Positions 1 to 64,000 of a DNA stretch of 64,000 nt are shown here, one piece after another; within the stretch, counting starts at the first letter, position 1; each line of letters opens with the position of its first letter. The DNA is taken from the NCBI RefSeq assembly GCF_002854065.1, contig NZ_CP024147.1; one strand, given 5' to 3'. Both the position numbers and the translations under genes were made by a program. The notes below the pieces were generated by a model. It searched no databases and was not told where the DNA came from. It worked only from the letters and a program-made list of their open reading frames with translations. Source of the DNA: Escherichia coli. Its GTDB lineage: Bacteria; Pseudomonadota; Gammaproteobacteria; Enterobacterales; Enterobacteriaceae.

Positions 1-371
1 CCGGCAAGCGCCGCAATAATCATCGTTGAAGCCACAGTGGTTGCGCCATTTTTTCCGGCGGCAACAACAAAAGGTAAATCGCGACGACTAACTTTGGTCA
101 CGTTATGCCCTTCACGACCCAGTAATTCAATTTCTTCTTTGCTTAAACCCACTTTCATCACGCCGCCAATAATGGCGATAGTGGCAGGTACTGCGCCCTG
201 TTTACGAATAGTTTCTTCTACTTCAATTGCGGTCTGGGCATTTTGTGGGAACGGCATCCCGTGAGAAATAATGGTCGATTCCAGCGCCACAACCGGTTTT
301 TTGTTTTTTAAAGCGTCCTGCACTTCCGGGGAAATTTGTAATAATTCAGGGGAAATTTTTAATTCAGACAT
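1..371 (-). CDS. psuG: Pseudouridine-5'-phosphate glycosidase, N-terminal part only (gene continues beyond window start)
   Basis: Minus-strand frame open to position 1; ATG at 369-371 (reverse complement) gives MSELKISPELLQ..., matching PsuG/YeiN as recalled; start overlaps the psuK stop by 13 nt. Confidence 0.8.
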   Translation of the reverse strand, partial: MSELKISPELLQISPEVQDALKNKKPVVALESTIISHGMPFPQNAQTAIEVEETIRKQGAVPATIAIIGGVMKVGLSKEEIELLGREGHNVTKVSRRDLPFVVAAGKNGATTVASTMIIAALA

Positions 372-1300
372 TCTGCGTTCTCCACTAACGATATAACGTT
401 GGCAATCGATAAATCGGGGTTATTGGTGTATTCACAGGAGAGCGCCATTGACGAACATCCCTGTGCGAAACGAACAGATTCGGCAAACGGCATTCCGTCT
501 ACCCAACACGAAGCAAGTCCCGCCATCATGGCATCGCCCGCTCCGGTAACATTAATAACATTGGTTTTGATCGAGGCAGACCAGCCACTTTCACCGCTGA
601 TTTCACTGTAATAAACGCCATCGCCGCCCATGCTCAATACCAGTCGGTTCAGGCCATGTTGATGGAACCAGGCAGCAACTTTTGCCACATCTTCACGCCC
701 TGACAGCGCAATCCCACTCAGTGTTTCCGCTTCAAGGCGGTTTGGCTTCAGAGTGTGGATCTGATTTAGACGGTCGCGCACTTTGACACATTTCCACGCT
801 GAAACCGGATCGACAAATACGGGTACGTTGGCAGCATTATCCAGAATCCATGCCAGTGCCTCTTCACTGATATTACAGTCCGCGACAATGACCTTTGCCC
901 TCTGAATAAATTCACGGTGCTGTGCGAGATATTCAGCTGTAATAGCGTTGCTAATATTCATGTCATTTATAGCAACCAGCATTTCACCGGTATTATCGAG
1001 TAATGATAAATAACTCGACGTATTTTCTCCCGGCACAATCAGGCATTTATCGACATAAACGCCAGATTGATTGGTTTGCGTTAGCAGCGATTGACCATAA
1101 AAATCACTACCTACTGCGCTCAGTAGCCAGGCTTTGTTACCCAGCAACGCCAGGTTTTGTGCAATATTTCGCCCTACTCCACCAGGCGTAAATTTTATTT
1201 TATCTGGATTTGAATCCGCATAATTTAATGATTCATGTGAATATCCGGCGACATCAATATTCGCCGAACCTATAATTACGACATAATCCTTTTCGCGCAT
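359..1300 (-). CDS. psuK: Pseudouridine kinase (PfkB family)
   Basis: 313-aa ORF matching YeiC/PsuK as recalled; position downstream of fruA as in K-12. Confidence 0.9.
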   Translation of the reverse strand: MREKDYVVIIGSANIDVAGYSHESLNYADSNPDKIKFTPGGVGRNIAQNLALLGNKAWLLSAVGSDFYGQSLLTQTNQSGVYVDKCLIVPGENTSSYLSLLDNTGEMLVAINDMNISNAITAEYLAQHREFIQRAKVIVADCNISEEALAWILDNAANVPVFVDPVSAWKCVKVRDRLNQIHTLKPNRLEAETLSGIALSGREDVAKVAAWFHQHGLNRLVLSMGGDGVYYSEISGESGWSASIKTNVINVTGAGDAMMAGLASCWVDGMPFAESVRFAQGCSSMALSCEYTNNPDLSIANVISLVENAECLN

Positions 1301-1540
1301 AGCACGTCCTCTGGTAAAAAATTACCAACCCTGTCAATCCACAAGAATATAGATACTGCAAAGACGGTTTAAACATGTGTTCATATTTAAACATGTGCTC
1401 ATAGTATGCATGTTTTACGTAAAGTAAATTGCCGCCAGAGAGGCAAAGCGGGCAGATTTGAGCAGGCTCACAAAATGCGATTAAATGCCTGAATTACAAA
1501 AGCGAGGAATTTGTGACGGGATGCACAGAACAGGAACAAT

Positions 1541-1566
1541 AAAAAAGGGCAGAAAATAATCTGCCC
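1541..1566 (-). terminator. Putative intrinsic terminator downstream of fruBKA
   Basis: Stem gggcag (1547-1552) / ctgccc (1561-1566) with 8-nt loop; on the minus strand it is followed by a 6-nt U-run (A-run 1541-1546 on plus). About 160 nt downstream of the fruA stop. Confidence 0.45.
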
Positions 1567-1723
1567 TTGAGGAAATAACCTTAGTGTTTGATGAACGTTT
1601 CAGGTTTCTACTGAAAGATAAAACCATTTAAATTCATAAAATTACATTCACAAACCGGTCATTCCCTTTGCGCTCATCCAATGATACAGGGCAGGAAATT
1701 TCTGCCCTGTAACACACCTTTTA

Positions 1724-3415
1724 TTACGCTGCTTTCGCTACTGCGTCCACTTCCGGACGTTTCAGGAAGGCATAGGCCAAACCCGCCACCAGCGTACCGG
1801 CAATAATTGCTACCAGGTAACCCAGTACCGGCGTAATAGCGCCAGGGATCAGCAGAACAAACAGACCACCGTGCGGTGCCATCAGTTTCGCACCAATCGC
1901 CATTGAGATTGCGCCAGTCAGCGCCCCACCAACGATACAACACGGCAGCACACGCATCGGATCACGAGCAGCAAACGGAATTGCACCTTCCGAAATAAAG
2001 CACAGACCAAGAACCAGAGCGGCTTTGCCACCTTCCTGCTGCGCTTTGTCAAATTTGCGACGCGCCACCATTGTTGCCAGACCCATTGCCAGCGGTGGCA
2101 CCATACCTGCCGCCATAATCGCCGCCATCGGGCCATAGGTTTGAGTACTCAGCAGACCCACACCGAATGCGTACGCTGCTTTATTTACCGGACCGCCCAT
2201 GTCAGTACACATCATGCCACCGAGGATCGCCCCCAGCAGAACCGCATTCGCAGTCCCCATGGTCTGCAGCCAGTGAGTCAACCCTTCGAGAATGCCAGCA
2301 ACCGGTTTACCGATCAGGTAGATCATCGCCAGACCGACCACCAGACTGGAAATTAGCGGAATGATCAGGATCGGTTTCAGCGCCTCCATACTCTGTGGCA
2401 GTTTCAGTTGCGTACTGATTAACTTCGCAATGTAACCAGCCAGGAAGCCCGCAATAATACCGCCAATGAAGCCAGAACCGGTGCTGACCGCCAGCATACC
2501 GCCAATCAGACCCGGCGTGAGACCCGGACGATCGGCAATGGAGAAGGCAATGTAACCTGCCAGTACCGGCACCATCAGCGCAAAGGCTGAACCACCACCA
2601 ATCTGCATCAGCGCCGCTGCCAACGTACCCGGCTCTTTAAACGCTTCGATACCAAAAGCAAAAGAAAGCGCGATACACAGACCACCTGCAACGACCATCG
2701 GCAGCATGTAAGAGACGCCCGTCAGCAAGTGACGGTATGCGCCTGCACTCTCTTTCTTACCTTCAGAGGTCGCCGTTTGAGCTTTGCCCGCCGGTTCATA
2801 CGGCGTTGCTTCAGCAACCGCTTTATCCAGTTCCTGCGCGGTTTTCTTCAGCGCCAGACCGGTAGAGGTACGATACATCGGTTTACCAGCAAATTTCGCC
2901 AGATCCACTTCGATATCTGCCGCCACAATCACCAGATCCGCTGCGGCTACTTCTTCGGGGGTGATTGCATTACCCGCACCAACAGAACCACGGGTTTCAA
3001 CTTTCACCCACCAGCCACGTTTTTTCGCTTCGGTTTCAATGGCTTCAGCCGCCATAAAGGTGTGTGCTACGCCAGTCGGGCAAGCAGTCACCGCAACTAC
3101 GCGTTTCGGACCGCTGGCGGCAACCGGTGCTGTCGCAGCGACCGGCGCAGTGTAAGGTTTCGCATGGCCTTTGGCTTCACTCAGGAACAGCTCAGGGTGC
3201 GCAACTGCCCGGGAAATATCGCCCAGCCAGACATTTTTACCGTTCAGCGCGCTGTCATTCGGGATGGAATCACCGAGAACAATCGCCATTTCTGCGTCGT
3301 TCGGATTGTCGATGATTTCCAGTTTTGCTTTTCGCGCCGCCGCGCCCAGCAGGGTCTTCGCCATATAGGCGCGTGCCTGACCGAGATTAGCGTCAATAAT
3401 CAGCAGCGTTTTCAT
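1724..3415 (-). CDS. fruA: PTS fructose-specific EIIB'BC component
   Basis: 563-aa ORF with N-terminal IIB-like domains and C-terminal polytopic membrane domain; matches FruA as recalled; fruB-fruK-fruA order. Confidence 0.93.
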   Translation of the reverse strand: MKTLLIIDANLGQARAYMAKTLLGAAARKAKLEIIDNPNDAEMAIVLGDSIPNDSALNGKNVWLGDISRAVAHPELFLSEAKGHAKPYTAPVAATAPVAASGPKRVVAVTACPTGVAHTFMAAEAIETEAKKRGWWVKVETRGSVGAGNAITPEEVAAADLVIVAADIEVDLAKFAGKPMYRTSTGLALKKTAQELDKAVAEATPYEPAGKAQTATSEGKKESAGAYRHLLTGVSYMLPMVVAGGLCIALSFAFGIEAFKEPGTLAAALMQIGGGSAFALMVPVLAGYIAFSIADRPGLTPGLIGGMLAVSTGSGFIGGIIAGFLAGYIAKLISTQLKLPQSMEALKPILIIPLISSLVVGLAMIYLIGKPVAGILEGLTHWLQTMGTANAVLLGAILGGMMCTDMGGPVNKAAYAFGVGLLSTQTYGPMAAIMAAGMVPPLAMGLATMVARRKFDKAQQEGGKAALVLGLCFISEGAIPFAARDPMRVLPCCIVGGALTGAISMAIGAKLMAPHGGLFVLLIPGAITPVLGYLVAIIAGTLVAGLAYAFLKRPEVDAVAKAA

Positions 3416-3431
3416 TATGCCTCTCCTGCTG

Positions 3432-4370
3432 TCAGTTAAAAGGTTGTAAGTCGACGCGCGCCATCATTGCGGCCAACTGCGGACGATCGGTAATACCCAC
3501 ATTGCTTTGACTTACCGCCAGGGCTGCAACAGCAGTCGCCAGACGCAGTGTGTGTTCACTGGATTCACGCATTAGCAAGCCATAAATCAGGCCACCAACC
3601 ATAGAATCCCCTGCGCCAACGGTGCTTACGACATCGACTGACGGTGGTTTGGCGATCCATTCGCCGGAGGCATTAACCCAAAGCGCGCCTTCGGCACCCA
3701 GTGAAATAACGACATGCGCAATACCTTGTTCACGCAGCGCATGCGCAGCTTCAATCACATCTTTCATTTCAGGCAGTTTACGGCCTGCCCAGATTTCCAG
3801 CTCGCGGCGGTTAGGTTTCACCAGCCACGGTGCCGCTTTCAAACCTGCTACTAACGCTTCACGGCTACTATCAAAGATAATGCAAGGGCACTGACTACGC
3901 AGGCGAGTCATCCAGTCGGTGAACGCTTCCGGGCTGACGCCTGACGGTAAGCTTCCGCTGACACAGACCATATCGAACTGACCGAGCCAGCTCAGAGAAT
4001 CAGTCACAAAGCGTTCCCAGTCGGCGGGAGTGACTTCAAAACCCGAGAAGTTGAAGTCGGTCACTTCGCCGTCTTTTTCCGTCAGCTTAACGTTAATTCG
4101 GGTGCGCCCCTGTACAACCTGGAAACGGTTGGCAATGCCCAGCTCGCTGAACAGTTGCTGAAAACCATCCTGATTGTCTTTACCGAGGAAGCCGCCAACG
4201 GTGACATCAATTCCCAGGTCTTTCAATACTTTGGCCACGTTGATGCCTTTACCCGCCGCATGCAGACCGGTGGTTTTCACCAGGTTCACTTCGCCGCGTT
4301 CAATTTCCGGGCAGAAACCAACAAGGTCATAAGCCGGATTAAGGGTGATAGTAGCAACACGTCTGCTCAT
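3432..4370 (-). CDS. fruK: 1-phosphofructokinase
   Basis: 312-aa PfkB-family ORF between fruB and fruA; start abuts the fruB stop. Confidence 0.93.
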   Translation of the reverse strand: MSRRVATITLNPAYDLVGFCPEIERGEVNLVKTTGLHAAGKGINVAKVLKDLGIDVTVGGFLGKDNQDGFQQLFSELGIANRFQVVQGRTRINVKLTEKDGEVTDFNFSGFEVTPADWERFVTDSLSWLGQFDMVCVSGSLPSGVSPEAFTDWMTRLRSQCPCIIFDSSREALVAGLKAAPWLVKPNRRELEIWAGRKLPEMKDVIEAAHALREQGIAHVVISLGAEGALWVNASGEWIAKPPSVDVVSTVGAGDSMVGGLIYGLLMRESSEHTLRLATAVAALAVSQSNVGITDRPQLAAMMARVDLQPFN

Positions 4371-5500
4371 TATGCGCCCTCCCCAAGACCAGCAGCGATA
4401 GCGTCGCCGATTGCTTTCAGCGCCTGTTCAGCATCTGCACCCTGGGCGGTAAAGCGTAGGCGATGACCTTTCTTAACGCCAAGTGCCACAACTTTCATCA
4501 GACTACGTCCGTTTGCCGGTTTGCCGGTGCCATCAAGGTTTGTCACGGTAATATCACTGTTAAATTGTTTAATGGTGTTGACCAGCATGGTACCTGGACG
4601 AGCATGCAGGCCGTGTTCATTGCGCACCACAAACTCCGCGCTTAACACGTCGTCGGTCGGCGCATCATCGCTGGTCAGCAGCGCCAGCAACGTTGCCGCA
4701 TCCGCTTTCAGCAAGCGGTCAGCTTTATTGTCGAGCAACAAATCAGCGAGACGCTTAAGAACCGCAATGGGCTGATCGTCATTCATCGCCACACTCACCA
4801 GCATGGCTGCCGTTTCGCCGTCCACATCAAAAGCATTTGCCGCACGGCTTACCGCAATCGCGCTACGCAGATTGCCTTCGGCGCTATCGCTCAGCCAGAT
4901 ACCCTGTCCGAGATTCAGCGGTTGTTCATTGATGGCTTTGGTGACGAAAGAGGCGTCAACTGCCCCCGCCTCTTTCAGACGCGCAGCGTTCAGCGCCTGA
5001 AGAGTCAGCAGATCGCTGGCGACGATATCCAGCGTCAGCATTTCGTTGTCGAGCTTCAACTGCTCACTCTGCTTTTCGCCCATCAGCAATGCGCGAAGTT
5101 CTTCTGCTGTTGTTGCTGACTTCAGTTGTTCAGCAACGGAATCATCGCTCAGTACGTGGGTCAGCTGGCGTAGCAGGCCCAGATGCTCATCCGAGCTGGC
5201 AGCAATACCGATCGCTACGTACGCTACCTGACCGTCACCCCAAGTGACGCCTTCCGGGAACTGAAATACCTGAACGCCGGTTTTCAGCACCTGATCGCGG
5301 GTGTCGGTAGTGCCGTGTGGAATAGCAATACCATTGCCGAGGAACGTTGAGGTTTGCTGTTCGCGCGCCAGCATGCCATTGACGTAGCCTTCTGCTACAT
5401 TACCGGCCTGCACCAGCGCCGCAGCGACCTGGCGAATCGCCTCTTCTTTGTCTCCGGCCTTTTCGCCCGGATGGATGTCCTGTACGGATAACTGGAACAT
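4370..5500 (-). CDS. fruB: PTS fructose-specific EIIA / FPr fusion protein
   Basis: 376-aa ORF, first gene of fruBKA; Cra operator motif about 90 bp upstream. Confidence 0.93.
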
Positions 5501-5586
5501 AGTTCTCCTCTCTTGCTGAATTGAAACGATTCAGCTTCTATGAGAAAAAAAGCGCCAACCTGGCTTAGGGTTAAAGACAAGATCGC

Positions 5587-5602
5587 GCTGAAACGTTTCA
5601 AG
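5587..5602 (-). promoter_or_regulatory. Cra (FruR) operator in the fruB promoter
   Basis: Perfect palindrome TGAAACGTTTCA at 5589-5600 (GCTGAAACGTTTCA 5587-5600), matching the Cra consensus core, about 90 bp upstream of fruB ATG; a second half-site-like GCTGAAACAG (reverse complement) at 5617-5626. Confidence 0.7.
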
Positions 5603-5867
5603 AAAGCATAATACTTCTGTTTCAGCACGCAAGGAAAGCCGTAAAGTTATGAGCAAAAGTTTGATGTGCTGCACAATTTTTTGTCATTTTTCCTAATTGC
5701 TGATGGGAAAATCCGTTATCAGCAATTTCATTTCAGCAGCGTCAGCAGCCAATCAGCAACAGTGAAATGGCATTTTGATTATTCGTGGCGCTTTTGATTT
5801 CGCTGTCTGTTTATTTTCTGACAAGCAGCGTAAACTCCGCGTCTTCCTCTTCCAGTGATCGACCAGC

Positions 5868-7049
5868 ATGCATAACTCCCCCGCAGTCTCCAGCGCGAAA
5901 TCGTTTGACCTGACCTCGACGGCGTTTTTAATCGTTGCCTTTCTCACCGGTATTGCGGGCGCTCTGCAAACCCCGACACTCAGTATTTTTCTTACCGATG
6001 AAGTACATGCCCGTCCGGCGATGGTGGGATTCTTCTTTACCGGCAGCGTTGTCATTGGGATTCTGGTGAGTCAGTTTCTCGCCGGGCGCTCTGATAAGCG
6101 CGGCGATCGCAAATCGCTGATTGTCTTTTGCTGCCTGTTAGGCGTGCTGGCCTGCACCCTTTTTGCCTGGAATCGCAACTACTTTGTTTTGCTATTCGTT
6201 GGCGTCTTTCTTAGCAGCTTTGGCTCGACCGCTAACCCGCAAATGTTTGCCCTTGCCCGTGAACATGCCGACAAAACCGGACGTGAGGCGGTGATGTTCA
6301 GCTCTTTTTTACGCGCTCAGGTTTCACTGGCATGGGTCATTGGCCCACCGCTGGCTTATGCCTTAGCGATGGGTTTCAGCTTTACGGTAATGTATCTGAG
6401 CGCAGCGGTAGCGTTTATTGTTTGCGGCGTGATGGTGTGGCTGTTTTTACCGTCGATGCAAAAAGAGCTTCCGCTGGCGACCGGCACGGTTGAAGCGCCG
6501 CGCCGTAACCGTCGCGATACGCTGCTGCTGTTTGTCATTTGTACATTGATGTGGGGCTCGAACAGTCTGTACATCATCAACATGCCGCTATTTATAATCA
6601 ACGAACTGCATCTTCCCGAGAAACTGGCCGGTGTGATGATGGGGACCGCCGCCGGGCTGGAAATCCCGACCATGTTGATTGCCGGATATTTTGCCAAACG
6701 TCTGGGTAAGAGTTTCTTAATGCGCGTTGCTGCCGTGGGTGGCGTCTGTTTTTACGCAGGAATGCTGATGGCGCATTCTCCTGTCATTCTGTTGGGCTTG
6801 CAGCTGCTAAATGCTATTTTTATTGGCATTCTGGGCGGTATCGGGATGCTCTATTTTCAGGATTTGATGCCCGGTCAGGCAGGTTCAGCCACCACGCTCT
6901 ATACCAACACGTCGCGCGTGGGCTGGATCATCGCAGGATCTGTGGCGGGCATCGTCGCCGAGATCTGGAATTATCACGCTGTGTTCTGGTTTGCGATGGT
7001 GATGATTATCGCCACTCTGTTTTGCTTACTGCGGATTAAAGATGTTTAA
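5868..7049 (+). CDS. setB: Sugar efflux transporter B (MFS)
   Basis: 393-aa polytopic membrane ORF divergent from fruB; matches SetB as recalled. Confidence 0.9.
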
Positions 7050-7300
7050 GGCGCGGTCAGCATTTCCAGATCGATAAGCCAGGTCATTGCCTGCTGACGC
7101 GAGTTACCGCACATTTCAGCGCTGGCTTGTAAGCCTGCACAGACTTTCGGCCGCAGTGGCGAGGTGAAAATTTTACAGCGTTGCTGTTCATCAAGCTGAA
7201 TGCAGGGCGTATTGGCGGGCTTGCCATCTGGCATACCGGGAATAGGGCTGGAAATTGAAGGGGCAGTGCAACACGCCCCGCAACCCGGACGGCATTCCAT
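7046..7300 (-). CDS. yeiW: UPF0153 family small Cys-rich protein
   Basis: Internal Met of the 128-aa track ORF gives the 84-aa product [11 protein letters not shown]... as recalled for YeiW; the longer upstream extension is likely not translated. Stop overlaps the setB stop (convergent). Confidence 0.75.
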
Positions 7301-7454
7301 ACGTTGTTCTCTTAAGGTTAACCACCGGATTGATGAGCGCGCACAGTACCACCTTTTTTGCACCAGCAAAAGTGCGAATACCACTTGCCCGAAAGGCCCG
7401 TCGCGAGTACTTTGTCGCGATATTTTTGACATTTTCGACTACAGGAATTTTTCG

Positions 7455-8027
7455 ATGCCAAGAGCGAACGAAATTAAAAAAGGTATGGTACTGAATTACA
7501 ACGGCAAACTGCTGCTGGTTAAGGACATTGATATTCAGTCGCCCACTGCCCGCGGTGCCGCTACGCTGTACAAAATGCGTTTTTCTGATGTCCGTACCGG
7601 GCTGAAAGTAGAAGAGCGTTTCAAAGGTGATGATATCGTTGACACCGTGACGCTGACCCGCCGTTACGTTGACTTCTCCTATGTCGATGGTAACGAATAT
7701 GTCTTTATGGATAAAGAAGACTATACCCCGTATACCTTCACCAAAGATCAGATTGAAGAAGAGTTGCTGTTTATGCCAGAAGGCGGCATGCCGGACATGC
7801 AGGTGCTGACCTGGGACGGTCAACTGCTGGCGCTTGAGCTGCCGCAGACCGTTGATCTGGAAATCGTTGAAACCGCACCAGGCATCAAAGGGGCATCTGC
7901 CAGCGCCCGTAACAAACCGGCGACATTGAGCACTGGTCTGGTGATTCAGGTACCAGAATACTTAAGCCCGGGCGAAAAAATTCGTATCCATATCGAAGAA
8001 CGCCGTTATATGGGGCGTGCTGACTAA
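7455..8027 (+). CDS. yeiP: Elongation factor P-like protein
   Basis: 190-aa product starting [10 protein letters not shown] at ATG 7455; EF-P paralogue; the track ORF extends upstream in the same frame without support. Confidence 0.9.
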
Positions 8028-8047
8028 CTTCAGCCGCAGGCAGAAAA

Positions 8048-8073
8048 GGGATAGCTCAGGCTGTCCCTTTTTT
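8048..8073 (+). terminator. Intrinsic terminator after yeiP
   Basis: Stem gggatagc / gctgtccc (one G-U pair), 4-nt loop, followed by TTTTTT (8068-8073). Confidence 0.55.
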
Positions 8074-8249
8074 AATTTATTATACCAATCTTCTATTTTG
8101 CGCTTCCTGAACACCTTACGCCCGCAATATTCACTCGTTGATTGATCGCCCTCACACTTCATCGCATTAACAATCCAGACCAATTTCAATTGCTGTCATA
8201 TAACTTTACACTGTCGTTGTTAATTAATCGTTACTAAGACGTGACTCCT

Positions 8250-9716
8250 ATGAATACAATTGCCTCCGTTACGCTCCCGCATCATGTACACGCTCCACGC
8301 TACGATCGCCAGCAGTTGCAATCACGTATCGTTCATTTTGGCTTTGGAGCCTTTCACCGCGCTCATCAGGCGTTACTGACCGATCGTGTGCTGAATGCCC
8401 AGGGCGGCGACTGGGGGATCTGTGAAATCAGCTTGTTCAGCGGTGATCAACTGATGAGCCAGCTCCGCGCACAGAACCATTTATATACCGTGCTGGAGAA
8501 AGGGACGGACGGCAATCAGGCGATAATTGTCGGTGCCGTTCACGAATGCCTGAATGCAAAACTGGATTCCTTAGCGGCAATTATTGAGAAGTTTTGCGAG
8601 CCACAGGTGGCAATTGTTTCCCTGACGATTACCGAAAAAGGCTATTGTATTGACCCGGCCACCGGTGCACTCGACACCAGCAATCCGCGGATTATTCACG
8701 ATCTACAAACCCCTGAAGAACCTCACTCCGCACCGGGTATTCTCGTCGAAGCACTGAAACGCCGCCGTGAGCGCGGCCTTACACCGTTTACCGTGCTCTC
8801 CTGTGACAATATTCCCGACAATGGCCATGTGGTGAAAAACGCGGTGCTGGGAATGGCAGAAAAACGTTCGCCAGAACTCGCCGGGTGGATAAAAGAGCAC
8901 GTCAGTTTTCCGGGAACTATGGTCGACCGCATTGTTCCGGCAGCAACCAACGAATCACTGGCGGAAATCAGCCAGCATCTGGGGGTGAATGATCCCTGCG
9001 CGATTAGCTGCGAACCGTTTATCCAGTGGGTGGTGGAAGATAACTTCGTCGCTGGGCGTCCTGCCTGGGAAGTCGCAGGTGTACAAATGGTGAATGATGT
9101 CCTGCCATGGGAAGAGATGAAACTGCGGATGCTTAATGGCAGCCACTCTTTTCTCGCTTATCTGGGTTACCTCTCAGGATTCGCCCATATCAGTGATTGC
9201 ATGCAGGATCGCGCATTTCGCCATGCCGCCAGAACATTAATGCTGGATGAGCAAGCGCCGACACTGCGGATTAAAGATGTCGATTTAACACAATATGCGG
9301 ATAAGTTAATTGCACGTTTTGCTAATCCGGCGCTGAAACATAAGACCTGGCAAATCGCGATGGATGGCAGCCAGAAATTACCGCAACGCATGCTGGCAGG
9401 TATTCGCATACATCTGGGGCGCGAAACGGACTGGTCGTTGCTGGCATTAGGCGTTGCAGGCTGGATGCGTTACGTCAGCGGCGTTGATGATGCCGGAAAT
9501 GCCATTGATGTTCGCGATCCGCTTAGCGATAAAATTCGCGATCTTGTTGCGGGCAGCAGCAGTGAGCAACGCGTCACCGCCCTGCTTTCCCTGCGTGAAG
9601 TTTTCGGTGATGATCTGCCAGATAACCCGCATTTTGTGCAGGCCATCGAACAAGCCTGGCAACAAATCGCACAATTCGGCGCGCATCAGGCGCTATTAAA
9701 CACCCTCAAAATTTAA
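8250..9716 (+). CDS. yeiQ: Putative mannitol/fructuronate dehydrogenase-family oxidoreductase
   Basis: ORF matches YeiQ as recalled; ATG at 8250 gives 488 aa starting MNTIASVT; the track ORF begins at an in-frame GTG at 8241. Confidence 0.88.
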   Translation: MNTIASVTLPHHVHAPRYDRQQLQSRIVHFGFGAFHRAHQALLTDRVLNAQGGDWGICEISLFSGDQLMSQLRAQNHLYTVLEKGTDGNQAIIVGAVHECLNAKLDSLAAIIEKFCEPQVAIVSLTITEKGYCIDPATGALDTSNPRIIHDLQTPEEPHSAPGILVEALKRRRERGLTPFTVLSCDNIPDNGHVVKNAVLGMAEKRSPELAGWIKEHVSFPGTMVDRIVPAATNESLAEISQHLGVNDPCAISCEPFIQWVVEDNFVAGRPAWEVAGVQMVNDVLPWEEMKLRMLNGSHSFLAYLGYLSGFAHISDCMQDRAFRHAARTLMLDEQAPTLRIKDVDLTQYADKLIARFANPALKHKTWQIAMDGSQKLPQRMLAGIRIHLGRETDWSLLALGVAGWMRYVSGVDDAGNAIDVRDPLSDKIRDLVAGSSSEQRVTALLSLREVFGDDLPDNPHFVQAIEQAWQQIAQFGAHQALLNTLKI

Positions 9717-9833
9717 CGATTTCTGCGGTTAAAGCGGATGAAGCTCGCCTTCGTCCGCTCTCCCCTTCTCTTTTCTGCCGTTTTTAGCCAGGATTAACGC
9801 TCAGTTAACTTATCAGAGTATTGCGGAGCCGTT

Positions 9834-10820
9834 GTGACCAGGACCAACCTCATCACCGGTTTTCTCGGCAGCGGGAAAACTACGTCGATTCTTCATCTGT
9901 TAGCCCATAAAGATCCCAACGAAAAATGGGCGGTACTGGTTAATGAATTTGGGGAAGTCGGAATTGATGGTGCTTTGCTCGCCGATAGCGGCGCATTGCT
10001 GAAAGAGATCCCCGGCGGCTGCATGTGCTGCGTTAATGGTTTACCCATGCAGGTAGGGTTGAATACCTTACTGCGTCAGGGAAAACCAGACCGCTTGTTG
10101 ATAGAGCCGACCGGGCTGGGCCATCCGAAACAGATCCTCGATCTGTTAACCGCACCAGTCTATGAACCGTGGATAGATCTGCGCGCCACGTTGTGCATTC
10201 TCGATCCACGCCTGCTGCTGGACGAAAAAAGCGCCAGCAATGAAAACTTCCGTGACCAGCTGGCTGCCGCAGACATCATTGTCGCCAATAAATCCGACCG
10301 TGCGACGCCTGAAAGTGAGCAAGCGCTACAGCGCTGGTGGCAGCAAAATGGTGGCGATCGGCAATTAATTCACAGTGAGCATGGGAAAGTTGACGGTCAT
10401 CTTCTGGATTTGCCGCGTCGCAATTTAGCCGAGTTGCCCGCCAGCGCCGCGCATTCTCATCAGCATGGCGTAAAAAAAGGGTTAGCAGCGTTAAGCCTGC
10501 CAGAGCATCAACGCTGGCGTCGCAGTCTGAACAGCGGACAAGGATATCAGGCCTGCGGCTGGATATTCGACGCTGATACGGTATTCGACACCATTGGCAT
10601 TCTGGAATGGGCGCGACTTGCACCGGTGGAACGCGTCAAAGGCGTGCTGCGTATTCCCGAAGGGCTGGTGCGAATCAACCGTCAGGGCGATGATCTGCAC
10701 ATTGAAACGCAAAACGTTGCGCCACCGGACAGCCGTATTGAGCTGATTTCCAGCAGCGAAGCTGACTGGAATGCCTTGCAGAGCGCGCTGTTGAAGCTTC
10801 GTTTAGCGACTACCGCGTAA
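9834..10820 (+). CDS. yeiR: COG0523-family zinc-associated GTPase (P-loop GxxGxGKT)
   Basis: 328-aa ORF with GFLGSGKTT P-loop and CxCC motif; GTG start at 9834; matches YeiR as recalled. Confidence 0.88.
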   Translation: MTRTNLITGFLGSGKTTSILHLLAHKDPNEKWAVLVNEFGEVGIDGALLADSGALLKEIPGGCMCCVNGLPMQVGLNTLLRQGKPDRLLIEPTGLGHPKQILDLLTAPVYEPWIDLRATLCILDPRLLLDEKSASNENFRDQLAAADIIVANKSDRATPESEQALQRWWQQNGGDRQLIHSEHGKVDGHLLDLPRRNLAELPASAAHSHQHGVKKGLAALSLPEHQRWRRSLNSGQGYQACGWIFDADTVFDTIGILEWARLAPVERVKGVLRIPEGLVRINRQGDDLHIETQNVAPPDSRIELISSSEADWNALQSALLKLRLATTA

Positions 10821-10858
10821 GGTTGCCTGCGTTTTTCAGTAAGATAATTAGAGAAAAT

Positions 10859-11572
10859 ATGATTAAAAATTTGCCGCAAATAGTGTTGTTGAATATTGTC
10901 GGCCTCGCGCTGTTTCTTTCCTGGTATATTCCCGTTAATCATGGATTCTGGTTGCCGATTGATGCGGATATTTTTTATTTCTTTAATCAGAAACTGGTCG
11001 AAAGTAAGGCCTTTTTGTGGCTGGTTGCATTGACCAACAATCGCGCTTTCGACGGTTGTTCACTGCTGGCGATGGGAATGTTGATGCTGAGTTTCTGGCT
11101 GAAAGAAAACGCCCCAGGCAGACGACGTATCGTGATTATTGGTCTGGTCATGCTATTAACTGCAGTGGTATTAAACCAGCTGGGTCAGGCATTAATTCCT
11201 GTAAAACGGGCCAGCCCAACATTGACTTTTACCGATATTAACCGCGTCAGCGAACTGCTCTCTGTTCCCACGAAAGATGCCTCACGAGATAGCTTTCCCG
11301 GCGATCACGGCATGATGCTGCTTATTTTTTCGGCATTCATGTGGCGTTATTTCGGCAAAGTTGCAGGTCTTATCGCCCTTATTATTTTTGTGGTTTTTGC
11401 GTTTCCCAGAGTAATGATTGGCGCACACTGGTTTACTGACATCATTGTCGGTTCGATGACCGTGATATTGATCGGTTTGCCCTGGGTGTTGCTGACGCCA
11501 TTAAGTGATCGATTAATCACCTTTTTTGACAAATCACTACCGGGAAAAAACAAACATTTCCAAAACAAATAA
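10859..11572 (+). CDS. lpxT: Lipid A 1-diphosphate synthase / undecaprenyl-pyrophosphate phosphotransferase (PAP2 family)
   Basis: 237-aa product from ATG 10859 (MIKNLPQIVLL...), polytopic membrane protein; matches LpxT/YeiU as recalled; the track ORF extends upstream from a TTG. Confidence 0.88.
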   Translation: MIKNLPQIVLLNIVGLALFLSWYIPVNHGFWLPIDADIFYFFNQKLVESKAFLWLVALTNNRAFDGCSLLAMGMLMLSFWLKENAPGRRRIVIIGLVMLLTAVVLNQLGQALIPVKRASPTLTFTDINRVSELLSVPTKDASRDSFPGDHGMMLLIFSAFMWRYFGKVAGLIALIIFVVFAFPRVMIGAHWFTDIIVGSMTVILIGLPWVLLTPLSDRLITFFDKSLPGKNKHFQNK

Positions 11573-11983
11573 CTCACAGTAATTAACATCATCAGGTTTA
11601 TTTTTATAGTGAGGATAATCCTGATGATGCGCACCGTGCTTTCATCTATCGAATGCAAAAATCATTCTCTAAGTAAATGAATGGATTGCATGCGTTTCAC
11701 TCAATCGTACTTTAATTGACCAATCCCGCTTATTAACTTTCTGTATCACTTTTTCTTATAAAAAATCATGTAAAACCGCTCGCCAAGACCGCACCAATCG
11801 GGTAATCTCGAACTCGTTTTGCCTCGGCGGTAGATTATCCTCACAGCATATAATTTTGTGCGTTAGTCCACAGATTTGGCCTTAAGGAATTGTTTCAACA
11901 TGCCCAGGTAATTAGTCTCGTGTCGCTTGGCATTTTTTTATAACGATATTTGTCGTTAAGGACTTCAAGGGAAAACAAACAAC

Positions 11984-12550
11984 ATGGTCAAATCTCAACC
12001 GATTTTGAGATATATCTTGCGCGGGATCCCCGCGATTGCAGTAGCGGTTCTGCTTTCTGCATGTAGTGCAAATAACACCGCAAAGAATATGCATCCTGAG
12101 ACACGTGCAGTGGGTAGTGAAACATCATCACTGCAAGCTTCTCAGGATGAATTTGAAAACCTGGTTCGTAATGTCGACGTAAAATCGCGAATTATGGATC
12201 AGTATGCTGACTGGAAAGGCGTACGTTATCGTCTGGGCGGCAGCACTAAAAAAGGTATCGATTGTTCTGGTTTCGTACAGCGTACATTCCGTGAGCAATT
12301 TGGCTTAGAACTTCCGCGTTCGACTTACGAACAGCAGGAAATGGGTAAATCTGTTTCCCGCAGTAATTTGCGTACGGGTGATTTAGTTCTGTTCCGTGCC
12401 GGTTCAACGGGACGCCATGTCGGTATTTATATCGGCAACAATCAGTTTGTCCATGCTTCCACCAGCAGTGGTGTTATTATTTCTAGCATGAATGAACCGT
12501 ACTGGAAGAAGCGTTACAACGAAGCACGCCGGGTTCTCAGCCGCAGCTAA
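11984..12550 (+). CDS. mepS: Peptidoglycan DD-endopeptidase / LD-carboxypeptidase lipoprotein (NlpC/P60)
   Basis: 188-aa ORF with lipobox (LLSAC) and NlpC/P60 catalytic Cys motif (DCSGF); matches MepS/Spr as recalled. Confidence 0.93.
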
Positions 12551-12596
12551 TAAACCGTTTGGATGCAATCCCTTGGCTATCCTGACGAGTTAACTG

Positions 12597-12628
12597 AAAG
12601 CACTGCTTAGGCAGTGCTTTTTTGTTTT
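12597..12628 (+). terminator. Intrinsic terminator after mepS
   Basis: Stem gaaagcactgc / gcagtgctttt with loop ttag, followed by a T-run to 12628. Confidence 0.65.
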
Positions 12629-12730
12629 CATTCATCAGAGAAAATGATGTTTCCGCGTCTTGATCCAGGCTATAGTCCGGTCATTGTTATCTTTTAAATG
12701 TTGTCGTAATTTCAGGAAATTAACGGAATC

Positions 12731-14287
12731 ATGTTCATACGCGCTCCCAATTCTGGACGTAAGCTCCTGCTTACCTGCATTGTTGCAGGCGTAATGATTG
12801 CGATACTGGTGAGTTGCCTTCAGTTTTTAGTGGCCTGGCATAAGCACGAAGTCAAATACGACACACTGATTACCGACGTACAAAAGTATCTCGATACCTA
12901 TTTTGCCGACCTGAAATCCACTACTGACCGGCTCCAGCCGCTGACCTTAGATACCTGCCAGCAGGCTAACCCCGAACTGACCGCCCGCGCGGCGTTTAGC
13001 ATGAATGTCCGTACGTTTGTGCTGGTGAAAGATAAAAAAACATTCTGTTCATCTGCGACCGGTGAGATGGACATTCCACTCAATGAATTGATTCCGGCGC
13101 TCGACATTAATAAAAATGTCGATATGGCGATCTTACCCGGCACGCCGATGGTGCCGAACAAACCCGCAATCGTCATCTGGTATCGCAACCCTTTGCTGAA
13201 AAATAGCGGCGTCTTTGCCGCTCTGAATCTCAACCTGACGCCTTCTCTCTTTTATAGTTCAAGGCAGGAAGATTACGATGGCGTCGCCCTCATTATTGGT
13301 AATACTGCGCTATCTACCTTTTCTTCACGTTTGATGAACGTTAATGAGTTAACCGACATGCCAGTCCGTGAAACTAAAATTGCGGGCATTCCTCTGACCG
13401 TTCGGCTTTATGCAGATGACTGGACATGGAACGATGTGTGGTACGCATTTTTACTGGGCGGCATGAGTGGAACTGTCGTTGGCCTGCTCTGCTATTACCT
13501 GATGAGCGTACGTATGCGCCCCGGCAGAGAAATCATGACCGCCATCAAGCGCGAACAATTTTACGTGGCGTATCAACCGGTGGTGGATACACAAGCTTTG
13601 CGAGTAACGGGCCTGGAAGTACTGCTACGCTGGCGGCATCCTGTCGCGGGAGAAATTCCCCCGGATGCCTTCATTAACTTTGCCGAATCGCAAAAGATGA
13701 TTGTGCCGCTGACTCAGCACCTGTTTGAGTTAATTGCCCGCGATGCCGCAGAATTAGAAAAAGTGCTGCCGGTAGGCGTCAAATTTGGCATTAACATTGC
13801 GCCGGACCATCTGCACAGCGAAAGCTTTAAAGCAGATATCCAGAAACTGCTCACTTCCCTACCCGCACACCATTTCCAGATTGTGCTGGAAATTACCGAG
13901 CGCGATATGCTGAAAGAGCAAGAAGCCACACAACTCTTCGCCTGGCTGCACTCGGTCGGCGTAGAAATTGCTATTGATGACTTCGGCACCGGGCACAGCG
14001 CGCTTATCTATCTTGAGCGTTTTACGCTCGATTATCTGAAAATTGACCGTGGATTTATCAACGCCATCGGTACGGAAACGATCACTTCACCCGTACTTGA
14101 CGCGGTGCTGACGCTGGCGAAACGCCTCAATATGCTGACGGTTGCTGAAGGGGTCGAAACGCCGGAACAGGCGCGATGGCTAAGCGAACGCGGCGTTAAT
14201 TTCATGCAAGGCTATTGGATTAGTCGCCCGTTACCGCTGGACGATTTTGTCCGCTGGCTGAAGAAACCGTATACGCCGCAGTGGTAA
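12731..14287 (+). CDS. pdeN: Membrane-anchored EAL-domain c-di-GMP phosphodiesterase (CSS-motif periplasmic domain)
   Basis: 518-aa ORF with N-terminal TM segment and C-terminal EAL domain (EVLLRW..., EITE, DDFGTG motifs); matches Rtn/PdeN as recalled. Confidence 0.88.
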   Translation: MFIRAPNSGRKLLLTCIVAGVMIAILVSCLQFLVAWHKHEVKYDTLITDVQKYLDTYFADLKSTTDRLQPLTLDTCQQANPELTARAAFSMNVRTFVLVKDKKTFCSSATGEMDIPLNELIPALDINKNVDMAILPGTPMVPNKPAIVIWYRNPLLKNSGVFAALNLNLTPSLFYSSRQEDYDGVALIIGNTALSTFSSRLMNVNELTDMPVRETKIAGIPLTVRLYADDWTWNDVWYAFLLGGMSGTVVGLLCYYLMSVRMRPGREIMTAIKREQFYVAYQPVVDTQALRVTGLEVLLRWRHPVAGEIPPDAFINFAESQKMIVPLTQHLFELIARDAAELEKVLPVGVKFGINIAPDHLHSESFKADIQKLLTSLPAHHFQIVLEITERDMLKEQEATQLFAWLHSVGVEIAIDDFGTGHSALIYLERFTLDYLKIDRGFINAIGTETITSPVLDAVLTLAKRLNMLTVAEGVETPEQARWLSERGVNFMQGYWISRPLPLDDFVRWLKKPYTPQW

Positions 14288-14368
14288 GGTGTGCTTACGT
14301 CCCTTATTATTCATAGTGAAAGCATGCCGGATTACGGCTAATGATGAGTAAAAGGAAATCCGTTGCAG

Positions 14369-16183
14369 ATGATTGTGCGCATACTGCTGCTGTTTATCGC
14401 TCTGTTCACCTTTGGTGCGCAGGCGCAGGCTATCAAGGAAAGCTATGCCTTTGCCGTGCTGGGCGAACCCCGGTACGCGTTTAATTTCAACCATTTTGAT
14501 TATGTGAACCCCGCCGCGCCAAAAGGTGGGCAGATAACGTTGTCAGCCCTCGGCACCTTCGATAATTTCAACCGCTATGCACTGCGCGGCAACCCGGGCG
14601 CACGCACCGAGCAGCTGTACGACACGCTATTTACGACTTCCGATGACGAACCAGGCAGTTATTACCCGCTGATTGCTGAAAGCGCACGCTATGCTGACGA
14701 TTATTCCTGGGTGGAGGTCGCTATTAATCCGCGCGCCCGTTTTCATGATGGTTCGCCCATTACTGCCCGCGATGTAGAGTTTACTTTTCAAAAATTTATG
14801 ACCGAAGGCGTGCCGCAATTTCGTCTGGTCTACAAAGGCACCACCGTCAAAGCCATTGCGCCGTTAACCGTGCGCATTGAGTTAGCTAAACCCGGCAAAG
14901 AAGATATGTTGAGTCTGTTTTCGCTGCCGGTATTTCCAGAAAAGTACTGGAAGGATCACAAACTTAGCGATCCGCTCGCCACGCCTCCGCTTGCCAGTGG
15001 TCCGTACCGAATTACGTCCTGGAAAATGGGGCAAAATATTGTCTATTCCCGCGTGAAAGATTACTGGGCAGCAAACTTACCGGTAAACCGTGGACGCTGG
15101 AATTTCGACACCATTCGCTACGATTATTACCTCGATGATAATGTCGCCTTTGAAGCGTTTAAAGCAGGTGCCTTTGATTTGCGTATGGAAAACGACGCTA
15201 AAAACTGGGCCACGCGTTATACCGGTAAAAATTTCGATAAAAAATACATCATCAAAGATGAGCAAAAGAACGAATCAGCCCAGGATACGCGCTGGCTGGC
15301 GTTTAATATCCAACGTCCGGTATTCAGCGATCGCCGGGTCCGGGAAGCAATCACCCTCGCCTTTGACTTTGAATGGATGAACAAGGCGTTGTTTTACAAT
15401 GCCTGGAGTCGCACGAACAGTTATTTTCAGAATACCGAATACGCGGCCAGAAATTACCCCGACGCCGCGGAGCTGGTGCTTCTGGCACCAATGAAAAAAG
15501 ATCTACCGCCAGAAGTCTTCACACAAATCTACCAGCCGCCGGTATCCAAAGGCGATGGCTACGATCGTGACAACCTGTTAAAAGCCGACAAACTTCTCAA
15601 CGAAGCGGGCTGGGTGCTGAAGGGTCAGCAACGCGTTAATGCCACAACGGGTCAGCCGCTCAGCTTTGAATTATTGCTTCCCGCAAGCAGCAATAGTCAG
15701 TGGGTATTGCCGTTCCAGCACAGCCTGCAACGGCTGGGTATCAACATGGACATTCGCAAGGTGGATAACTCGCAAATCACCAACCGCATGCGCAGTCGCG
15801 ACTATGACATGATGCCGCGCCTATGGCGGGCGATGCCGTGGCCCAGTTCCGATTTACAGATTTCCTGGTCATCGGAATATATCAATTCCACTTATAATGC
15901 CCCCGGCGTGCAAAGCCCGGTTATCGACTCGCTGATCAACCAAATTATTGCCGCGCAGGGAAATAAAGAAAAATTACTGCCGTTGGGGCGAGCACTGGAT
16001 CGCGTATTAACGTGGAATTATTACATGCTGCCAATGTGGTACATGGCGGAAGACCGTCTCGCCTGGTGGGATAAATTCTCCCAACCCGCTGTACGCCCTG
16101 TTTACAGCCTGGGTATCGATACCTGGTGGTATGACGTTAATAAAGCGGCCAAACTGCCGTCAGCCAGACAACAGGGAGAGTAG
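14369..16183 (+). CDS. yejA: ABC transporter periplasmic oligopeptide-binding protein (microcin C / peptide uptake)
   Basis: ATG at 14369 gives 604 aa (track ORF starts 2 codons earlier at TTG); signal peptide then family-5 solute-binding domain; first gene of yejABEF. Confidence 0.9.
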
Positions 16184-17278
16184 ATGGGCGCTTATCTGAT
16201 TCGCCGTCTGTTGCTGGTGATCCCAACGTTATGGGCGATTATCACTATCAACTTTTTCATCGTGCAAATTGCGCCTGGCGGTCCGGTCGACCAGGCCATC
16301 GCCGCCATTGAGTTTGGTAATGCCGGAGTATTACCCGGCGCAGGCGGTGAAGGCGTTCGCGCCAGCCATGCGCAAACGGGCGTCGGTAATATCAGCGACA
16401 GTAATTACCGTGGCGGACGCGGATTAGATCCAGAAGTGATCGCCGAGATCACTCATCGCTACGGTTTCGATAAGCCGATCCACGAACGTTACTTCAAAAT
16501 GCTCTGGGACTACATCCGCTTTGATTTTGGCGATAGCCTGTTTCGCAGCGCCTCGGTGCTGACGCTGATTAAAGACAGTCTGCCGGTTTCCATCACCCTC
16601 GGATTGTGGAGCACGCTGATTATCTATCTGGTGTCGATTCCGTTAGGCATTCGCAAAGCTGTTTATAATGGGAGCCGCTTTGACGTCTGGAGTAGCGCAT
16701 TTATCATCATCGGCTACGCTATTCCGGCCTTTTTGTTTGCCATCCTGCTGATTGTCTTCTTCGCGGGCGGCAGTTATTTCGACCTGTTCCCTCTACGCGG
16801 CCTGGTTTCCGCTAACTTTGATTCGCTGCCGTGGTATCAGAAAATCACCGATTATCTGTGGCATATCACGCTGCCGGTGCTGGCGACAGTGATTGGTGGC
16901 TTTGCGGCGCTGACCATGCTGACCAAAAACTCATTCCTTGATGAAGTGCGCAAGCAATACGTGGTGACCGCGCGTGCGAAAGGGGTAAGTGAAAAAAATA
17001 TTCTCTGGAAACATGTGTTCCGCAACGCCATGCTGCTGGTGATTGCCGGTTTTCCGGCGACGTTTATCAGCATGTTCTTCACCGGCTCGCTGCTGATTGA
17101 AGTGATGTTTTCACTCAATGGCCTTGGCTTACTGGGCTACGAAGCGACCGTCTCGCGCGATTATCCTGTAATGTTTGGTACCTTGTATATTTTCACCCTG
17201 ATTGGCCTGCTGCTGAATATTGTCAGTGATATCAGCTATACGCTGGTCGATCCGCGTATAGATTTTGAGGGACGTTAA
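16184..17278 (+). CDS. yejB: ABC transporter permease
   Basis: 364-aa polytopic ORF; start immediately after the yejA stop. Confidence 0.9.
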
Positions 17279-18303
17279 TGTCGCGACTCAGCCCCGTCAA
17301 TCAGGCCCGTTGGGCGCGTTTTCGCCATAACCGTCGCGGCTACTGGTCGTTATGGATTTTCCTCGTTTTGTTTGGTTTGAGTTTGTGTTCTGAACTTATC
17401 GCCAACGATAAACCGTTGCTGGTGCGTTATGACGGCAGTTGGTATTTCCCGTTGTTGAAAAATTACAGTGAAAGCGATTTTGGCGGCCCTCTGGCAAGTC
17501 AGGCTGATTATCAGGACCCGTGGCTGAAACAACGGCTGGAAAATAACGGCTGGGTACTGTGGGCACCGATTCGCTTTGGTGCTACCAGTATCAACTTTGC
17601 TACCGATAAGCCCTTCCCTTCTCCACCCTCCCGGCAAAACTGGCTGGGAACGGATGCCAACGGCGGCGATGTGCTGGCACGTATTCTCTATGGCACGCGG
17701 ATCTCGGTTCTGTTTGGCCTGATGCTGACTCTCTGTTCCAGCGTGATGGGCGTGCTGGCGGGGGCGCTACAAGGCTATTACGGCGGTAAAGTCGACCTCT
17801 GGGGACAACGCTTTATTGAAGTATGGTCGGGGATGCCGACGCTGTTTTTGATTATTTTACTTTCCAGCGTCGTACAGCCTAACTTCTGGTGGCTGCTGGC
17901 AATTACTGTCTTGTTTGGCTGGATGAGTCTGGTCGGCGTGGTGCGGGCGGAGTTTTTACGTACCCGTAATTTCGACTACATTCGTGCGGCGCAGGCGCTT
18001 GGCGTCAGCGATCGCAGTATCATCCTGCGTCATATGTTGCCTAATGCCATGGTCGCGACCCTCACCTTTTTACCGTTTATTTTATGTAGTTCGATCACCA
18101 CCCTGACCTCACTCGATTTCCTCGGCTTTGGTCTGCCGCTCGGTTCACCGTCACTCGGTGAACTGCTGTTACAAGGGAAAAATAACCTTCAGGCTCCGTG
18201 GCTTGGGATCACCGCCTTCTTGTCGGTGGCGATATTATTGTCTTTGCTGATCTTTATTGGTGAAGCCGTCCGCGACGCATTTGATCCTAATAAGGCGGTG
18301 TAG
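17278..18303 (+). CDS. yejE: ABC transporter permease
   Basis: 341-aa polytopic ORF; start overlaps the yejB stop by 1 nt. Confidence 0.9.
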   Translation: MSRLSPVNQARWARFRHNRRGYWSLWIFLVLFGLSLCSELIANDKPLLVRYDGSWYFPLLKNYSESDFGGPLASQADYQDPWLKQRLENNGWVLWAPIRFGATSINFATDKPFPSPPSRQNWLGTDANGGDVLARILYGTRISVLFGLMLTLCSSVMGVLAGALQGYYGGKVDLWGQRFIEVWSGMPTLFLIILLSSVVQPNFWWLLAITVLFGWMSLVGVVRAEFLRTRNFDYIRAAQALGVSDRSIILRHMLPNAMVATLTFLPFILCSSITTLTSLDFLGFGLPLGSPSLGELLLQGKNNLQAPWLGITAFLSVAILLSLLIFIGEAVRDAFDPNKAV

Positions 18304-18304
18304 C

Positions 18305-19894
18305 ATGACGCAAACTCTGTTAGCGATTGAAGATTTGTCGGTGGGTTTTCGCCATCAGCAAACCGTACGTACAGTAGTCAATGATGTTTCACTACAGATT
18401 GAGGCTGGCGAAACGCTGGCGCTGGTGGGTGAGTCAGGTTCAGGCAAAAGCGTTACCGCGCTGTCAATTTTACGCCTGCTCCCATCCCCGCCGGTTGAAT
18501 ATCTCTCCGGCGATATTCGTTTTCATGGCGAATCGCTGCTTCATGCCAGCGATCAAACGTTGCGCGGTGTACGCGGTAATAAGATCGCCATGATTTTTCA
18601 GGAGCCGATGGTGTCGTTAAATCCATTGCATACCCTGGAAAAACAGCTTTATGAAGTGCTTTCACTCCACCGCGGGATGCGTCGGGAAGCGGCTCGTGGC
18701 GAAATTCTTAACTGCCTTGATCGCGTCGGTATCCGCCAGGCGGCAAAACGGCTGACAGATTATCCGCATCAGCTCTCCGGCGGCGAACGCCAGCGGGTGA
18801 TGATTGCGATGGCACTGTTAACGCGACCGGAATTATTAATTGCCGATGAACCGACCACCGCACTGGACGTCTCTGTCCAGGCGCAGATTTTACAGCTGTT
18901 GCGCGAACTGCAAGGCGAGCTGAATATGAGCATGCTGTTTATTACTCATAACCTCAGCATTGTCAGAAAACTGGCCCACCGCGTGGCGGTAATGCAAAAC
19001 GGTCGCTGTGTCGAGCAAAATAACGCCGCTACGCTATTTGCCTCACCCACTCATCCTTACACACAAAAGCTACTCAACAGTGAACCGTCAGGCGACCCGG
19101 TGCCATTGCCAGAACCTGCCTCAACGTTGCTGGATGTTGAACAGCTTCAGGTTGCCTTCCCCATTCGCAAAGGGATTTTGAAGCGCATTGTGGATCATAA
19201 TGTGGTGGTGAAAAACATCAGTTTTACGCTACGAGCGGGTGAAACACTGGGTTTAGTGGGCGAGTCCGGTTCCGGGAAAAGCACGACGGGACTGGCGCTG
19301 CTGCGACTGATTAATTCTCAGGGCAGCATCATCTTTGACGGTCAGCCACTGCAAAATTTAAATCGCCGCCAGCTGTTACCTATTCGTCATCGCATTCAGG
19401 TGGTATTTCAGGATCCAAACTCCTCGCTCAACCCACGACTCAACGTTTTGCAGATTATTGAGGAAGGCTTACGGGTTCACCAGCCGACGCTTTCTGCCGC
19501 ACAACGCGAACAACAAGTGATAGCCGTGATGCATGAAGTGGGATTAGATCCTGAAACACGCCACCGTTATCCGGCGGAGTTCTCTGGTGGTCAGCGACAA
19601 CGTATTGCGATTGCCAGGGCATTAATTCTTAAGCCCTCGCTGATCATACTTGATGAACCGACATCATCACTCGACAAAACGGTACAGGCGCAAATATTGA
19701 CGCTATTGAAATCATTGCAACAAAAGCATCAACTGGCCTATTTGTTTATCAGCCATGATTTGCACGTTGTCCGCGCGTTATGTCATCAGGTTATCGTACT
19801 GCGACAAGGGGAAGTAGTGGAACAAGGACCGTGCGCGCGCGTGTTTGCCACACCGCAGCAGGAGTATACGCGTCAGCTACTGGCGTTGAGCTGA
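18305..19894 (+). CDS. yejF: ABC transporter ATP-binding protein with duplicated ATPase domains
   Basis: 529-aa product from ATG 18305 ([11 protein letters not shown]...); two Walker A (GESGSGKS) and two signature (LSGG) motifs; track ORF extends upstream in frame. Confidence 0.9.
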
Positions 19895-19897
19895 CAC

Positions 19898-20242
19898 TTA
19901 AAAAGGATTGTAGTTTGAAAAGGGTTCGGCAATTGCCACACCAAAATTTTTCAATCGGCATGTTGCAGCAAACTCGTCCTGGCGATTTACAAACAGGCAC
20001 GGCTCACCTTCACACTCCAGCACCGAACATGGAACTTCGATGTCGCTTAACTCCTGGCTTAGTTTATACATCACCGACCATGCATTATCACCATCCGGGC
20101 TAAGCAATTTAAGCGCCACCAGGCTGTTGTCACCGCACGGTCCATTTTGCGGAATCGGTTCAACCTTCGAACCTGCGAAACCAGCAGACCAGCGATAGTT
20201 CTGCGGCAGTCGATGGACGATTGAGAGTTGTAATGAAGTCAC
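19898..20242 (-). CDS. yejG: Uncharacterised protein YejG
   Basis: 114-aa ORF matching YejG as recalled; convergent with yejF with only 3 nt between stop codons. Confidence 0.85.
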
Positions 20243-20541
20243 TTATTTTCCCCGTAAGCACATTTACTTCACAATTTATTTACATCAATTTTAACATATC
20301 ATCAACAATCCGTCTTTATACAGATCGTAAAGATTGATGCCTCGCCTGCGTGGCCTCTATGGCTCTGATTTAAGTAATATCTGCGGGCGTGGTCACGTTT
20401 GCGGGGCTATATGTACCCGTTTCTGCGATCTAACTCAACCTTTTTAACTACAATGATGTGACTTTTTACATAAATTGATTTTACATAAAATAAACATATA
20501 TCGGGGGAATGATAGATTTGTGGTTGACATGCATCAACAAA

Positions 20542-20560
20542 GGAAGCCTTTTTAGCTTCC
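20542..20560 (-). terminator. Possible terminator hairpin downstream of bcr
   Basis: Stem ggaagc / gcttcc with 7-nt loop, 16 nt past the bcr stop; weak U-tract (CUUUGUUG) on the minus strand. Confidence 0.35.
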
Positions 20561-20575
20561 TCGTTGTGCAATAGA

Positions 20576-21766
20576 TCACCGTTTTTTCGGCCGACTGGCG
20601 TACAGACAGAAGAGAATGGAGCTGGTTGCGCAGAATGCAATTGACCAAATCATCGGCCATGCAGAGTTAAAGGTCGCAAGAGAAAGCAATGCGCCAACAA
20701 TTGCCCCTATGCCAAAACGGAAGGTTCCTGCCAGCGAAGATGCCGTTCCCGCCATATGGGGAAACTCATCAAGAATGACCGCCATCGCATTGGATGACAC
20801 CATCGACACGCAGCCCACAAACGCCGCAACGCCAACCACCAGCGACCAGAATCCCAGCCCCAGTAGCGCACTGATGACCATCCACGCTGCCATAATAAAC
20901 TGTATCCACAACCCCGAGCGGAACATATTTAACGCGCCAATGCGGCGAACGAAGCGGCTGTTAAAGATGGTCATCACGAACAGGAAAACAATGTTTAGTG
21001 CAAAGTAATAACCAAAGTTTTCCGGCGCGACGTGGTTAATTTCAATGTAGACAAACGGTCCGGCGCTTAAGAACGAGAACATCCCGGCAAAGCTGAAACC
21101 ACTGGCCAGCATATAACTCAGGACACGCTTATGACGGAACAGCGCCGCAAAGTTACCAATAGTGGTACGAATGTGAAAAGGCTGGCGACGCTCCGGTGGT
21201 AAGGTTTCTTTGATCAGAAAGAAGATCATTGCCGAAGCCAGAATCGCCGCCACGGCGAGGATCCAGAAGATGTAATGCCAGCTCAGCCACACCAGCACCC
21301 AGCCGCCAACTATCGGTGCCATCAGCGGTGCAATGGTTGTCACCAGCATGACAAACGACATCATCCGCGAGAACTCTTCTTTCGGGTAGATATCACGCAT
21401 CAAAGCGTTGATAACCACGCTGGCCGCAGCCGCCGCCAGCCCGTGGAAGAAACGCATCACAATCAGCTGATCGATGGTTTGTGCCAACGCACACGCCACC
21501 GCGGCGGCGGCAAACACCAGCGTACCGCCAAGAACCACCGGCTTACGCCCGAAGCTGTCTGCCATCGGCCCGTAGATTAACTGCCCCAACGCAAAGCCCA
21601 GAATATAAGTACTGAGGGTCATCTGCGTACTGCCCGCCGGTACGCCAAACTGCGCTGAAATTACCGGTAGCGCGGGCAGATACATATCAATCGACAGCGG
21701 CATCAACATGGCCAGCAGGCCAAGGATAAAAACAATAGCAAACGACGAATGCTGTCGGGTGGTCAC
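20576..21766 (-). CDS. bcr: Bicyclomycin/multidrug efflux MFS transporter
   Basis: 396-aa 12-TM MFS ORF; matches Bcr as recalled. Confidence 0.92.
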
Positions 21767-21793
21767 AACGGGCTCCTGAAAGTCATTGAAAAG

Positions 21794-22489
21794 TTAGACG
21801 ACGCTGGCAATTTCTTCTTCAGTTAACGGACGATATTCACCGGGGGCTAAATCAGCATCCAGCGTAATGCCGCCAATACGTTCACGATGCAGCTCAACCA
21901 CATGGTTACCCACGGCGGCGAACATGCGTTTCACCTGATGATAACGCCCTTCGCTGATGGTCAGACGAACCTGCGTTGGGGTAATCACTTCCAGCACCGC
22001 CGGCTTAGTGAGATCTTTTTCGTTATGCAGCTGCACGCCTTTAGCAAATTGCTCTGCCGTATCGTCAGCTACGGGTGATTCCAGCGTCACCAGATAGGTC
22101 TTCTCGCAATGATGGCGCGGAGAAGTAATGCGGTGCGACCACTGACCATCATCAGTCATTAGCACCAGACCGGTGGTATCGATATCCAGCCGCCCTGCGG
22201 CGTGCAGTTTCCACGCCACTGGTTCATCAAGAAAATAGAGCACCGTTGGGTGATCAGGGTCGTCCGTGGAGCAAACATAGCCCTGAGGCTTATTGAGCAT
22301 GAAGTAACGTGGACCGTGTTGCTGCGCCAGCGGGTTGCCATCGTAAGCGACATCATGTTCAGGAAGCAGTTTGAACGCTGCATTACGGACGATTTCGCCA
22401 TCGACGGTGACACGATTGCCGCGGATTTCACGCCCGGCAATAGCACGGCTAACGCCGAGTTGCTGTGCGATAAATTTATCAAGTCGCAT
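21794..22489 (-). CDS. rsuA: 16S rRNA pseudouridine(516) synthase
   Basis: 231-aa ORF with S4-like N-terminus and RsuA-family motifs; matches RsuA as recalled. Confidence 0.92.
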
Positions 22490-22637
22490 GTGTGTGATTT
22501 TGCCTGTAAAAACGGAGGTCGGGCATTGACCCGAAAATCTGAACTGTTGTCTGCCCAGTATAGCGGTCTAATAACTTCCCTCAAGGGAAAAAGATCCGTG
22601 GCATACTATTAGCAGAATAATCTACCTACGCGAGACC

Positions 22638-24398
22638 ATGATTTTTACACTTCGCCCATATCAGCAAGAAGCCGTGGATGCCACGCTCAACCATTTTCGT
22701 CGTCATAAAACCCCTGCCGTTATCGTGCTGCCCACCGGTGCAGGTAAAAGCCTGGTGATAGCGGAACTTGCGCGGCTGGCTCGTGGTCGCGTGCTGGTGC
22801 TGGCACACGTTAAAGAACTGGTGGCGCAAAACCATGCAAAGTATCAGGCGCTGGGGCTGGAAGCCGATATTTTTGCCTCCGGGCTAAAGCGCAAAGAGAG
22901 CCACGGTAAAGTGGTATTTGGCAGCGTGCAATCAGTCGCCCGTAATCTTGATGCCTTTCAGGGTGAATTTTCGCTGTTGATTGTCGATGAATGCCACCGT
23001 ATTGGTGACGATGAAGAGAGCCAGTATCAGCAAATCCTTACTCACCTGACAAAAGTGAATCCCCACTTACGCCTGCTGGGGCTGACCGCCACGCCTTTTC
23101 GATTGGGCAAAGGCTGGATCTACCAGTTCCATTATCACGGCATGGTACGCGGCGATGAGAAAGCCCTTTTCCGTGACTGCATTTATGAGCTGCCGCTGCG
23201 TTATATGATTAAACACGGCTATCTGACGCCGCCAGAACGACTGGATATGCCAGTAGTGCAATACGATTTCAGCCGCTTGCAGGCACAGAGTAACGGGCTG
23301 TTCAGCGAAGCCGATCTCAACCGTGAGCTGAAAAAACAACAACGTATTACCCCGCACATCATCAGCCAGATTATGGAGTTTGCTGCAACACGCAAAGGGG
23401 TGATGATTTTCGCCGCCACCGTTGAACACGCAAAAGAGATTGTGGGATTACTACCCGCCGAAGATGCTGCACTGATTACTGGCGACACCCCCGGCGCTGA
23501 GCGCGATGTGTTAATTGAAGATTTTAAAGCCCAGCGTTTTCGCTATCTGGTCAACGTCGCAGTACTGACCACCGGATTTGACGCCCCGCACGTCGATCTT
23601 ATCGCCATTCTGCGCCCTACCGAATCAGTGAGTCTTTACCAACAAATTGTCGGGCGCGGTCTGCGTCTCGCTCCGGGCAAGACTGATTGTTTAATCCTTG
23701 ATTATGCGGGTAATCCTCACGATCTCTACGCGCCGGAAGTTGGTACACCTAAAGGCAAAAGTGACAACGTCCCGGTACAGGTTTTCTGCCCTGCCTGTGG
23801 TTTTGCCAACACCTTTTGGGGGAAAACGACCGCCGACGGGACATTGATTGAACACTTTGGTCGTCGCTGCCAGGGATGGTTTGAAGATGACGACGGTCAT
23901 CGCGAACAGTGTGACTTCCGTTTCCGTTTTAAAAATTGCCCGCAATGTAACGCGGAAAACGATATTGCCGCCCGCCGCTGCCGCGAATGTGACACCGTAC
24001 TGGTTGATCCGGATGATATGTTAAAAGCGGCGCTACGACTGAAAGACGCGCTGGTATTACGCTGTAGCGGCATGTCTTTACAGCATGGGCACGACGAGAA
24101 AGGCGAATGGTTGAAAATCACCTATTACGATGAAGACGGCGCGGATGTGAGTGAGCGTTTCCGTCTGCAAACGCCCGCCCAGCGTACCGCCTTCGAGCAG
24201 CTTTTTATCCGCCCGCATACGCGCACACCGGGCATCCCTCTGCGCTGGATCACCGCCGCCGATATCCTCGCCCAGCAAGCCTTATTGCGACACCCGGATT
24301 TTGTCGTTGCCCGCATGAAAGGTCAGTACTGGCAAGTGCGTGAAAAAGTGTTCGATTACGAAGGTCGTTTTCGTCGGGCGCACGAATTACGCGGTTAA
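22638..24398 (+). CDS. radD: Superfamily-2 DNA repair helicase RadD
   Basis: 586-aa ORF with Walker A (PTGAGKS), DECH box and C-terminal zinc-finger-like Cys clusters; matches YejH/RadD as recalled. Confidence 0.9.
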
Positions 24399-24414
24399 TG
24401 GTAGTTTTGATTGA

Positions 24415-24807
<393 letters not shown>

Positions 24808-24823
24808 TTGCTGAATAAGTTGT

Positions 24824-24851
24824 AAAAAACCCCGCTCCGGCGGGGTTTTTT
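24824..24851 (+). terminator. Intrinsic terminator after rplY
   Basis: aaaaaaccccgc - tccgg - cggggtttttt: GC-rich stem followed by T-run. Confidence 0.75.
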
Positions 24852-24887
24852 GTATCTGCAGATTATGCCTGATTACGGTATTGCTAT

Positions 24888-24920
24888 TTTTTGCAGGCCA
24901 GATAAGGCGTTCACGCCGCA
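24888..24920. repeat. Single REP-like palindromic element
   Basis: gccagataaggcgttcacgccgcatctggc: imperfect palindrome resembling REP units, between the rplY terminator and the yejK 3' end. Confidence 0.5.
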
Positions 24921-24945
24921 TCTGGCATTCAGAACACAAAGCCGA

Positions 24946-25953
24946 TTAATTGCCGCCAGACGTCCGGCGCTGCAATTGGTCGCGCAAATTCGGCGGCGTG
25001 CCTTTAATGGTCAAGGTATCGGTTGCTGGATCCCAGAAGATGCGTTCACCTAACAGCATCGCATCAAAGTTAATAGTCAAGCCACCGCCGCTACCGGCAA
25101 ACTTCGTCAACTGACGCAGTGTGCTACGGTCTGCCGGGAAGCTCTCTTCCAGTTCGTAGCCTTTTTCAGCCGCAAACTCCGTGAAGCTCACTTCGCTGAC
25201 GCCTGCCAGCTCTTTCGACAGCGACTCCAGTTCGATCTCTTCGCCTGCCTGCAGCTGCTCATTACAGTAGCTATAAACCTGCTGGCGCACGTTCTGTCGC
25301 TCTGCTTTATCCAGTTGTGCTTCGGCAGTGAAATCATCAACCGCTTGCAACAGCCCACGGTTTTGCGCTTTCGCGTTTAAACCTTCGCTGGCCCCGAGGA
25401 AATCCATAAAGAAATCCGCCACTTTGCGCCCTACTCTCCCTTTCAGGAAAGTGAGATAGCGGGTGGACTCTGGATTGGTTTCCCATTCGGTTAAATCGAT
25501 ACGCGCAACAATATCCGCATGATTGATATCAAGATAATGGGTTGGGTTGATGTCGAGATTTTCGTTAACGCGCATACTGCTCAGGTTGCTCAGAACTGCC
25601 ACCAGCAGATACTCCACCGCCAGATAACGGTAGTGGCAAAACAGCACGAATCCACCGTCAGCAAAAGGATATTTCGCTAATTCGTCACGCAGGCGACCGG
25701 TTGCCGCGCGGCTAAATGCCAGAAAGTCCTCTTCGCCCTGACGCTGTAAGCGCAGCGTCTGCGCCAGTTCACTCTCTTCGCTAAACAAGCCGTAAGCTTT
25801 ATTTTTGGCGCTATAGACCCGATGCAGTTCTGCCACCATCTCAACGACGGTTTCTGTCGGTTCCAGCAATGAATCGCGCAACACCAGCTCAAGGTTCTGC
25901 TCATCACGCTTGATAAGCTGGTGCAGAGCAATCTGGTTGATATCCAGACTCAT
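24946..25953 (-). CDS. yejK: Nucleoid-associated protein YejK/NdpA
   Basis: 335-aa ORF matching YejK as recalled. Confidence 0.92.
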
Positions 25954-26134
25954 GATAAACTCTCCTTTAAGACCGGGCGGTATTCAACCACCGCCGGTTA
26001 AGCGACGCAATAAAAGATGGCGGTCATTTTACAGAAGGCGGCGTAACGAGAATGATTTAACGCATAAAAAAGCAGAAAAAAAACCGTTGCTACGGTAATA
26101 TGTTGCCCTTTCATCAACTAACTGATTTCGATTT

Positions 26135-26362
26135 ATGCCACAAATTTCCCGCTACAGTGATGAACAGGTTGAACAATTGCTCGCAGAGCTGCTCAACGTA
26201 CTGGAAAAACATAAGGCTCCGACCGACCTTTCCCTGATGGTGTTAGGCAACATGGTCACTAACCTTATCAATACCAGCATTGCCCCGGCCCAACGCCAGG
26301 CAATTGCCAACTCTTTTGCCCGCGCCTTACAGTCCTCTATCAACGAAGACAAAGCGCACTAA
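26135..26362 (+). CDS. yejL: UPF0352 small protein YejL
   Basis: 75-aa ORF immediately upstream of yejM, divergent from yejK; matches YejL as recalled. Confidence 0.88.
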
Positions 26363-26381
26363 GGGAAACAGATAACAGGTT

Positions 26382-28142
26382 ATGGTAACTCATCGTCAGC
26401 GCTACCGTGAAAAAGTCTCCCAGATGGTCAGTTGGGGGCACTGGTTTGCACTGTTCAATATTCTGCTTTCGCTCGTCATTGGCAGCCGTTACCTGTTTAT
26501 CGCCGACTGGCCGACCACGCTTGCTGGTCGCATTTATTCCTACGTAAGCATTATCGGCCATTTCAGCTTCCTGGTGTTCGCCGCCTACTTGCTGATCCTC
26601 TTCCCGCTGACCTTTATCGTCGGCTCCCAGAGGCTGATGAGGTTTTTGTCCGTCATTCTGGCAACGGCGGGAATGACGCTATTACTGATCGATAGCGAAG
26701 TCTTTACTCGTTTCCATCTCCATCTTAATCCCATCGTCTGGCAACTGGTTATCAACCCAGACGAAAATGAGATGGCGCGCGACTGGCAGCTGATGTTCAT
26801 CAGCGTGCCGGTTATTTTATTGCTTGAACTGGTGTTTGCGACGTGGAGCTGGCAAAAGCTGCGCAGCCTGACGCGTCGTCGACGCTTCGCGCGCCCGCTG
26901 GCCGCATTCTTATTTATCGCCTTTATCGCCTCGCATGTGGTGTATATCTGGGCCGATGCCAACTTCTATCGCCCTATCACCATGCAGCGCGCTAACCTGC
27001 CGCTTTCGTACCCGATGACGGCGCGACGTTTTCTTGAGAAGCATGGCCTGCTTGATGCGCAGGAGTATCAACGCCGTCTTATTGAGCAAGGTAATCCAGA
27101 CGCCGTTTCCGTTCAGTATCCGTTAAGCGAACTGCGCTATCGCGATATGGGCACCGGGCAGAATGTGCTGTTGATTACTGTCGATGGCCTGAACTACTCA
27201 CGCTTCGAGAAGCAGATGCCTGCGCTGGCAGGTTTTGCTGAGCAAAATATTTCGTTCACGCGCCATATGAGCTCCGGCAACACTACAGACAACGGCATCT
27301 TTGGCCTGTTCTATGGCATCTCGCCAAGCTATATGGACGGCATTCTGTCGACCCGTACGCCTGCGGCATTAATTACTGCGCTTAATCAGCAAGGCTATCA
27401 GCTGGGGTTATTCTCATCAGATGGCTTTACCAGCCCGCTGTATCGCCAGGCATTGTTGTCAGATTTCTCGATGCCGAGCGTACGCACCCAATCCGACGAG
27501 CAGACCGCCACGCAGTGGATCAACTGGCTGGGACGCTACGCACAAGAAGATAACCGCTGGTTCTCGTGGGTCTCTTTCAATGGTACTAACATTGACGACA
27601 GCAATCAGCAGGCATTTGCACGGAAATATAGCCGGGCGGCAGGCAATGTCGATGACCAGATCAACCGCGTGCTCAATACACTGCGTGATTCTGGCAAACT
27701 GGACAATACGGTGGTGATTATCACTGCCGGTCGGGGTATTCCACTGAGCGAAGAGGAAGAAACCTTTGACTGGTCCCACGGTCATCTGCAGGTGCCATTA
27801 GTGATTCACTGGCCAGGCACGCCGGCGCAGCGTATTAATGCGCTGACTGATCATACCGATCTGATGACGACGCTGATGCAACGCCTGCTACATGTCAGCA
27901 CACCTGCCAGCGAATATTCGCAAGGTCAGGATTTGTTCAACCCTCAACGCCGTCATTACTGGGTTACCGCAGCGGATAACGATACGCTGGCAATTACCAC
28001 CCCGAAAAAGACGCTGGTGCTGAACAATAACGGTAAATACCGCACTTACAACTTACGTGGTGAAAGAGTGAAAGATGAAAAACCACAGTTAAGTTTGTTA
28101 TTGCAAGTGCTGACAGACGAGAAGCGTTTTATCGCTAACTGA
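26382..28142 (+). CDS. yejM: Inner membrane protein YejM/PbgA/LapC (5 TM + periplasmic sulfatase-like domain)
   Basis: 586-aa ORF with N-terminal TM segments; matches YejM as recalled; proL tRNA immediately downstream. Confidence 0.92.
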   Translation: MVTHRQRYREKVSQMVSWGHWFALFNILLSLVIGSRYLFIADWPTTLAGRIYSYVSIIGHFSFLVFAAYLLILFPLTFIVGSQRLMRFLSVILATAGMTLLLIDSEVFTRFHLHLNPIVWQLVINPDENEMARDWQLMFISVPVILLLELVFATWSWQKLRSLTRRRRFARPLAAFLFIAFIASHVVYIWADANFYRPITMQRANLPLSYPMTARRFLEKHGLLDAQEYQRRLIEQGNPDAVSVQYPLSELRYRDMGTGQNVLLITVDGLNYSRFEKQMPALAGFAEQNISFTRHMSSGNTTDNGIFGLFYGISPSYMDGILSTRTPAALITALNQQGYQLGLFSSDGFTSPLYRQALLSDFSMPSVRTQSDEQTATQWINWLGRYAQEDNRWFSWVSFNGTNIDDSNQQAFARKYSRAAGNVDDQINRVLNTLRDSGKLDNTVVIITAGRGIPLSEEEETFDWSHGHLQVPLVIHWPGTPAQRINALTDHTDLMTTLMQRLLHVSTPASEYSQGQDLFNPQRRHYWVTAADNDTLAITTPKKTLVLNNNGKYRTYNLRGERVKDEKPQLSLLLQVLTDEKRFIAN

Positions 28143-28216
28143 TTAATTATAAATCAGTTAGCGAAATATCTTACTTGCAATCGGTGTGGAAAACGGTAGT
28201 ATTAACAGCCACGAGT

Positions 28217-28293
28217 CGGCACGTAGCGCAGCCTGGTAGCGCACCGTCATGGGGTGTCGGGGGTCGGAGGTTCAAATCCTCTCGTGCCGACCA
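28217..28293 (+). tRNA. proL: tRNA-Pro
   Basis: 77-nt cloverleaf sequence CGGCACGTAGCGCAGCCTGGTAGCGCACCGTCATGGGGTG...TTCAAATCCTCTCGTGCCGACCA with encoded CCA end; acceptor stem CGGCACG/CGTGCCG; anticodon loop contains GGG (assigned from memory of proL). Confidence 0.92.
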
Positions 28294-28303
28294 AAAATCC
28301 CAA

Positions 28304-28333
28304 AAAAAACCAACCGTAAAGGTTGGTTTTTTT
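28304..28333 (+). terminator. Intrinsic terminator after proL
   Basis: aaccaacc - gtaaa - ggttggtt followed by TTTTT. Confidence 0.75.
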
Positions 28334-28394
28334 ATATCTGCATTTAATTCGATAAACAGACCGTGACACATCACGGCCTGTTTATTGTCTGTTA

Positions 28395-30986
28395 TCAGAA
28401 CGTCCAGACCACACCCGCCTGGGTATTCCACGGCGATTCTACCCCTGCGCCATTGCCATAGCTGACTGACAAATGACCGCTTAACGTCGGGGTAAACGAT
28501 GACCTTATCCCAGCCTGATAAACGCCACGGGTTCCAGCCACATCATTATTAAATTTGCCATCGTCATTAACTTTCACCTGGTTAGAATCGGCGTATTCCT
28601 GACGCACGGCGGCTTTCAGCCAGGGTTCCAGCGTCGTACCGTTTTGCAGGTCCATGTGATAGCTTACCGCCGTTCCCGCTTCAGCGCGTAATATCCGGGT
28701 ATTTCCCACGTCCGCGCGCATGCCGTTTGATAACGTGTAGTCCTGACCATCTGTGGTAAAGCCGGTAAAGGCCAGATAGGGTCTAACACTCCACAATCCG
28801 TCAACCCAACGGAACCCGCTCTCGACATGAGCACCCGCGCCGTTACTATTGTAATCGCCAAACGCTGTTGCCCCATTACTCATCTTGCCATGGATGGTGT
28901 TGGCAAAACGGTCAACTTTCACCACCCCATCAACATAGGCACCGTTCTGATGCTCCCAACCGGCATAAGCCCCCAGGGTATAGCTATCGATATTACCTTT
29001 TCCGCCGCGATCAAAACCAATATCAGAATGAGAGTAACCAAAGAACAAGCCGCGAATTGTACTGCTTTCTTCACGGGAGAAACGGCTATCGATACCGAGC
29101 GTCAGGCCCGTCAATGTTTGCTCAAAACCAGCTCCCGCATCAGTGGTCACGTTGTTGCGAGTGTTAATTGCCGAACTCCACATCGCCGTATCGTAACTAA
29201 CGCCTTTTACGCTACCAAGACGCTCACGCACGGTGTCCAGTTCTGCATCAAATACCAGCGGTTGTGCGGCCGCCATATTCAGCACATCAGTGGTTGAAGG
29301 GGTAATTTGCGCGCGATTCTCTGCCAAACTCCAGCTATGGTTGCCATTATCCAGCAAGGTATATTCATACGTACCGATATCAACAACGCCTCCGGCATTG
29401 CCCAACGTAAATGCAGCATCACCGCCGCCCGTTGTTACCAGTGTAAGGCTATCTCCTGCTGCCGGGCTGGCACCGGTGTCCGTCACGAATATTTTGAAAT
29501 CACCTGTTGCCTGACCGGTGACGTTGAGCTGATCGCTCTGATGATTAGCCATATCGGTACGCATATAAAAATTGCCGTTTCCCGACAGGGTATTGGTGGT
29601 CAACGTAATGAAATTTTCCGCACTTGCCGTCACTGATGAACGAGTCACTGGCTCATCCATCATAATCACATTTGCGTCAGACATCGCAAGGTTGGCTAAG
29701 TTGAGGAGGGTGTTTTGGTTCGTCGTAGTGATATCGGCAATGATGGTCCATACGCTATTTTCGAGCGAAACGTCCGCTTTGCTGGTATCCACGGCACCAT
29801 GCGTTCTAAAAGAAGCGCCCTCAGAAACCACTACCTTACCCACCAACATTGCGGGTGCATAATTTATTTGCGGCTTCATGACCTCAAGAATGCCATCATT
29901 CCCTCTGACTGACACGTTAACCATTGTGCCAGCCCAGACATTAGCGCGGCCATTGTTGATAACCATATTTTCAGAGATGGCTTTAGAGGAATACGTTATA
30001 CTTCCATTCTGATCTGATCGACCGAGATCATATACCGCATTTGCCTGCACTCTCGTCCCAGTATCCTTTCCCAGCGATTGCATAGTGGCATGCTCATCGA
30101 GGATAGTGTCAATGGCCTGCGTGTCCTCCATAACAATAAGCCCGGAACCATCATCCAGTTCATAATTTTTTGACACACCATCTTTTATACTAAATTGGCC
30201 TTTACTGTTTGTACCACTCACTTCCAGCGCATTCGTTGAGACAATTAATTTTCCGCCTGCTTTTTTATCAACGCCAGTTGCAGTCCCGCCATCCATAACC
30301 TCCAGTAAGCCGCCACTATCTACAGTAGTATTATAAGCGAAGTCATTTTCTTCAACTCGCAAACTTCCGCCGTTTTCCAACAGCATATTGTTAGCAATAC
30401 CATTCTTGATTTCGAACTGACCGAGACGGTTTGTTCCGAATACCTCCATGACCCGCGTGCTTGCTTTAATAGCACCGCCTGCTTTCTGATCTACCGCAAA
30501 TGCTAATCCCCCGTCTTTAACCTCCAGTAATCCTCCCTTTTCGATAGCGGCAAAGACGGCAATCCCATCTTTTTCAACAATTAAGCGCCCGCCTTTAATC
30601 GTGGGATCATTCGCCGCGCCATAAACCTGTAGCACACCATTATTGAGCGTAGTCTGGTTTGCCGCGCCACCCATTTGAACAATTTGATAACCATCATTTA
30701 ATACTGAGTATTCTGCGGTGCCATTCATTTCAATGTACTGATACCCGCCGTTAATTTCAGTATTACTACTTATACCAAATTCTTTAATATGCTGTTCTCC
30801 GCCAGAATTGATTTTCGTATTATTGGCGGTCCCATAAACCAGCTGGATATCTTTTTCCAGGACAACACCATCAACTGTCTCACCATACTCAACTGTTGAT
30901 GCCAATGCTATGGGTGAATATAACGCTGTAGCCACCAGAACAGATATTGCGGAACGACAAAGAGAAACAGAACCAGATTGATGCAT
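28395..30986 (-). CDS. yejO: AIDA-like autotransporter (type Va) with repetitive passenger and C-terminal beta-barrel
   Basis: 863-aa intact ORF; N-terminal signal peptide; internally repeated passenger segments (e.g. GGLLEV.DGG...VD.KAGG... recurring); C-terminus ...GVVWTF with terminal aromatic residue typical of outer-membrane barrels. Confidence 0.85.
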   Translation of the reverse strand: MHQSGSVSLCRSAISVLVATALYSPIALASTVEYGETVDGVVLEKDIQLVYGTANNTKINSGGEQHIKEFGISSNTEINGGYQYIEMNGTAEYSVLNDGYQIVQMGGAANQTTLNNGVLQVYGAANDPTIKGGRLIVEKDGIAVFAAIEKGGLLEVKDGGLAFAVDQKAGGAIKASTRVMEVFGTNRLGQFEIKNGIANNMLLENGGSLRVEENDFAYNTTVDSGGLLEVMDGGTATGVDKKAGGKLIVSTNALEVSGTNSKGQFSIKDGVSKNYELDDGSGLIVMEDTQAIDTILDEHATMQSLGKDTGTRVQANAVYDLGRSDQNGSITYSSKAISENMVINNGRANVWAGTMVNVSVRGNDGILEVMKPQINYAPAMLVGKVVVSEGASFRTHGAVDTSKADVSLENSVWTIIADITTTNQNTLLNLANLAMSDANVIMMDEPVTRSSVTASAENFITLTTNTLSGNGNFYMRTDMANHQSDQLNVTGQATGDFKIFVTDTGASPAAGDSLTLVTTGGGDAAFTLGNAGGVVDIGTYEYTLLDNGNHSWSLAENRAQITPSTTDVLNMAAAQPLVFDAELDTVRERLGSVKGVSYDTAMWSSAINTRNNVTTDAGAGFEQTLTGLTLGIDSRFSREESSTIRGLFFGYSHSDIGFDRGGKGNIDSYTLGAYAGWEHQNGAYVDGVVKVDRFANTIHGKMSNGATAFGDYNSNGAGAHVESGFRWVDGLWSVRPYLAFTGFTTDGQDYTLSNGMRADVGNTRILRAEAGTAVSYHMDLQNGTTLEPWLKAAVRQEYADSNQVKVNDDGKFNNDVAGTRGVYQAGIRSSFTPTLSGHLSVSYGNGAGVESPWNTQAGVVWTF

Positions 30987-31305
30987 TGAGCTTTCATCCT
31001 ATGAAATTAATTGCTGTTAAAAGCATTGGGTAGAGAAAATACCCATAGCTCCATACCCGGAGTCAGTTTTTAAAAACTGTTTAAAGAAATGCACAAGTAT
31101 TGTGATTGATTTTTTAGTTGTTTTTCTTGATGAGAAGCTGATGCAAAATTCCGTCTTTATAATGAAAATGATGCCAAAGCGAACGACAAGGTTGTAGTTT
31201 TCGCTACATGTCCATACATAAAATGGGGTAACATTCACGCGCCTGGTAGCGTTACCAACGCTACGCTCAAACATAATGATTCTAATAAAACCTCAGGAGA
31301 CTACT

Positions 31306-31953
31306 ATGCCTGAAGCAACGCCTTTTCAGGTGATGATTGTGGATGATCATCCACTTATGCGACGCGGTGTTCGTCAGTTACTGGAGCTTGATCCTAGCTT
31401 TGAAGTGGTCGCCGAAGCGGGCGACGGCGCGAGTGCTATCGATCTGGCGAATAGACTGGATATCGACGTGATCTTGCTGGATCTCAATATGAAAGGTATG
31501 AGTGGCCTGGATACCCTCAATGCCTTGCGCAGGGATGGCGTTACCGCGCAAATTATTATCCTGACCGTATCAGATGCCTCCAGCGATGTCTTTGCGCTGA
31601 TAGACGCAGGCGCAGACGGTTATCTGTTGAAAGACAGCGACCCGGAAGTGTTGCTGGAAGCGATTCGTGCCGGAGCGAAAGGCAGCAAAGTCTTTAGCGA
31701 ACGCGTCAATCAGTACTTACATGAACGTGAAATGTTTGGCGCGGAAGAAGATCCCTTCAGCGTGCTGACGGAGCGCGAGCTGGATGTTCTGCACGAGCTG
31801 GCACAGGGGCTGTCAAATAAACAGATTGCCTCGGTGTTGAATATTTCAGAGCAGACAGTAAAAGTACATATTCGCAATCTGCTGCGCAAACTCAATGTCC
31901 GCTCACGCGTGGCAGCCACCATTCTGTTCCTGCAACAACGCGGGGCACAATAA
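31306..31953 (+). CDS. narP: Nitrate/nitrite response regulator NarP
   Basis: 215-aa product from ATG 31306 (MPEATPFQVMIVDDHPLMRRG...), receiver + LuxR-type HTH; RBS aggaga at 31294-31299. Confidence 0.93.
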   Translation: MPEATPFQVMIVDDHPLMRRGVRQLLELDPSFEVVAEAGDGASAIDLANRLDIDVILLDLNMKGMSGLDTLNALRRDGVTAQIIILTVSDASSDVFALIDAGADGYLLKDSDPEVLLEAIRAGAKGSKVFSERVNQYLHEREMFGAEEDPFSVLTERELDVLHELAQGLSNKQIASVLNISEQTVKVHIRNLLRKLNVRSRVAATILFLQQRGAQ

Positions 31954-31957
31954 AAAT

Positions 31958-31993
31958 AGCCCGATGGCATGACCATCGGGCCTCTTTTTATTT
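31958..31993. terminator. Hairpin terminator shared by convergent narP and ccmH
   Basis: cccgatgg - catga - ccatcggg followed by cctctttttattt on plus; overlaps the ccmH stop codon; A-rich (taaaaata) on the other flank allows bidirectional function. Confidence 0.6.
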
Positions 31994-33040
31994 ACTCTCC
32001 TGCGGCGACAAATGTTGCATCGCCTGCGCGATACTACGTTCAATCACCGCACGGCGAGTATCGTTGGCAGGTAAGAGTTTCAACATCATCTCCCACGCGG
32101 CAACGGCTTCGCCAAATCGCTGCTGCTCAAAGGCATTAAACGCATACATGCTTAACACACGAATATTGCTATGGTCCGTTCTCACCAACTGGCGCAGCAG
32201 TTCGCCGCCGAGGCGGTTGTCGTTGGGATCAGATGAACGTGTCAACGCTTCAGCATAACCCAGTGCGGCATCGCTGTTTTTCGGATCGAGGCGATACGCA
32301 GTAGCGTATGCATCGGTGGCGATACTGGCGTTACCCAGCGCCATGCCAACGCGACCCAACATAATCCAACCTTCTATATCTCCCGGATTTTTTTGCAGTT
32401 GAGTACGCATCCCCAGCGCAAGGCGCGACATCTCTTCTTCGTTGAGCGGATCGGCTTTCGGATCCAGCGCCCTGTCCAGCAACGCCGGAGCCTGTGCCGT
32501 GGCCTGCTGCCAGATTTTCACCTGCTGATAATTGCCAGTCTGGTAGTAGCTGACGCCAGCCACAATTAACGCCACCACAATACCCGGCAGATAAACAACA
32601 TATCCGGCACGCTTACCTTCCGGCACGCTTTGTTCAGGAAACGCTTCCGGTACCACGCGTACCCGACGCCGCGAACGGGCGTATATGACCCAACCGCCAA
32701 TACCAATAGCCACTACCGGAAGCACCCACAGCAGCACGGTCAGCGGCGTTAACGGCGGATCGTAAGTGACGAAGTTGCCGTAACGCGCCACCATATAATC
32801 GACAATCTCTTTCTTACTTTTGCCTTCCTGCATCAGTTCATACACTTTCTGGCGCAGGTCGGTGGCAATCATCGAGTTGGAATCGGCAATGCTGTTGTTC
32901 TGGCATTTCGGGCAACGCAGTTCTTCAGTGAGCTGACGGAACTGTTGTTCCTGTGCTTCATCTTTAAACTGCAACACATCGATGGTCGCCAGCGCTGAGC
33001 CGGAGATCATCAGCATCAGCACGCCCAATAAAAACCTCAT
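31988..33040 (-). CDS. ccmH: Cytochrome c maturation protein CcmH (CcmH/CcmI fusion, TPR repeats)
   Basis: 350-aa ORF with signal peptide, LRCPKC motif and TPR-like C-terminus; last gene of the nap-ccm cluster. Confidence 0.92.
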   Translation of the reverse strand: MRFLLGVLMLMISGSALATIDVLQFKDEAQEQQFRQLTEELRCPKCQNNSIADSNSMIATDLRQKVYELMQEGKSKKEIVDYMVARYGNFVTYDPPLTPLTVLLWVLPVVAIGIGGWVIYARSRRRVRVVPEAFPEQSVPEGKRAGYVVYLPGIVVALIVAGVSYYQTGNYQQVKIWQQATAQAPALLDRALDPKADPLNEEEMSRLALGMRTQLQKNPGDIEGWIMLGRVGMALGNASIATDAYATAYRLDPKNSDAALGYAEALTRSSDPNDNRLGGELLRQLVRTDHSNIRVLSMYAFNAFEQQRFGEAVAAWEMMLKLLPANDTRRAVIERSIAQAMQHLSPQESK

Positions 33041-33594
33041 TGTGCGGCCTCCTTACTGTATTTCTCCCACAGCGGCTTGATCTCTTCTTCCCAGACGCGA
33101 GGATTCAGATCGCCCGCATGGCGATAGCGAATGATACCGTTGCCGTCAATAAGAAACGTTTCTGGCGCGCCATAGACACCGAGATCCAGCCCTAACATGC
33201 CGTCGCCATCAAACAGGCTTAGCGCGTAAGGATTGCCCAGCTCTTTCAGCCAGCTGATTGCCTTCTGGCGATCGTCTTTATAGTTCATGCCGACCACGCG
33301 GATGCCCTGCGCAGAAAGCTGATTCAGATATTGATGTTCCGCACGGCAGGTCGGACACCAGGTCGCCCAGACGTTAAGCAGCACTGGTTTGCCCTGAGTC
33401 AGCACATCCGCCTGATAAAACTGCCCCGGATTGTCCAGTGATTCGAGACGAAACTTCGGCACTGGCTTGCCAATGAGCGCCGATTCCAGATTGGTCGGAT
33501 CATCCCCTTCGGCATTACGCGCCAGCTGCCACAGCAGCGCCGCGGCAATCGCCAGGAAGATAATCAACGGAATTAACAATACTTTGCGCTTCAT
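33037..33594 (-). CDS. ccmG: Thiol:disulfide interchange protein CcmG/DsbE
   Basis: 185-aa thioredoxin-fold ORF with WCPTC active site; 4-nt overlap with ccmH. Confidence 0.93.
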   Translation of the reverse strand: MKRKVLLIPLIIFLAIAAALLWQLARNAEGDDPTNLESALIGKPVPKFRLESLDNPGQFYQADVLTQGKPVLLNVWATWCPTCRAEHQYLNQLSAQGIRVVGMNYKDDRQKAISWLKELGNPYALSLFDGDGMLGLDLGVYGAPETFLIDGNGIIRYRHAGDLNPRVWEEEIKPLWEKYSKEAAQ

Positions 33595-35534
33595 ACAGCC
33601 TCCGGCGCAGTTTTTTGCGGACTCACGCGCTTACGATAGCGAGGATCAAACAGACACAGCAGTCCGCCCAACGCCATCATCAGCCCGCCCGCCCAAATCC
33701 AGCGAACAAACGGTTTGTAGTAAAGACGCACAGCCCACGCGCCGTTTTCCAGCTCTTCACCGAGCGCGGCGTACAGGTCACGCGTGATGCCACCGTCAAT
33801 CGCCGCTTCGGTCATCATCGACCCGGCAGTGTTGTAATAACGTTTTTCCGCATACAGCACCGTTTCCGGTTTACCCTCTCGCGTTACGCCGATAGTCGCC
33901 ACACCGCCACGCCAGTTCGGGCCAGTCACCTCTTTGACATCACGGAAGGTGAAGCGATATTCATGAATATCGACGCTATCGCCGGACTTCATGCGCACAT
34001 CACGCTCAACGCTATAGTTCTGGCTAAAGGCAATGCCAACAATTGTCACTGCCAGCCCCAGGTGAGCCGCCACCATCCCCCAATAACTGAAGGTGGTTTT
34101 CGTGCCGCGTGAAATACGCAGCACAGCTTCCGCAATTGCCAGCACCGCAATCCAGCAGGCCATTGCCAGGCCGAGCACCGTCATCGCCACCACTTTGCTT
34201 TCGAACAGCCACGGCAACAGCAGAGACAGCACCAGCGTAGAGATAAAGGCGAAAATCAATAAATTGCGGATCTTACGTGGGCGATCGCGCCCCCAGCGCA
34301 CCAGAGGACCGACACCAAGCAGTAGCGCAAACGGCACCATCAGCCAGGTAAACATGGTGTTGAAGAACGGTTCGCCAATCGAAATACTGCCCAGTCCCAG
34401 TTGCTTGTGCACCAGCGGCAGCAGCGTCCCCAGCAACACCACCAGCATCGCGGCGACCAGCAAAACGTTGTTCGCTAACAGCAAAGATTCCCGCGACCAC
34501 AGCGCATTGTTTACGCGTGAGCGAACTTTGTGTCCACGCGCGGCAAACAGCAGCAGCGAACCGCCAATCACCAGCACCATAAAGGCGAGGATAAACATAC
34601 CGCGCGCCGGATCAGACGCAAACGCGTGTACCGATACCAGCACGCCGGAACGCACGAGGAAAGTCCCCAACAGACACAACGAGAAGGCACTGATTGCCAG
34701 CAGTAATGTCCACGCTTTGAAGCTGGCGCGTTGTTCAGTGACCGCAAGTGAGTGCATCAGCGCAGTCCCCACCAGCCACGGCATAAACGAGGCGTTTTCT
34801 ACCGGATCCCAGAACCACCAGCCACCCCAGCCGAGTTCGTAATAGGCCCATGCGGAACCGAGCACAATGCCGAGCGTCAGGAAAATCCACGCCGCCAGCG
34901 TCCACGGGCGAGTAAAACGCGCATAAGTGCTGTCCAAACGCCCGCTCAGCAAAGAAGCAATGGCAAAAGCAAACGCCACCGAGAAACCCACGTACCCCAT
35001 ATAAAGCAGAGGCGGATGGAAGATCAGCCCCGGATCCTGTAACAGCGGGTTAAGATCGCGCCCTTCAATCGGGAAGTTCGGCAGCGTGCGTGAGAATGGG
35101 TTAGAGGTAAAGAGAATGAACAGCAAAAAGCCGACGCTGACCATCCCCATTATCGCCAGTACGCGGGCCACAATATCCAGCGGAATACGCTGACTAAAAA
35201 TCGCCACCGCAAAGGTCCAGCCGCTCATCAGCAGCACCCACAGCAGTAGCGAGCCTTCATGCGCGCCCCAGGTAGCCGCCACGCGATACCACACCGGAAG
35301 CTGGGTATTGGAGTTGCTGGCAACATAGGTGACGGTAAAGTCGTTGACCACGAAAGCATTGACCAGCACCAGAAATGCGCCAGCCACAGACATAAACAGC
35401 AGCCAGGCAAACAAGCGGGAAGACGCCATCATGCGCGCATCTCCGCGCGCCACGCCCCATAGCGGATACACGGACAGCAGCAGCGCAATCCCTAACGCCA
35501 GGCACAGCAGCCCGTTACCAATTTCCGGCATCAT
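33591..35534 (-). CDS. ccmF: Cytochrome c-type biogenesis heme lyase subunit CcmF
   Basis: 647-aa polytopic ORF with [12 protein letters not shown] tryptophan-rich motif. Confidence 0.93.
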
Positions 35535-36010
35535 GATGCTGGGTCCTTATAAACACTCGCCGGGCGACGGTGGTTAGCTTCCATCGCTTTCTCAACTTCT
35601 GGCGGCGTATAGTTTTCATCGTGTTTCGCCAGCACTTCTTTCGCGAGGATATGATTGCCTTTTTCCAGCTCGCCTTGCACCACAACGCCCTGCCCTTCAC
35701 GGAACAGATCCGGCAAAATGCCTTCGTAAGAGACATCCACTGAGCCTTCAGCGTCGTAAATGGTGAACGTTACTTTCAGCGAATTGGGATCGCGCTGCAC
35801 GCTACCCGGCATCACCATCCCGCCAACGCGCAGACGCTGACCGACTTCCGGCATCTGCTGAGTTTCACGCTTGCCGTAGAGAATTTCCCCCGGCGTATAA
35901 AAGAGATCGATATTCGAGCGCAGCGCATATAGCACCAGACCGATAGTCAGCGCCAGCCCTGCCAACACGGCACAGGCAATCCACAAGCGGTTTTTACGGC
36001 GAATATTCAT
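35531..36010 (-). CDS. ccmE: Heme chaperone CcmE
   Basis: 159-aa ORF, single N-terminal TM segment, matches CcmE as recalled. Confidence 0.93.
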
Positions 36011-36216
36011 GCAGCCTCCTGCTGTTGTGCAGCACGTAAACGCGCCTCTCGCGCCCGCTGTTGCGCCACGCTACGCAGAATTGCGCGATGCTGCATCACC
36101 GAGTGCACGACCAAAACCACCAGCGGAATAACGGTCATCACCACCGCCAGCCAGACAAAAAAGGCGTAACCGCCCATTGCGAAAAATTCATTCCAGGAAG
36201 CAAATGCAGGGGTCAT
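36007..36216 (-). CDS. ccmD: Heme exporter protein CcmD
   Basis: 69-aa single-TM ORF coupled between ccmC and ccmE. Confidence 0.88.
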
Positions 36217-36950
36217 TTACGGCCTCTTTTCAGTATCAGTTCACTCACCCACGGACGGCGTTTTTCCATCAGCAAAATCAAATTACGCATCCGCATCAGC
36301 GTCAGCGTGGCAGACAGGAGCAGGAAGCCAAAAATCGACCAGCGCAGCGGCGAACGCATCGCCGGATCGATACTTTGCTGCATCCGCGTTGATCCCTGAT
36401 GCAGGGTGTTCCACCACTCCACGGAGTAATGAATAATCGGCAGATTCACCACGCCAATCAGCACCAGGATACCTGCCGCACGGCCCGCCAGACGGCGGTC
36501 GTCGAAGGCGTGCCACAGGGCAATCACACCCACATACAAAAACAGCAGCACCAGTTCAGAAGTCAGACGTGCATCCCATACCCACCAGGTGCCCCACATC
36601 GGTTTTCCCCATGCAGAGCCGGTAACCAGGGCAATAAAGGTAAACACGGCACCAATGGGGGCCATCGCCGCCACCGCCAGGTTGGCCATTTTCATCTGCC
36701 AGACAAGGCCAATAAACGCCGCCACCGCCATTGATGCATAAATGCCCATCGACCAGATCGCCGCAGGCACATGCAGGTAGATAATGCGGTAGCTATTTCC
36801 CTGCTGATAATCAGCCGGAGCAAAGCCGAATCCCCAGATCCAGCCGACGGTAAGCACGACCACACTGGCAATTGCCAGCCACGGTATAAACCAGCCACAG
36901 ATTTGATACAGCCGTGGTGGGATCGCCAGTTGATGCAGTGTTTTCCACAT
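36213..36950 (-). CDS. ccmC: Heme exporter protein CcmC
   Basis: 245-aa product from internal Met (MWKTLHQLAIPPR...); WGxxWxWD tryptophan-rich motif; the 8-codon upstream extension in the track is unsupported. Confidence 0.9.
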   Translation of the reverse strand: MWKTLHQLAIPPRLYQICGWFIPWLAIASVVVLTVGWIWGFGFAPADYQQGNSYRIIYLHVPAAIWSMGIYASMAVAAFIGLVWQMKMANLAVAAMAPIGAVFTFIALVTGSAWGKPMWGTWWVWDARLTSELVLLFLYVGVIALWHAFDDRRLAGRAAGILVLIGVVNLPIIHYSVEWWNTLHQGSTRMQQSIDPAMRSPLRWSIFGFLLLSATLTLMRMRNLILLMEKRRPWVSELILKRGRK

Positions 36951-36991
36951 AGTTTCGATACCAGACTCGAACAAAAATCAGTAATCCAGCG

Positions 36992-37654
36992 TTATTGAAT
37001 GCTGATTCGTAACGCTGCCGCCGTCGCAAAAGGACTTAATGTCGCGGTGCCTGCCAGCAACGCGCCTAAAATTGCCAGATACCCGTCAACGGGCAAATGC
37101 ATAGAAGCCGCGTCCATCGCGGCGGTGGCAAAGATGAGTAATGGGATAGTCAGCGGTAACACCAGTATGCTGAGCAGCACACCACCGCGCTTAAGTCCCA
37201 CTGTCAGCGCCACGCCCGGCGCACCAAGAAAGCCAAGCGTAGGCGTTCCCAGCAGTAGCGTTAACGCCATCACTTGCCAGCCATAAACATCCATTCCCAG
37301 TAGCATTGCTACCAGGGGCGAAAGGATGAGTAACGGCAGACCGGTTACCATCCAGTGCGCCATCACCTTCGCCAGCACAACGGCGGGCAAGGGTAACGGC
37401 AACAACATCAATTGTTCAAGACTGCCGTCCTGCAAATCGTCACGGAACAGTCGTTCCAGCGCCAGCAAGGATGAAAGCAGCGCAGCAACCCAGATAATGC
37501 CCGGTGCAATACGCGCCAGCAGTTGCGGCTCCGGACCGATACTGAGCGGAAAAAGGGTAATTACAATCAGGAAGAACCACAGCGGGTTGGCGATTTCAGC
37601 GCTATGGCAAAACGCTACGCGCAGCTCAAGACGGAAAATGCGCCAGAACATCAT
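36992..37654 (-). CDS. ccmB: Heme exporter permease CcmB
   Basis: 220-aa polytopic ORF. Confidence 0.92.
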
Positions 37655-38274
37655 ACGGCCCTCGTTTGCGTCAGTGAAATGCGGCGAATTTTACTTTCAG
37701 CAACGTTGAGCGGCTGGTGGGTAGTGAGAATCACAATCCCCCCCTGCTCTGTATGCTGCGCCATACGCTGGGTCAGACGATCGACGCCGTTAACGTCAAT
37801 CGCGGTAAAAGGCTCGTCGAGGATCCATAACGTGGCACGGGTCAGCCACAGACGCGCTAAAGCGACGCGGCGTTGTTGCCCGGCAGAAAGTTGATTTACC
37901 GGAATATCTTCGAATCCGGCAAGCCCGGCCTGCGCCAGGGCTGCCAGACATTGTGCGGTATCGCCATCGCGATGATAAAAGTGCAGATTTTCTAACGCCG
38001 TCAGCCGGGTTTTGATCCCCGGCTGATGGCCTATCCATAACAGGTTTTGATGGTAGCTGTCGCGTACCTGATGCAAGGGCTGCCCTTGCCAGAGAACCTC
38101 GCCTGCGTCAGGGCGAGACAACCCCGTCAGCAAACGGAGAAGCGTTGTCTTCCCCGCGCCGTTGCTACCGGTGATTTGTACCCACTCTCCTGCGTTCAGC
38201 GTAAATGACAAGCCACTAAATAAGGTTCGTTCATCCCGCTCACAAAGTAACTCTCTGACTTCAAGCATACCCAC
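37651..38274 (-). CDS. ccmA: Heme exporter ATP-binding protein CcmA
   Basis: 207-aa ABC ATPase (Walker [10 protein letters not shown], signature LSAGQQRR). Confidence 0.9.
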
Positions 38275-38286
38275 GCAATAACCCTG

Positions 38287-38889
38287 TTAAAAACCTGGCT
38301 CGACTTCACGCATATCGGGGAGCTTGTGCGCTATCCCTTTATGGCAATCAATACAGGTTTGCCCATCTTTCACCGCCTGGTCATGCATCTTCGCGGCAAC
38401 CGATTTCTGGGCGGTTGTATCCATATACTCGAAGTTGTGACAGTTACGGCACTCCTGCGAGTTATTGTCCTTCATGCGCCGCCACTCATTCTGTGCCATC
38501 GTCAGACGATGAGCTTCAAATTTCTGCGGCGTGTCAATAACGCCAAAAATTTTACCATACAGCTCTTTACTTGCTTTGAGCTTGCGTATCATCTTCGGCA
38601 CAAACTCGTGCGGAACGTGACAATCCGGACAGGTCGCACGGACGCCGCTACGGTTGTTGTAGTGCACGGAATCCATGTATTCCTGATACACCGTGTTACG
38701 CATTTCGTGGCAGCTAATGCAGAACTCTTCGGTATTGGCTTTTTCCATCCCGGTGTTAAAGCCGCCCCAGAAGACGATGCCGCCGACAAAACCGATCAAC
38801 AGCAGCGTCCCCAGCGCCAGACGGCTGGGGGTACGCCACCATTTCCACAGGCGCTTAATCAGACCAGGCTTACGGTCAGAATTTCCCAT
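38287..38889 (-). CDS. napC: Membrane-bound tetraheme cytochrome c NapC (NapC/NirT family)
   Basis: 200-aa ORF with four CxxCH heme-binding motifs. Confidence 0.93.
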   Translation of the reverse strand: MGNSDRKPGLIKRLWKWWRTPSRLALGTLLLIGFVGGIVFWGGFNTGMEKANTEEFCISCHEMRNTVYQEYMDSVHYNNRSGVRATCPDCHVPHEFVPKMIRKLKASKELYGKIFGVIDTPQKFEAHRLTMAQNEWRRMKDNNSQECRNCHNFEYMDTTAQKSVAAKMHDQAVKDGQTCIDCHKGIAHKLPDMREVEPGF

Positions 38890-38898
38890 AATAACCTC

Positions 38899-39348
38899 TT
38901 ATTTCCCGTAACCTTTTGATGGGGTAAAGGTATTCCCCACGATTGGCGCGGTATCGGCCTGCGGTACGTGACATTGCAGACAGAAATAACGACGCGGAGC
39001 CACTTCCGCGCCCACTTTGCCGTCGCTGTCCATAAAGTGAGTAGGACTGATACGCGGCGCGCCAGTGGTGCGATAGCTTTCGACACCGTGGCACTGCAAG
39101 CAGCGGTTGGTATTGGTCGTTACCTGATAACCTTCAACGCTATGCGGGATCATTGGCGGCTGATTCACATAGTTCAGCGGCATCCGATCCTGCTCTTTTG
39201 GCATCCGAATGGCCCCTTCCTGCGTCCCGGATACTTCCGGCGACTGGCTAAAATCGACGCCATTAGCCGCCCAAACCGCGCCGCTTACCACCAGGGCCAG
39301 CATCGCCGTCCATTGACACAGCGCTTTCTTCAGGTCATGGCTTTTCAT
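38899..39348 (-). CDS. napB: Periplasmic diheme cytochrome c NapB
   Basis: 149-aa product from internal Met ([13 protein letters not shown]...), two CxxCH motifs; 7-codon upstream extension in the track unsupported. Confidence 0.9.
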   Translation of the reverse strand: MKSHDLKKALCQWTAMLALVVSGAVWAANGVDFSQSPEVSGTQEGAIRMPKEQDRMPLNYVNQPPMIPHSVEGYQVTTNTNRCLQCHGVESYRTTGAPRISPTHFMDSDGKVGAEVAPRRYFCLQCHVPQADTAPIVGNTFTPSKGYGK

Positions 39349-40208
39349 GATTTCGCTCCCGAACTCCATCGTGTAGTTATTGTAAATACATCCTCAGAAC
39401 AGACATCCACGCAGCGACCGCACGTCATGCAATCGCGGCTGGTGACCTGCACCGGGCTTTGTTCATCCAGCACCGGGGCACGTAGCACATGCGGTTCCGG
39501 GCAAACATGAAAACAATCCATACAGCGGTTACATTTCTGCCGATCGCTGGCCGCAACGGTAATCACACCTTTGCTACCCAGCACGCCATACAGCGCGCCA
39601 ACCGGACAAATGTGCCCGCACCAGCCGTGTTCAACGACCAGTAGATCAAATAAAAACAGCGCGAGAATAAGCAGCGCGCCGCTGCCGAAGCCCATTACCA
39701 GGCTACGCCCCATCAGGGAAACGGGGTTGATCCATTCCCAGATGAGCGTGCCAGTTAAGGCTGATCCCACCAGAATGACCACCAACAGCACGTAGCGAAT
39801 GTGGCGAGGGATCGTCGCAGACTGATTGAGGTCAAAGCGCCTGCGTAACCAGTTCGCTAAGTCGGTAATCGGGTTCAGCGGGCAGACCCAGCTGCAAAAT
39901 AATCGCTTTCCTGCCAGGGCGTAGAGCACGGTGATAATCACCGCACCGGTCAACGCCACCGTGGCAGGCAGATGACCACTGGCAAGACTTTGCAGCGTCA
40001 TCAGCGGATCGGTCAGCGGAACGGTGTCGAATAACAGGCTACTGCTGTAGTTGCCGTGCAAGATCCACACACCAAACCACGGACCGCTCAAAAACATCCC
40101 CAGCACGAAGAACTGACAAAGGCGACGTAACACCAGCCAACGGTGACTGCGCCACCAGCCTTTTTTCTCCAGCGCCTCGCGCCCGGCGTCACGTTTACGA
40201 TTTGCCAT
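39345..40208 (-). CDS. napH: Membrane ferredoxin-type protein NapH
   Basis: 287-aa ORF with TM segments and C-terminal Cys clusters; 4-nt overlap with napB. Confidence 0.92.
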
Positions 40209-40890
40209 TGTTCCCCTCCAGCCAGCCGAAGCGGTAATGGTGACCTAACTCCCCTTTCGCCAGTGACAGCGGTAACACCTTGATTGCCGGTTGTTCCAGC
40301 ACGCACACTTTTTCGCACTTACCGCAGCCGGTACAGGCGTCGCTGTGAACCGTCGGCAGAAAGCGGGCGTGCTTACCGGTACGCGTATTGCGCTCCAGCT
40401 CCAGGGTGATGGCCTCATCAATTTTCGGGCATTCGCGATAACAAACATCGCAGCGCAGCCCCTGAAAGTTGAGACAGTTTTCCTGGTCCACCAGTACCGC
40501 CAGCCCCATCCGCGCTTCGTCGATCGATTCGATCTCACGATCCAGCGCACCGCTCGGGCACACTTTGGCGCACGGAATGTCCTCACACATTTCGCAAGGA
40601 ATATCCCGTGCGACAAAATATGGCGTGCCCGCCGACAGGCCAGAAGCCAGCGTCGCCAGTTTTAAGGTGTCGTAAGGGCAAGCCTGAACACACTGACCGC
40701 AACGCACACAGGCACTGGCAAAGGCGTTCTCGTTTATGGCTCCGGGCGGGCGCAACCGCACGCCAGATGCGCGTGCGGTTTGCTGTTGTAACCCCAGCGC
40801 CACACCCACGGCAGCCAGCCCGCCTGCTGTGCGAACGACATCGCGCAGAAAGCGGCGGCGACCATTTTGAGGTTTCGCTGACCGGGACAT
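40195..40890 (-). CDS. napG: Periplasmic ferredoxin-type protein NapG
   Basis: 231-aa ORF with Tat-like RRRFLR signal and four CxxCxxCxxxCP clusters. Confidence 0.92.
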
Positions 40891-40896
40891 AATGGC

Positions 40897-43383
40897 TTAC
40901 ACCTTCTCCAGTTTGACCGCGCACTTCTTGAAGTCCGTCTCTTTCGAGAGCGGATCGGTCGCATCCAGCGTCAGTTTGTTAACCAGCTGTGCGGCGTCGA
41001 AGAACGGCATGTACACCAGGCCCTGCGGCGGACGGTTACGACCGCGCGTTTCGACAATCGAGATCACTTCGCCACGGCGAGAAACCACTTTCACTTTGTC
41101 GCCACGACGCAGATCGCGCGCTTTCGCATCCAGCGGGTGAATAAACAGGACCGCTTCCGGGAAGGCGCGGTGCAGTTCCGGCACACGGCGAGTCATACTG
41201 CCGGTGTGCCAGTGCTCCAGGACGCGTCCGGTAGAGAGCCACAGGTCGTACTCTTCATCCGGTGCTTCCGCCGCTGGTTCGAACGGCAGTGCGAAGATCA
41301 CCGCTTTGCCATCCGGTTTACCGTAGAACTTGTAGCCTTCGCCCGCTTTCACGTACGGGTCGTTACCTTCGCTGTAACGCCACTGAGTTTCTTTACCGTT
41401 CACCACCGGCCAGCGCAGACCGCGCGCTTTGTGGTAGTCATCGAACGGCGCGAGATCGTGACCGTGACCGCGACCAAACCATGCGTACTCTTCGAACAGC
41501 CCTTTTTGCAGATAGAAGCCCAGCTCGCGGGATTCATCGTTCAGCTGATCTTCCGCCAGTTCGGATACCGGGAATTTGCTCACTTCGGGGGTGGCATACA
41601 GAACTTCGTACAGCGTTTTGCCACGCAGTTCCGGTTTCTTCGCCAGCAGCTCTTCCGGCCATACTTCTTCAGTTTTGAAGCGGCGGGAGAACTGGACTAA
41701 CTGCCAGAGATCCGATTTCGCTTCGCCTGGCGCCTGTACCTGCTGACGCCAGAACTGAGTACGGCGTTCGGCGTTACCGTAAGCGCCCTCTTTCTCTACC
41801 CACATTGCGGTCGGCAGGATCAAGTCGGCGGCCAGCGCACTGACTGTCGGATACGGATCGGAGACGATGATGAAGTTGCGCGGATCGCGCCAGCCCGGCA
41901 TACGCTCTTCATTAATGTTCGGCCCGGCCTGCATGTTGTTGGTACACATGGTCCAGTAAACATTCAGCTTGCCGTCTTTCAGCGCACGGTCTTGTGCTAC
42001 CGCATGCAGACCGATTTTCGCCGGAATGGTGCCGCTCGGGATATTCCACTTCTTCTCGCAGATATCACGATGTTTCTCGTTAGTTACCACCATGTCCGCA
42101 GGCAGACGGTGGGCAAAGGTGCCCACTTCACGCGCAGTACCACACGCGGAAGGCTGCCCGGTCAGGGAGAACGGACCGCAACCCGGCTGGGAAATTTTGC
42201 CGGTCAGCAGGTGCAGGTTGTAGACCAGGTTGTTGGCCCACACGCCACGAGTATGCTGGTTGAAGCCCATCGTCCAGTAGGAGATGACTTTCTTGTTCGG
42301 ATCGGCATACAGCTGCGCCAGTTGTTCTAACTGGTCTTTCGGCACGCCGGTCATTTCAGCGGTTTTTTCCAGCGTATACTCAGCAACGAAGGCTTTGTAA
42401 TCTTCGAAGCTCATCGGTTCGGAGGCGTCAGAACCCGGATTCTTCGCTGCTTTTTCCAGCGGATGGGTCGGACGTAAACCGTAGCCGATGTCCGTCGCCC
42501 CTTTGCGCAGGTTAACGTGCTTGCTGAAGAAGTCCTGATTTATCGCATTGTTTTGAATGATATAGTTGGCGATGTAGTTCAGGATCACCAGGTCAGATTG
42601 CGGCGTAAAGATGATGCCGTTATCCGCCAGCTCGAAGCTACGATGCTGGTAGGTTGAAAGCACCGCCACGGTGACGTCCTGGTTAGAGAGACGACGGTTA
42701 GTGATGCGTGACCAGAGGATCGGGTGCATCTCCGCCATGTTTGCGCCCCACAGCACAAACGCGTCAGCCTGCTCGATGTCGTCATAGCAGCCCATCGGCT
42801 CATCCATACCAAAGGTACGCATAAAGCCAACTACTGCCGATGCCATACAGTGACGCGCGTTCGGGTCGATGTTGTTCGAACGGAAGCCCGCTTTGAACAG
42901 CTTGGACGCGGCATAACCTTCCCAGATAGTCCACTGACCAGAACCGAACATACCGATCGATTCCGGCCCTTTTTCTTTCAGGGCGGTTTTGAATTTCTCT
43001 TCCATCACATCGAAGGCCTGATCCCAGGTGATTGGGGTAAATTCGCCTTCTTTGTCATATTTACCGTTTTTCATACGCAGCAGCGGCTGCGTCAAACGGT
43101 CTTTACCGTACATGATCTTGGGCAGGAAATAGCCCTTAATGCAGTTCAGGCCACGGTTAACCGGTGCGTCCGGGTCGCCCTGACAGGCCACCACACGCCC
43201 CTGCTGCGTTCCGACCAGAACGCCGCAACCAGTACCGCAGAAACGGCACGGCGCTTTATCCCATTTAATGGCTTCCTGCTGACCAACAACGGCATGGGCA
43301 ACGCCCGGCACGCTGAGACCGGCAGCCGCCGCAGCGGCCGCAACGGCGTTAGCTTTCATAAAGCTACGACGACTGAGTTTCAT
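40897..43383 (-). CDS. napA: Periplasmic nitrate reductase catalytic subunit NapA
   Basis: 828-aa ORF with twin-arginine signal (SRRSFMK) and N-terminal Cys cluster for the [4Fe-4S] centre; molybdopterin oxidoreductase family. Confidence 0.95.
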
Positions 43384-43643
43384 GGTGTTTCCTCACCTTG
43401 CTCTTCCTGCTGGTGATAAACCAGCGACACCGCCAGCACGCCCTCTACGTTGCGTACTGACTCAATGGTTTGGATCAGCGTTTCGCTGTCTTCTGCTTCC
43501 ACCACCACAATCAACTGACCGCTCGGCGCGTCGCTGACAGCAACTTCACAGCCGGGAAAGGCGTTCAGTTGGGTGCTGATGTCTGAAATTCGTTCGCTTT
43601 TGGCCTGCACGACCAGGCTGCAAACTTGCCAGTTAGTGTGCAT
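43380..43643 (-). CDS. napD: NapA chaperone NapD
   Basis: 87-aa ORF coupled to napA (4-nt overlap). Confidence 0.9.
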
Positions 43644-44127
43644 GGAGATACTCCGCAGTTATGGCTGATACCGGACAGCTGGCTGCACATGCTCCACATC
43701 CGTTGCAAAGTTGGCTATTAAGTTGCGGCTGGTAGATCCCGGAGAGCGTCGGGCGAAAGATAATTGCCATTGGCTCACAGCTATCCTGACAGCGGCGGCA
43801 TTCAACTGACTGATACGCCAGGCACGCGTCCCCAATGGTGAACTGCAAATCCCAGGCCCTGGTGTGGCGCGGAGAAAATAGCGATTCGGGGCAAGCCTGC
43901 GCGCAGGCGTAACAGAAGCTGCACTCGTTATTTTTGAAATTAACGCTCGGATAGCCGCCCGCGCCGCGTTGCAGGATGTTGTTTTCACAAGCATTAATAC
44001 AGGCGTCGCAGCGGGTGCAATGGGTCAGAAAATGAGATTCATCACCGGACCAGGGCGGACGGATACCGTTACTGGCTTTGCGCCAGCGACCAGTGAGTAT
44101 GCCCCGACGGGATGCATCAATCTTCAC
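43633..44127 (-). CDS. napF: Ferredoxin-type protein NapF
   Basis: 164-aa ORF with multiple CxxCxxCxxxCP motifs; first gene of the nap-ccm cluster. Confidence 0.92.
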   Translation of the reverse strand: MKIDASRRGILTGRWRKASNGIRPPWSGDESHFLTHCTRCDACINACENNILQRGAGGYPSVNFKNNECSFCYACAQACPESLFSPRHTRAWDLQFTIGDACLAYQSVECRRCQDSCEPMAIIFRPTLSGIYQPQLNSQLCNGCGACAASCPVSAITAEYLHAH

Positions 44128-44235
44128 ATTGACCTTCCATCATTAACGCGCTCTGAAAATTGAGAGCGACCAAATAAACCGCATAATTAATAAGCCATTT
44201 TTATAGCCGCTAAGATATTAAAGGATGTGTCAAAG

Positions 44236-44400
44236 ATGCATACCCCGATCGAGGTAAAACCTGTAGCAGGATCAAAAGAGTGGCGGGAAGCGTGGCAAAA
44301 ACGGGCTTTTGCTCACATTTCAAATGGTTATAAATATATTTATATAGCGATTAATTCACCAGAGATATTTCTGCTGGTTTGTTCTCTCATCAGAATTTAA
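44236..44400 (+). CDS. yojO: Small ORF (54 aa), candidate YojO
   Basis: ATG 44236 to TAA 44398-44400 encodes MHTPIEVKPVAGSKEWREAWQKRAFAHISNGYKYIYIAINSPEIFLLVCSLIRI; below the ORF-track cutoff; overlaps the napF regulatory sites, so coding status is uncertain. Confidence 0.4.
   Translation: MHTPIEVKPVAGSKEWREAWQKRAFAHISNGYKYIYIAINSPEIFLLVCSLIRI
44241..44256 (-). promoter_or_regulatory. NarL/NarP 7-2-7 heptamer pair in the napF control region
   Basis: TACCCCG-AT-CGAGGTA: two inverted TACYYMT-like heptamers with 2-bp spacing, about 115-130 bp upstream of napF ATG. Confidence 0.6.
44262..44275 (-). promoter_or_regulatory. Putative FNR site upstream of napF
   Basis: Minus-strand TTGAT-CCTG-CTACA: one perfect FNR half-site, centred 20 bp upstream of the NarP site, as expected for the napF promoter architecture; second half-site poor. 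Confidence 0.4.
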
Positions 44401-44533
44401 CACTAAAAGAGCAGGTAAAATTGTCTGAATATTCTTTAAGTTATTCATAAAGCAAATTAATAAATCTGATGAATATGTTAACCTTCAGCGACATCATCGG
44501 TGCAAACCTATAAATGAAGAAGGAAAGCAAAAA

Positions 44534-45022
44534 ATGAAGACCATTCTACCTGCAGTATTGTTTGCCGCTTTCGCCACCACTTCCGCCTGGGCGGCAGAGA
44601 GCGTCCAGCCACTGGAAAAAATCGCGCCTTATCCACAAGCTGAAAAAGGCATGAAGCGTCAGGTGATTCAGTTAACCCCGCAAGAAGATGAATCTACCCT
44701 GAAAGTAGAACTGTTAATCGGTCAGACGCTGGAAGTCGATTGCAATTTTCATCGTCTCGGCGGGAAGCTGGAAAGCAAAACGCTGGAAGGCTGGGGCTAT
44801 GATTATTATGTCTTTGATAAAGTTAGCTCGCCGGTTTCCACGATGATGGCCTGCCCGGATGGCAAGAAAGAGAAGAAATTTGTCACCGCGTATCTGGGCG
44901 ATGCTGGAATGCTGCGTTACAACAGCAAGCTGCCGATCGTGGTGTATACGCCAGACAATGTAGATGTGAAGTACCGCGTCTGGAAGGCGGAAGAGAAAAT
45001 TGACAACGCGGTAGTTCGCTAA
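44534..45022 (+). CDS. eco: Ecotin (periplasmic serine protease inhibitor)
   Basis: 162-aa ORF with signal peptide; matches ecotin as recalled. Confidence 0.95.
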
Positions 45023-45028
45023 ACTGCC

Positions 45029-45395
45029 GTGAAGTGCGGCACCCCGTAGGTTGGATAAAGCGGTCACGCCGCATCCGACATCTAACGCCCGAGCCGGTTG
45101 CCTGATGCGACGCTGACGCGTGTTATCAGGCCTACACCGCTGTGAAGTGCTCCACCCCGTAGGTCGGATAAGGCGGTTACGCCGCATCCGACATCCAACG
45201 TCCGAGCCGGTTGCCTGATGCGACGCTGACGCGTCTTATCAGGCCTACACCGCTGTGAAGTGCGGCACCCCATAGGTTGGATAAGGCGGTTACGCCGCAT
45301 CCGACATCCAACGCCCGAGCCGGTTGCCTGATGCGACGCTGGCGCGTCTTATCAGCATACGCCACATCCGGCATACCATGCCGGATGTGGCACAT
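45029..45395. repeat. BIME/REP array: three tandem 113-bp units plus a terminal perfect hairpin
   Basis: Unit starts at 45029, 45142 and 45255 (period 113), each carrying two REP-like palindromes; followed by perfect 14-bp inverted repeat gccacatccggcat/atgccggatgtggc (45361-45391) abutting the mqo stop. Confidence 0.85.
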
Positions 45396-45397
45396 CA

Positions 45398-47056
<1,659 letters not shown>

Positions 47057-47261
47057 TTACTTTTAGTCGCTTTATTGCAGGTGAGATTTGCGCGGCATCA
47101 ACGGTAACACTTAAGTAACAACATTTAAATAATGTTTATAAATTATATTCTAATTTTAGAAACATTATAATTTCGTTGATTAATTATAGGGTTATTAGAA
47201 ATGAAGGGATTTTTAGCATATTGACCTGGCGGCAGCAGTCCGCCAGGTCAGCGTCGTAATA

Positions 47262-48905
47262 TTATGCCGTCCGGGCAACGGCATCACGCGAAGCGGCATC
47301 GCGCTCTTCGCCCGTCAGCTCGCTAAGTTGCCCGTTGCGCATCTCCAGCAGGCGGTCGGCGTGGATAAAGTAATGATCATCATGACTGATGGCGAAAATA
47401 GTTTTACCCATCTCCTGCATCAGCGGCAGCAACACCTGATAAAACTCACGACGGAAGTGTGGATCCTGATCCGCCGCCCATTCATCCAGCAGGATAATAT
47501 CGCGTTCTTCTGCCAGCGCCAGCAACAGCGCCACGCGTTTTTTCTGCCCTTTTGATAACTTCAGGTTAACAATACGCCCGTTGCTTAACTCAAGCTTATG
47601 AGCCATTTTCAGCTGCGCCAGCCACTTCTCAACCAGTTGCGGGTTAGCGGGTTTACCCTCCGGCCCCAGCAGTTGATCAAACAGCCAGACATCGGTAAAC
47701 ACTGCCGAAAACAGTTTGCGATAATCTTCCGGTTGTTCGCCGCTGACAGGTTTGCCATCCAGCAAGATTTCGCCGCTTTGTGGCTGATACAAGCCCGTCA
47801 ACAACATCGCCAGCGTCGATTTTCCGCTACCGTTGCCGCCAATCAGAAACAGCAGCTCGCCACGTTTGATGGTGAGATTAATCGGACCAACGGAAAACGC
47901 GTTATCCTGATAAGCAAACGTCACGTTACGCAGCTCCAGCGTTTGCCAGTTGGGAAACGCCTGCGGGCGCGGAAACTCTGCTTTGAAAGGCGCGAGCGCG
48001 AATTTGTTCAGCTTGTTAAACGCCACCTGCGCCGTCAGCAGCGTCGGCAATGCGCCAACCGCCGAAAGCAGCGGCGTACGCAGGAATAAAAGCGTCAACG
48101 AATAGGTCGCGGCAACGTTGGTATCAGCCCAACCGAGGCTGTTCGCCATCCAGAACACCAGGCCGATTGCGCCCAGCATCATGATGTTTGACCAGTTCAC
48201 GGCACTAAGATGGAAGGTGTCTGCGCGAATAATATGATGGCGATACTCTTGCGCATCAGGAATGTAGAGGTTGTTAAACACATACTCGGCGCGTTCCCGG
48301 TTCAGAGTCAGCTCTTTGCGCCCTTCAAGTACAGTTTGAAAATCCGTGTACAGCTTGTCTTCGGTTTCACGCAGGGTCGCCATATGTTTGTACACCCGCG
48401 CCACCAGCACAAAACCGCCCCAGATGGTGATCGCCATCCAGATAGCCGTTACCAGCAACATTTTGCCCGACAGCATCCACAGATACGCCGCAGAACCGAT
48501 AGTGAGAATGATCCCCTGCACCAGTTCCGGCAGACGCACAAAAGCAATGGTGATATTACGCACATCGCTGGTTAATCCCGCCAGCAACGAGGCGCTACCG
48601 AGTTGTTCAATGCGCTCGACGTGAGTATCCAGAATCCGCTTGATAAATTCACTACGCAGTCGGTAAACGAAGTGATGCCCCAAAGTGGTGAGCGCCAGTT
48701 GCGATCCGAGAGTGACTGCCATCAACAGCAGCAATAATCCCAGAAACTCCGGCAACACCAGCAGACTGGTATCCGCCGTTTCGATAAGGCGCTGATTGAT
48801 AAAAGCAATTAAGCCAATGCCTAAAGCCGCACTGGCGAGGCTTAGCGCCATCACACTGATAAATGGCCAGCGATACTGCCGCCAGACAAGTACAAGAAGT
48901 TCCAT
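47262..48905 (-). CDS. yojI: ABC transporter (fused permease/ATPase), microcin J25 efflux
   Basis: 547-aa ORF with N-terminal TM domain and C-terminal ATPase (GGNGSGKST); matches YojI as recalled. Confidence 0.9.
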
Positions 48906-48980
48906 GCAGAAAACCCGGACAATGAATTACAGCCCGCAGTTTAAACATCTTCGCGCGCACAGCAATAATAATTCTTATTT

Positions 48981-49631
48981 TTATTCTTTTTTACCTGCCT
49001 GACGGAATGTCAGGTTGTAGCGGCAGTCGGTGGTGAGTGGATGAAACCCCGCTTTCAACGGTTGAATACCGTGATAAAACAGCCGCGATTCACCGCCCCA
49101 TACCACCACATCGCCATGTTCCAACAACAAACGTTTGAGCGGATCATTACGTTTCAGGCCACCAAATTGAAAAATCGCGGGTAAGCCCAGAGAAACAGAA
49201 ACAATTGGCGCGCGCAGATCCGGTTCGTCTTTATCCTGATGCAGCGACAGTTTCGCGCCAGGAGCGTAGCGGTTGATAAGACAAGCATCTGGCTGGAAAT
49301 CTGGATAGCCCGCCGCCGTAGCCGCACGTTGACATAAATTATGAAAACTCTGCGGCATGGCGGGCCACGGTTTATTTGTTTGCGGATCAATGGGCGAATA
49401 GAGATAACCTTGCCGATGGGTCGTCCAGCCCAGATGCCCACAGTTGGTCATCGCCACCGACATGGTATATCCCCCGGGGGTGACCATCTGGCGAAACGGC
49501 GACTGGCTGGCAACGTCATTAATATCGCGGATCAGTTGCTCCGCAGCGTTAAAAGCAAAACGCCGTAAAATTACCGCACCAGCCGCCAGTGGCTCTTGCC
49601 ACGGTTCAGCATCGGCAAACAGATCCAACAT
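48981..49631 (-). CDS. alkB: Alpha-ketoglutarate/Fe(II)-dependent DNA/RNA demethylase AlkB
   Basis: 216-aa ORF, start/stop coupled to ada (1-nt overlap); matches AlkB as recalled. Confidence 0.93.
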   Translation of the reverse strand: MLDLFADAEPWQEPLAAGAVILRRFAFNAAEQLIRDINDVASQSPFRQMVTPGGYTMSVAMTNCGHLGWTTHRQGYLYSPIDPQTNKPWPAMPQSFHNLCQRAATAAGYPDFQPDACLINRYAPGAKLSLHQDKDEPDLRAPIVSVSLGLPAIFQFGGLKRNDPLKRLLLEHGDVVVWGGESRLFYHGIQPLKAGFHPLTTDCRYNLTFRQAGKKE

Positions 49632-50695
49632 TACCTCTCCTCATTTTCAGCTTCGCGGCGCAGCAGTTGCGCTTTGCGCGACGCGCCCCAGCGGTAACCT
49701 GAAAGCGATCCATCACCGCGTACTACCCGATGACAGGGTATAACGATAGCCAGCTTGTTGGCGGCACAGGCACTTGCAACGGCCCGTACCGCTTTCGGTT
49801 TGCCGATGGCGTTAGCCAGTTGCTGATAACTGACGGTTTCACCGCAAGGTATCGTGCGCAGTGCCTGCCAGACTTGTTGCTGAAAAGCAGTGCCGCGAAT
49901 ATCCAGCGGTAACGTCAGCGGCGTATCGCGTTGATTGAGGCTGGCGATCACTTCACGCACATGTTGCTGAAACGTCAGATCGGCAGGCGCGTTGTCGGCA
50001 GCGGGAAACATCTGCTGCAACTCGCTGATTAATGTCGCGTCATCATCGCCCAGCAATATCGCGCAAATCCCCCGCTCGCTTTCTGCCACCAGGCAACGAC
50101 CCAGCGCACAATCAGCCAGCGCGTAACGCACCGCCAGATTTTCGCCACCGTGACGGAATTGTTTAGCCGTCATGCCCAGCGTTTCGTCAGCTTTGCGGTA
50201 GTAACTGCTGCTGTCGGGGAATCCGGCGTTAAGAATAGACGTCGTCACGCTCTCCCCTTTCGCCAGCGATTCGCGCAAACGGCGAACGCGCCAGGCCTGT
50301 TGCCAGGCTTTAGGCGTCATTCCGGTAGTCGCTTTAAACAACCGATGCAGATGGAACGGACTCATCGCCACCTGGTCGGCTAAGACTTCCAGCGTTACAG
50401 GCGTTTCCTGTTCCAGCAGTCGACACGCGTGGGTGATTTTATCCAACCGATGTTGCCGGGGATTGGCTTTGTCTGGCTGACAACGTTTGCAGGGGCGAAA
50501 TCCGGCGGCGAGTGCCTCGCTGGCATTTGCGTAGAAGGAGACGTTTTCCCGCAAAGCATGTCTGGCGCGGCAAGACGGACGGCAAAAGATGCCTGTGGTG
50601 CGCACGGCGAAAACGAATTCGCCGTCGGCATTCGGGTCGCGGGCTAAGACAGATTGCCAGCGTTGATCGTCAGTTAAGCATGTGGCGTTTTTCAT
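49631..50695 (-). CDS. ada: Bifunctional transcriptional activator / O6-methylguanine-DNA methyltransferase Ada
   Basis: 354-aa ORF with N-terminal Cys cluster, AraC-type HTH and C-terminal PCHRV active site. Confidence 0.95.
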   Translation of the reverse strand: MKNATCLTDDQRWQSVLARDPNADGEFVFAVRTTGIFCRPSCRARHALRENVSFYANASEALAAGFRPCKRCQPDKANPRQHRLDKITHACRLLEQETPVTLEVLADQVAMSPFHLHRLFKATTGMTPKAWQQAWRVRRLRESLAKGESVTTSILNAGFPDSSSYYRKADETLGMTAKQFRHGGENLAVRYALADCALGRCLVAESERGICAILLGDDDATLISELQQMFPAADNAPADLTFQQHVREVIASLNQRDTPLTLPLDIRGTAFQQQVWQALRTIPCGETVSYQQLANAIGKPKAVRAVASACAANKLAIVIPCHRVVRGDGSLSGYRWGASRKAQLLRREAENEER

Positions 50696-50754
50696 AATCA
50701 GCTCCCTGGTTAAGGATAGCCTTTAGTCTGCCCGGTCACCATGGCACAAAAACC

Positions 50755-50775
50755 AACAATCTTGCGCTTTAATTT
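50755..50775 (-). promoter_or_regulatory. Ada box in the ada promoter
   Basis: Minus strand reads AAAAAAATTAAAGCGCAAGATTGTTGG; AAAGCGCA core at 50763-50770, about 70 bp upstream of ada ATG; overlaps the apbE stop codon. Confidence 0.7.
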
Positions 50776-51824
50776 TTTTCGCTGATAAGGAAGCTTTTAA
50801 ACTGCGGCGACATCCAGGTTTTAAAGCTATCACCTTCTTTGGTGATCATGTAGACCGCCAGCCCTTCCCGGCGAACAACCTCTTTGGCTTTCTCCGGCCC
50901 GAGCACCATTAAGCCAGTATCCCAGGCATCGGCTTCCAGCGCCGTCGGAGCAATCACCGTCACGGATACCAGATTGTGTTCGATGGGACGCCCGGTTTGC
51001 GGATCGATAACATGGGAAAGACGTTTGCCGTCCAGTTCGTAATAGTTACGGTAGCTGCCAGAGGTGCTAATCCCATGACCGTTGATATCCACCACAGCCT
51101 GAACCGCGTTTTCTTTATCGGTTGGTTTTTGAATCGCTACCCGCCACGGCAGGCCTTCACCGTTCATACCACGGCTGTTCAGCGCGCCGCCCACCGACAC
51201 CAGATAGCGGGAAATCCCTTCCTGCTCCATCAAGCGTGCCAGGTGATCCGCCGCATAACCTTCGCCGACGGTAGAGAGATCGACATATAAATCCGGCAGG
51301 TCTTTTTGCAGATATTGCTGATGCGACTGATTAATGACCGTCAGGTGCTGTAAGCCAGTTTTGGCTTTCATCGCATCGATCTGTTCCTGGCTCGGAATTT
51401 GAACCGGCTGTTGTTCCGGGCCAAAGCCCCACAGATTCACCAGCGGCCCGACGGTTATATCCATCGCACCATCGGTCCTTGCGCCAATGCGCAGCGAGGT
51501 GGTGACGATATCGGCCATCGCTTCACTTACCGGCCACGGCGACAAACTTTGCGAGTCGTTAAAGCGCATCAGCGCGGAATCTTTTTTATAGGTCGAAAGC
51601 AGCTGATCGTCGGCGTCCAGCTGGGTCTGAATCTTTTCTTTAAGTTCGGCGCTGCGTTTGGCGTCAATGCCCGGGATGCTGGCACGCCAGAAGGTACCCA
51701 TAGTTTTGCCTTCAAGAACGGTAACTTCAGTAGCGTGGGTTTTGGCGGGTTGTGGTTTTTGATCGCAACCAACAAAGAAGAGCGCGGCAGCCAGCAGTGC
51801 CACACGGGTAAAGCTTATTTCCAT
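50769..51824 (-). CDS. apbE: FAD:protein FMN transferase lipoprotein ApbE/Ftp
   Basis: 351-aa ORF with lipoprotein signal (FFVGC); matches ApbE as recalled. Confidence 0.92.
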   Translation of the reverse strand: MEISFTRVALLAAALFFVGCDQKPQPAKTHATEVTVLEGKTMGTFWRASIPGIDAKRSAELKEKIQTQLDADDQLLSTYKKDSALMRFNDSQSLSPWPVSEAMADIVTTSLRIGARTDGAMDITVGPLVNLWGFGPEQQPVQIPSQEQIDAMKAKTGLQHLTVINQSHQQYLQKDLPDLYVDLSTVGEGYAADHLARLMEQEGISRYLVSVGGALNSRGMNGEGLPWRVAIQKPTDKENAVQAVVDINGHGISTSGSYRNYYELDGKRLSHVIDPQTGRPIEHNLVSVTVIAPTALEADAWDTGLMVLGPEKAKEVVRREGLAVYMITKEGDSFKTWMSPQFKSFLISEKN

Positions 51825-51893
51825 ACGTGATTATCCTCATGCGAACGGTCGCAAGAGTACACCAAAAAACTGAGTTTGTACGCTGAAAACAAT

Positions 51894-51917
51894 GAAAAAA
51901 GGGCCCGCAGGCCCTTT
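51894..51917 (-). terminator. Intrinsic terminator after ompC
   Basis: Minus strand reads caaagggcctgcgggccctttttt: GC stem followed by U-run, 19 nt past the ompC stop. Confidence 0.75.
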
Positions 51918-51935
51918 GTTCGATATCAATCGAGA

Positions 51936-53078
<1,143 letters not shown>

Positions 53079-53164
53079 TTATATGCCTTTATTTGCTTTT
53101 TTATGCCACTGCATACTGATTAACCCTCATTAATCAGTCGGCAAGTCCATTCTCCCCAAAAATG

Positions 53165-53245
53165 CAGAATAATCCAACACGAATATGATACTAAAACTTT
53201 TAAGATGTTTCATTTATCGCTATAGATGTTTCAAAATGTAAATGC
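53165..53245 (-). promoter_or_regulatory. OmpR-binding region of the ompC promoter (C1-C3), shared with divergent micF
   Basis: Minus strand contains TTTACATTTTGAAACATCTA (53223-53242) and downstream repeats of the TGAAACATCT-type half-site. Confidence 0.65.
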
Positions 53246-53397
53246 AAGGGAACTTTTTAAGATTATTACGGAATGGCGAAATAAGCACCTAACATCAAGC
53301 AATAATAATTCAAGGTTAAAATCAATAACTTATTCTTAAGTATTTGACAGCACTGAATGTCAAAACAAAACCTTCACTCGCAACTAGAATAACTCCC

Positions 53398-53490
53398 GCT
53401 ATCATCATTAACTTTATTTATTACCGTCATTCATTTCTGAATGTCTGTTTACCCCTATTTCAACCGGATGCCTCGCATCCGGTTTTTTTT
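53398..53490 (+). ncRNA. micF: MicF antisense sRNA (represses ompF translation)
   Basis: GCTATCATCATTAACTTTATTTATTACCGTCATTCATTTCTGAATGTCTGTTTACCCCTATTTCAACCGGATGCCTCGCATCCGGTTTTTTTT: matches micF as recalled, ending in a hairpin terminator with U-run; divergent from ompC. Confidence 0.9.
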
Positions 53491-53801
53491 ACCCTTCTTT
53501 ACACACTTTTCATTATTCTGTGCTACCACAGAAAAACTATAACGCTTGTTAACTATTTCACAAATAATTAACATCAGCATAATTTCCAGCAATCTTTGTT
53601 TATTTGCAATTATTTTTGTTGGGCTTTTTGTAGGTTATTTGTACAGCAAAATGGCGCTTGTACATCTATTTCCCCCAATGCAGGATGATAAATATCACGG
53701 GAGAATAGAGAATCATCAATCAGGTAAGAGTCTGGAATTTCACACTGTACCCTTTATACTGCCCTATCACTTCGCGAAGTTTTAACAGGTCATAAACACG
53801 A

Positions 53802-56474
53802 ATGCGTCAGAAAGAGACAACGGCCACGACCCGCTTTTCACTCCTACCGGGGAGCATTACCCGCTTCTTTTTACTGTTGATCATTGTGTTACTGGTGACG
53901 ATGGGGGTAATGGTACAAAGCGCCGTTAACGCCTGGCTGAAAGATAAAAGTTACCAGATTGTCGACATTACCCACGCAATCCAAAAGCGCGTCGATACCT
54001 GGCGTTACGTGACCTGGCAGATCTACGACAACATTGCCGCGACGACCTCCCCCTCCTCCGGCGAAGGTTTACAAGAGACGCGCCTGAAACAGGATGTCTA
54101 CTATCTGGAAAAACCGCGCCGCAAAACGGAAGCGTTAATCTTTGGCTCTCACGACAACTCAACGCTTGAGATGACTCAACGGATGTCCACCTATCTGGAC
54201 ACATTGTGGGGCGCAGAAAATGTACCGTGGTCGATGTATTACCTGAATGGTCAGGATAACAGTCTGGTGCTGATCTCAACCCTGCCCCTCAAAGATCTCA
54301 CCTCCGGATTTAAAGAATCGACCGTCAGTGACATTGTTGATTCACGTCGTGCAGAGATGTTGCAACAGGCCAACGCCCTCGATGAACGCGAAAGTTTTTC
54401 TAACATGCGCCGCCTGGCCTGGCAGAACGGTCATTACTTTACCTTGCGTACCACGTTCAACCAGCCGGGACATCTGGCAACGGTTGTGGCTTTTGATCTG
54501 CCGATTAATGATTTGATCCCACCGGGTATGCCGCTGGACAGTTTCCGCCTTGAGCCAGACGCGACGGCAACGGGAGACAATGATAATGAGAAAGAAGGGA
54601 CGGATAGCGTCAGTATCCACTTTAACAGTACGAAGATTGAAATCTCCTCGGCACTCAACTCTACCGATATGCGACTGGTCTGGCAGGTTCCTTATGGCAC
54701 CTTATTGCTGGATACGTTGCAAAACATTCTGCTGCCACTGCTGCTGAACATCGGTTTGCTGGCGCTGGCGTTATTTGGCTATACCACATTCCGCCATTTC
54801 TCCAGTCGCAGTACAGAAAGTCTACCCAACACGGCGGTCAATAACGAATTGCGCATTTTACGGGCAATCAATGAAGAGATAGTCTCACTGCTGCCGCTCG
54901 GCCTGCTGGTTCACGATCAGGAATCGAACCGCACTGTCATAAGTAACAAAATTGCCGATCATTTGCTGCCGCATTTGAATCTGCAAAACATCACCACCAT
55001 GGCGGAACAGCATCAGGGGATTATTCAGGCGACGATCAATAACGAGCTGTATGAGATCCGCATGTTCCGCAGCCAGGTCGCGCCGCGCACACAAATTTTC
55101 ATTATTCGCGATCAGGATCGCGAAGTGCTGGTAAACAAGAAACTCAAGCAGGCGCAGCGTCTGTATGAGAAAAACCAGCAGGGGCGGATGACCTTTATGA
55201 AAAACATTGGCGATGCGCTGAAAGAACCTGCACAGTCCCTGGCGGAGAGCGCGGCTAAACTCAACGCCCCGGAAAGCAAACAACTGGCGAATCAGGCAGA
55301 TGTGCTGGTGCGGCTGGTCGATGAAATACAGTTAGCGAACATGCTTGCGGACGATAGCTGGAAAAGTGAGACGGTGCTGTTCTCCGTGCAGGATTTAATT
55401 GATGAAGTTGTGCCTTCAGTGTTGCCTGCCATCAAGCGTAAAGGTCTGCAACTGCTGATTAACAATCATCTGAAAGCACACGATATGCGCCGCGGCGATC
55501 GCGATGCCTTACGACGTATTTTGCTGCTACTGATGCAATATGCCGTGACCTCAACGCAATTGGGAAAAATCACCCTTGAGGTTGATCAGGATGAGTCCTC
55601 CGAAGACCGCCTGACGTTCCGCATTCTGGACACCGGAGAAGGCGTAAGCATTCATGAAATGGATAATTTGCACTTCCCGTTTATCAACCTGACCCAAAAC
55701 GATCGCTATGGCAAGGCGGACCCGCTGGCATTCTGGCTGAGCGATCAACTGGCACGTAAACTGGGCGGTCATTTAAACATCAAAACGCGGGATGGGCTTG
55801 GTACACGCTACTCTGTGCATATCAAAATGCTCGCAGCTGACCCGGAAGTTGAAGAGGAAGAAGAGCGTTTACTGGATGATGTCTGCGTAATGGTGGATGT
55901 TACTTCGGCAGAAATTCGGAATATTGTCACTCGCCAGTTAGAAAATTGGGGTGCAACCTGTATCACACCCGATGAAAGATTAATTAGTCAAGATTATGAT
56001 ATCTTTTTAACGGATAATCCGTCTAATCTTACTGCCTCTGGCTTGCTTTTAAGCGATGATGAGTCTGGCGTACGGGAAATTGGGCCTGGTCAATTGTGCG
56101 TCAACTTCAATATGAGCAACGCTATGCAGGAAGCGGTCTTACAATTAATTGAAGTGCAACTGGCGCAGGAAGAGGTGACAGAATCGCCTCTGGGCGGAGA
56201 TGAAAATGCGCAACTCCATGCCAGCGGCTATTATGCGCTCTTTGTAGACACAGTACCGGATGATGTTAAGAGGCTGTATACTGAAGCAGCAACCAGTGAC
56301 TTTGCTGCGTTAGCCCAAACGGCTCATCGTCTTAAAGGCGTATTTGCCATGCTAAATCTGGTACCCGGCAAGCAGTTATGTGAAACGCTGGAACATCTGA
56401 TTCGTGAGAAGGATGTTCCAGGAATAGAAAAATACATCAGCGACATTGACAGTTATGTCAAGAGCTTGCTGTAG
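53802..56474 (+). CDS. rcsD: Rcs phosphorelay phosphotransfer protein RcsD
   Basis: 890-aa ORF with N-terminal TM/periplasmic region and C-terminal HPt domain; immediately upstream of rcsB. Confidence 0.92.
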   Translation: MRQKETTATTRFSLLPGSITRFFLLLIIVLLVTMGVMVQSAVNAWLKDKSYQIVDITHAIQKRVDTWRYVTWQIYDNIAATTSPSSGEGLQETRLKQDVYYLEKPRRKTEALIFGSHDNSTLEMTQRMSTYLDTLWGAENVPWSMYYLNGQDNSLVLISTLPLKDLTSGFKESTVSDIVDSRRAEMLQQANALDERESFSNMRRLAWQNGHYFTLRTTFNQPGHLATVVAFDLPINDLIPPGMPLDSFRLEPDATATGDNDNEKEGTDSVSIHFNSTKIEISSALNSTDMRLVWQVPYGTLLLDTLQNILLPLLLNIGLLALALFGYTTFRHFSSRSTESLPNTAVNNELRILRAINEEIVSLLPLGLLVHDQESNRTVISNKIADHLLPHLNLQNITTMAEQHQGIIQATINNELYEIRMFRSQVAPRTQIFIIRDQDREVLVNKKLKQAQRLYEKNQQGRMTFMKNIGDALKEPAQSLAESAAKLNAPESKQLANQADVLVRLVDEIQLANMLADDSWKSETVLFSVQDLIDEVVPSVLPAIKRKGLQLLINNHLKAHDMRRGDRDALRRILLLLMQYAVTSTQLGKITLEVDQDESSEDRLTFRILDTGEGVSIHEMDNLHFPFINLTQNDRYGKADPLAFWLSDQLARKLGGHLNIKTRDGLGTRYSVHIKMLAADPEVEEEEERLLDDVCVMVDVTSAEIRNIVTRQLENWGATCITPDERLISQDYDIFLTDNPSNLTASGLLLSDDESGVREIGPGQLCVNFNMSNAMQEAVLQLIEVQLAQEEVTESPLGGDENAQLHASGYYALFVDTVPDDVKRLYTEAATSDFAALAQTAHRLKGVFAMLNLVPGKQLCETLEHLIREKDVPGIEKYISDIDSYVKSLL

Positions 56475-56490
56475 CAAGGTAGCCTATTAC

Positions 56491-57141
56491 ATGAACAATA
56501 TGAACGTAATTATTGCCGATGACCATCCGATAGTCTTGTTCGGTATTCGCAAATCACTTGAGCAAATTGAGTGGGTGAATGTTGTCGGCGAATTTGAAGA
56601 CTCTACAGCACTGATCAACAACCTGCCGAAACTGGATGCGCATGTGTTGATTACCGATCTCTCCATGCCTGGCGATAAGTACGGCGATGGCATTACCTTA
56701 ATTAAGTACATCAAGCGCCATTTCCCAAGCCTGTCGATCATTGTTCTGACTATGAACAACAACCCGGCGATTCTTAGTGCGGTATTGGATCTGGATATCG
56801 AAGGGATCGTGCTAAAACAAGGTGCACCGACCGATCTGCCGAAAGCTCTCGCCGCGCTGCAGAAAGGGAAGAAATTTACCCCGGAAAGCGTTTCTCGCCT
56901 GTTGGAAAAAATCAGTGCTGGTGGTTACGGTGACAAGCGTCTCTCGCCAAAAGAGAGTGAAGTTCTGCGCCTGTTTGCGGAAGGCTTCCTGGTGACCGAG
57001 ATCGCTAAAAAGCTGAACCGCAGTATTAAAACCATCAGTAGCCAGAAGAAATCTGCGATGATGAAGCTGGGTGTCGAGAACGATATCGCCCTGCTGAATT
57101 ATCTCTCTTCTGTGACCTTAAGTCCGGCAGATAAAGACTAA
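56491..57141 (+). CDS. rcsB: Response regulator RcsB
   Basis: 216-aa product from ATG 56491 (MNNMNVIIADDHPIV...), receiver + LuxR-type HTH; track ORF extends upstream in frame. Confidence 0.95.
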   Translation: MNNMNVIIADDHPIVLFGIRKSLEQIEWVNVVGEFEDSTALINNLPKLDAHVLITDLSMPGDKYGDGITLIKYIKRHFPSLSIIVLTMNNNPAILSAVLDLDIEGIVLKQGAPTDLPKALAALQKGKKFTPESVSRLLEKISAGGYGDKRLSPKESEVLRLFAEGFLVTEIAKKLNRSIKTISSQKKSAMMKLGVENDIALLNYLSSVTLSPADKD

Positions 57142-57147
57142 TCATCT

Positions 57148-57462
57148 GTAGGCCAGATAAGACGCGTTAGTGTCTTATCTGGCATTTGCACCGATTGCCG
57201 GATGCGGCGTAAACGCCTTATCCGTCCTACGATTCCCATTATTTCAACAGATTACATTAAAGTAGGCCAGATAAGACGCGTCAGCGTCGCATCTGGCATT
57301 TGCACTGAATGCCAGATGCGGCGTAAACGCCTTATCCGTCCTACGATTCCCATTATTTCAACAGATTACATTAAAGTAGGCCAGATAAGACGCGTCAGCG
57401 TCGCATCTGGCATTTGCACTGAATGCCAGATGCGGCGTAAACGCCTTATCCGTCCTACGAAT
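57148..57462. repeat. BIME/REP array: three tandem 114-bp units between convergent rcsB and rcsC
   Basis: Unit starts at 57148, 57262 and 57376 (period 114), each carrying REP-like palindromes (gccagataagacgcg...cgcatctggc and gccagatgcggcgtaaacgccttatcc); last unit runs into the rcsC stop codon. Confidence 0.85.
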
Positions 57463-60304
57463 CCCGCGATTTCCTGACCCTCTCGGCATATACCGTCAGC
57501 GTCTGTTTTATCACATCCAGCGTTACCGGCTTCGACAGGCAGCTGTCCATACCGGACTCCAGACACCGCTGCTTCTCTTCAGCCAACGCATTAGCAGTTA
57601 CTCCGATTACCGGCAACGTCAGTCCCAACTGACGAATGCGTTGCGTCAAGCGGTAACCATCCATATTTGGCATGTTGACGTCGCTAAGCACGATATCAAT
57701 ATGATTCTTGCTAAGTACATTAAGCGCATCGACGCCATCATTCGCGGTTTTACATTGATAGCCCAACGATCCCAACTGATCTGCCAGCAGACGTCGGTTA
57801 ATCGGATGATCATCCACGACCAGAATCATCATATCGTCATTATCGCTGACCGCTTTGTCCGTCGACGGCAGAGCGTTAGCAGGATCGTCGCTCTCCATCT
57901 CGATCAAATAAATACGCGCCAACAATGCCGGTAGCTCATGCGGAGCAGCCACACTGTGTACCCACTCCCCTGGCGCTTTCTCCAGCGGAATACCAATATG
58001 TCGACGACAGAAGGTCACTACCGCTCTGCCCTGCCATTTTTTACTCACTACCTCGTCAGTGATTAACACATCTTCGGGAGTCGGTTCCTGCCCTTCGTAT
58101 GTTGTAACGACGATGCCGCTGCGCTGCAAACTGGTTTCCAGGAACTGACAGAGCGACGCATTGCGGACCGCCAGCCAGCAGCGTTTACCACTCAGCCCTT
58201 CCACGCCTTTTTTCTGCGGGTACTGAGCGCCGTACAACGGAATACGCACGGTAAACTGGCTGCCCATTCCCGGTTCTGAATCTACCGAGATGTCGCCGTC
58301 CATCATGCTGATCAGTTTTTCACAAATCGCCAGACCCAGACCGGTCCCCTGGAAGTTTCGCTGTACGCCCGTTCCGACCTGGAAGAAGGGATCAAACAAG
58401 CGCACCACTTCTTTCGCCGGAATCCCCACGCCGGTATCGCGAACACGGATAGAGAGATAATCGCCATCAGCGCGGACATGCAAAACTATACAGCCGGTAT
58501 CAGTGAATTTTATGGCGTTACTCAACAGGTTGGAGATGACCTGCTGTAAACGCATCGGGTCGCCATTTAAAGCCACTGGCACATCCGGTTCAATAAAGCA
58601 GTACAAGCCTAACTGCTTGCGTACCACCAGCGGTAAATAGTTGGCGGTGATGTGGTTCATCACTTCACGCGGTGAAAACTCACGCGGTTCGATCTTCAAC
58701 TGTTCCGATTCAATCTTCGAGAAATCGAGAATATCGCTGATAATTTTCAACAACAGGCTGGAAGAGTTGTTCATTGCCGTCACCAGACGATCGACGCCTT
58801 TCGGTAACTCTTTGGTTTGCAACAGATCCAGGTTACCGATAATGCCATACAGCGGCGTTCGCAGCTCATGACTGACGGTGGCAAGGAACATCGATTTTGA
58901 CTGGCTCGCCTGTTCCGCTGCTTGTGCCATCTCCTGCAACGACTCTTCCATCTTCACGCGCGAAGAAACATCCACCAGCACACAAATGGCCACGTTTTCA
59001 TTACGATAGCGCGAATGGACGAAGCTGATTTGCAGATTGGTATTGTTGCTGGTCAGGACATCAACAAAATTGACCTGCTGCCCACAGATAATTTGTGTCA
59101 GCCGTTGGCGGTCCTCATGCGTAAGCATATTGAGATAGGTATGCGCCAGTTCGTTACTTAAAATATTGACGCCATCTGCGGTACGCAAAATACAGATACC
59201 CACTGGCGCGGAGGCGACAATCTTGCGGTTAAACTGCTCATGTTCTTCCAGTCGCAGGGCATCGCTTTCCGCCGGAATGAAAATACGCCGCTCGTACATC
59301 CGCGCGAGAGTAAACAATGCAGCTCCAGCAAGCACATTCAGCAAAATTGCGTTAAGGATCAACATGCGAATGCGTTCCAGCACCTTATCAACCGGCACCG
59401 AATAAACGATGCTTAGCGATGAGGGAGGCAGATTTTTCTTCAGCACCAGCTCCCGGAAACCTTCCGTATAGCCAAACCAGGAGCGTTCCTGCATCCAGCG
59501 AGGATCGCCCTTAATTTTGCTTTCTGGTCCGGTAAGCGAAATCAGGGTATGACCATTTTCATCAAGAATGGTAACCCCCATCGGCAACGTACCCGGTAAG
59601 AAAAAATTCTCCATCCGGATGGTCTGCTCGACACCCAAAAGCGCCTGCAACCTGTTCGCCAGATAAACTGGCGTCAACGCGTAAAAATACCCGACGCCAG
59701 GGCGCGGACCTTCGCTGATCCAGTAGAGGTTACTGCCGCTATCATCTTGTGGTGCATTTCGATATTTATTGATGCGTTCATGCAACGCTTTCAACGCGGT
59801 ATCGCGTTCCACTGGCATATCACGCAGACCGAAATTGGCCATGCAGAGGTTATCGCTGCCGATTAAAAATACCCGGTTGAGATCGTAAGCCGCAGAAAAA
59901 TTATCGCGCCAGTAGCGCATAAACCACGCCAATGACTCCAGAGAACCTCGCCAGGTGTTACTCATTGCGGAACAATCGGAGTCGGCAAACAGCGGTTCAA
60001 ACGCAGGCACATCCGCCTGCGTTTCTCGTCCACGCGGGGAAAGCACACCGTTTTCTGCCGATAAGCGATTTTCAGCGATGTACTTCAGCTCTTTCATCAC
60101 ATCAGAGGTGCGTTGAATAAAGCGCTGAGCCTGATCGGAACTCAGATTAAATTCCTGACGAATTTCCGATTCTCGCTGATGTAACGCATTAACGATGTAA
60201 AAAACGGATGAAAAAGCAATCAACAGCCAGAGCACTAACGCCAATGCTCTGAACATGTAGCGCGAGGCTTTCAGGGTTGTACGAAAAGAAGCAAGGTATT
60301 TCAA
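57455..60304 (-). CDS. rcsC: Hybrid sensor histidine kinase RcsC
   Basis: 949-aa ORF with N-terminal TM/periplasmic domain, HisKA/HATPase core and C-terminal receiver domain. Confidence 0.93.
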   Translation of the reverse strand: MKYLASFRTTLKASRYMFRALALVLWLLIAFSSVFYIVNALHQRESEIRQEFNLSSDQAQRFIQRTSDVMKELKYIAENRLSAENGVLSPRGRETQADVPAFEPLFADSDCSAMSNTWRGSLESLAWFMRYWRDNFSAAYDLNRVFLIGSDNLCMANFGLRDMPVERDTALKALHERINKYRNAPQDDSGSNLYWISEGPRPGVGYFYALTPVYLANRLQALLGVEQTIRMENFFLPGTLPMGVTILDENGHTLISLTGPESKIKGDPRWMQERSWFGYTEGFRELVLKKNLPPSSLSIVYSVPVDKVLERIRMLILNAILLNVLAGAALFTLARMYERRIFIPAESDALRLEEHEQFNRKIVASAPVGICILRTADGVNILSNELAHTYLNMLTHEDRQRLTQIICGQQVNFVDVLTSNNTNLQISFVHSRYRNENVAICVLVDVSSRVKMEESLQEMAQAAEQASQSKSMFLATVSHELRTPLYGIIGNLDLLQTKELPKGVDRLVTAMNNSSSLLLKIISDILDFSKIESEQLKIEPREFSPREVMNHITANYLPLVVRKQLGLYCFIEPDVPVALNGDPMRLQQVISNLLSNAIKFTDTGCIVLHVRADGDYLSIRVRDTGVGIPAKEVVRLFDPFFQVGTGVQRNFQGTGLGLAICEKLISMMDGDISVDSEPGMGSQFTVRIPLYGAQYPQKKGVEGLSGKRCWLAVRNASLCQFLETSLQRSGIVVTTYEGQEPTPEDVLITDEVVSKKWQGRAVVTFCRRHIGIPLEKAPGEWVHSVAAPHELPALLARIYLIEMESDDPANALPSTDKAVSDNDDMMILVVDDHPINRRLLADQLGSLGYQCKTANDGVDALNVLSKNHIDIVLSDVNMPNMDGYRLTQRIRQLGLTLPVIGVTANALAEEKQRCLESGMDSCLSKPVTLDVIKQTLTVYAERVRKSRDS

Positions 60305-60578
60305 AGGGGCGAAGCTCCGCCTCAGGTGACCGATGGAGTGTGGTTAAGGTAGCGGTAAAAGCGTGTTACCGCAATGTTCTGTCACCATTGCAATAATGCG
60401 TATCGCTTAGAAACCATTGCCTTAACCAGGAAAGCCGGAGTAAATGGACAGTTCTCAGTACGAAAAATAAGAAATGACCAATCTGCCGACGCTTGTTAAT
60501 GGTTATATCCTGGCGTCGGCAGATCGCCCAGCAGTCTTATCTGAAAAAAGAAAGAGCCAGGTTGTGTGAAGGGATGGA

Positions 60579-61355
60579 TCACCAGTCAAAACTTTTCACC
60601 AGCGTCAGCTCGCCAGCATTACGCATCGGTACAATAAATTTTTCCTGTTTCTCATTGACCGATCCTTCATCGGTAATCAGCGTCAGTTGGGCGGTGGTTA
60701 ATTCCGTTTCGCTGCGCCCACCATAGTAGTTGATATACACCTGATAGCGCCCGTGAACTGGCGCTGGCATGGCGAAAATCTCGGGTCCGTACCCCGTCGT
60801 GACATCCATATCCAGTGCACCACTGTTTTTCAGCACGGTGTTACCGTACCAGGCGTGTTCGCCATCGGGCGTGACAACATGGAGATCGAGATCGGTATTG
60901 TCCGTATCCCACGAGAGAACCAGCCGTAAACGTGCACGAATCGTTCCTGTACCCGGCGTTGAGTAAAACTGCATTTTTTGTCGGCTTTGCCCATCCGGGC
61001 TGATGACCTGCACGCTGTTGCTGCCTTCAGTGAAAATATAAGGGCGTGCAAATGAACCATCGGATTCAATTCTCTGCGGCATACTGGCACCGTTGACCAC
61101 CAGCCGGCCCTGCTGAGCTTTACCCGCCGCAGCATAATTCTTTATTTTGCCGCGGATCTGCGCTGAGATATTTTGATCATCTGCCATGTTGACGGACGAC
61201 GCCGGGTAATTGATCGATTGTGAAAAACTGGCATCTTCGCCCTCTGCCGGATGCCAGCCTGAGAGCGGTGCGTCAATCTCGACTTCCTGCACACCTTCAC
61301 TGTGAGCGACAGGCGAAAGCGCCACCAGTAACAACAGAAGAAAAATCTTTCGCAT
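60579..61355 (-). CDS. yfaP: Secreted/periplasmic protein of unknown function (DUF2135-like)
   Basis: 258-aa ORF with signal peptide; matches YfaP as recalled; last gene of the yfaS-yfaQ-yfaP string. Confidence 0.8.
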   Translation of the reverse strand: MRKIFLLLLLVALSPVAHSEGVQEVEIDAPLSGWHPAEGEDASFSQSINYPASSVNMADDQNISAQIRGKIKNYAAAGKAQQGRLVVNGASMPQRIESDGSFARPYIFTEGSNSVQVISPDGQSRQKMQFYSTPGTGTIRARLRLVLSWDTDNTDLDLHVVTPDGEHAWYGNTVLKNSGALDMDVTTGYGPEIFAMPAPVHGRYQVYINYYGGRSETELTTAQLTLITDEGSVNEKQEKFIVPMRNAGELTLVKSFDW

Positions 61356-61359
61356 AGCA

Positions 61360-63009
61360 TTAGTCCATTAATAATTGTCGGGTCAGCGTTTCGATATAGT
61401 TCTCATCAAGCCCGGTGGGATAACCATCAAAGGCCAGGTGCAGATACTCATGGGTTAAATCCAGCCGATCCTGAAGCGTAAAGAAGTTACGAATAAACAG
61501 CCGTTTCTGCTGCCGATCGGTATAGGGGAAACCTGAGACTAAACGACAGACCGCAAACACGTCTGGTTCGTTGTACCCCGTCTCGCCTTGTAATATACGC
61601 CGCCACTGCGGCATTTTTTTCGCCAGCCAGGCTTTCGCTTTGGGTAATAACTGACAGGTTGAGCGTGGCGCTCCCCAGCGGCTAAGGCTGTTGTCGGGAT
61701 AAGCAAACGCGAGTATCTGGTCGTAACGCTCTCCCCGCCCCGCCTGGGCCATGGCTTGCCGCCAGGAAAGCGTCCCTTCGGTAGCGCGACTGCCGTGATA
61801 ATGAACCGGATCGCCCGCATAGATGAGATCCTGCGTCCAGGCGGTCATCGTTCGCGCCCCCGTGGTAGCTGGCGAAGCAGAAACACGCTGCGTGGCGCTG
61901 CTGTCGGGGATGGTCAGGCAATCGCCTTCCCGATTGGCGTTTTGCTGTAAAAAAGTGCGAATTGCCACGGTCATGGCTTTCGCTGCCTCAGGGGGCGTAC
62001 TTTTCGCCTCGCGATCCAGAACTCTGGCAACGTACTCTTCACGATCGAGATGCGACTGCAATTTCAGTTTGCCCTTTTCGCTCAGTAAGGTCGTCTCACC
62101 GTGGCTGACAAACGTAATGTGGTTACCATTGGCAAATGTCACACGATAGCGCCCATTAAGTACGCCGGGTTTTACTGACGTCGTACTCTTTTCCGCTGTG
62201 ATTTTCTTCAGCGGATAGCGGGCAAATAGCTCCATCTCTACACATTGCCCACTGGCAACTTGTGTCGGCACTGGCAAAACCCGATTAAGCACCGTCGCAT
62301 AACGGGTCAGTACCGTTTTGCTGGTGCCACTGCCAGTCACCCACAGCGGTGTACCATCGGTTAACCAGCCGGCAAAACCACCCTGACGGATTTCCTGTTT
62401 ATCATCGGCAAACCAGCTCCAGGTTTTCACCCGAACCCGACTACCGAGCATGGATGCGACACCGATTTTCGCCTCGTCCAGCACCACATCCAGTAAGACT
62501 TCCTGAGCTTTGTTTTGCGCAGGTAACGTCGCTAATGAATCAAGCAGCGATTTAACCGTTACCGAGGTTTCTGGCTTCAGCGTAGTAAGAGACGCTAACC
62601 ACGCAGGTGCCTGACGCTGTTGCCAGTATTGCCCCCACACATCTGCGCCAATATGCAACCGCTGCGGCGCAAAATAGAGCCCACAGGAACGTACCAGCGC
62701 GGTATCGCGCGTTATGCTCTCCCCAGCCTGACAACAATAAACCTCTTCCGGGGAGTTTCCGCGACACTGGTAGGGCTGCTCCGGTTGATGGGTATCCTCC
62801 AGCCAGGCGTAAACATACAGTTTCCACAAACTCCCTAACGGCGTGGTGAGCGAGTCAGGTAATGTCGAGGCTTTGGTCACGCCTGATGACGACAGCTGAT
62901 ACAGTTGATCGTGCTGCGCACCACGCAGTGCCAGTTGTAACGGCGTCTCCTCCGCAAGCGTTGGCAGAGTAACCAACGCCAATAGCCAGACGATTCTGCG
63001 CCAGTTCAC
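61360..63009 (-). CDS. yfaQ: Secreted protein of unknown function (DUF2300-like)
   Basis: 549-aa ORF with signal peptide; matches YfaQ as recalled; abuts yfaS stop. Confidence 0.8.
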   Translation of the reverse strand: MNWRRIVWLLALVTLPTLAEETPLQLALRGAQHDQLYQLSSSGVTKASTLPDSLTTPLGSLWKLYVYAWLEDTHQPEQPYQCRGNSPEEVYCCQAGESITRDTALVRSCGLYFAPQRLHIGADVWGQYWQQRQAPAWLASLTTLKPETSVTVKSLLDSLATLPAQNKAQEVLLDVVLDEAKIGVASMLGSRVRVKTWSWFADDKQEIRQGGFAGWLTDGTPLWVTGSGTSKTVLTRYATVLNRVLPVPTQVASGQCVEMELFARYPLKKITAEKSTTSVKPGVLNGRYRVTFANGNHITFVSHGETTLLSEKGKLKLQSHLDREEYVARVLDREAKSTPPEAAKAMTVAIRTFLQQNANREGDCLTIPDSSATQRVSASPATTGARTMTAWTQDLIYAGDPVHYHGSRATEGTLSWRQAMAQAGRGERYDQILAFAYPDNSLSRWGAPRSTCQLLPKAKAWLAKKMPQWRRILQGETGYNEPDVFAVCRLVSGFPYTDRQQKRLFIRNFFTLQDRLDLTHEYLHLAFDGYPTGLDENYIETLTRQLLMD

Positions 63010-64000
63010 TTATTTCACCTGCATCCCGGGCCATTCGCTCCCTGCCGCAACACTTTGCTGCGCAGGTGCATAGGAACGCACATAACGAGCAGGAGGCAGA
63101 ACGAATTGCCCTTTTTGCGAGAAGCGCAGCAAATGGCGGAAAGTGACCGTTCCCGTCAGTTCTTTCACCGGCACCATATAGGCCAGTTCGCCCATTTCAT
63201 TACGCGCTTTTTCCAGCAATTGCCCCTGCTGTTTCGCGGCGTTGGGTTTATTGACTGAAATGCCCCATGTTGTGCGCTCAACGTCGGCTCCCGGCGGGAG
63301 CGGTACTTCCACCTGACCATAGCGCAGAACTGCATCCTGCTCGCTGGTAAGCTTAATTTCATCGAGATACAGCGCATCGCTGTCAATCTCATTGCTGGTC
63401 ACCGGCTGCAGAGTAAAGCTCATCTCTTCTTCACCGGGGATAAGCCGATACAACTGGCGTTCAACGGTCACCGGAATGTTACTTTGTTGAGCCGTTTTTG
63501 CCGGTTCACGCCAGCGGACCTGCACATTTTGCGGCGATAATTCGTCACCAAAAGAGAGAATGTCCGGCACGCCCTGACCAACCCAACGCCAGTATTCGCC
63601 CCCTCCAGTTAACTTATGTTTGGCCCATGCGCCCGCAGGCGCAGGCAACACAACCGAAGGCATTGTCGCCATATATTTCGCCAGCCAGTTCATGGCCAGC
63701 GCGCGCTCAATAGTAGATTGCTCAGCGGTCAAACCACTTAAAATAGCAGCCGCCTGGGTAGCGTCACCACCGCTATTGAGCAGCACAACCGTGTGCGCCA
63801 GCGGCTGATTGCTGTTTGCCGCTTTATCCCACGCATATTGCTGAACCTGAGGCATCACCGTGGACTTCAACTGCGCTTTTTTCAGCAACGTCATGGTTAA
63901 GACGTTTGCCACCGCATCTGCCAGTGGAGATTCCGGTGTATCGAGGATCAGGCTGTCATTGATATCGCGGGGGTCTTCCTCCGAGAAATCTTCAGTTTTA
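63010..64000 (-). CDS. yfaS: Alpha-2-macroglobulin-family protein, C-terminal part only (frame open to window end)
   Basis: Minus-strand frame open from 64000 to the stop at 63010; position directly upstream of yfaQ fits yfaS; the M at 63912 in the ORF track is only an internal GTG. Confidence 0.65.

Follow-up and report, generated by a model that had tools for sequence, protein, structure and literature searches.

The spacer between the convergent genes eco and mqo in the 64-kb stretch of Escherichia coli DNA that was analysed (the window) contains a BIME-2 tandem array that is followed by a perfect hairpin next to the mqo stop codon. Very probably, the array is orthologous to REP161 of E. 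coli K-12, its stack of hairpins provides both mRNAs with their 3′ ends, its y REPs are bound by gyrase, and the number of its units changes by recombination or amplification. The anatomy, family membership, polymorphism and evolutionary origin of the array were established from the comparisons presented below. By analogy, the K-12 findings on 3′ ends, Rho and gyrase should also hold in a strain with three units, where polymerase pausing, termination and trimming would follow each other in that order. Both the eco–mqo BIME-2 and its terminal hairpin are already known from the K-12 literature; the observation is real but ordinary.

Anatomy of the array

The window agrees at 100% identity with E. 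coli PapRG-06-5, a strain from a baboon, and the RefSeq annotation used below is that of this strain. The coding sequences of eco and mqo are separated by 375 bp in the window. The features of the locus, together with a second array used for comparison, are as follows.

44534–45022, + strand, eco (ecotin) coding sequence, from the open reading frame list and the RefSeq annotation; its 3′ UTR extends into the array
45029–45355, no strand assigned, BIME-2 tandem array, 2.9 units of 113 bp, from Tandem Repeats Finder, a repeat search and a listing of units
45046–45079, + strand, y-type REP of unit 1, pattern match with 1 mismatch
45100–45135, − strand, z2-type REP of unit 1, pattern match with 1 mismatch
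45159–45192, + strand, y-type REP of unit 2, pattern match with 0 mismatches
45213–45248, − strand, z2-type REP of unit 2, pattern match with 0 mismatches
45272–45305, + strand, y-type REP of unit 3, GTAG changed to ATAG, pattern match with 1 mismatch
45326–45355, − strand, degenerate z2 REP of unit 3, from the inverted-repeat list and comparison with Escherichia sp. E1V33
45361–45391, no strand assigned, terminal perfect hairpin of 14 bp with a 3-nt loop, from an inverted-repeat search and folding; orthologue of the K-12 eco:mqo overlapping bidirectional terminator
45398–47044, − strand, mqo (malate:quinone oxidoreductase) coding sequence, from the open reading frame list and the RefSeq annotation; stop codon at 45398–45400
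57148–57465, no strand assigned, rcsB–rcsC BIME-2 array, period 114, 2.8 copies

A preliminary description of this DNA proposed three tandem 113-bp units that begin at 45029, 45142 and 45255, each with two REP-like palindromes. Tandem Repeats Finder identified a repeat with a period of 113, 2.9 copies, 93% matches, no indels and a score of 584, and a repeat search returned three 113-nt copies at exactly those starts with spacings of 113 and 113. The periodicity is thus as proposed, but the third unit is incomplete, with a z2 REP that has no CTAC tail and a y REP that begins with ATAG. The 113-bp unit is composed of a 34-nt y REP, a 20-nt head-to-head linker, a 36-nt z2 REP and a 23-nt tail-to-tail linker. 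On the + strand, the y REP has its GTAG 5′ of the palindrome, and the z2 REP is inverted, with CTAC at its 3′ end. The expected y and z2 palindromes are found in each unit, the z2 of the third being degenerate: its palindrome is retained and its GGCCTAC tail has become CATAC with loss of the CTAC, a tail that is intact in Escherichia sp. E1V33. The two-base stem mismatch (AA versus GC) is present in all six REPs, four of which also carry the GTAG. No match to the y or z2 pattern arose in 100 shuffles of the sequence. All six y REPs of K-12 retain GTAG, as opposed to the ATAG at position 45272 in unit 3 of the window; GTAG is reported to be required for TnpA-REP binding (Ton-Hoang 2012).

As RNA, the array folds better than shuffled sequences in both the eco sense (z = −6.6) and the mqo sense (z = −4.6). 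The + strand also resembles the Rfam family naRNA4 (RF02564), a model built on the y and z2 unit of REP325. With a gathering score of 59.5 bits, units 2 and 3 pass (75.3 and 60.5 bits, respectively) and unit 1 falls just under it (56.2 bits). A protein-coding repeat was ruled out, as 113 is not divisible by three and the open reading frames of 72–73 amino acids that cross the array are mechanical.

Family membership and related arrays

BIME-2 elements are defined by y and z2 REPs in inverse orientation that occur as tandem copies, the number of which varies among strains (Ton-Hoang et al. 2012). The eco–mqo array has each of these properties: it is built from y and z2 REPs, the REPs alternate in inverted orientation across a short linker, the copies are in tandem, and copy number is variable. 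The array is a BIME-2, which makes the earlier assignment to the BIMEs both correct and more specific. BIME-1, which combines z1 REPs with a long L linker that holds an IHF site, was ruled out because the palindromes fit the 36-nt z2 pattern, the linker is 20 nt, and no IHF consensus occurs in 45029–45395. Across all 64 kb of the window, the IHF consensus WATCARNNNNTTR was counted 13 times where 4.4 would be expected; none of 100 shuffles reached 13, and none of the occurrences is in the array. The RRS elements, 222-bp GC-rich repeats near the same map position (PMC10592627), were also rejected as a match, their sites being at lysO and dusC.

From its sequence and flanking genes, the array is the orthologue of REP161, the name given to the eco–mqo array of K-12 in the Harris et al. 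2026 supplement. REP161 of K-12 MG1655 shares the flanking genes, the 113-bp unit of y and z2 REPs, and the core of the terminal hairpin. The two differ in size, with 5.9 units in a 714-bp spacer in K-12 compared to 2.9 units in 375 bp in the window, and in the stem of the terminal hairpin, which is described below.

Two other BIME-2 arrays provide some contrast. REP325/naRNA4, located between yjdM and yjdN and the source of RF02564, likewise repeats y and z2 REPs in tandem, but it has a period of 100 bp, other linkers, co-directional genes belonging to one operon, and no perfect hairpin at its end. The array between rcsB and rcsC in the window, REP162 in K-12, is a y and z2 tandem array of 2.8 units between convergent genes. 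It differs from the eco–mqo array in its period of 114 bp, its linkers and its REP variants, which are of the GCCAGATG type. The preliminary description had considered the two arrays to be different in sequence; this applies to the linkers and not to the REPs, which are of the same y and z2 types. Within the rcsB–rcsC array, 13-bp perfect head-to-head hairpins occur at 57288–57320 and 57402–57434. In the K-12 orthologue, two SEnd-seq overlap sites are listed (Harris 2026 supplement) and a Rho region lies antisense to rcsB (Adams 2021). A solitary y-like REP with three mismatches to the pattern was also found at 24893–24926 of the window.

The terminal hairpin

The arms of the terminal hairpin, 45361–45374 and 45378–45391, are each 14 nt in length, 3 nt apart, and 100% complementary. 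This recount bears out the perfect 14-bp hairpin and 3-nt loop that had been described, and no other perfect hairpin in the 64-kb window is as long; perfect hairpins with arms of at least 12 nt were absent from 20 mononucleotide shuffles. The arm ATGCCGGATGTGGC is found only here within the window. Six nucleotides (45392–45397) separate the hairpin from mqo and the stop codon starts at the seventh, in agreement with the distance of 7 nt given previously. The reported lack of a U-run was confirmed for both strands, and a canonical terminator scan of 44200–47400 found no terminator-like site with a T-run in the eco–mqo spacer. By comparison, canonical bidirectional intrinsic terminators consisting of an A-run, GC stem and T-run occur elsewhere in the window at 28303–28333 and 24824–24851. 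A perfect 13-bp palindrome with an AT-only centre of 7 nt, TCGCTAACTGATTAATTATAAATCAGTTAGCGA, at 28132–28164 resembles a site for protein binding more than it does a terminator.

The hairpin is the most conserved part of the eco–mqo spacer. Of 5426 E. coli genomes, 5405 contain a single copy of a 65-mer centred on it, and in 2005 of these the copy is identical to the window sequence. From this single-copy occurrence, a perfect stem and the absence of GTAG on either side, the hairpin itself was ruled out as a REP.

The stem differs somewhat from one haplotype to another. The K-12 haplotype forms 18 perfect pairs. In the window, where two bases on the mqo side are substituted, the eco-sense RNA keeps 14 perfect pairs, whereas in the mqo-sense RNA two G·U pairs allow the stem to extend to 18 pairs (45357–45395). 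The stem has a calculated energy of −27.8 kcal/mol as eco-sense RNA and −29.2 kcal/mol as mqo-sense RNA. In one strain, a G-C pair is regained through a change on the opposite arm. A common class of haplotypes, with one mismatch to the window, has the loop-closing pair opened and a 13-bp stem, and a BL21-like class contains a 2-nt bulge in the stem. Over six haplotypes, 95.4% of cells are paired in the mqo sense and 86.1% in the eco sense; since shuffle controls were non-significant (155/500 and 196/500), the bias toward mqo-sense pairing is only a hint. In E. coli O9:H10 Res13-Lact-PEB21-38-A, a deletion fuses the last z2 REP to the hairpin (CCTGATAAGACGCCACATCC), which results in a spacer of 354 bp that is off the 113-bp ladder.

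Origin of the hairpin

For comparison, mqo loci were fetched from other species. The mqo–eco spacer is very short in Enterobacter soli, E. quasihormaechei, Leclercia, Pseudenterobacter and two Citrobacter species, and there it holds a canonical bidirectional intrinsic terminator with an A-run, GC stem and T-run. In further Citrobacter species, the spacer carries one or two REP-like hairpins instead. In E. whittamii and E. albertii, a complete y REP is located at the position of the 3′ arm of the E. coli hairpin, and in E. coli and Escherichia sp. E1V33 approximately 45 nt between two GCGGCGTA direct repeats are missing. From the complete y REP in the former and the deletion in the latter, it follows that the 3′ arm of the hairpin is the 5′ half of a y REP. 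The same arm pairs imperfectly with the sequence adjacent to the mqo stop codon in E. whittamii and perfectly in E. coli; at one pair, the two species differ by a compensatory A-U to G-C change. In the genome recorded as E. coli SCPM-O-B-8794 (4145–4300 of the fetched locus), mqo ends with TGA, a truncated y REP comes directly after it, and the terminal hairpin is absent. This genome, a separate species representative, may belong to a cryptic Escherichia clade.

A more extended reading of these comparisons is offered tentatively, with the chances against it in its entirety. The hairpin would be a domesticated REP fragment, assembled from the 5′ half of a y REP through the GCGGCGTA deletion and from an inverted copy by the mqo stop codon, that took the place of the ancestral bidirectional intrinsic terminator. 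Selection would have acted on the mqo-sense RNA, because the substitutions keep pairing by means of G·U in that strand only, and the array would tune only the 3′ UTR of eco and the local gyrase load.

Copy-number polymorphism

When the flanks alone (700 + 700 nt) were used as the query, the two were joined in 5372 of 5426 complete E. coli genomes. Unit number was then taken from spacer length in 59 genomes spaced evenly down the ranking, with the following distribution.

1 unit, 34 of 59 genomes, for example O157:H7 and UTI89
3 units, 2 of 59 genomes, including the window
4 units, 1 of 59 genomes
5 units, 4 of 59 genomes
6 units, 13 of 59 genomes, for example K-12
7 units, 5 of 59 genomes, for example BL21

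This comparison of copy number, which the preliminary description had called for, thus gave a range of 1 to 7 units, and no genome with 0 or 2 units was present among the 59 sampled. In K-12, unit 1 is identical in sequence to unit 2 and unit 3 to unit 5, which points to recent duplication. The single unit of O157 corresponds to the 5′ part of unit 1 of the window joined to the 3′ part of unit 3. In terms of sequence, these patterns are what in-register unequal recombination or amplification would give. Since most of the sampled strains have one unit, extra units are probably not needed for the formation of 3′ ends. In one strain, E. coli 2017-02-2CC (NZ_AP027764.1), the gene for an IS110-family IS621 transposase lies inside the array (5004–5984 of the fetched locus) and the spacer is 1768 bp. 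This insertion fits the reported use of REPs as targets by insertion sequences.

Proposed formation of transcript 3′ ends

The bidirectional-terminator table in the Harris 2026 supplement corresponds to the SEnd-seq set of Ju et al. 2019. Row 365 of the table of overlapping bidirectional terminators lists eco:mqo as a convergent pair at K-12 positions 2305063–2305108 (Harris et al. 2026 supplement file 2), with the overlap detected in log phase only. Its stem, AUACGCCACAUCCGGCAU, has 18 pairs with a 3-nt loop and an energy of −33.4 kcal/mol, and the listed site overlaps REP161 by 9 nt (Harris et al. 2026). The locus in the window resembles this SEnd-seq class, for which a collision model has been proposed, in that a stable hairpin without flanking U-tracts lies in the overlap of a convergent pair and the K-12 orthologue is listed. 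It differs in that the hairpin ends a repeat array, and its membership in the class is by orthology only. For bidirectional terminators of convergent genes in general, an RNA hairpin is needed to position the collisions between RNA polymerases.

Further K-12 data concern Rho. A Rho termination region has been mapped to 2304374 on the minus strand, antisense to the 3′ end of eco, with a Rho score of 4.64 and a significance of 1.5e-5 (Adams et al. 2021). This is where mqo-sense read-through exits the array at its eco end. The window sequence at the corresponding position contains 31 C and 21 G in 100 nt. In the same study, the curated list of Term-seq 3′ ends has no entry for eco or mqo (Adams 2021). 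Rho-dependent transcripts are trimmed by PNPase and RNase II to stable stem-loops that have no U-tracts (Dar and Sorek 2018). REP325, a sister BIME-2, acts as a partly Rho-dependent attenuator or terminator and as a stabiliser of the upstream mRNA, and REPs between convergent genes are associated with higher expression of both genes.

Taken with these data, the stable stack of hairpins, and chiefly the perfect terminal hairpin by the mqo stop codon, would make the 3′ ends of both mRNAs. RNA polymerases arriving from either direction may pause at the hairpin. Their release would come from collisions, either head-on or trailing, or from Rho further downstream. Exonucleases acting in the 3′-to-5′ direction would then trim the transcripts back to the hairpin, which would shield the message. 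As a result, the mqo 3′ UTR is predicted to be constant and short, approximately 45 nt, and to end at the hairpin. The eco 3′ UTR would span the whole array and lengthen from approximately 150 nt to approximately 830 nt with rising unit number. At the level of DNA, the y REPs would serve as strong sites for gyrase binding and cleavage, and unit number may change by in-register unequal recombination or by amplification that depends on a REP-associated transposase. The suggestion that the structure acts as a 3′ stabiliser or terminator for eco and mqo is thus supported, by analogy, by data from K-12, where the array has 6 units and the stem 18 bp.

Other proposed roles for the array and hairpin

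A different explanation of the 3′ ends, that the hairpin is a canonical Rho-independent terminator, can scarcely be correct. The stem is indeed strong and GC-rich, but neither strand has the T-run, and a true canonical terminator is found at the same position in other genera and is missing from the eco–mqo spacer of the window. The role of the locus as a gyrase site is documented for K-12 and goes beyond the RNA-level reading of the preliminary description. Under four Topo-Seq conditions, the K-12 BIME-2 designated 'eco>-<mqo' gave 11, 7, 2 and 5 gyrase cleavage sites (Sutormin et al. 2019), and six in vivo gyrase cuts at the eco–mqo BIME-2 are attributed to Espeli and Boccard 1997, as noted in Sutormin et al. 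2019. According to the same work, y REPs are favoured by gyrase, and blocking transcription raises the signal at BIME-2 (Sutormin et al. 2019). Given that BIME-2 has also been reported as a barrier to supercoil diffusion, the selected function could lie mainly in the DNA, with the array serving as a strong gyrase site, or as a topological insulator, to take up the positive supercoils that accumulate between convergent eco and mqo, and with effects on RNA being secondary. This is possible but on balance doubtful, as the most conserved part of the spacer is the terminal hairpin, which is not a REP and which is the site of the mapped RNA 3′ end in K-12, and one unit is enough in most strains. The RNA and DNA roles are not mutually exclusive. 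A third proposal, in which each unit would code for a small RNA like naRNA4 with a role in HU binding and nucleoid condensation, draws on the two of three units that score above the gathering score of RF02564 and on the HU-binding naRNAs described from REP325 (Qian 2015). It is very unlikely to apply here. The Rfam match reflects only the common y and z2 palindromes; REP325 has a period of 100 bp and other linkers. Moreover, REP325/naRNA4 produced no measurable chromosome compaction and REP–REP contacts were absent (Harris 2026), so that the nucleoid claim is largely refuted for REP325 itself.

The two remaining proposals concern the consequences of the hairpin for Mqo and of the extra units for the host. 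With a stem that begins 2 to 6 nt past the mqo stop codon, a terminating ribosome would have to melt the hairpin, and Mqo synthesis could be lowered through stalling, mRNA cleavage and tmRNA tagging. REPs less than 16 nt from a stop codon have these effects and reduce translation, according to the summary of Liang, Rudd and Deutscher 2015 given in PMC12306157. The eco–mqo hairpin is not a canonical REP, however, and the reading is extended to mqo only by analogy; it is considered unlikely. There is an appreciable chance, although short of even, that the extra units amount to selfish or neutral DNA. Amplification of REP doublets would be due to the REP-associated tyrosine transposase or to slippage, the copies would be tolerated in a permissive spacer, and only the part nearest the hairpin would be useful to the host. 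One unit is the most frequent state in a range of 1 to 7, identical neighbouring units indicate recent duplication, and the strain with IS621 in the array has kept its flanking genes. In addition, TnpA-REP cleaves and recombines BIMEs in vitro and models for their amplification exist (Ton-Hoang 2012). Against this proposal, zero-unit genomes are absent among the 59 sampled, gyrase cuts in K-12 scale with unit number, and the partial Rho dependence of REP325 requires the full array. The reading preferred here remains the combined one, in which the hairpin stack would form the 3′ ends of both mRNAs and the y REPs would recruit gyrase.

Significance

Studies of gyrase have used the eco–mqo BIME-2 as a model target since 1997, and finding it in the window matters little as a discovery. 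The additions made here are minor and consist of the distribution of unit number, the single-copy conservation of the hairpin, the descent of one arm from half a y REP, and the substitution of this structure for an ancestral canonical bidirectional terminator. With the last two in mind, the locus may be considered a worked example of how a canonical bidirectional terminator is replaced by a REP-derived structure. Furthermore, the alleles with 1, 3, 4, 5, 6 and 7 units and a constant hairpin form a natural series, and an isogenic comparison of them could separate the RNA-level from the DNA-level roles of BIME-2.

Follow-up and report, generated by a model that had tools for sequence, protein, structure and literature searches.

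The window considered here, i.e., the whole of an Escherichia coli DNA stretch of 64,000 nucleotides, carries on its minus strand, in the order of their transcription, ompC (51936-53063), apbE (50769-51824), ada (49631-50695), alkB (48981-49631), and yojI (47262-48905). The ompC product matches an NCBIfam equivalog model over its full length, as yojI does another NCBIfam model. The apbE product, an FAD:protein FMN transferase of 351 amino acids followed by a stop codon, likewise is a full-length match, at 724 bits, to the NCBIfam equivalog NF007774, and in a structure-database alignment it shares 99% identity with E. coli ApbE as solved in 2O18. Ada, at 354 amino acids, matches the equivalog NF011964 at 746 bits, again over its full length, and AlkB matches NCBIfam NF011930 at 381 bits, likewise along the entire model. 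The start of alkB overlaps the stop of ada, and these two genes form one operon (PMC8643705). Between ompC and apbE, also on the minus strand, there is the intrinsic terminator hairpin of ompC (51898-51917), which in a terminator scan displays an 8-bp stem with five GC pairs and a T-run. Upstream of ompC, on the plus strand, there is a gene for the MicF antisense RNA (53397-53490; Rfam RF00033, 116.8 bits). MicF is expected upstream of ompC at a locus such as this one, and it was the sole match in the RNA-family search, with no known family found at the apbE-ada junction.

It is that junction with which this study is concerned. Read on the minus strand it runs ...AGC GAA AAA AAT TAA AGC GCA AGA TTG TTG GTT TTT G..., that is, GAA AAA AAT TAA at the end of apbE and then AGCGCAAG. 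The Ada protein recognizes an ‘A box’, AAT, and a ‘B box’, GCAA (PMC4437013), and pattern matching places the complete operator, AATTAAAGCGCAA, or AAT-N6-GCAA (A box, six nucleotides, B box), at 50762-50774, where it is the same as that of K-12. The last sense codon of apbE, AAT (Asn351; 50772-50774), is the A box of this operator, and the stop codon, TAA (50769-50771), is the A/T part of the operator spacer, right after the A box. The B box (50762-50765) then begins 3 nt past the apbE stop, preceded by a C at 50766. Leading into the A box is a run of seven A's (50773-50779), found in the last three codons of apbE (GAA AAA AAT). Downstream, at 50696-50761, alignment with K-12 places what remains of the ada promoter along with the 5' leader, i.e., a T-run, a putative core promoter, and the Shine-Dalgarno sequence AGGGAG.

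A distinction can be made between this two-box operator and the classical ‘Ada box’ core, AAAGCGCA, which has been named as the Ada-interaction sequence of the ada promoter (PMC3788762). The core, as a pattern match at 50763-50770 on the minus strand, shares only 2 nt with the apbE stop codon, whereas the full two-box operator spans both the last sense codon and the whole of the stop. The sequence-only reading had placed the core at precisely these positions, and the end of apbE at 50769, and both are exact. Its claim that the Ada box of ada overlaps the last codons and stop of apbE is borne out as well, with the A box being the Asn351 codon and the spacer holding the TAA.

The match also holds upon alignment with the characterised ada promoter. 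The window is identical to K-12 from the last codons of apbE through AATTAAAGCGCAAGATTGTTGGTTTTTG, i.e., over the operator and the T-run. The distance from the operator’s B box to the ada ATG is 66 nt, on the same strand, with ada and alkB directly downstream, and in a published table (PMC6505713, Table 7) AATTAAAGCGCAA is entered as the regulatory sequence of ada, 66 nt before the ATG. In comparison with the K-12 ada operator, then, the element, its distance to the ATG, and the ada-alkB operon are the same, with the window differing only at 50746, 50744, 50743, and 50727, all of which are past the operator. [quoted passage not shown] The T-A-A that follows AAT in the window, together with C50766 preceding GCAA, matches the high-affinity, ada type of site.

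What is known of this element can be stated briefly. Once methylated at Cys38, Ada binds the A and B boxes in a sequence-specific manner, and at ada the protein then serves as a type I activator, which requires the C-terminal domain of the polymerase alpha subunit as well as sigma, with polymerase binding the ada promoter only along with methylated Ada (PMC4437013). From a few Ada molecules per cell (PMC4437013), or about one (PMC8643705), induction brings the number to about 3000 (PMC4437013). Binding by methylated Ada and induction have been established for the K-12 sequence (PMC4437013, PMC3788762), and it is from that identical sequence that Ada binding and induction at the site in the window are carried over. 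A consensus promoter scan returned no sigma-70 match at the ada promoter, as is to be expected since this promoter is activator-dependent.

Motif counts do not contribute to this identification. There are nine occurrences of AAAGCGCA in the window versus 5.7 +/- 2.4 expected, with 10 of 100 shuffles reaching nine, and there are nine occurrences of AATN6GCAA versus 16.9 expected. As neither motif is over-represented in the window, enrichment was dropped as an argument; the tiling-array study makes the same point genome-wide, that is, that the Ada motif on its own does not go beyond chance (PMC6505713). This copy of the motif is taken as real instead because of its identity with K-12, its published 66-nt distance, and its conservation in 80 species. 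In all, it is very probable that the site is the authentic and already characterised ada-alkB operator, packed against the end of a co-directional apbE.

Within E. coli, the overlap to which the sequence-only reading drew attention is conserved across strains, and the arrangement extends to all 80 of the species sampled (below). A 281-bp query across the site matched 5421 of 5426 E. coli complete genomes, with strain XJ34 at 100%. A 30-mer with the operator at its centre (50786-50757) is carried unchanged by 5387 of the 5405 complete genomes that it matched, the remaining 18 differing somewhere within it, and for a 38-mer (50784-50747) at least 5009 of 5421 genomes show 100% identity, with the rest differing at one position. 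Three variants of the 38-mer were inspected, two with T to C at 50756 and one with an A6 run, and all of these changes are outside of both boxes. The 38-mer and 30-mer counts come from searches using a word size of 11. A 56-nt megablast query, with its word size of 28 nt and low-complexity masking of the A-run, matched only 1178 genomes.

The strain with the A6 run is ETEC1748 (NZ_CP122719.1, 1756262-1756597), in which six A’s replace the seven of window positions 50773-50779 and the frame is shifted. RefSeq gives the apbE of this strain an additional 45 nt, such that the annotated gene crosses both the Ada operator and the T-run before ending at a TAA in GACTAAAGG. The A6 run could be a homopolymer sequencing error or instead a genuine frameshift variant. 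A -1 frameshift site at the A-run (A AAA AAT) was considered as well and rejected, the heptamer not being conserved in other genera.

Past the operator, the promoter of the window reads TTTTTGTGCCATGG versus TTTTTGCGTGATGG in K-12, with three clustered substitutions at 50746, 50744, and 50743. These fall just after the T-run and presumably near the expected -35 region, and position 50727 additionally is A in the window versus C in K-12. As at least 926 genomes carry the window’s exact 56-mer (among the 1178 matched by the 56-nt query), the substituted promoter is a common allele. Given their location, the clustered substitutions could result in a promoter strength which differs from that of K-12.

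For conservation beyond E. coli, an Ada protein scan with one genome taken per species supplied 80 loci from about 17 genera, with identities to Ada ranging from 97% to 66%. Genera sampled include Escherichia, Citrobacter, Salmonella, Enterobacter, Kluyvera, Kosakonia, Trabulsiella, and Lelliottia, and further Pseudocitrobacter, Pluralibacter, Raoultella, Leclercia, Yokenella, Superficieibacter, and Huaxiibacter. In all 80, apbE is directly upstream of ada and on the same strand, with a gap of 66-83 bp in 79 and of 227 bp in one. With apbE ends aligned by their stop codons, the first base of the terminal codon is A in 79 of 80 species, its last two bases are those of AAT in 80 of 80, the stop codon is TAA in 80 of 80 (never TAG or TGA), the base following the stop is A in 80 of 80, and GCAAG is invariant, likewise in 80 of 80, though the 80 species are mutually related, and such counts therefore do not amount to independent observations. 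Variation is seen at the two bases which separate that A from GCAAG. Following the operator, GGTTTTT is conserved, and intergenic DNA beyond the T-run falls to 0.1-0.7 bits per position.

Individual loci depart from this picture in a number of ways. In Enterobacter asburiae INSAq146 the last codon of apbE is CAT (His), and the A box therefore is CAT. In Escherichia sp. ESNIH1 an in-frame TAG occurs two codons earlier, and AATTAA is kept just outside of the reading frame. The gap of 227 bp, versus the usual of about 75 bp, is that of Citrobacter sedlakii NBRC 105722, and it is owed to about 150 bp of extra DNA inserted past the operator and promoter, both of which are conserved; the ada leader may there have acquired a small mobile element or repeat. 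One record labelled Chryseobacterium sp. 18061 (CACSKA010000001.1) presents a typical Enterobacteriaceae apbE-ada locus, with an Ada that is 66% identical; this record probably is mislabelled or a contaminated assembly.

The base preceding the B box, i.e., that at window position 50766, is C in 18 of the 80 species (Escherichia, Salmonella, Kosakonia, and a few others) and A in the other 62. Most genera, that is, may possess an ada operator of lower affinity than that of E. coli. The published Salmonella form of the Ada site is GAATTAAAACGCA (PMC3788762), and two of the loci in the sample (L024 and L025) display that form.

Sampling was taken deeper by means of representatives of Ada clusters at no more than 55% identity, along with their contigs. 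One contig, with an Ada that is 55% identical, keeps the order porin-apbE-ada-alkB-yojI and reads AAT TAA AAC GCAAG at the junction. In the other representatives ada is found in unrelated gene contexts, and the overlap for that reason can be described as a feature of the Enterobacteriaceae and close relatives rather than of Ada systems generally. One such context, on a high-G+C contig (L088; JGI 3300041409), has an unrelated partial open reading frame which ends, within 125-145, in GGC TGA, followed by GTTCGAAGGCAAGG. A B-box-like GCAAG there lies 9 nt past the stop, with AGT at the place of the A box, and the Ada downstream is 51% identical. Perhaps an Ada-type site has here come independently to adjoin the stop of an upstream reading frame, or perhaps the resemblance is due to chance.

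Two genetic elements sharing DNA raises the question of which of them is imposing the constraint. The 120 best matches listed by a search with ApbE were all from Enterobacteriaceae, at 76% identity or more. Over the last 150 codons of apbE, a synonymous-site test found the third base of the terminal Asn codon to be T in 78 of 78 sequences. By comparison, the four other conserved Asn codons of apbE use T in 14-48%, and in 19 other conserved, Y-ending two-fold codons the major base reaches only 51-86%; among these 20 Y-ending codons, the terminal Asn is the only one with an invariant third base. Indeed, of 97 apbE codons at which the amino acid is conserved, the third base is invariant in just 2. 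With regard to the stop, a TAG or TGA would introduce a G:C pair where R45 and R71 of Ada read A/T pairs (contacts per PMC4437013). With regard to the protein, of the 351 residues of ApbE the last 5-9 are outside of the alignable region, alignment extending only to residue 346 with the Vibrio structure (6NXI) and to residue 342 with that from Pseudomonas (5MGY), and this tail is dispensable for the fold.

It is the operator, therefore, rather than the ApbE protein, which constrains the coding end, given the invariant third base, the fixed TAA, the AATTAA kept outside of the reading frame in Escherichia sp. ESNIH1, and the unaligned tail. That is, the needs of the operator fix codon choice, as AAT rather than AAC and as TAA rather than TAG or TGA. 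The operator itself nevertheless has no need of a TAA as such: At an ada-alkA locus (L087) with a divergent upstream gene, the Ada site, AATTCAACCGCAAG, is found without TAA and in true intergenic DNA. The fixed TAA thus is best read as an intersection, of a stop codon being needed and of A/T pairs being needed at those same positions. To judge from the alignments, the same 13 bp serve two purposes, those of coding end and of operator. The sampled Enterobacteriaceae likely inherited the arrangement from their common ancestor, and purifying selection on the operator presumably has held it since.

How does transcription proceed across this junction? The terminator scan found no intrinsic terminator between the apbE stop and the ada start. 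The 135-nt junction, as RNA, folds no better than its shuffles (z = -0.2), and foldings of the junction in six species, including that of the window, gave only stems of 3 bp or of A/U pairs, with z about 0 in five of the six; the exception, one Kluyvera junction, folds better than its shuffles (z = -3.0). The ompC terminator is the only clear terminator-like site that the scan identified between ompC and yojI, with weak terminator-motif matches inside the apbE, ada, and yojI coding sequences occurring at no more than the rate expected from shuffles. Nor was a terminator-like site found in the alkB-yojI gap (48906-48980). This latter result agrees with the single segment, spanning ada-alkB-yojI and excluding apbE, that is induced by MNNG in tiling arrays (PMC6505713). 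The gene yojI, for microcin J25 efflux, may in other words be co-induced with the adaptive response. Published datasets from SMRT-Cappable-seq and 3'-end mapping contained no entries for apbE or alkB.

Read-through from apbE to ada is plausible as there is no intrinsic terminator between the two. Polymerases finishing apbE then would run through the operator and probably on into ada. Behind the ompC terminator, apbE probably is weakly transcribed, and read-through consequently would add only a trickle of Ada-independent ada-alkB transcript, with little occlusion of the ada promoter. That the flux should be small is suggested both by the low basal level of Ada and by the location of apbE behind the ompC terminator. 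No dedicated regulatory coupling would be needed. Mutual interference between apbE read-through and Ada binding, as the sequence-only reading had raised, is permitted by the geometry and is otherwise speculation. Three points weigh against any strong version of it, these being the basal Ada level of about one molecule per cell, the timing of an ectopic reporter for the ada promoter (PMC8643705), and the failure of cAMP-CRP to act as a roadblock (PMC3711431).

Going beyond such incidental read-through, transcription arriving from the apbE promoter, or through a leaky ompC terminator, could be viewed as the main source of the basal Ada which seeds positive feedback, with the absence of a terminator having been selected. 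Consistent with this are the absence of any intrinsic terminator or stable structure at the junction in E. coli or in five other genera, the adjacency of apbE and ada at gaps of 66-83 bp in 79 of 80 species and on the contig with the 55%-identical Ada, and the modelling of basal ada expression as proceeding at a constant rate, independent of Ada (PMC6818145). Synteny over such a range, however, is to be expected even without selection on read-through, and Ada orthologues outside of the Enterobacteriaceae function without an upstream apbE. An ectopic fusion of the ada promoter to CFP, located elsewhere in the chromosome and with the native ada unaltered, moreover was activated almost simultaneously with AlkA-mYPet (PMC8643705). 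Termination at the junction, furthermore, may be Rho-dependent, to which sequence alone is blind. Read-through as the principal and selected supply of basal Ada is on balance unlikely.

A second possibility is suggested by the lac system. There, as with apbE-ada, the site for the regulator of a downstream promoter is found at the end of a co-directional upstream gene, i.e., O3 at the 3' end of lacI, without a terminator in between. With an operator located at the end of a gene and no terminator following, transcription from upstream must in both cases cross a protein-bound site. In lac, however, the upstream gene encodes the regulator itself, making for autoregulation, whereas apbE is functionally unrelated to Ada. 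In addition, at O3 the protein is a looped tetrameric repressor for which roadblocking has been demonstrated (PMC3711431), whereas with apbE-ada it is an activator, at a single site, and the overlap there is known from sequence.

By analogy with lacI-O3, then, methylated Ada, alone or with polymerase at the ada promoter, might halt polymerases transcribing apbE prior to their reaching the stop codon, or apbE transcription might dislodge Ada. The predicted outcome would be non-stop apbE mRNA, tmRNA tagging, and less ApbE under alkylation stress, or instead a damped induction. Favouring such roadblocking or occlusion, the operator covers both the last codon and the stop, such that a polymerase halted at its upstream edge would be without a stop codon; induced cells contain about 3000 Ada molecules (PMC4437013); and LacI bound to O3, at the end of lacI, gives rise to truncated transcripts and SsrA tagging (PMC3711431, citing Abo et al. 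2000). Ada, though, is an activator acting from one short site rather than a looped tetrameric repressor, and in lac itself a bound activator, cAMP-CRP, forms no roadblock (PMC3711431). The text of the MNNG tiling-array study does not mention apbE (PMC6505713), the MMS studies that were searched report no change in apbE, and no paper linking apbE to the Ada regulon was found in the literature searched. This version of events consequently must be rated as very improbable.

A third possibility would have the conserved block be a terminator for apbE, or else code for a required ApbE C-terminus, with the match to the Ada box being incidental. It is the case that GCAAGATTGC plus the T-run form a tiny, hairpin-like motif in many species, that one Kluyvera sequence folds better than its shuffles, as noted above, and that most ApbE proteins end in Lys-Asn. 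The stems otherwise are of 3 bp or A/U-only, the z-scores of the other five species are about 0, and the scan is empty, and upon these grounds, i.e., the scan plus the foldings of the junction in six species, a terminator role for the conserved GCAAGATTGCGGGTTTTT was rejected. A need for the C-terminus, for its part, leaves unexplained why the synonymous third base is fixed and why the stop codon is always TAA, and does not fit with an AATTAA that is retained outside of the reading frame or with distant ApbE structures that lack the tail. As the sequence is that of an experimentally defined operator, moreover, this explanation is hardly credible in either form. Lastly, that the site is simply an 8-mer lying by chance beside a stop codon can be set aside almost entirely, for though bare motifs are not enriched in the window, chance does not supply identity with a characterised promoter at the published ada distance, nor invariance over 80 species where neighbouring intergenic DNA is free to vary.

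The preferred reading, that of the known ada-alkB operator abutting and overlapping the apbE end, can be placed next to other Ada sites as well. Those of alkA and aidB share with ada the AAT-N6-GCAA organization and the same activator (PMC4437013; PMC6505713, Table 7), but have an A before the B box, with an approximately 10-fold lower affinity than is conferred by the C of ada (PMC4437013), and are found at other promoter distances. The alkA-ada promoter of P. putida (PMC3788762) and the L087 site noted above, AATTCAACCGCAAG, similarly have AAT or ATT, N6, and then GCAA(G) upstream of an ada-containing operon. Unlike the site in the window, however, these latter Ada boxes do not overlap coding sequence, and their spacer is TCAACC versus TAAAGC or TAAAAA.

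It should be appreciated just how much of this is established. The operator and the protein contacts made with it are, like both genes, textbook knowledge, and the element is already known. In compact bacterial genomes, promoters commonly reach into the end of the upstream gene, and the overlap of apbE with the operator is present in K-12 too, visible in any annotated K-12 record, even if no discussion of it was found in the searchable literature. The overlap, that is, is ordinary tight gene packing and involves no new mechanism, and with a known element in a common arrangement its value as a discovery is small. What is incremental is how deep and how precise the dual constraint is, with the last codon as A box and the stop as A/T spacer, fixed over about 17 genera. 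In this respect the junction is a natural case, and a clean one, in which a regulatory site has fixed both a synonymous codon and the choice of stop across those genera.

There is a practical consequence as well. For engineering of the apbE 3' end, as with tags, deletions, or scarless fusions, or for construction of reporters from the ada promoter, what matters is that the A box is the last codon of apbE. As the A/T pairs read by Ada are the apbE stop codon, ‘silent’ edits to the end of apbE would not be silent for ada.

For the organism, any significance of the junction would have to do with the timing of the adaptive response, which is stochastic and governed by basal ada transcription, for which a junction lacking a terminator is a candidate source. 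It is conceivable, if quite doubtful, that the terminator-less junction, conserved throughout the history of the sampled Enterobacteriaceae, is functional in its own right, with read-out from apbE supplying basal ada transcripts and with Ada, sitting upon the stop codon, perhaps truncating apbE messages under alkylation stress. If that were true, then it would be read-out from apbE that determines how long, stochastically, a cell waits before its adaptive response begins, and thereby how much mutation rate varies from cell to cell.

Follow-up and report, generated by a model that had tools for sequence, protein, structure and literature searches.

The converging genes rcsB and rcsC of Escherichia coli are separated, in the strain considered here, by a tandem repeat that runs into the stop codon of rcsC. 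This raises the question of what kind of element the repeat is, how it came to have its present number of units and what it may do for the two genes whose ends it joins. We addressed this in a window of 64,000 nucleotides (the whole stretch of DNA analysed, from contig NZ_CP024147.1), to which all coordinates refer unless K-12 positions are given. The features of the locus are as follows.

53802-56474: rcsD, from the open reading frame list
56446-57141, plus strand: rcsB, from its open reading frame, with which the RefSeq annotation of an identical locus agrees
57139-57141, plus strand: rcsB stop codon TAA, 10 nt upstream of the first REP stem
57147, minus strand: predicted 3' end of the rcsC mRNA, the position homologous to K-12 2316833(-) as mapped by alignment
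57148-57183: unit 1 Z2-type REP with GTAG, a perfect 12-bp palindrome, GCCAGATAAGAC / GTCTTATCTGGC, -23.9 / -20.3 kcal/mol
57184-57196: unit 1 head-to-head linker, 13 nt, ATTTGCACCGATT
57197-57230: unit 1 Y-type REP, with CCTAC at its end and 33/34 identity to the REP325 Y REP
57202-57477, plus strand: 91-aa open reading frame with a repeated peptide, judged spurious
57231-57261: tail-to-tail spacer 1, 31 nt, GATTCCCATTATTTCAACAGATTACATTAAA, locus-specific
57262-57344: unit 2 doublet (Z2 57262-57297, linker 57298-57310, Y 57311-57344)
57345-57375: tail-to-tail spacer 2, identical to spacer 1
57376-57458: unit 3 doublet (Z2 57376-57411, linker 57412-57424, Y 57425-57458)
57455-57457, minus strand: rcsC stop codon TAG, inside the conserved GTAG of the last REP
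57455-60304, minus strand: rcsC, from its open reading frame, with which the RefSeq annotation of identical loci agrees

Tandem Repeats Finder returned positions 57148-57465 as one tandem array with a period of 114, 2.8 copies, 96% matches, 0% indels and a score of 580, and a repeat search of the window placed the unit starts at 57148, 57262 and 57376, spaced 114 and 114 nt apart. A preliminary description of this DNA had proposed exact-period 114-bp units at these three positions, which both searches bear out. Its count of three tandem units stands for the REP doublets, of which there are three, but not for the spacers; only two are complete, and hence the array amounts to 2.8 units rather than 3. 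Aligned three ways, the units have a mean column identity of 93%. Units 2 and 3 show no differences over their first 85 nt, units 1 and 2 differ at seven positions, and the likeness of unit 3 to the others fades after about column 98. The array begins (at its first GTAG) 6 nt from the rcsB stop and extends 8-16 nt beyond the rcsC stop into the rcsC coding sequence, the gap between the two genes being 313 bp in the window. This placement between convergent genes and into the rcsC stop, which had also been described beforehand, agrees with the open reading frames and with the RefSeq annotation of identical and near-identical loci.

Each full unit is built from a 36-nt Z2-type REP with GTAG at its start (GTAGGCCAGATAAGACGCGTCAGCGTCGCATCTGGC), a 13-nt head-to-head linker (ATTTGCACTGAAT), a 34-nt inverted Y-type REP with CTAC at its end (GCCAGATGCGGCGTAAACGCCTTATCCGTCCTAC) and a 31-nt tail-to-tail spacer (GATTCCCATTATTTCAACAGATTACATTAAA). 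A REP or PU is defined as an imperfect palindrome of 30-40 nt with a conserved GTAG 5' of the stem foot (Ton-Hoang et al. 2012), and the array contains six REPs of 34-36 nt, each of which carries GTAG or CTAC. The REP palindromes that the preliminary description had expected were recovered as two inverted REPs per unit, both by an inverted-repeat search and by matches to GCCNGATGCGNCG. The last REP is not strictly extragenic, since its CTAC shares 4 nt with rcsC (the stop codon and the third base of the Ser codon before it), but its stem lies outside the gene.

Folding of the region as RNA, a check that had been suggested for the two 3' UTRs, showed it to be far more structured than shuffled sequences (plus strand z = -11.3, minus strand z = -8.9). 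Unit 2 and unit 3 each give, whichever strand is folded, a single long hairpin of 83 nt (-50.1 / -48.6 kcal/mol), and in unit 1 two separate REP hairpins are favoured over one long hairpin.

The repeat also creates an open reading frame of 91 codons, which stays open because 114 nt equals 38 codons. This frame had been dismissed as spurious in the preliminary description, and we agree that it exists and is no gene. That it encodes a real repeat protein is conceivable in so far as it has an ATG start, no interruption and a repeat period divisible by three. However, the PGAP annotation places no gene there in any of the three- or four-doublet genomes inspected, the translation has no Pfam match above cut-off, and its length would shift by 38 aa with every repeat unit. 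Moreover, it lies wholly within REP sequence and overlaps the end of rcsC on the opposite strand, and no promoter-like site was found in the region on either strand. Hence we rejected this candidate, to which we assign practically no probability.

The element is itself already known. It is an E. coli REP/BIME cluster that K-12 annotation calls REP162, and it is BIME-2-like. Two hairpins at K-12 positions 2316832-2316874 and 2316942-2316985, within REP162 between rcsB and rcsC, were earlier called bidirectional terminators (Harris et al. 2026, supplementary file 2). The feature table of the K-12 locus (NC_000913.3) listed only three coding sequences, with no repeat_region features. The array alternates Y and Z2 REPs as BIME-2 elements do, Z2 being called over Z1 by comparison with REP325 only, and it is present in multiple tandem copies whose number varies between strains (2.8 copies here; one to four doublets in 5,426 genomes). 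Compared with the K-12 sequence of REP325, the Y REPs are identical at 32-33 of 34 positions and the Z2 REPs at 29-32 of 36. The REP325-like architecture, an Rfam naRNA4 score above the gathering threshold and the K-12 homologue together confirm the BIME identity that had been claimed from the sequence alone.

An element of BIME-1 (RIB/RIP) type, with a long linker that binds IHF, would be a different identity. A BIME-1 combines z1 and y REPs with a conserved L linker holding an IHF site, in a single copy, and the array is not so constituted. In its favour, the 31-nt spacer contains TTTCAACAGATTA, which matches the IHF core WATCAANNNNTTR at 8 of 9 positions, with an A/T-rich stretch before it. 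We rejected this as an IHF site, the match being partial and the exact core absent from the array. Furthermore, the REPs resemble the Y and Z2 types of REP325, the element is tandem whereas BIME-1 is single-copy (Ton-Hoang et al. 2012), and the spacer is unique to this locus and hence no dispersed L motif. We therefore consider a BIME-1 highly improbable. By the criterion of the motifs outside the REPs (in a canonical BIME-2, S between REPs and s, l or r beside them), the locus-unique spacer may make the array an atypical BIME.

The start of the spacer at 57231-57261 (GATTCCC-ATT-ATTTC) matches the rcsC 3' end of CFT073 (GATTCCC-GCG-ATTTC) at 12 of the first 15 nt; the likeness may also be put as one between the spacer and the rcsC end at 57459-57478 in the window. 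It may be due to chance, to a target-site effect or to an old duplication of part of the gene end, and the spacer could also be a remnant of ancestral intergenic DNA.

Counting the units in other E. coli genomes, the check that had been advised for strain variation, was done by comparing the locus with 5,426 complete E. coli genomes. The spans of the matches form discrete classes 114 bp apart, and doublet counts were solved from matches to the 31-nt spacer and to a synthetic query with four doublets. The resulting alleles carry one, two, three or four doublets.

One doublet (no spacer match): about 990 of 5,426 genomes, 18%, e.g. CFT073
Two doublets: about 4,404 of 5,426, 81%, e.g. K-12, O157:H7 and IAI1
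Three doublets: about 30 of 5,426, 0.55%, including this window
Four doublets: 2 of 5,426, 0.04%, MS 115-1 and CH4799

The spacer was found in 4,436 genomes at 4,470 places (median one per genome, maximum three), with no plasmid occurrences among the 5,426 genomes. The matches listed all fall outside annotated features, at chromosomal positions that agree with this locus. A dispersed L-like BIME motif was rejected on this basis, as the spacer has about one place per genome and always at the rcsB-rcsC locus. The synthetic query recovered the two four-doublet genomes (MS 115-1 and CH4799) and 29 three-doublet records. The window allele is identical in strain CUWW06 and nearly identical in XJ34 and XJ6-3. 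The larger three-doublet group (e.g. T16R) has a different, mosaic middle unit, and the two four-doublet strains also differ between themselves. Since the expanded alleles differ in their internal units, expansion has happened several times. That strains differ in how many BIMEs a given locus carries has been described before (Ton-Hoang et al. 2012).

Compared with K-12, unit 2 is the additional unit. The third doublet would have arisen by gain of one 114-bp unit through unequal recombination or replication slippage within the 32-nt tract common to the Y REPs; the middle unit of the window consists of the first 85 nt of the distal unit plus the spacer, which fits one such unequal exchange or slippage event. 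BIME amplification mediated by a RAYT (TnpA_REP) may be an alternative route, and the RecA, slippage and RAYT routes are not distinguishable from sequence. The K-12 yafM (RAYT) region presumably lies outside this window.

We then compared the locus across species, using one genome per species with RcsB, which gave 80 Enterobacteriaceae loci. In 76 of them rcsC is convergent to rcsB, with a gap of at most 65 nt in 30 of these 76 and REPs (GTAGG or CCTAC) in 25. The short gaps that were read (Trabulsiella, Pseudocitrobacter, Klebsiella oxytoca and Citrobacter sedlakii) each contain one plain GC hairpin. A lone tail-to-tail REP pair is present in Salmonella and most Citrobacter, and in E. albertii there are already two doublets, together with a homologous 31-nt spacer. 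It follows that the state with two doublets is old and that CFT073-type strains, with their one-doublet allele, have probably lost a doublet secondarily. Unusually long gaps occur in Leclercia adecarboxylata (697 nt), Mangrovibacter plantisponsor (1193 nt) and one further species (324 nt), which suggests insertions between the genes in these species.

The rcsC stop of Escherichia is TAG, within the conserved GTAG of the REP. We rejected the idea that the C-terminal codons of rcsC derive from REP or spacer sequence: in Trabulsiella and Pseudocitrobacter, which have no REPs there, the protein likewise ends in ...R-E-S, followed by a TAA stop, and the RcsC C-terminus was therefore not created by the REP. 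The window RcsC and that of K-12 end in ...SRDS, the penultimate codon lying within 57458-57463. The ending is ...SRES in CFT073, TL20, TA8571 and CH4799 and in the three other Escherichia species representatives for which the rcsC end was recovered. This Asp/Glu polymorphism falls in the few codons overlapped by the repeat.

To what extent the array shapes the ends of the two transcripts can be judged from K-12, a two-doublet strain, from which all the transcript data come. No intrinsic terminator (hairpin plus T run) was found on either strand between 56400 and 58000. In K-12, Term-seq maps a strong 3' end on the minus strand to 2316833(-) (two entries, with scores of 40,047 and 29,672), the base just after the CCTAC of the rcsB-proximal REP, past the whole array (Adams et al. 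2021). Mapping of transcript 3' ends, which had been recommended as a check, thus leads to the foot of a REP, which is where an end should lie if exonucleases degrade the RNA as far as the first stable hairpin. Their curated Term-seq data contain no plus-strand 3' end within the K-12 array. A Rho region at 2317179(+) has a score of 22, with coverage changing from 274 to 14 without bicyclomycin and from 246 to 276 with it, and a second region at 2316687(-) has a score of 2.6 (Adams et al. 2021); these scores use 800-nt windows and hence do not place termination inside the array. The bicyclomycin data imply that transcription from both genes passes the REPs when Rho is blocked. At the K-12 locus, therefore, termination depends on Rho, and a REP foot forms the end of the rcsC mRNA at least. 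The preliminary suggestion of a link between the units and rcs transcript ends thus has direct support from K-12, where an end does map to a REP foot, with the qualification that the array holds no intrinsic terminator and Rho acts instead.

More generally, REPs act as partly Rho-dependent attenuators and as blocks to decay, and convergent gene pairs that contain them are more highly expressed, although genome-wide the half-lives of REP-terminal mRNAs are not longer (Harris et al. 2026). A stop-proximal REP lowers translation when its stem lies within 16 nt of the stop, according to the passages of PMC12306157 that cite Liang et al. 2015. The nearest REP stem is 10 nt from the rcsB stop and 0 nt from the rcsC stop, so that both genes fall within this distance.

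The REP at which the K-12 rcsC mRNA ends differs from its neighbours. A two-base mismatch in the stem is found in five of the six REPs and is missing from the rcsB-proximal Z2 REP at 57148-57183, where the change TCGCATC to TCTTATC has produced a perfect palindrome. The mismatch is needed for binding of TnpA_REP, and the same GC-to-TT change abolished both binding and cleavage by this protein in vitro (Ton-Hoang et al. 2012). The perfect-palindrome form is present in K-12, CFT073, T16R, TL20, MS 115-1 and CH4799 and absent from the divergent strain TA8571, E. albertii and the cryptic Escherichia clades; it is at its foot that the 3' end of the K-12 rcsC mRNA falls. A speculative reading is that this REP was immobilised and kept for its role as the 3' end of the rcsC mRNA.

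These observations bear on whether the array is purely selfish, that is, a set of REPIN doublets which the RAYT transposase (TnpA_REP) has amplified in situ and which have no host function. As REPINs should, units 2 and 3 each form one long hairpin, copy number changes recurrently, and TnpA_REP cleaves and recombines BIMEs in vitro, with models for BIME amplification available (Ton-Hoang et al. 2012). As an account of the origin of the array this is plausible. However, a REP doublet beside each stop codon is kept in essentially all E. coli, two doublets and the homologous spacer are already present in E. albertii, and the ancestral plain hairpin has been lost, leaving the REPs as the sole remaining 3'-end structures. 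A strong K-12 transcript end at a REP foot, and the change in the rcsB-proximal REP that disables TnpA_REP, also argue against a complete lack of host function, which we regard as unlikely.

A further possibility is that the array works mainly at the DNA level, as a BIME-2-type high-affinity site for binding and cleavage by gyrase which removes positive supercoils between the converging genes. Some BIME-2 elements are enriched in gyrase cleavage sites, with Y REPs preferred (Sutormin et al. 2019), and the present array, located between convergent genes, contains Y as well as Z2 REPs. Yet only a subset of BIME-2 elements is cleaved, and the BIME-2 gyrase signal rose when transcription was blocked and is therefore not tied to convergent transcription (Sutormin et al. 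2019). The names rcsB and rcsC do not appear in the text of those supplements to that study which were searched, a weak argument since the tables may give coordinates only. We consider gyrase as the main function unlikely; a role for it would be compatible with an RNA-level function, not exclusive of it.

Collectively our data favour, with a probability of about 0.8, a REP162-type array which has gained one unit by slippage or recombination, which serves both genes as a shared Rho-assisted 3'-UTR structure and whose extra unit is near-neutral. In such a model the array would be transcribed from both sides and would form the 3' UTR of the convergent rcsB and rcsC mRNAs. As in K-12, Rho would help to halt RNA polymerase within the array or shortly after it, and the REP hairpins would then block 3'-to-5' exonucleases, as the K-12 data suggest, and leave stable mRNA ends. 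The stop-adjacent REPs may in addition dampen translation termination of rcsB and rcsC. The extra internal unit would add 114 nt to both 3' UTRs and one long hairpin. As the outermost REPs are the same in all alleles, length and a hairpin are mainly what it contributes, and with the stable end at the outermost REP, internal copies probably alter the length of the 3' UTR and have less effect on where the end lies with respect to rcsB. The three-doublet variant is thus most likely a near-neutral polymorphism.

It would be of greater consequence if copy number, from one to four doublets, were a heritable dial on the Rcs envelope-stress phosphorelay. In that case the added hairpins would alter Rho-dependent read-through, convergent antisense transcription and ribosome stalling near the stops, and the RcsB:RcsC ratio and the output of capsule and biofilm would shift without any change in coding sequence or promoter. 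We judge this very unlikely. For annotation, the region deserves a REP/BIME label (REP162 homologue) and the internal open reading frame no gene call; beyond annotation the importance of the locus is small. The natural series of one, two, three and four doublets, with both stops abutting REPs, would nevertheless be a convenient test bed for REPs as tunable 3'-UTR regulators.

The resemblance to REP325 raises one more reading, in which the units are genes for naRNA4-like nucleoid-associated RNAs that bind HU, bridge cruciform DNA and condense the chromosome. All three doublets match Rfam RF02564 (naRNA4) over the full length of the model (positions 1-77 of 77) in the rcsC-sense orientation. They score 73.7-73.8 bits on the minus strand (73.8 for units 2 and 3), above the gathering score of 59.5, which the plus strand, at 52.5 bits, does not reach. 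A nucleoid role was proposed for the REP325 units (Qian et al. 2015), on which the Rfam model is built. The model is, however, in effect one of a Z2-Y doublet, because it also matches the unrelated eco-mqo array, and is hence a generic detector of such doublets. Deletion or overexpression of REP325 or naRNA4 left nucleoid size unchanged and Hi-C showed no REP-REP contacts (Harris et al. 2026), and the region lacks promoter-like sites for such genes. Taken together, a nucleoid RNA function for these units is improbable, and strongly so.

The eco-mqo array is a second BIME array in the window, at 45029-45355, with a period of 113, 2.9 copies and 93% matches. It also lies between convergent open reading frames, at 44534-45022 (plus strand, 162 aa, probably eco) and 45398-47044 (minus strand, 548 aa, probably mqo). 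Its naRNA4 matches, on the plus strand, score 75.3 and 60.5 bits, and a further hairpin at about 45355-45395 abuts the stop of the minus-strand gene (probably mqo). Elsewhere in the window we noted a lone REP-like match at 24914-24926 on the minus strand, an L25 ribosomal-protein leader at 24476-24501 (Rfam, 46.9 bits), a tRNA gene at 28217-28290 (Rfam tRNA, 54.9 bits) and the MicF sRNA gene at 53397-53490 upstream of rcsD (Rfam, 116.8 bits), as expected in a K-12-like region.

Among known systems, the compact bidirectional terminator hairpin of other Enterobacteriaceae is found in the same place and presumably serves the same purpose, which is to end two convergent transcripts. There the structure is a single GC hairpin of 40-50 nt, in some cases with a T run, whereas E. 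coli has REPs without a U tract, and termination (in K-12) is Rho-dependent. REPINs are similar in that two inverted REPs about 13 nt apart, with GTAG conserved, form one long hairpin, as units 2 and 3 do at about -50 kcal/mol. They differ in being dispersed to new sites, whereas expansion between rcsB and rcsC has been local and tandem.

REP325, the BIME-2 array between yjdM and yjdN that comprises naRNA1-6, consists of six Y + Z2 units of 77 bp (Qian et al. 2015). It shares with the present array the alternating Z2 and Y REPs, identical inter-unit spacers, doublets that pass the Rfam naRNA4 threshold and a head-to-head linker of equal 13-nt length, the two linkers being identical at 8 of 13 positions. 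REP325 has a period of 100, a 17-nt tail-to-tail spacer and 5.8 copies, and lies inside an operon; the array described here has a period of 114, a 31-nt spacer and 2.8 copies, and is flanked by convergent genes. The longer period is due to the longer spacer. At stem position 4 the present REPs have A:T where REP325 has T:A, a compensated change, and, as a further difference, one REP here is a perfect palindrome.

K-12 REP162 is the same element, with the same locus, flanks, REP types, linker and 31-nt spacer and with nearly identical first and last units. It has two doublets in a 199-bp gap where the window has three in 313 bp, a difference of exactly one unit, namely the middle unit made of the first 85 nt of the distal unit and the spacer, which has no counterpart in REP162. 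Hence neither the kind of array nor its copy-number polymorphism is new in element or mechanism, and what distinguishes the window is a rare allele with one extra unit.

Follow-up and report, generated by a model that had tools for sequence, protein, structure and literature searches.

The presence of ato in K-12 and its absence from O157 are already visible in the reference annotations of Escherichia coli, and the ato segment is presumably one of the K-12-specific segments ("K-islands" or "K-loops") of the published K-12 versus O157:H7 genome comparisons. In LEE-negative Shiga-toxin-producing strains, ato is found as cargo of the LAA island (PMC5539235, PMC6174562, PMC9729726). Template switching, by which imperfect inverted repeats are made perfect, is an established mechanism of mutation in E. 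coli, with the quasipalindrome hot spots of thyA and lacZ as examples (PMC7202029), and it has also been proposed as the source of an excess of perfect inverted repeats in proteobacteria (PMC5941160). GC-rich palindromes in intergenic spacers are, in addition, the form taken by REP/BIME elements, including REP325/naRNA4. The spacer between rcsC and yfaP described here, which lies in a 64,000-nucleotide stretch of E. coli DNA (the window), touches on all of these. It occupies the same chromosomal site as the segment that distinguishes K-12 from O157:H7, and the 7.4-kb segment is missing from the window in exactly the way that it is missing from O157:H7 Sakai; it differs from a K-12 gain in that ato is ancestral and was lost here, leaving behind a recognizable stub of atoS. 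Deletion scars that retain a pseudogene relic are familiar, and this locus is a previously undescribed case of one; its unusual details are the extreme local divergence of the relic and a perfect hairpin that has formed from the coding sequence of a dead gene. A literature search by junction, by locus tags and by the sequence itself returned nothing describing the stub or the hairpin. We consider it probable that the spacer is the scar of an ato deletion of approximately 7.1 kb carrying a decayed atoS stub, with a hairpin that would be the product of a template switch inside that stub.

Both genes flanking the spacer are encoded on the minus strand. The rcsC coding sequence (57455-60304) specifies 949 amino acids from the TTG start of the K-12 annotation, as judged from the ORF list and the K-12 and Sakai annotations, and its product is 99.9% identical in amino acid sequence to K-12 RcsC. 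The yfaP coding sequence (60579-61355; 258 amino acids by the ORF list) belongs to a group of homologues that carry the Pfam domain PF09906 (YfaP_C). The spacer between them (60305-60578) is 274 bp long by the ORF coordinates, with gene ends at 60304 and 60579 as given in the preliminary description, and the annotation of Sakai shows the same spacing of 274 bp. In the MG1655 annotation the order is rcsC, atoS, atoC, atoD, atoA, atoE, atoB, yfaP, which bears out the K-12 gene order given in that description, with ato between rcsC and yfaP. The alignment to K-12 for which it had asked confirmed that ato is absent relative to K-12 and that the 274 bp are not contiguous there: where the window has 197 bp, the K-12 rcsC-yfaP interval contains 7,413 bp (L001 7954-15366) with atoSC-atoDAEB and a bidirectional terminator.

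The part of the spacer next to rcsC (60305-60380) is held in common with ato+ genomes and shows no mismatch to K-12 (L001 7878-7953); over 60000-60380, 380 of 381 positions are identical to K-12, and the single mismatch lies inside rcsC. The core of this upstream region, GTGGTTAAGGTAGCGGTAAA, is conserved out to Citrobacter and Raoultella. Homology to K-12 breaks after 60380 and restarts one base ahead of the stop codon of yfaP, at 60578, and both the break at 60380 and the restart at 60578/60579 recur in every comparison, including those with three other Escherichia lineages. By alignment to K-12, the 197 bp between these points (60381-60577, plus strand) are the only DNA in the gap that is not common with K-12, and we refer to them as the ato relic. 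A promoter scan found no promoter in the gap, a terminator scan returned terminator-like sites only inside rcsC and at 60352-60372 on the plus strand, and a search of the gap for RNA families gave no Rfam match at an E value of 1 or below.

The first part of the relic (60381-60473, plus strand) can be aligned in order with the sequences of K-12, other Escherichia and Citrobacter as a decayed rcsC-atoS spacer, which contains the atoS promoter and 5' untranslated region, followed by approximately codons 1 to 5 of atoS (about 60459-60473). Identity over this part is 56-59%, with an internal gap of 11 nt and a gap of 52 nt, corresponding to about codons 6 to 22 of atoS, at 60473/60474; the alignment score exceeds that of shuffled sequences over the whole part (p = 0.007), with neither half significant alone, and the box GAAACCATTGCCTTAACC within it matches sequence upstream of Citrobacter atoS at 87.5-88%. 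The second part (60474-60569, plus strand) is the atoS stub, an open reading frame of 31 codons plus stop that corresponds to AtoS residues 23-55 by BLASTN, alignment and translation. Read in frame from the ATG at 60474, the stub encodes MTNLPTLVNGYILASADRPAVLSEKRKSQVV followed by the stop codon, where AtoS residues 23-55 read MVIVPTLTIGYIVETEGRSAVLSEKEKKLSAVV. Within it, 60486-60553 is 78% identical to K-12 atoS codons 27-49 (BLASTN, E = 1.5e-6) and stands in order with its flanks, the coding part as a whole reaches an alignment score of z = 23 against shuffles, and the order and orientation of the stub match those of atoS in 13 ato+ taxa in a multiple alignment. The reading frame of the stub has been annotated in strain E8 as a 41-amino-acid "hypothetical protein."

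The last 24 positions of the relic (60554-60577) form a tail that includes the putative deletion junction (about 60560-60570) and that was compared with the sequences downstream of yfaP at six ato+ Escherichia loci. Here GTTGTG resembles atoS codons 54-55 and TGAAGGGATGGA resembles the final bases of the atoB-yfaP spacer (GCGAAGGTAAC...); both matches are short, and the automatic alignment of the tail gives 41% identity. The part of the atoB-yfaP spacer nearest to yfaP is a possible source of the final 15 or so nucleotides of the relic. Taken together, these alignments show the relic to be, on homology and order, what is left, in order and heavily decayed, of codons 1-4 and 23-55 of atoS and of the promoter region of that gene. 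The deletion would then have extended from about atoS codon 56 to a point some 10-20 bp beyond the yfaP stop codon, and would have removed the rest of atoS, atoC, atoDAEB and the bidirectional atoB/yfaP terminator. The locus has the features of a deletion scar: (i) its flanking genes are those of the intact locus in K-12, E69, L093-L095, L105 and L106; (ii) the residual sequence is homologous to, and in order with, atoS; and (iii) the intact state is ancestral.

The direction of change follows from the distribution of the intact arrangement. rcsC and a divergently oriented atoS are adjacent in K-12, in "E. coli" E69 (93% nucleotide identity to K-12) and in the lineage of L092-L097, and the same adjacency is seen at loci that were fetched via RcsD proteins labelled E. 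albertii (with a broken atoS) and E. fergusonii, as well as in at least 17 Citrobacter, two Atlantibacter and one Raoultella. Since the rcsC-atoS synteny spans other Escherichia, Citrobacter, Atlantibacter and Raoultella, ato at rcsC is shown by comparison of gene orders to be the ancestral arrangement, and the window carries its loss. Two YfaP homologues, P0003 and P0010, come from ato+ loci in assemblies rich in frameshifts and were uninformative about a donor of the stub.

A separate loss of ato, in Escherichia sp. MOD1-EC7003 (L041), provides a close parallel. There, too, ato is gone from between rcsC and yfaP and a 5' stub of atoS is left, the missing part beginning near atoS codon 99 and stopping some 120 bp short of the end of atoB. 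In contrast to the window, the stub of MOD1-EC7003 is 96-98% identical to K-12 rather than about 70%, the deletion has different end points, the original terminator hairpin has been kept, REP elements have been inserted, and the 12-bp inverted repeat described below is absent.

Across E. coli, the relic haplotype is one of two discrete alleles. The contiguous rcsC-yfaP arrangement of the window was found in 1,537 of 5,426 complete E. coli genomes (approximately 28%), and in the remaining genomes the match to the query is broken at 60380-60383 of the window. Of the 197-bp relic, 80% or more was recovered from 1,536 of the 5,426 genomes, with hits that are mutually at least 95% identical (at least 97% among the hits listed, so that diversity within the relic allele is low); it is single-copy in nearly all carriers, occurs at no more than two places in any genome, and sits between rcsC and yfaP at every locus examined. 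A K-12-type atoS 5' end, at least 95% identical in all cases, is present in 3,929 complete E. coli genomes, and among the 5,426 genomes no allele intermediate between the relic and the K-12-type atoS was found. An exact-protein look-up with E. coli RcsB led to the two E. coli haplotypes only. The strains listed with the window arrangement include O157:H7, O145, O26:H11, O111:H8 and E. coli W, and those listed as ato+ include K-12, B derivatives, LF82, ATCC 25922, CE10 and NCM3722; we take the former to belong to phylogroups E and B1 and the latter to A, B2 and F. The relic strains, among them O157:H7, O145, O26, O111 and E. coli W, are without native AtoSC and the genes for acetoacetate and short-chain fatty acids, except where a second copy of ato is carried elsewhere, e.g., on the LAA island.

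Inside the stub lies a perfect inverted repeat. The repeat finder places its left arm, ATCTGCCGACGC, at 60481-60492 (atoS codons 25-28) and its right arm, GCGTCGGCAGAT, at 60513-60524 (atoS codons 35/36-39), with the 20-nt loop TTGTTAATGGTTATATCCTG at 60493-60512 (atoS codons 29-35) between them. The preliminary description was right that a perfect repeat is present; it is 12 bp rather than 11 bp long, the 11-mer lies at 60482-60492 rather than 60483-60493, and the spacer is 20 nt rather than 19 nt. The minus-strand RNA hairpin has a predicted energy of -25.8 kcal/mol (z = -6.4 against shuffles), and the 81-nt context (60455-60535, minus strand) one of -29.7 kcal/mol (z = -4.6). First-order Markov simulations predict 0.23 perfect inverted repeats of at least 12 bp with a spacer of 3-40 nt for the 64-kb window, and 8 are present; the other seven are of terminator or REP type with loops of 3-9 nt. 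The motif itself occurs in the window at the two arms only. It was found in 1,541 of the 5,426 complete E. coli genomes, all of them with the window arrangement, and is absent from ato+ genomes, which sets it apart from the ordinary terminator common to ato+ genomes that had been named as an alternative.

Comparison of the hairpin with its orthologues suggests how it arose. Relative to the Escherichia atoS consensus, 4 of 12 positions are changed in the left arm, where GCCGACGC reads as in Citrobacter atoS, and 5 of 20 in the loop, against a background divergence of 29% for the relic in the hairpin part; in the right arm 6 of 12 positions are changed, and the result is the exact complement of the left arm. 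The right-arm site reads GAAACNGA(A/G)GG(A/C) in every ato+ taxon from Escherichia out to Raoultella, and for the hairpin region as a whole all ato+ alleles read ...ATTGGTTATATCGTAGAAACNGA(A/G)GG(A/C)CG..., where the window reads AATGGTTATATCCTGGCGTCGGCAGATCG. The orthologues thus carry an imperfect repeat at the same place, with about 5-7 of 12 arm positions complementary by hand count, and the derived arm is an exact complement. Because the left arm and the loop are at background divergence, and the right arm is changed at half of its positions and exactly complementary, our best guess is that the hairpin arose by a single template-switch event. In this scheme, one quasipalindrome template switch in the unconstrained stub would have rewritten the right arm as the complement of an already diverged left arm. 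As at the thyA and lacZ hot spots (PMC7202029), an imperfect repeat would have become perfect through several simultaneous changes in one arm; unlike in those reporters, the event is reconstructed here from orthologues, the prior complementarity was about 6-7 of 12, and 6 bases would have been rewritten. A perfect 12-bp hairpin made from the coding sequence of a dead gene is likely to be a footprint of template switching in the wild.

The position of a repeat within an indel-polymorphic spacer raises another explanation, namely, that a mobile element (IS, MITE, REP/BIME or attC-like) caused the deletion and the hairpin is its recombination site or the footprint that it left, or that ato is itself an inserted island, as might be suggested by the LAA island, a mobile carrier of ato genes in certain strains of Shiga-toxin-producing E. 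coli (PMC5539235, PMC6174562). We regard this as very improbable. The repeat had been proposed to mark the empty site of an indel, yet it is internal to in-order atoS-homologous sequence (codons 25-39), 40-50 bp away from the putative junction, and the direct repeats that were suggested as a sign of such an event do not flank it. It is single-copy in nearly all genomes, with at most two places per genome, and it does not resemble the nearby REP sequences; for an inserted island, the conservation of rcsC-atoS synteny across genera shows that ato is not an insertion. An end of an IS or MITE was rejected as an identity for the arms, which lie within atoS-homologous sequence, have no related copies and have no direct repeats at their sides. 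A REP/BIME identity was rejected as well: unlike REP/BIME, the hairpin is present in essentially one copy, lacks a REP consensus and matches neither naRNA4 nor any other family in Rfam. Three naRNA4 units are present 3 kb away, between rcsB and rcsC.

The divergence of the relic is harder to account for than its identity. The stub is only 69-72% identical to every atoS allele, in columns in which K-12 shares 86-90% identity with Citrobacter and 80% with Raoultella, and of 108 columns conserved from Escherichia to Raoultella, 32 are changed in the relic. The relic is thereby far more diverged than would be expected of a recent deletion in E. coli, yet the flanks differ from K-12 by 0.3-3%, with no rise toward the relic. 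The branch leading to the relic amounts to about 0.36 substitutions per site (Jukes-Cantor corrected), with nearly all change on the relic side; for comparison, distances from the window at four-fold sites of rcsC are 0.05 for K-12, 0.13 for EC7003, 0.36-0.50 for other Escherichia and 0.84-1.0 for Citrobacter.

On a neutral clock, such a branch would make the relic allele older than the sampled Escherichia crown, and an allele far older than E. coli, arising near or before the root of the genus, or in a sister lineage outside the sample, and then persisting or being introgressed while recombination homogenized its flanks, is accordingly one candidate explanation, which we regard as possible while leaning against it. 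A value of 0.36 on one branch is equivalent to a pairwise neutral distance of about 0.7, and the absence of any intermediate among the 5,426 E. coli genomes fits an allele of long standing. At 15 sites that distinguish all ato+ Escherichia from Citrobacter, in a weak alignment, the relic has 4 Citrobacter states, 5 Escherichia states and 6 other states, which is suggestive of an early split; the probability of 4 or more Citrobacter states by chance is about 0.06 by a binomial estimate that assumes a 10% chance match per site, although this test of polarity draws on few sites in a poorly alignable stretch. Against great age stand the other sampled Escherichia lineages, all of which keep ato or a K-12-like remnant and none of which has the relic: at the loci fetched via RcsD proteins labelled E. 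albertii and E. fergusonii, ato is present and the relic was not found. The adjoining flanks show no excess divergence, and a donor did not emerge either, since among 79 loci of AtoS relatives from GTDB species representatives no intact atoS resembled the stub better than that of K-12 (best matches 77-80% over about 70 bp), nor did a better match to the stub come from "E. coli" SCPM-O-B-8794, whose ato allele is divergent, or from the relatives of that strain (L030, L092-L097). Raised divergence of the flanks, looked for as a sign of recent introgression, was not seen. Alternatively, the relic could be young and its divergence the result of a mutational burst that accompanied or followed the deletion, whether by repeated template switches or by a complex, replication-based rearrangement. 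The razor-sharp step from 0% to 30-45% divergence at 60380/60381 and again at the yfaP stop codon speaks for such a burst, as do the several indels (11 nt and 52 nt) within less than 200 bp and the low diversity within the relic allele. Moreover, 60340-60577 contains 23 inverted 6-mer pairs, compared with 5.0 +/- 2.8 in shuffles; 7 of the 23 come from the main repeat by hand count, and the 16 that remain, between the relic and its left flank, hint at repeated template switching. Part of this excess (GGTTAAGG/CCTTAACC) is ancestral, however, being present in K-12 too, and the changes are dispersed across the whole relic rather than confined to a few templated blocks, with a transition/transversion ratio of about 1 (hand count); nor would Citrobacter-like states be expected from a K-12-like start. 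We consider a burst rather unlikely. The identification of the locus as a scar is unaffected by the choice between an old allele and a burst, and a 197-bp block that is 30-45% divergent between near-K-12 flanks would represent either an indel-linked escape from recombinational homogenization or the record of a mutational burst.

In K-12, the bidirectional atoB/yfaP terminator (AAAAACACCCGATA..TATCGGGTGTTTT) has U/A tracts on both sides, and it is conserved at the L093-L095 loci and in E69, where an A-T to G-C change is compensatory. The window is without this terminator. Between the yfaP operon and rcsC, which are on the same strand, no strong structure other than the hairpin is left. What the two structures have in common is a stable stem-loop on the yfaP-sense strand, placed shortly after yfaP and followed by U-rich sequence. 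In the K-12 terminator, however, the loop measures 8 nt on this strand and 4 nt on the other, the U/A runs abut the stem, and the sequence is unrelated to that of the window hairpin. In the fold of 60455-60535, the U-rich tract 3' of the window hairpin on the yfaP-sense (minus) strand occupies 60455-60480 and reads UUGGUCAUUUCUUAUUUUUCGUACUGA; as RNA, the tail after the stem is UUGGUCAUUUCUUAUUUUU, in which GGUCA interrupts beside the stem and the U tract starts about 5 nt after it. Typical intrinsic terminators have loops of 3-8 nt. The window hairpin has a GC-rich stem of 12-14 bp and a loop of 20 nt, or 14-18 nt after weak internal pairs, which is not the short loop of an intrinsic terminator, and a consensus terminator scan did not call it. 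The earlier suggestion that the hairpin is terminator-like is possible but weak, given a 20-nt loop, a displaced U tract and a negative scan.

A hairpin selected as a replacement terminator or insulator against read-through from yfaA-to-yfaP into rcsC, or as a stabilizer of 3' ends, is nonetheless suggested by the loss of the K-12 terminator from the window, by the strength of the minus-strand fold with its U-rich continuation, and by the independent ato deletion of MOD1-EC7003, in which the terminator hairpin of the intact locus survives. Pure accident would make it a coincidence that the window hairpin stands exactly at the site of the lost terminator, with a U-rich tract downstream. Its conservation can be read in the same direction, the hairpin being identical in 1,479 of 1,541 genomes and none of 10 variable relic positions in nine sampled alleles falling in its 44 nt; this invariance is, however, not significant ((153/197)^10 = 0.08). 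In the other 62 of the 1,541 genomes the stem has a mismatch, the variants seen being C60514G and G60515A, neither of which is compensated, and in strain SRY206 an IS3-family element sits inside the loop. Because of the 20-nt loop, the displaced U tract, the lack of a call by the scan, the uncompensated stem variants, the loop insertion and the nonsignificant invariance, we rated a largely neutral by-product above a selected terminator, which appears doubtful on these data. The hairpin would act at most as a weak terminator or as a 3'-end stabilizer, and would be dispensable. It is less probable still that a deep-branching relic allele predating the sampled Escherichia crown was combined with recruitment of the hairpin as a makeshift terminator or insulator of rcsC. 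Were recruitment true, a regulatory structure would have arisen de novo from the coding sequence of a dead gene, and this structure would keep transcription of the alpha-2-macroglobulin operon (yfaA to yfaP) from running on into rcsC.

In 28% of E. coli, both the rcsC sequence upstream of -76 and the isolating terminator differ from those of the other haplotype, and expression of the Rcs sensor may differ between the two. The ordinary practical meaning of the locus is that of a gene-loss polymorphism, which leaves present understanding unchanged unless transcript results prove positive. Outside the complete genomes, a metagenome scan for CTGCCGACGC N16-24 GCGTCGGCAG listed at least 120 stretches; the only one among those listed that matched, L116, is 98.7% identical to the relic over 155 nt, and the others listed are dissimilar to it and apparently chance palindromes.

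The perfect 12-bp inverted repeat within the relic (60481-60492/60513-60524, 20-nt loop), the relic being the decayed remnant of the atoS promoter region and 5' coding sequence at 60381-60577 that the ato deletion left between rcsC and yfaP, occurs in 1,541 of 5,426 complete E. coli genomes, and the K-12-type atoS 5' end occurs in 3,929; since these two counts together exceed the number of genomes, at least about 44 genomes carry both. Some strains that lost the native ato genes may have got them back on a mobile island, since a copy of atoSC-atoDAEB is reported on the LAA pathogenicity island in LEE-negative strains that produce Shiga toxin (PMC5539235, PMC6174562). Escherichia sp. MOD1-EC7003 (locus L041, 10296-10580) carries an ato deletion that is independent of that in the window and has different end points: it starts at atoS codon ~99 and stops some 120 bp short of the end of atoB. 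The atoB 3' remnant of this strain is closer to the divergent L030 allele (84% identity) than to K-12 (79%), the terminator hairpin is retained, and REP elements are inserted beside yfaP.

The relic itself varies. In E. coli SRY206, the hairpin loop is interrupted by an IS3-family element (L104, 4027-5430), and GTTAT stands on either side of the element, as a target duplication would. The TAA at 60465-60467 has been lost through base changes in strain E8 and apparently in 23CRST025 as well; once it is gone, the NCBI annotation pipeline predicts a 41-aa "hypothetical protein" (L098, 1564-1689, equivalent to window 60444-60569), which is just the in-frame translation of the atoS stub. Within window 60340-60430, a conserved rcsC-proximal box, TGGTTAAGGTAGCGGT, and a relic box, ACCATTGCCTTAACCA, are 81% complementary and 56 nt apart; because their core pairing, GGTTAAGG/CCTTAACC, is present in K-12 as well, they belong to an older inverted repeat across the rcsC-atoS control region.

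In one lineage of non-coli Escherichia with a divergent ato allele (L092 to L097), whose rcsC shares 91% nucleotide identity with that of the window, gyrA directly follows atoB in three loci (L092, L096, and L097), while the alpha-2-macroglobulin genes yfaP-yfaQ-yfaS lie between atoB and gyrA in the other three (L093 to L095). Because only some genomes of a single lineage have it there, this cluster is a presence/absence polymorphism in its own right. One of these loci (L096) has an integrase-family (rve) insertion within atoE. In L092 and L094, as in three loci reached via an RcsD protein labelled E. albertii (L107 to L109), atoS is uncalled or in fragments and atoC and atoDAEB are intact; atoS appears to have been pseudogenised more than once in non-coli Escherichia.

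The stem of the bidirectional atoB/yfaP terminator (15301-15336 of the K-12 locus; same place in L003 and L093 to L095) reads ACACCCGATA/TATCGGGTGT in K-12 versus ACGCCCGATA/TATCGGGCGT in L093 to L095, a compensatory change from A-T to G-C that supports a conserved structure. The ato-positive "E. coli" E69 has this G-C pair too, with another change toward the loop side of the stem.

The window shares its 197-bp relic with O157:H7 strains (100% identity to their allele), yet it is not Sakai-like at yfaQ, since this gene is an intact ORF of 549 aa in the window (61360-63009) and an annotated pseudogene in O157:H7 Sakai (L002, 7561-9210). The rcsB-rcsC spacer (57142-57454) has Rfam matches to three tandem naRNA4/REP325 units (57151-57227, 57265-57341, and 57379-57455). 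Because it measures 313 bp in the window versus 199 bp in K-12 and Sakai and 85 bp in some E. coli (L086 and L088), the REP325 array is polymorphic in copy number. Two further naRNA4/REP325 units lie at 45162-45357.

Follow-up and report, generated by a model that had tools for sequence, protein, structure and literature searches.

The closest described system to the locus considered here is the six-gene magABCDEF operon of Pseudomonas aeruginosa (PA4492-PA4487), which encodes an operon-type ('type II') alpha-2-macroglobulin. It was found that the thioester-less MagD traps protease non-covalently and binds MagA, MagB and MagF in 1:1 ratios (PMC5764988), that it is located in an inner-membrane complex (PMC3735191), and that magD is protective against VgrG3 and Tae1, two effectors that attack peptidoglycan (PMC12663445). 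MagC, a DUF1175 protein, is according to PMC10318531 inactive but able to bind peptidoglycan, and its structure has been deposited (7BK8). MagE was detected only in the cytoplasm and did not co-purify with MagD (PMC3735191), and it was stable in the absence of MagD (PMC5764988, PMC3735191); deletion of magE resulted in higher-mass MagD species and less MagD (PMC5764988). In these papers MagE was considered a possible cytoplasmic chaperone, and enzyme-like folds were not mentioned (PMC5764988, PMC3735191).

The E. coli orthologue of MagE, YfaQ, was reported in 2025 to contain a penicillin-binding-like and a SpoIID-like domain, and deletion of yfaQ in strain K-12 gave wider cells under four growth conditions and clustered with mepS, mepK, nlpI and other envelope mutants; the macroglobulin operon was not mentioned (PMC12282094). 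A preliminary description of the DNA analyzed here called this class of operon poorly understood, which is dated in view of the biochemical (PMC3735191, PMC5764988) and genetic (PMC12663445) study of the Pseudomonas orthologues, the MagC structure, and the domain assignment and deletion phenotype of YfaQ (PMC12282094).

A second point of comparison is the E. coli 'type I' pair YfhM (ECAM) and PBP1c (pbpC). In the literature YfhM is described as a lipoprotein whose CLEQ thioester is active, and PBP1c as a synthase that combines a glycosyltransferase and a transpeptidase. As in the yfa operon, a periplasmic macroglobulin adjoins a bifunctional-looking peptidoglycan enzyme, and PBP1c and YfaQ are alike in combining a penicillin-binding-type domain with a domain directed at the glycan strand. 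In YfaQ, however, the latter is SpoIID-like and hence degradative in type, and no sequence homology between YfaQ and PBP1c was detectable in the searches run. A trap-plus-repair logic was proposed for the YfhM/PBP1c pair (summarized in PMC5764988), and by analogy the yfa operon fits the same logic.

The window is a 64,000-nucleotide stretch of E. coli DNA, and the distal part of the yfa operon lies at its end, where the ORF listing gives three minus-strand ORFs (yfaP, yfaQ and the 3′ part of yfaS). The features of the locus are as follows.

60480-60525, minus strand: hairpin downstream of yfaP, with a 13-bp stem followed by a U-rich tract (RNA fold z -2.45)
60579-61355, minus strand: yfaP, 258 aa, ATG start; MagF orthologue
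61353-61362, minus strand: yfaQ/yfaP junction, with TAA at 61362-61360, a 4-nt spacer (TGCT) and ATG at 61355-61353
61360-63009, minus strand: yfaQ, 549 aa, GTG start; MagE orthologue, predicted to be exported, three modules
63007-63020, minus strand: yfaS/yfaQ junction, with an SD-like AGGTGA at 63020-63015, TAA at 63012-63010 and GTG at 63009-63007
63010-64000, minus strand: 3′ end of yfaS, an open frame with 330 codons visible (codons ~1205-1534 plus the stop)
63511-63513, minus strand: yfaS codon 1368, TGG (Trp) here and TGA (stop) in K-12

The junction sequences agree exactly with the preliminary description, in which three same-strand ORFs with abutting stops and starts were noted. The yfaS stop codon directly abuts the yfaQ GTG with a spacer of zero, and the Shine-Dalgarno-like AGGTGA lies 5 nt ahead of the yfaQ start. 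The SD at the yfaQ/yfaP junction is weak and is consistent with translational coupling. The gene names given earlier were borne out by the RefSeq annotation of a near-identical genome (differing at no more than a few positions across 58000-64000), which reads rcsC, yfaP, yfaQ and 'alpha-2-macroglobulin family protein', and domain searches likewise relate the ORFs to this operon. The observation of three abutting genes holds, but the operon has five: yfaA and yfaT lie upstream, outside the window, and the yfaS frame itself runs past position 64000. Directly upstream of yfaA, in E. coli and other Enterobacterales, is gyrA. The locus is a known E. coli operon, and our reading of it as such is correct but not new.

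The yfaA-yfaT-yfaS-yfaQ-yfaP operon is the enterobacterial five-gene version of magABCDEF. The shared order is MagB/YfaA (anchor), MagC/YfaT (NlpC/P60-like), MagD/YfaS, MagE/YfaQ and MagF/YfaP, and the macroglobulin gene is flanked in order by DUF2138 (MagB), DUF1175 (MagC), DUF2300 (MagE) and DUF2135 (MagF) genes. Amino acid identities to the Pseudomonas knackmussii proteins are 44% (YfaA/MagB), 75% (YfaT/MagC), 55% (YfaS/MagD), 53% (YfaQ/MagE) and 53% (YfaP/MagF), and K-12 YfaT matches the MagC structure 7bk8 with an E value of 1.8e-103. Start/stop coupling and a macroglobulin without the thioester cysteine are common to the Mag and yfa systems. E. coli and other Enterobacterales lack the leading gene for MagA, a MagF paralogue, and so have five genes instead of six, which makes the operon a variant and does not exclude it from the group. 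Two further differences are a thioester site more degenerate than the GGVEQ of P. aeruginosa PA7 and, in E. coli YfaQ, the replacement by Tyr of the third His that follows HExxH.

The coupling and gene order of yfaS-yfaQ-yfaP are repeated in 80 other species. In this survey of 80 species-level genomes with a YfaQ relative, the YfaQ gene immediately follows the macroglobulin gene in all 74 loci with readable upstream sequence. The gap between the two is -8 to +7 nt in 67 of 72 cases, and the gap from the YfaQ to the YfaP gene is -4 to +5 nt in 69 of 78. Because these small gaps are conserved across the surveyed genomes, the abutment of the three genes is not due to chance. Transcription signals were less clear. 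A promoter scan of the operon gave two weak internal matches, fewer than in shuffled sequences, and identified no promoter. The clean terminator found between atoB and yfaP in K-12 is missing in the window, and a consensus terminator scan found no canonical terminator after yfaP and did not call the hairpin at 60480-60525, which may be a non-canonical terminator ahead of rcsC. No RNA family was found by Rfam over 60305-64000, and none of the five operon proteins matched a PADLOC defence model.

As stated in the preliminary description, yfaS is a pseudogene in K-12 (b4500 is so marked in NC_000913.3). The sole cause is a single nonsense change at codon W1368, TGG>TGA, with no indel. Here the 330 visible codons are open, as had been noted, and codon 1368 is TGG. 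In the nearest complete genome (near-identical; L001) yfaS is full length at 1534 codons and free of frameshifts and premature stops, which for yfaS bears out the earlier suggestion of a possibly intact locus. In the same genome and in another near neighbour, yfaT has a 5-bp frameshift; its site, a GTGTT repeat at codons ~12-13 that is present in two copies in the intact gene and in one copy in the frameshifted gene, is outside the window. The yfaT frameshift was found in 11 genomes, including these two nearest to the window. Among 5426 complete E. coli genomes, the yfaA-yfaS segment is present in 5396 (with coverage of 80% or more in 5181) and the K-12 TGA allele in 364, of which 25 sampled rows were mostly named K-12 or laboratory strains. 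It was reported that yfaQ is missing from about 2% of genomes (PMC12282094). The K-12 nonsense allele, the yfaT frameshift and the yfaQ absences together mean that selection on the locus is not uniform in E. coli.

The window covers the C-terminal region of YfaS, an alpha-2-macroglobulin that lacks the thioester, bMG10 included. Pfam matches to YfaS of L001 were A2M_BRD (3.8e-17), A2M (6.2e-12) and bMG10 (2.5e-5), and a PDB sequence search gave a weak match to complement C5 only. There is no C.EQ thioester motif anywhere in YfaS, and the aligned site reads GGVIN. If translation is taken to begin at an ATG that precedes the RefSeq start by 90 nt, the N terminus ends in ...GTGLANA before DD, a candidate A-x-A-type cleavage site. 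We considered whether an 'IAAC' stretch could make YfaS a lipoprotein and regarded this as unlikely, because the Cys is not conserved, whereas the A-x-A-type cleavage site is conserved across taxa.

Among the operon-type macroglobulins of the survey, 23 of 74 still have the canonical GCVEQ thioester, for which the published definition of the type leaves no room; P. viridiflava and Methylobacter are examples. The site is most degenerate in the Enterobacterales (GGV[I/V/L]N or GGAIN) and is GCVEQ or GGVEQ elsewhere. This suggests that textbooks over-generalize when they split the bacterial macroglobulins into a 'type I' with and a 'type II' without a thioester.

YfaQ and YfaP both appear to begin with Sec signal peptides, as had been noted before: MNWRRIVWLLALVTLPTLA followed by EE in YfaQ, and MRKIFLLLLLVALSPVAHS followed by EG in YfaP. 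The same prediction has been published for YfaQ and for MagE and MagF (PMC12282094, PMC3735191). Domain searches and structure prediction divided YfaQ into three modules (AlphaFold2 model, pLDDT 93.1, pTM 0.83), located as follows.

62260-62943, minus strand: YfaQ residues ~23-250, penicillin-binding/class-D beta-lactamase-like domain
61660-62244, minus strand: YfaQ residues ~256-450, SpoIID-like lytic-transglycosylase domain with invariant E334
61363-61659, minus strand: YfaQ residues ~451-549, C-terminal HExxH module

The predicted fold of the first module is that of the serine penicillin-binding proteins and beta-lactamases, and it contains invariant S60-x-x-K63, S108-C109 and K195-T196. 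In the model, S60xxK63 is at the start of a helix, S108-C-G is in a loop and K195-T196 is on a strand. The third penicillin-binding motif is K-T-[F/W/Y], the Gly of K-T-G being replaced, and no penicillin-binding or beta-lactamase family was matched in Pfam, NCBIfam or PDB-sequence searches. The module thus differs from class D beta-lactamases and the BlaR1/MecR1 sensor domain in having no sequence-profile match to them and K-T-aromatic instead of K-T-G. The second module has a predicted SpoIID fold, in which E334 aligns to residue 101 of chain 5txu, the Glu in 'AGEMS', and is invariant in 48 of 48 homologues. Pfam PF08486 gave a partial match (26.1 bits, E 1.4e-5), and TIGR02669 SpoIID/LytB scored 18.1 bits, under its cut-off of 83.3. 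In contrast to the SpoIID/SleC lytic transglycosylases of Firmicutes, which belong to sporulation, YfaQ falls under the NCBIfam SpoIID/LytB cut-off, is fused to two other modules and occurs in Proteobacteria in a macroglobulin operon. The third module is modeled as a helix, three strands, the HExxH helix and an acidic helix, with C452, C488, H520-E521-x-x-H524, E536 and E540 invariant; H530 is kept in most homologues and is Tyr in Escherichia. Pfam found nothing besides DUF2300 in this module, and a metallopeptidase that might correspond to it was absent among the fold matches listed for the full-length model. Any homology to the BlaR1 protease is putative; the latter is a membrane-embedded, N-terminal M56 domain, whereas the HExxH module of YfaQ is soluble and C-terminal.

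The residues S60, K63, S108, K195, T196, E334 and HExxH are invariant across the sets of 48 and 80 homologues (27-55% identity), and seven conserved cysteines in YfaQ fit a periplasmic, oxidizing location. A PDB sequence search with single-sequence YfaQ gave nothing, and Pfam matched DUF2300 twice plus SpoIID. An internal duplication that the two DUF2300 matches might indicate was rejected, because the halves are not detectably similar (BLASTP E 0.9, hhalign probability 0.07%) and because the two matches sit in different folds. For YfaP, the model has two beta-sandwich domains after the signal peptide, and the most conserved stretch (residues ~30-56) lies in a low-confidence region. The protein belongs to PF09906/DUF2135 (COG4676; E 2.6e-16), with 1556 homologues sharing the domain. 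A PDB sequence search with YfaP returned noise only, as did NCBIfam for YfaP and YfaS (betaine-aldehyde dehydrogenase, dextranase). The statement that neither yfaQ nor yfaP has an assigned biochemical function needs qualification for YfaQ: it has modeled enzyme-like domains and a published domain assignment, and it looks more like a cell-wall enzyme than a blank unknown.

We consider it probable, although well short of certain, that yfaS, yfaQ and yfaP are the distal operon genes of a Mag-like periplasmic complex that combines a trap with a cell-wall enzyme in defence. The genes would be expressed from one transcript with translational coupling, and the products would be exported to the periplasm. 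YfaS, as the MagD orthologue, would act as a cage for a hydrolase cutting its bait region, and would do so only non-covalently because the thioester site has degenerated to GGVIN. YfaP would be a non-enzymatic subunit of two beta-sandwiches that docks on the macroglobulin, and YfaQ an enzymatic or cell-wall-binding partner with its serine penicillin-binding-type, SpoIID-type and HExxH modules. The membrane anchor YfaA and the NlpC/P60-like peptidoglycan binder YfaT would complete an inner-membrane-associated periplasmic complex, which may limit the damage done by incoming hydrolases and remodel or repair damaged peptidoglycan, in parallel to YfhM with PBP1c. It is only in Pseudomonas that the complex has been shown to form, to trap protease and to protect against T6SS effectors that attack peptidoglycan (PMC3735191, PMC5764988, PMC12663445); we infer by analogy that the E. 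coli system works in the same way, and the catalytic activity of YfaQ is likewise putative.

Other explanations have to be weighed against this one. YfaQ and MagE may be non-enzymatic factors for macroglobulin maturation, acting in export, signal-peptide removal or processing, with folds that are dead scaffolds and with YfaP as a mere stabilizer. The altered MagD forms in the magE deletion are what a maturation role, as the Mag papers proposed, would give; the cytoplasmic fractionation of MagE and its stability without MagD (PMC5764988, PMC3735191), the inactivity of the related partner MagC (PMC10318531) and the replaced glycine of K-T-G point the same way. Dead scaffolds normally lose their catalytic residues, however, and in YfaQ all those expected are invariant; the signal peptide and seven conserved cysteines point to the periplasm, and the yfaQ deletion has a phenotype in K-12, where there is no intact YfaS (PMC12282094). 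We regard this explanation as unlikely. The K-12 phenotype, in four growth conditions and despite the yfaS stop codon, implies that YfaQ can act without the full-length macroglobulin, and would agree with YfaQ, and perhaps YfaP, being a housekeeping peptidoglycan-remodeling factor whose place in the operon reflects co-regulation only. That MagE is not pulled down with MagD (PMC3735191) and that stand-alone YfaP-like genes occur with no adjoining macroglobulin gene (L008) are consistent with this. Yet without a functional link between YfaQ and the macroglobulin it would be hard to explain adjacency in 74 of 74 readable loci, with starts and stops mostly within a few bases, and in K-12 a shortened YfaS that ends at residue 1367 may still be produced; we consider independence from the macroglobulin very improbable.

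It is also conceivable, but distinctly improbable, that the E. coli operon is a relic undergoing erosion that has lost the ancestral thioester and covalent trap and whose products have little or no current function. The extreme degeneracy of the thioester site in Enterobacterales, the missing MagA paralogue, the W1368* nonsense in K-12, the yfaT frameshifts and the Tyr in place of the third His in Escherichia would fit such decay. On the other hand, the yfaA-yfaS segment is retained in nearly all complete genomes, the nonsense allele is mostly one of K-12 or laboratory strains in the rows sampled, the YfaQ catalytic residues are intact here, and yfaQ, yfaP and (in the nearest complete genome) yfaS are full length. 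Furthermore, P. aeruginosa MagD is also cysteine-less, but traps protease and protects cells (PMC5764988, PMC12663445). The trap-plus-cell-wall-enzyme complex that we prefer has its own difficulties, in the yfaQ phenotype of K-12, where yfaS is a pseudogene, and in the non-uniform selection on the locus. An enzymatic role for YfaQ is further opposed by the exclusively cytoplasmic location of MagE and its failure to co-purify with MagD (PMC3735191), the K-T-[F/W/Y] motif, the absence of a penicillin-binding or beta-lactamase profile match and the TIGR02669 score below cut-off.

A more far-reaching proposal, which we put forward as speculative and unlikely as a whole, is that YfaQ/MagE is a periplasmic catalytic core with three active sites: those of a serine domain acting as DD-peptidase or sensor, of a lytic transglycosylase of the SpoIID type and of a minimal zinc peptidase built on HExxH. 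Such an enzyme would not only remodel peptidoglycan that has been damaged but also process the macroglobulin by proteolysis, and this processing would explain the altered MagD forms in the magE deletion. The ancestral thioester would have been lost stepwise, from GCVEQ to GGVEQ to GGVIN. If this is true, the operon as a whole serves to trap effectors that degrade the cell wall and to repair what they damage, and the definition of 'type II' macroglobulins as thioester-less is wrong, the ancestral operon form having had a working GCVEQ.

As a finding from a genome scan the locus is ordinary, for the operon is nearly universal in E. coli, is annotated and has studied orthologues. What the comparison adds is that it connects two bodies of work without mutual citation, the Mag papers and the E. 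coli YfaQ paper. It also points to wild E. coli with an intact yfaS, for example the present strain, as a more suitable background than K-12 for work on the system. Combined, the two literatures offer a testable explanation for the protection that the mag operon gives against peptidoglycan-targeting T6SS effectors.

The window's right-hand end carries three open reading frames next to rcsC, all on the same strand:

57455-60304, minus strand, rcsC
60579-61355, minus strand, yfaP (258 aa)
61360-63009, minus strand, yfaQ (549 aa)
63010 to the window end, minus strand, 3′ part of yfaS, an open frame

It was found that the yfaS stop codon (TAA, 63012-63010) directly abuts the yfaQ start codon (GTG, 63009-63007), with AGGTGA 5 nt upstream of this GTG, and that the spacer between the yfaQ stop (TAA, 61362-61360) and the yfaP start (ATG, 61355-61353) is TGCT. 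At the N termini of YfaQ and YfaP, a short basic segment precedes a hydrophobic core, which leads to a cleavage site of the A-x-A or H-S type. The stretch is E. coli chromosome, with at most a few mismatches between 58000-64000 and strain CUWW06 (NZ_CP182139.1), which differs from 46000-64000 at 7 of 18,001 bases. The gene order in CUWW06 is gyrA, yfaA, yfaT, the macroglobulin gene, yfaQ, yfaP and rcsC, and therefore the three frames in the window are the tail of a five-gene operon. The preliminary description, of a tightly coupled yfaS-yfaQ-yfaP operon with yfaS split in K-12 and perhaps intact here, was confirmed as an observation, with exact junction coordinates, and its interpretation was essentially right.

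The atoSCDAEB operon, located between rcsC and yfaP in K-12, is absent from 60305-60578, so that the yfa operon runs towards rcsC, a gene of the same strand, and lacks the clean terminator that follows yfaP in K-12. Of atoS, a 69-nt piece of the 5′ end (78% identical) persists at about 60486-60553, and this contiguous rcsC-yfaP arrangement occurs in only 1539 of 5426 genomes. Two other periplasmic envelope-maintenance genes in the window, by the CUWW06 annotation, are eco (ecotin, ~44535-45023) and mepS (~11985-12551). The autotransporter gene yejO (~28396-30987) is annotated as intact in CUWW06; in K-12 it is presumably an IS-disrupted pseudogene. RNA features of the window were as follows:

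57151-57455, three-copy array of naRNA4 (REP-derived, Rfam RF02564), right after the rcsC stop
45162-45357, two-copy array of naRNA4 (same family)
53397-53490, MicF
28217-28290, tRNA-Pro
24476-24501, L25 leader

The yfaS gene of K-12 MG1655 (b4500) is indeed flagged as a pseudogene, and its alignment with the CUWW06 gene contained no indel and a sole in-frame stop, a TGG to TGA change at codon 1368 of 1534. This codon lies within the window (63511-63513) and reads TGG. A search with a 55-mer whose 28-base seeds all include the SNP detected the TGA allele in 364 of the 5426 complete genomes, and the 25 rows sampled were mostly named K-12 or laboratory strains. The RefSeq/PGAP start of CUWW06 yfaS, just past the window end (L001, the CUWW06 locus, 21525-21615, minus strand), is a GTG from which the product would lack a signal peptide. 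An ATG lies 90 nt upstream in an open frame (MDTQRF...) and overlaps yfaT by 67 nt, matching the K-12 and Salmonella annotations; therefore the protein is 1534 aa rather than 1504 aa, with a signal peptide ending ...GLANA|DD. The yfaT gene of CUWW06 has a 5-bp deletion of one GTGTT tandem-repeat unit at codons 12-13 (L001 ~22129-22138), which causes a frameshift inside the signal peptide; the window ends before this site. Of the 5426 complete genomes, 11 have the deletion allele; they come from assorted hosts and include two of the four closest to the window, and the allele seems to stem from recurrent slippage or to mark a small clade. The yfaA-yfaS segment was present in 5396 of the 5426 genomes.

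One genome per species was scanned, which gave a YfaQ relative in 272 species, and 80 loci were kept, mostly from Pseudomonas, with others from Enterobacterales, Methylobacter, Aeromonas, Lysobacterales, Massilia, Janthinobacterium and Tepidiphilus. The macroglobulin-YfaQ-YfaP order was kept in all loci with sufficient flank. The gap was -8 to +7 nt from the macroglobulin gene to yfaQ (67 of 72 loci) and -4 to +5 nt from yfaQ to yfaP (69 of 78). Because these gaps are narrow across the loci, the tight coupling is a conserved property and no accident of the window strain. In a Rhodocyclaceae genome (L008, 10001-10837) a YfaP-like gene stands alone, none of the macroglobulin, YfaQ, MagB and MagC genes lying within 10 kb of it, and therefore DUF2135 proteins are not restricted to the operon.

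The corresponding locus of Pseudomonas knackmussii (L003) has six genes encoding YfaP_C, DUF2138, MagC, macroglobulin, DUF2300/SpoIID and YfaP_C proteins. Identities with the P. knackmussii proteins were 44% (YfaA and MagB), 75% (YfaT and MagC), 55% (YfaS and MagD), 53% (YfaQ and MagE), 53% (YfaP and MagF) and 40% (YfaP and MagA), and K-12 YfaT matched the solved structure 7BK8, 'MagC' (E 1.8e-103). In P. aeruginosa, MagD has no thioester and traps a protease upon bait cleavage, binds each of MagA, MagB and MagF 1:1, and is observed in altered forms when magE is deleted (PMC5764988); magD shields cells from the peptidoglycan-targeting T6SS effectors VgrG3 and Tae1 (PMC12663445).

A phmmer search of YfaQ against 1.84 billion representatives returned only 294 relatives. 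Pfam gave a central SpoIID match and two DUF2300 matches, at residues 84-205 and 412-532 (E 6e-43 and 5e-45; gene 61363-63009). An internal repeat was rejected, the halves being unlike by BLASTP and hhalign and differing in fold, and a mixed Pfam model, in place of a real repeat, may lie behind the 'tandem DUF2300' label. The predicted structure (pLDDT 93.1, pTM 0.83) was built from an alignment of 48 full-length homologues (27-48% identity), and residue conservation supports a function in each predicted module. Invariant are S60-x-x-K63, at a helix start of the model, S108, within a loop, and the strand residues K195-T196, and their spacing (48 and 135 residues) is, we assume, near that of class D enzymes (OXA-10 numbering). 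E334 is invariant and was aligned to the Glu of 'AGEMS' (residue 101) in chain 5txu (C. difficile SpoIID), which we take to be the SpoIID catalytic residue; the invariance of Y326, R329, R333 and E334 was forced in the 80-genome scan by their inclusion in its pattern, and was found also in the independent 48-sequence set.

The last ~100 residues of YfaQ contain invariant C452, C488, H520-E521-x-x-H524, E536 and E540. The order of secondary structure in the model of this module (a helix, three strands, the HExxH helix and an acidic helix) is that expected of a minimal zinc peptidase, here a hypothetical identity; however, no Pfam family matched the module, and no metallopeptidase was among the fold matches listed. 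Position 530 (61420-61422), six residues after HExxH, is His in 70 of 80 homologues, but Escherichia, like a few others, has Tyr there; the spacing of this His is metzincin-like. The transpeptidase-like and SpoIID-like domains and Sec signal peptide of E. coli YfaQ have been published, together with the wider cells of a yfaQ deletion and its clustering with mepS, mepK, nlpI and other envelope mutants, in a paper that does not mention the macroglobulin operon (PMC12282094). The Mag papers do not mention enzyme-like folds in YfaQ/MagE.

YfaP belongs to a family of >1500 members and is matched only at its C terminus, by the 48-residue YfaP_C/DUF2135 model. Its most conserved stretch, residues ~30-56 (~61188-61268; invariant P30, G33, W34, Q46, Y50, P51 and A52), coincides with the part of the model that is unstructured and has the lowest confidence. 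Conservation in spite of low confidence is typical of a segment ordered only on partner binding, which suggests a docking segment, and this reading fits the reported 1:1 MagF-MagD complex.

For 74 loci, the thioester-aligned site was read from the macroglobulin gene that precedes yfaQ.

Thioester-aligned site of operon-type ('type II') macroglobulins
GCVEQ (canonical), 23 loci: P. viridiflava, P. alcaligenes group, Methylobacter, Lysobacterales, Massilia, Janthinobacterium
GGVEQ, 44 loci: most Pseudomonas, including P. aeruginosa PA7
GGV[I/V]N or GGAIN, 7 loci: Enterobacterales

The canonical motif YPYGCVEQTASRLLPL was thus kept in 23 of 74, within the same Mag-type operon (six genes in 21 loci, five in 2). 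Loci with the motif were L003 (3808-8355), L014, L015, L021, L024, L025, L027, L043, L061-L063, L070-L072, L074-L077, L079, L081, L083, L084, L086 and L088. A separately fetched Salmonella locus (L007) has GGVLN. The pattern suggests a stepwise loss of the motif. The literature defines the operon-type class as lacking a thioester and any Cys (PMC3735191, PMC5764988), a definition that appears to generalize from two species, P. aeruginosa and E. coli.

Taken together, these results are most likely explained by an operon, transcribed as a single unit with translationally coupled distal genes, that encodes a periplasmic trap and cell-wall proteins. YfaS, YfaQ and YfaP would be exported to the periplasm, where YfaS would cage hydrolases only non-covalently because its thioester site is GGVIN, YfaP would be a docking subunit, and YfaQ would bind or cut peptidoglycan. 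Strict dependence of YfaQ on YfaS is another matter: MagE was reported to be cytoplasmic and outside the MagD complex (PMC3735191), and the phenotype of the yfaQ deletion comes from K-12, in which yfaS is broken, both of which speak against it.

The yfa locus is already known and annotated; what makes it interesting is the combined reading of YfaQ, together with the survey of thioester sites, and not any feature peculiar to the window. In the proposed trap and cell-wall operon, YfaS with YfaQ would mirror YfhM with PBP1c, in that a macroglobulin is paired with a penicillin-binding-type and glycan-directed protein, and such a pairing would account for protection from cell-wall-degrading effectors.
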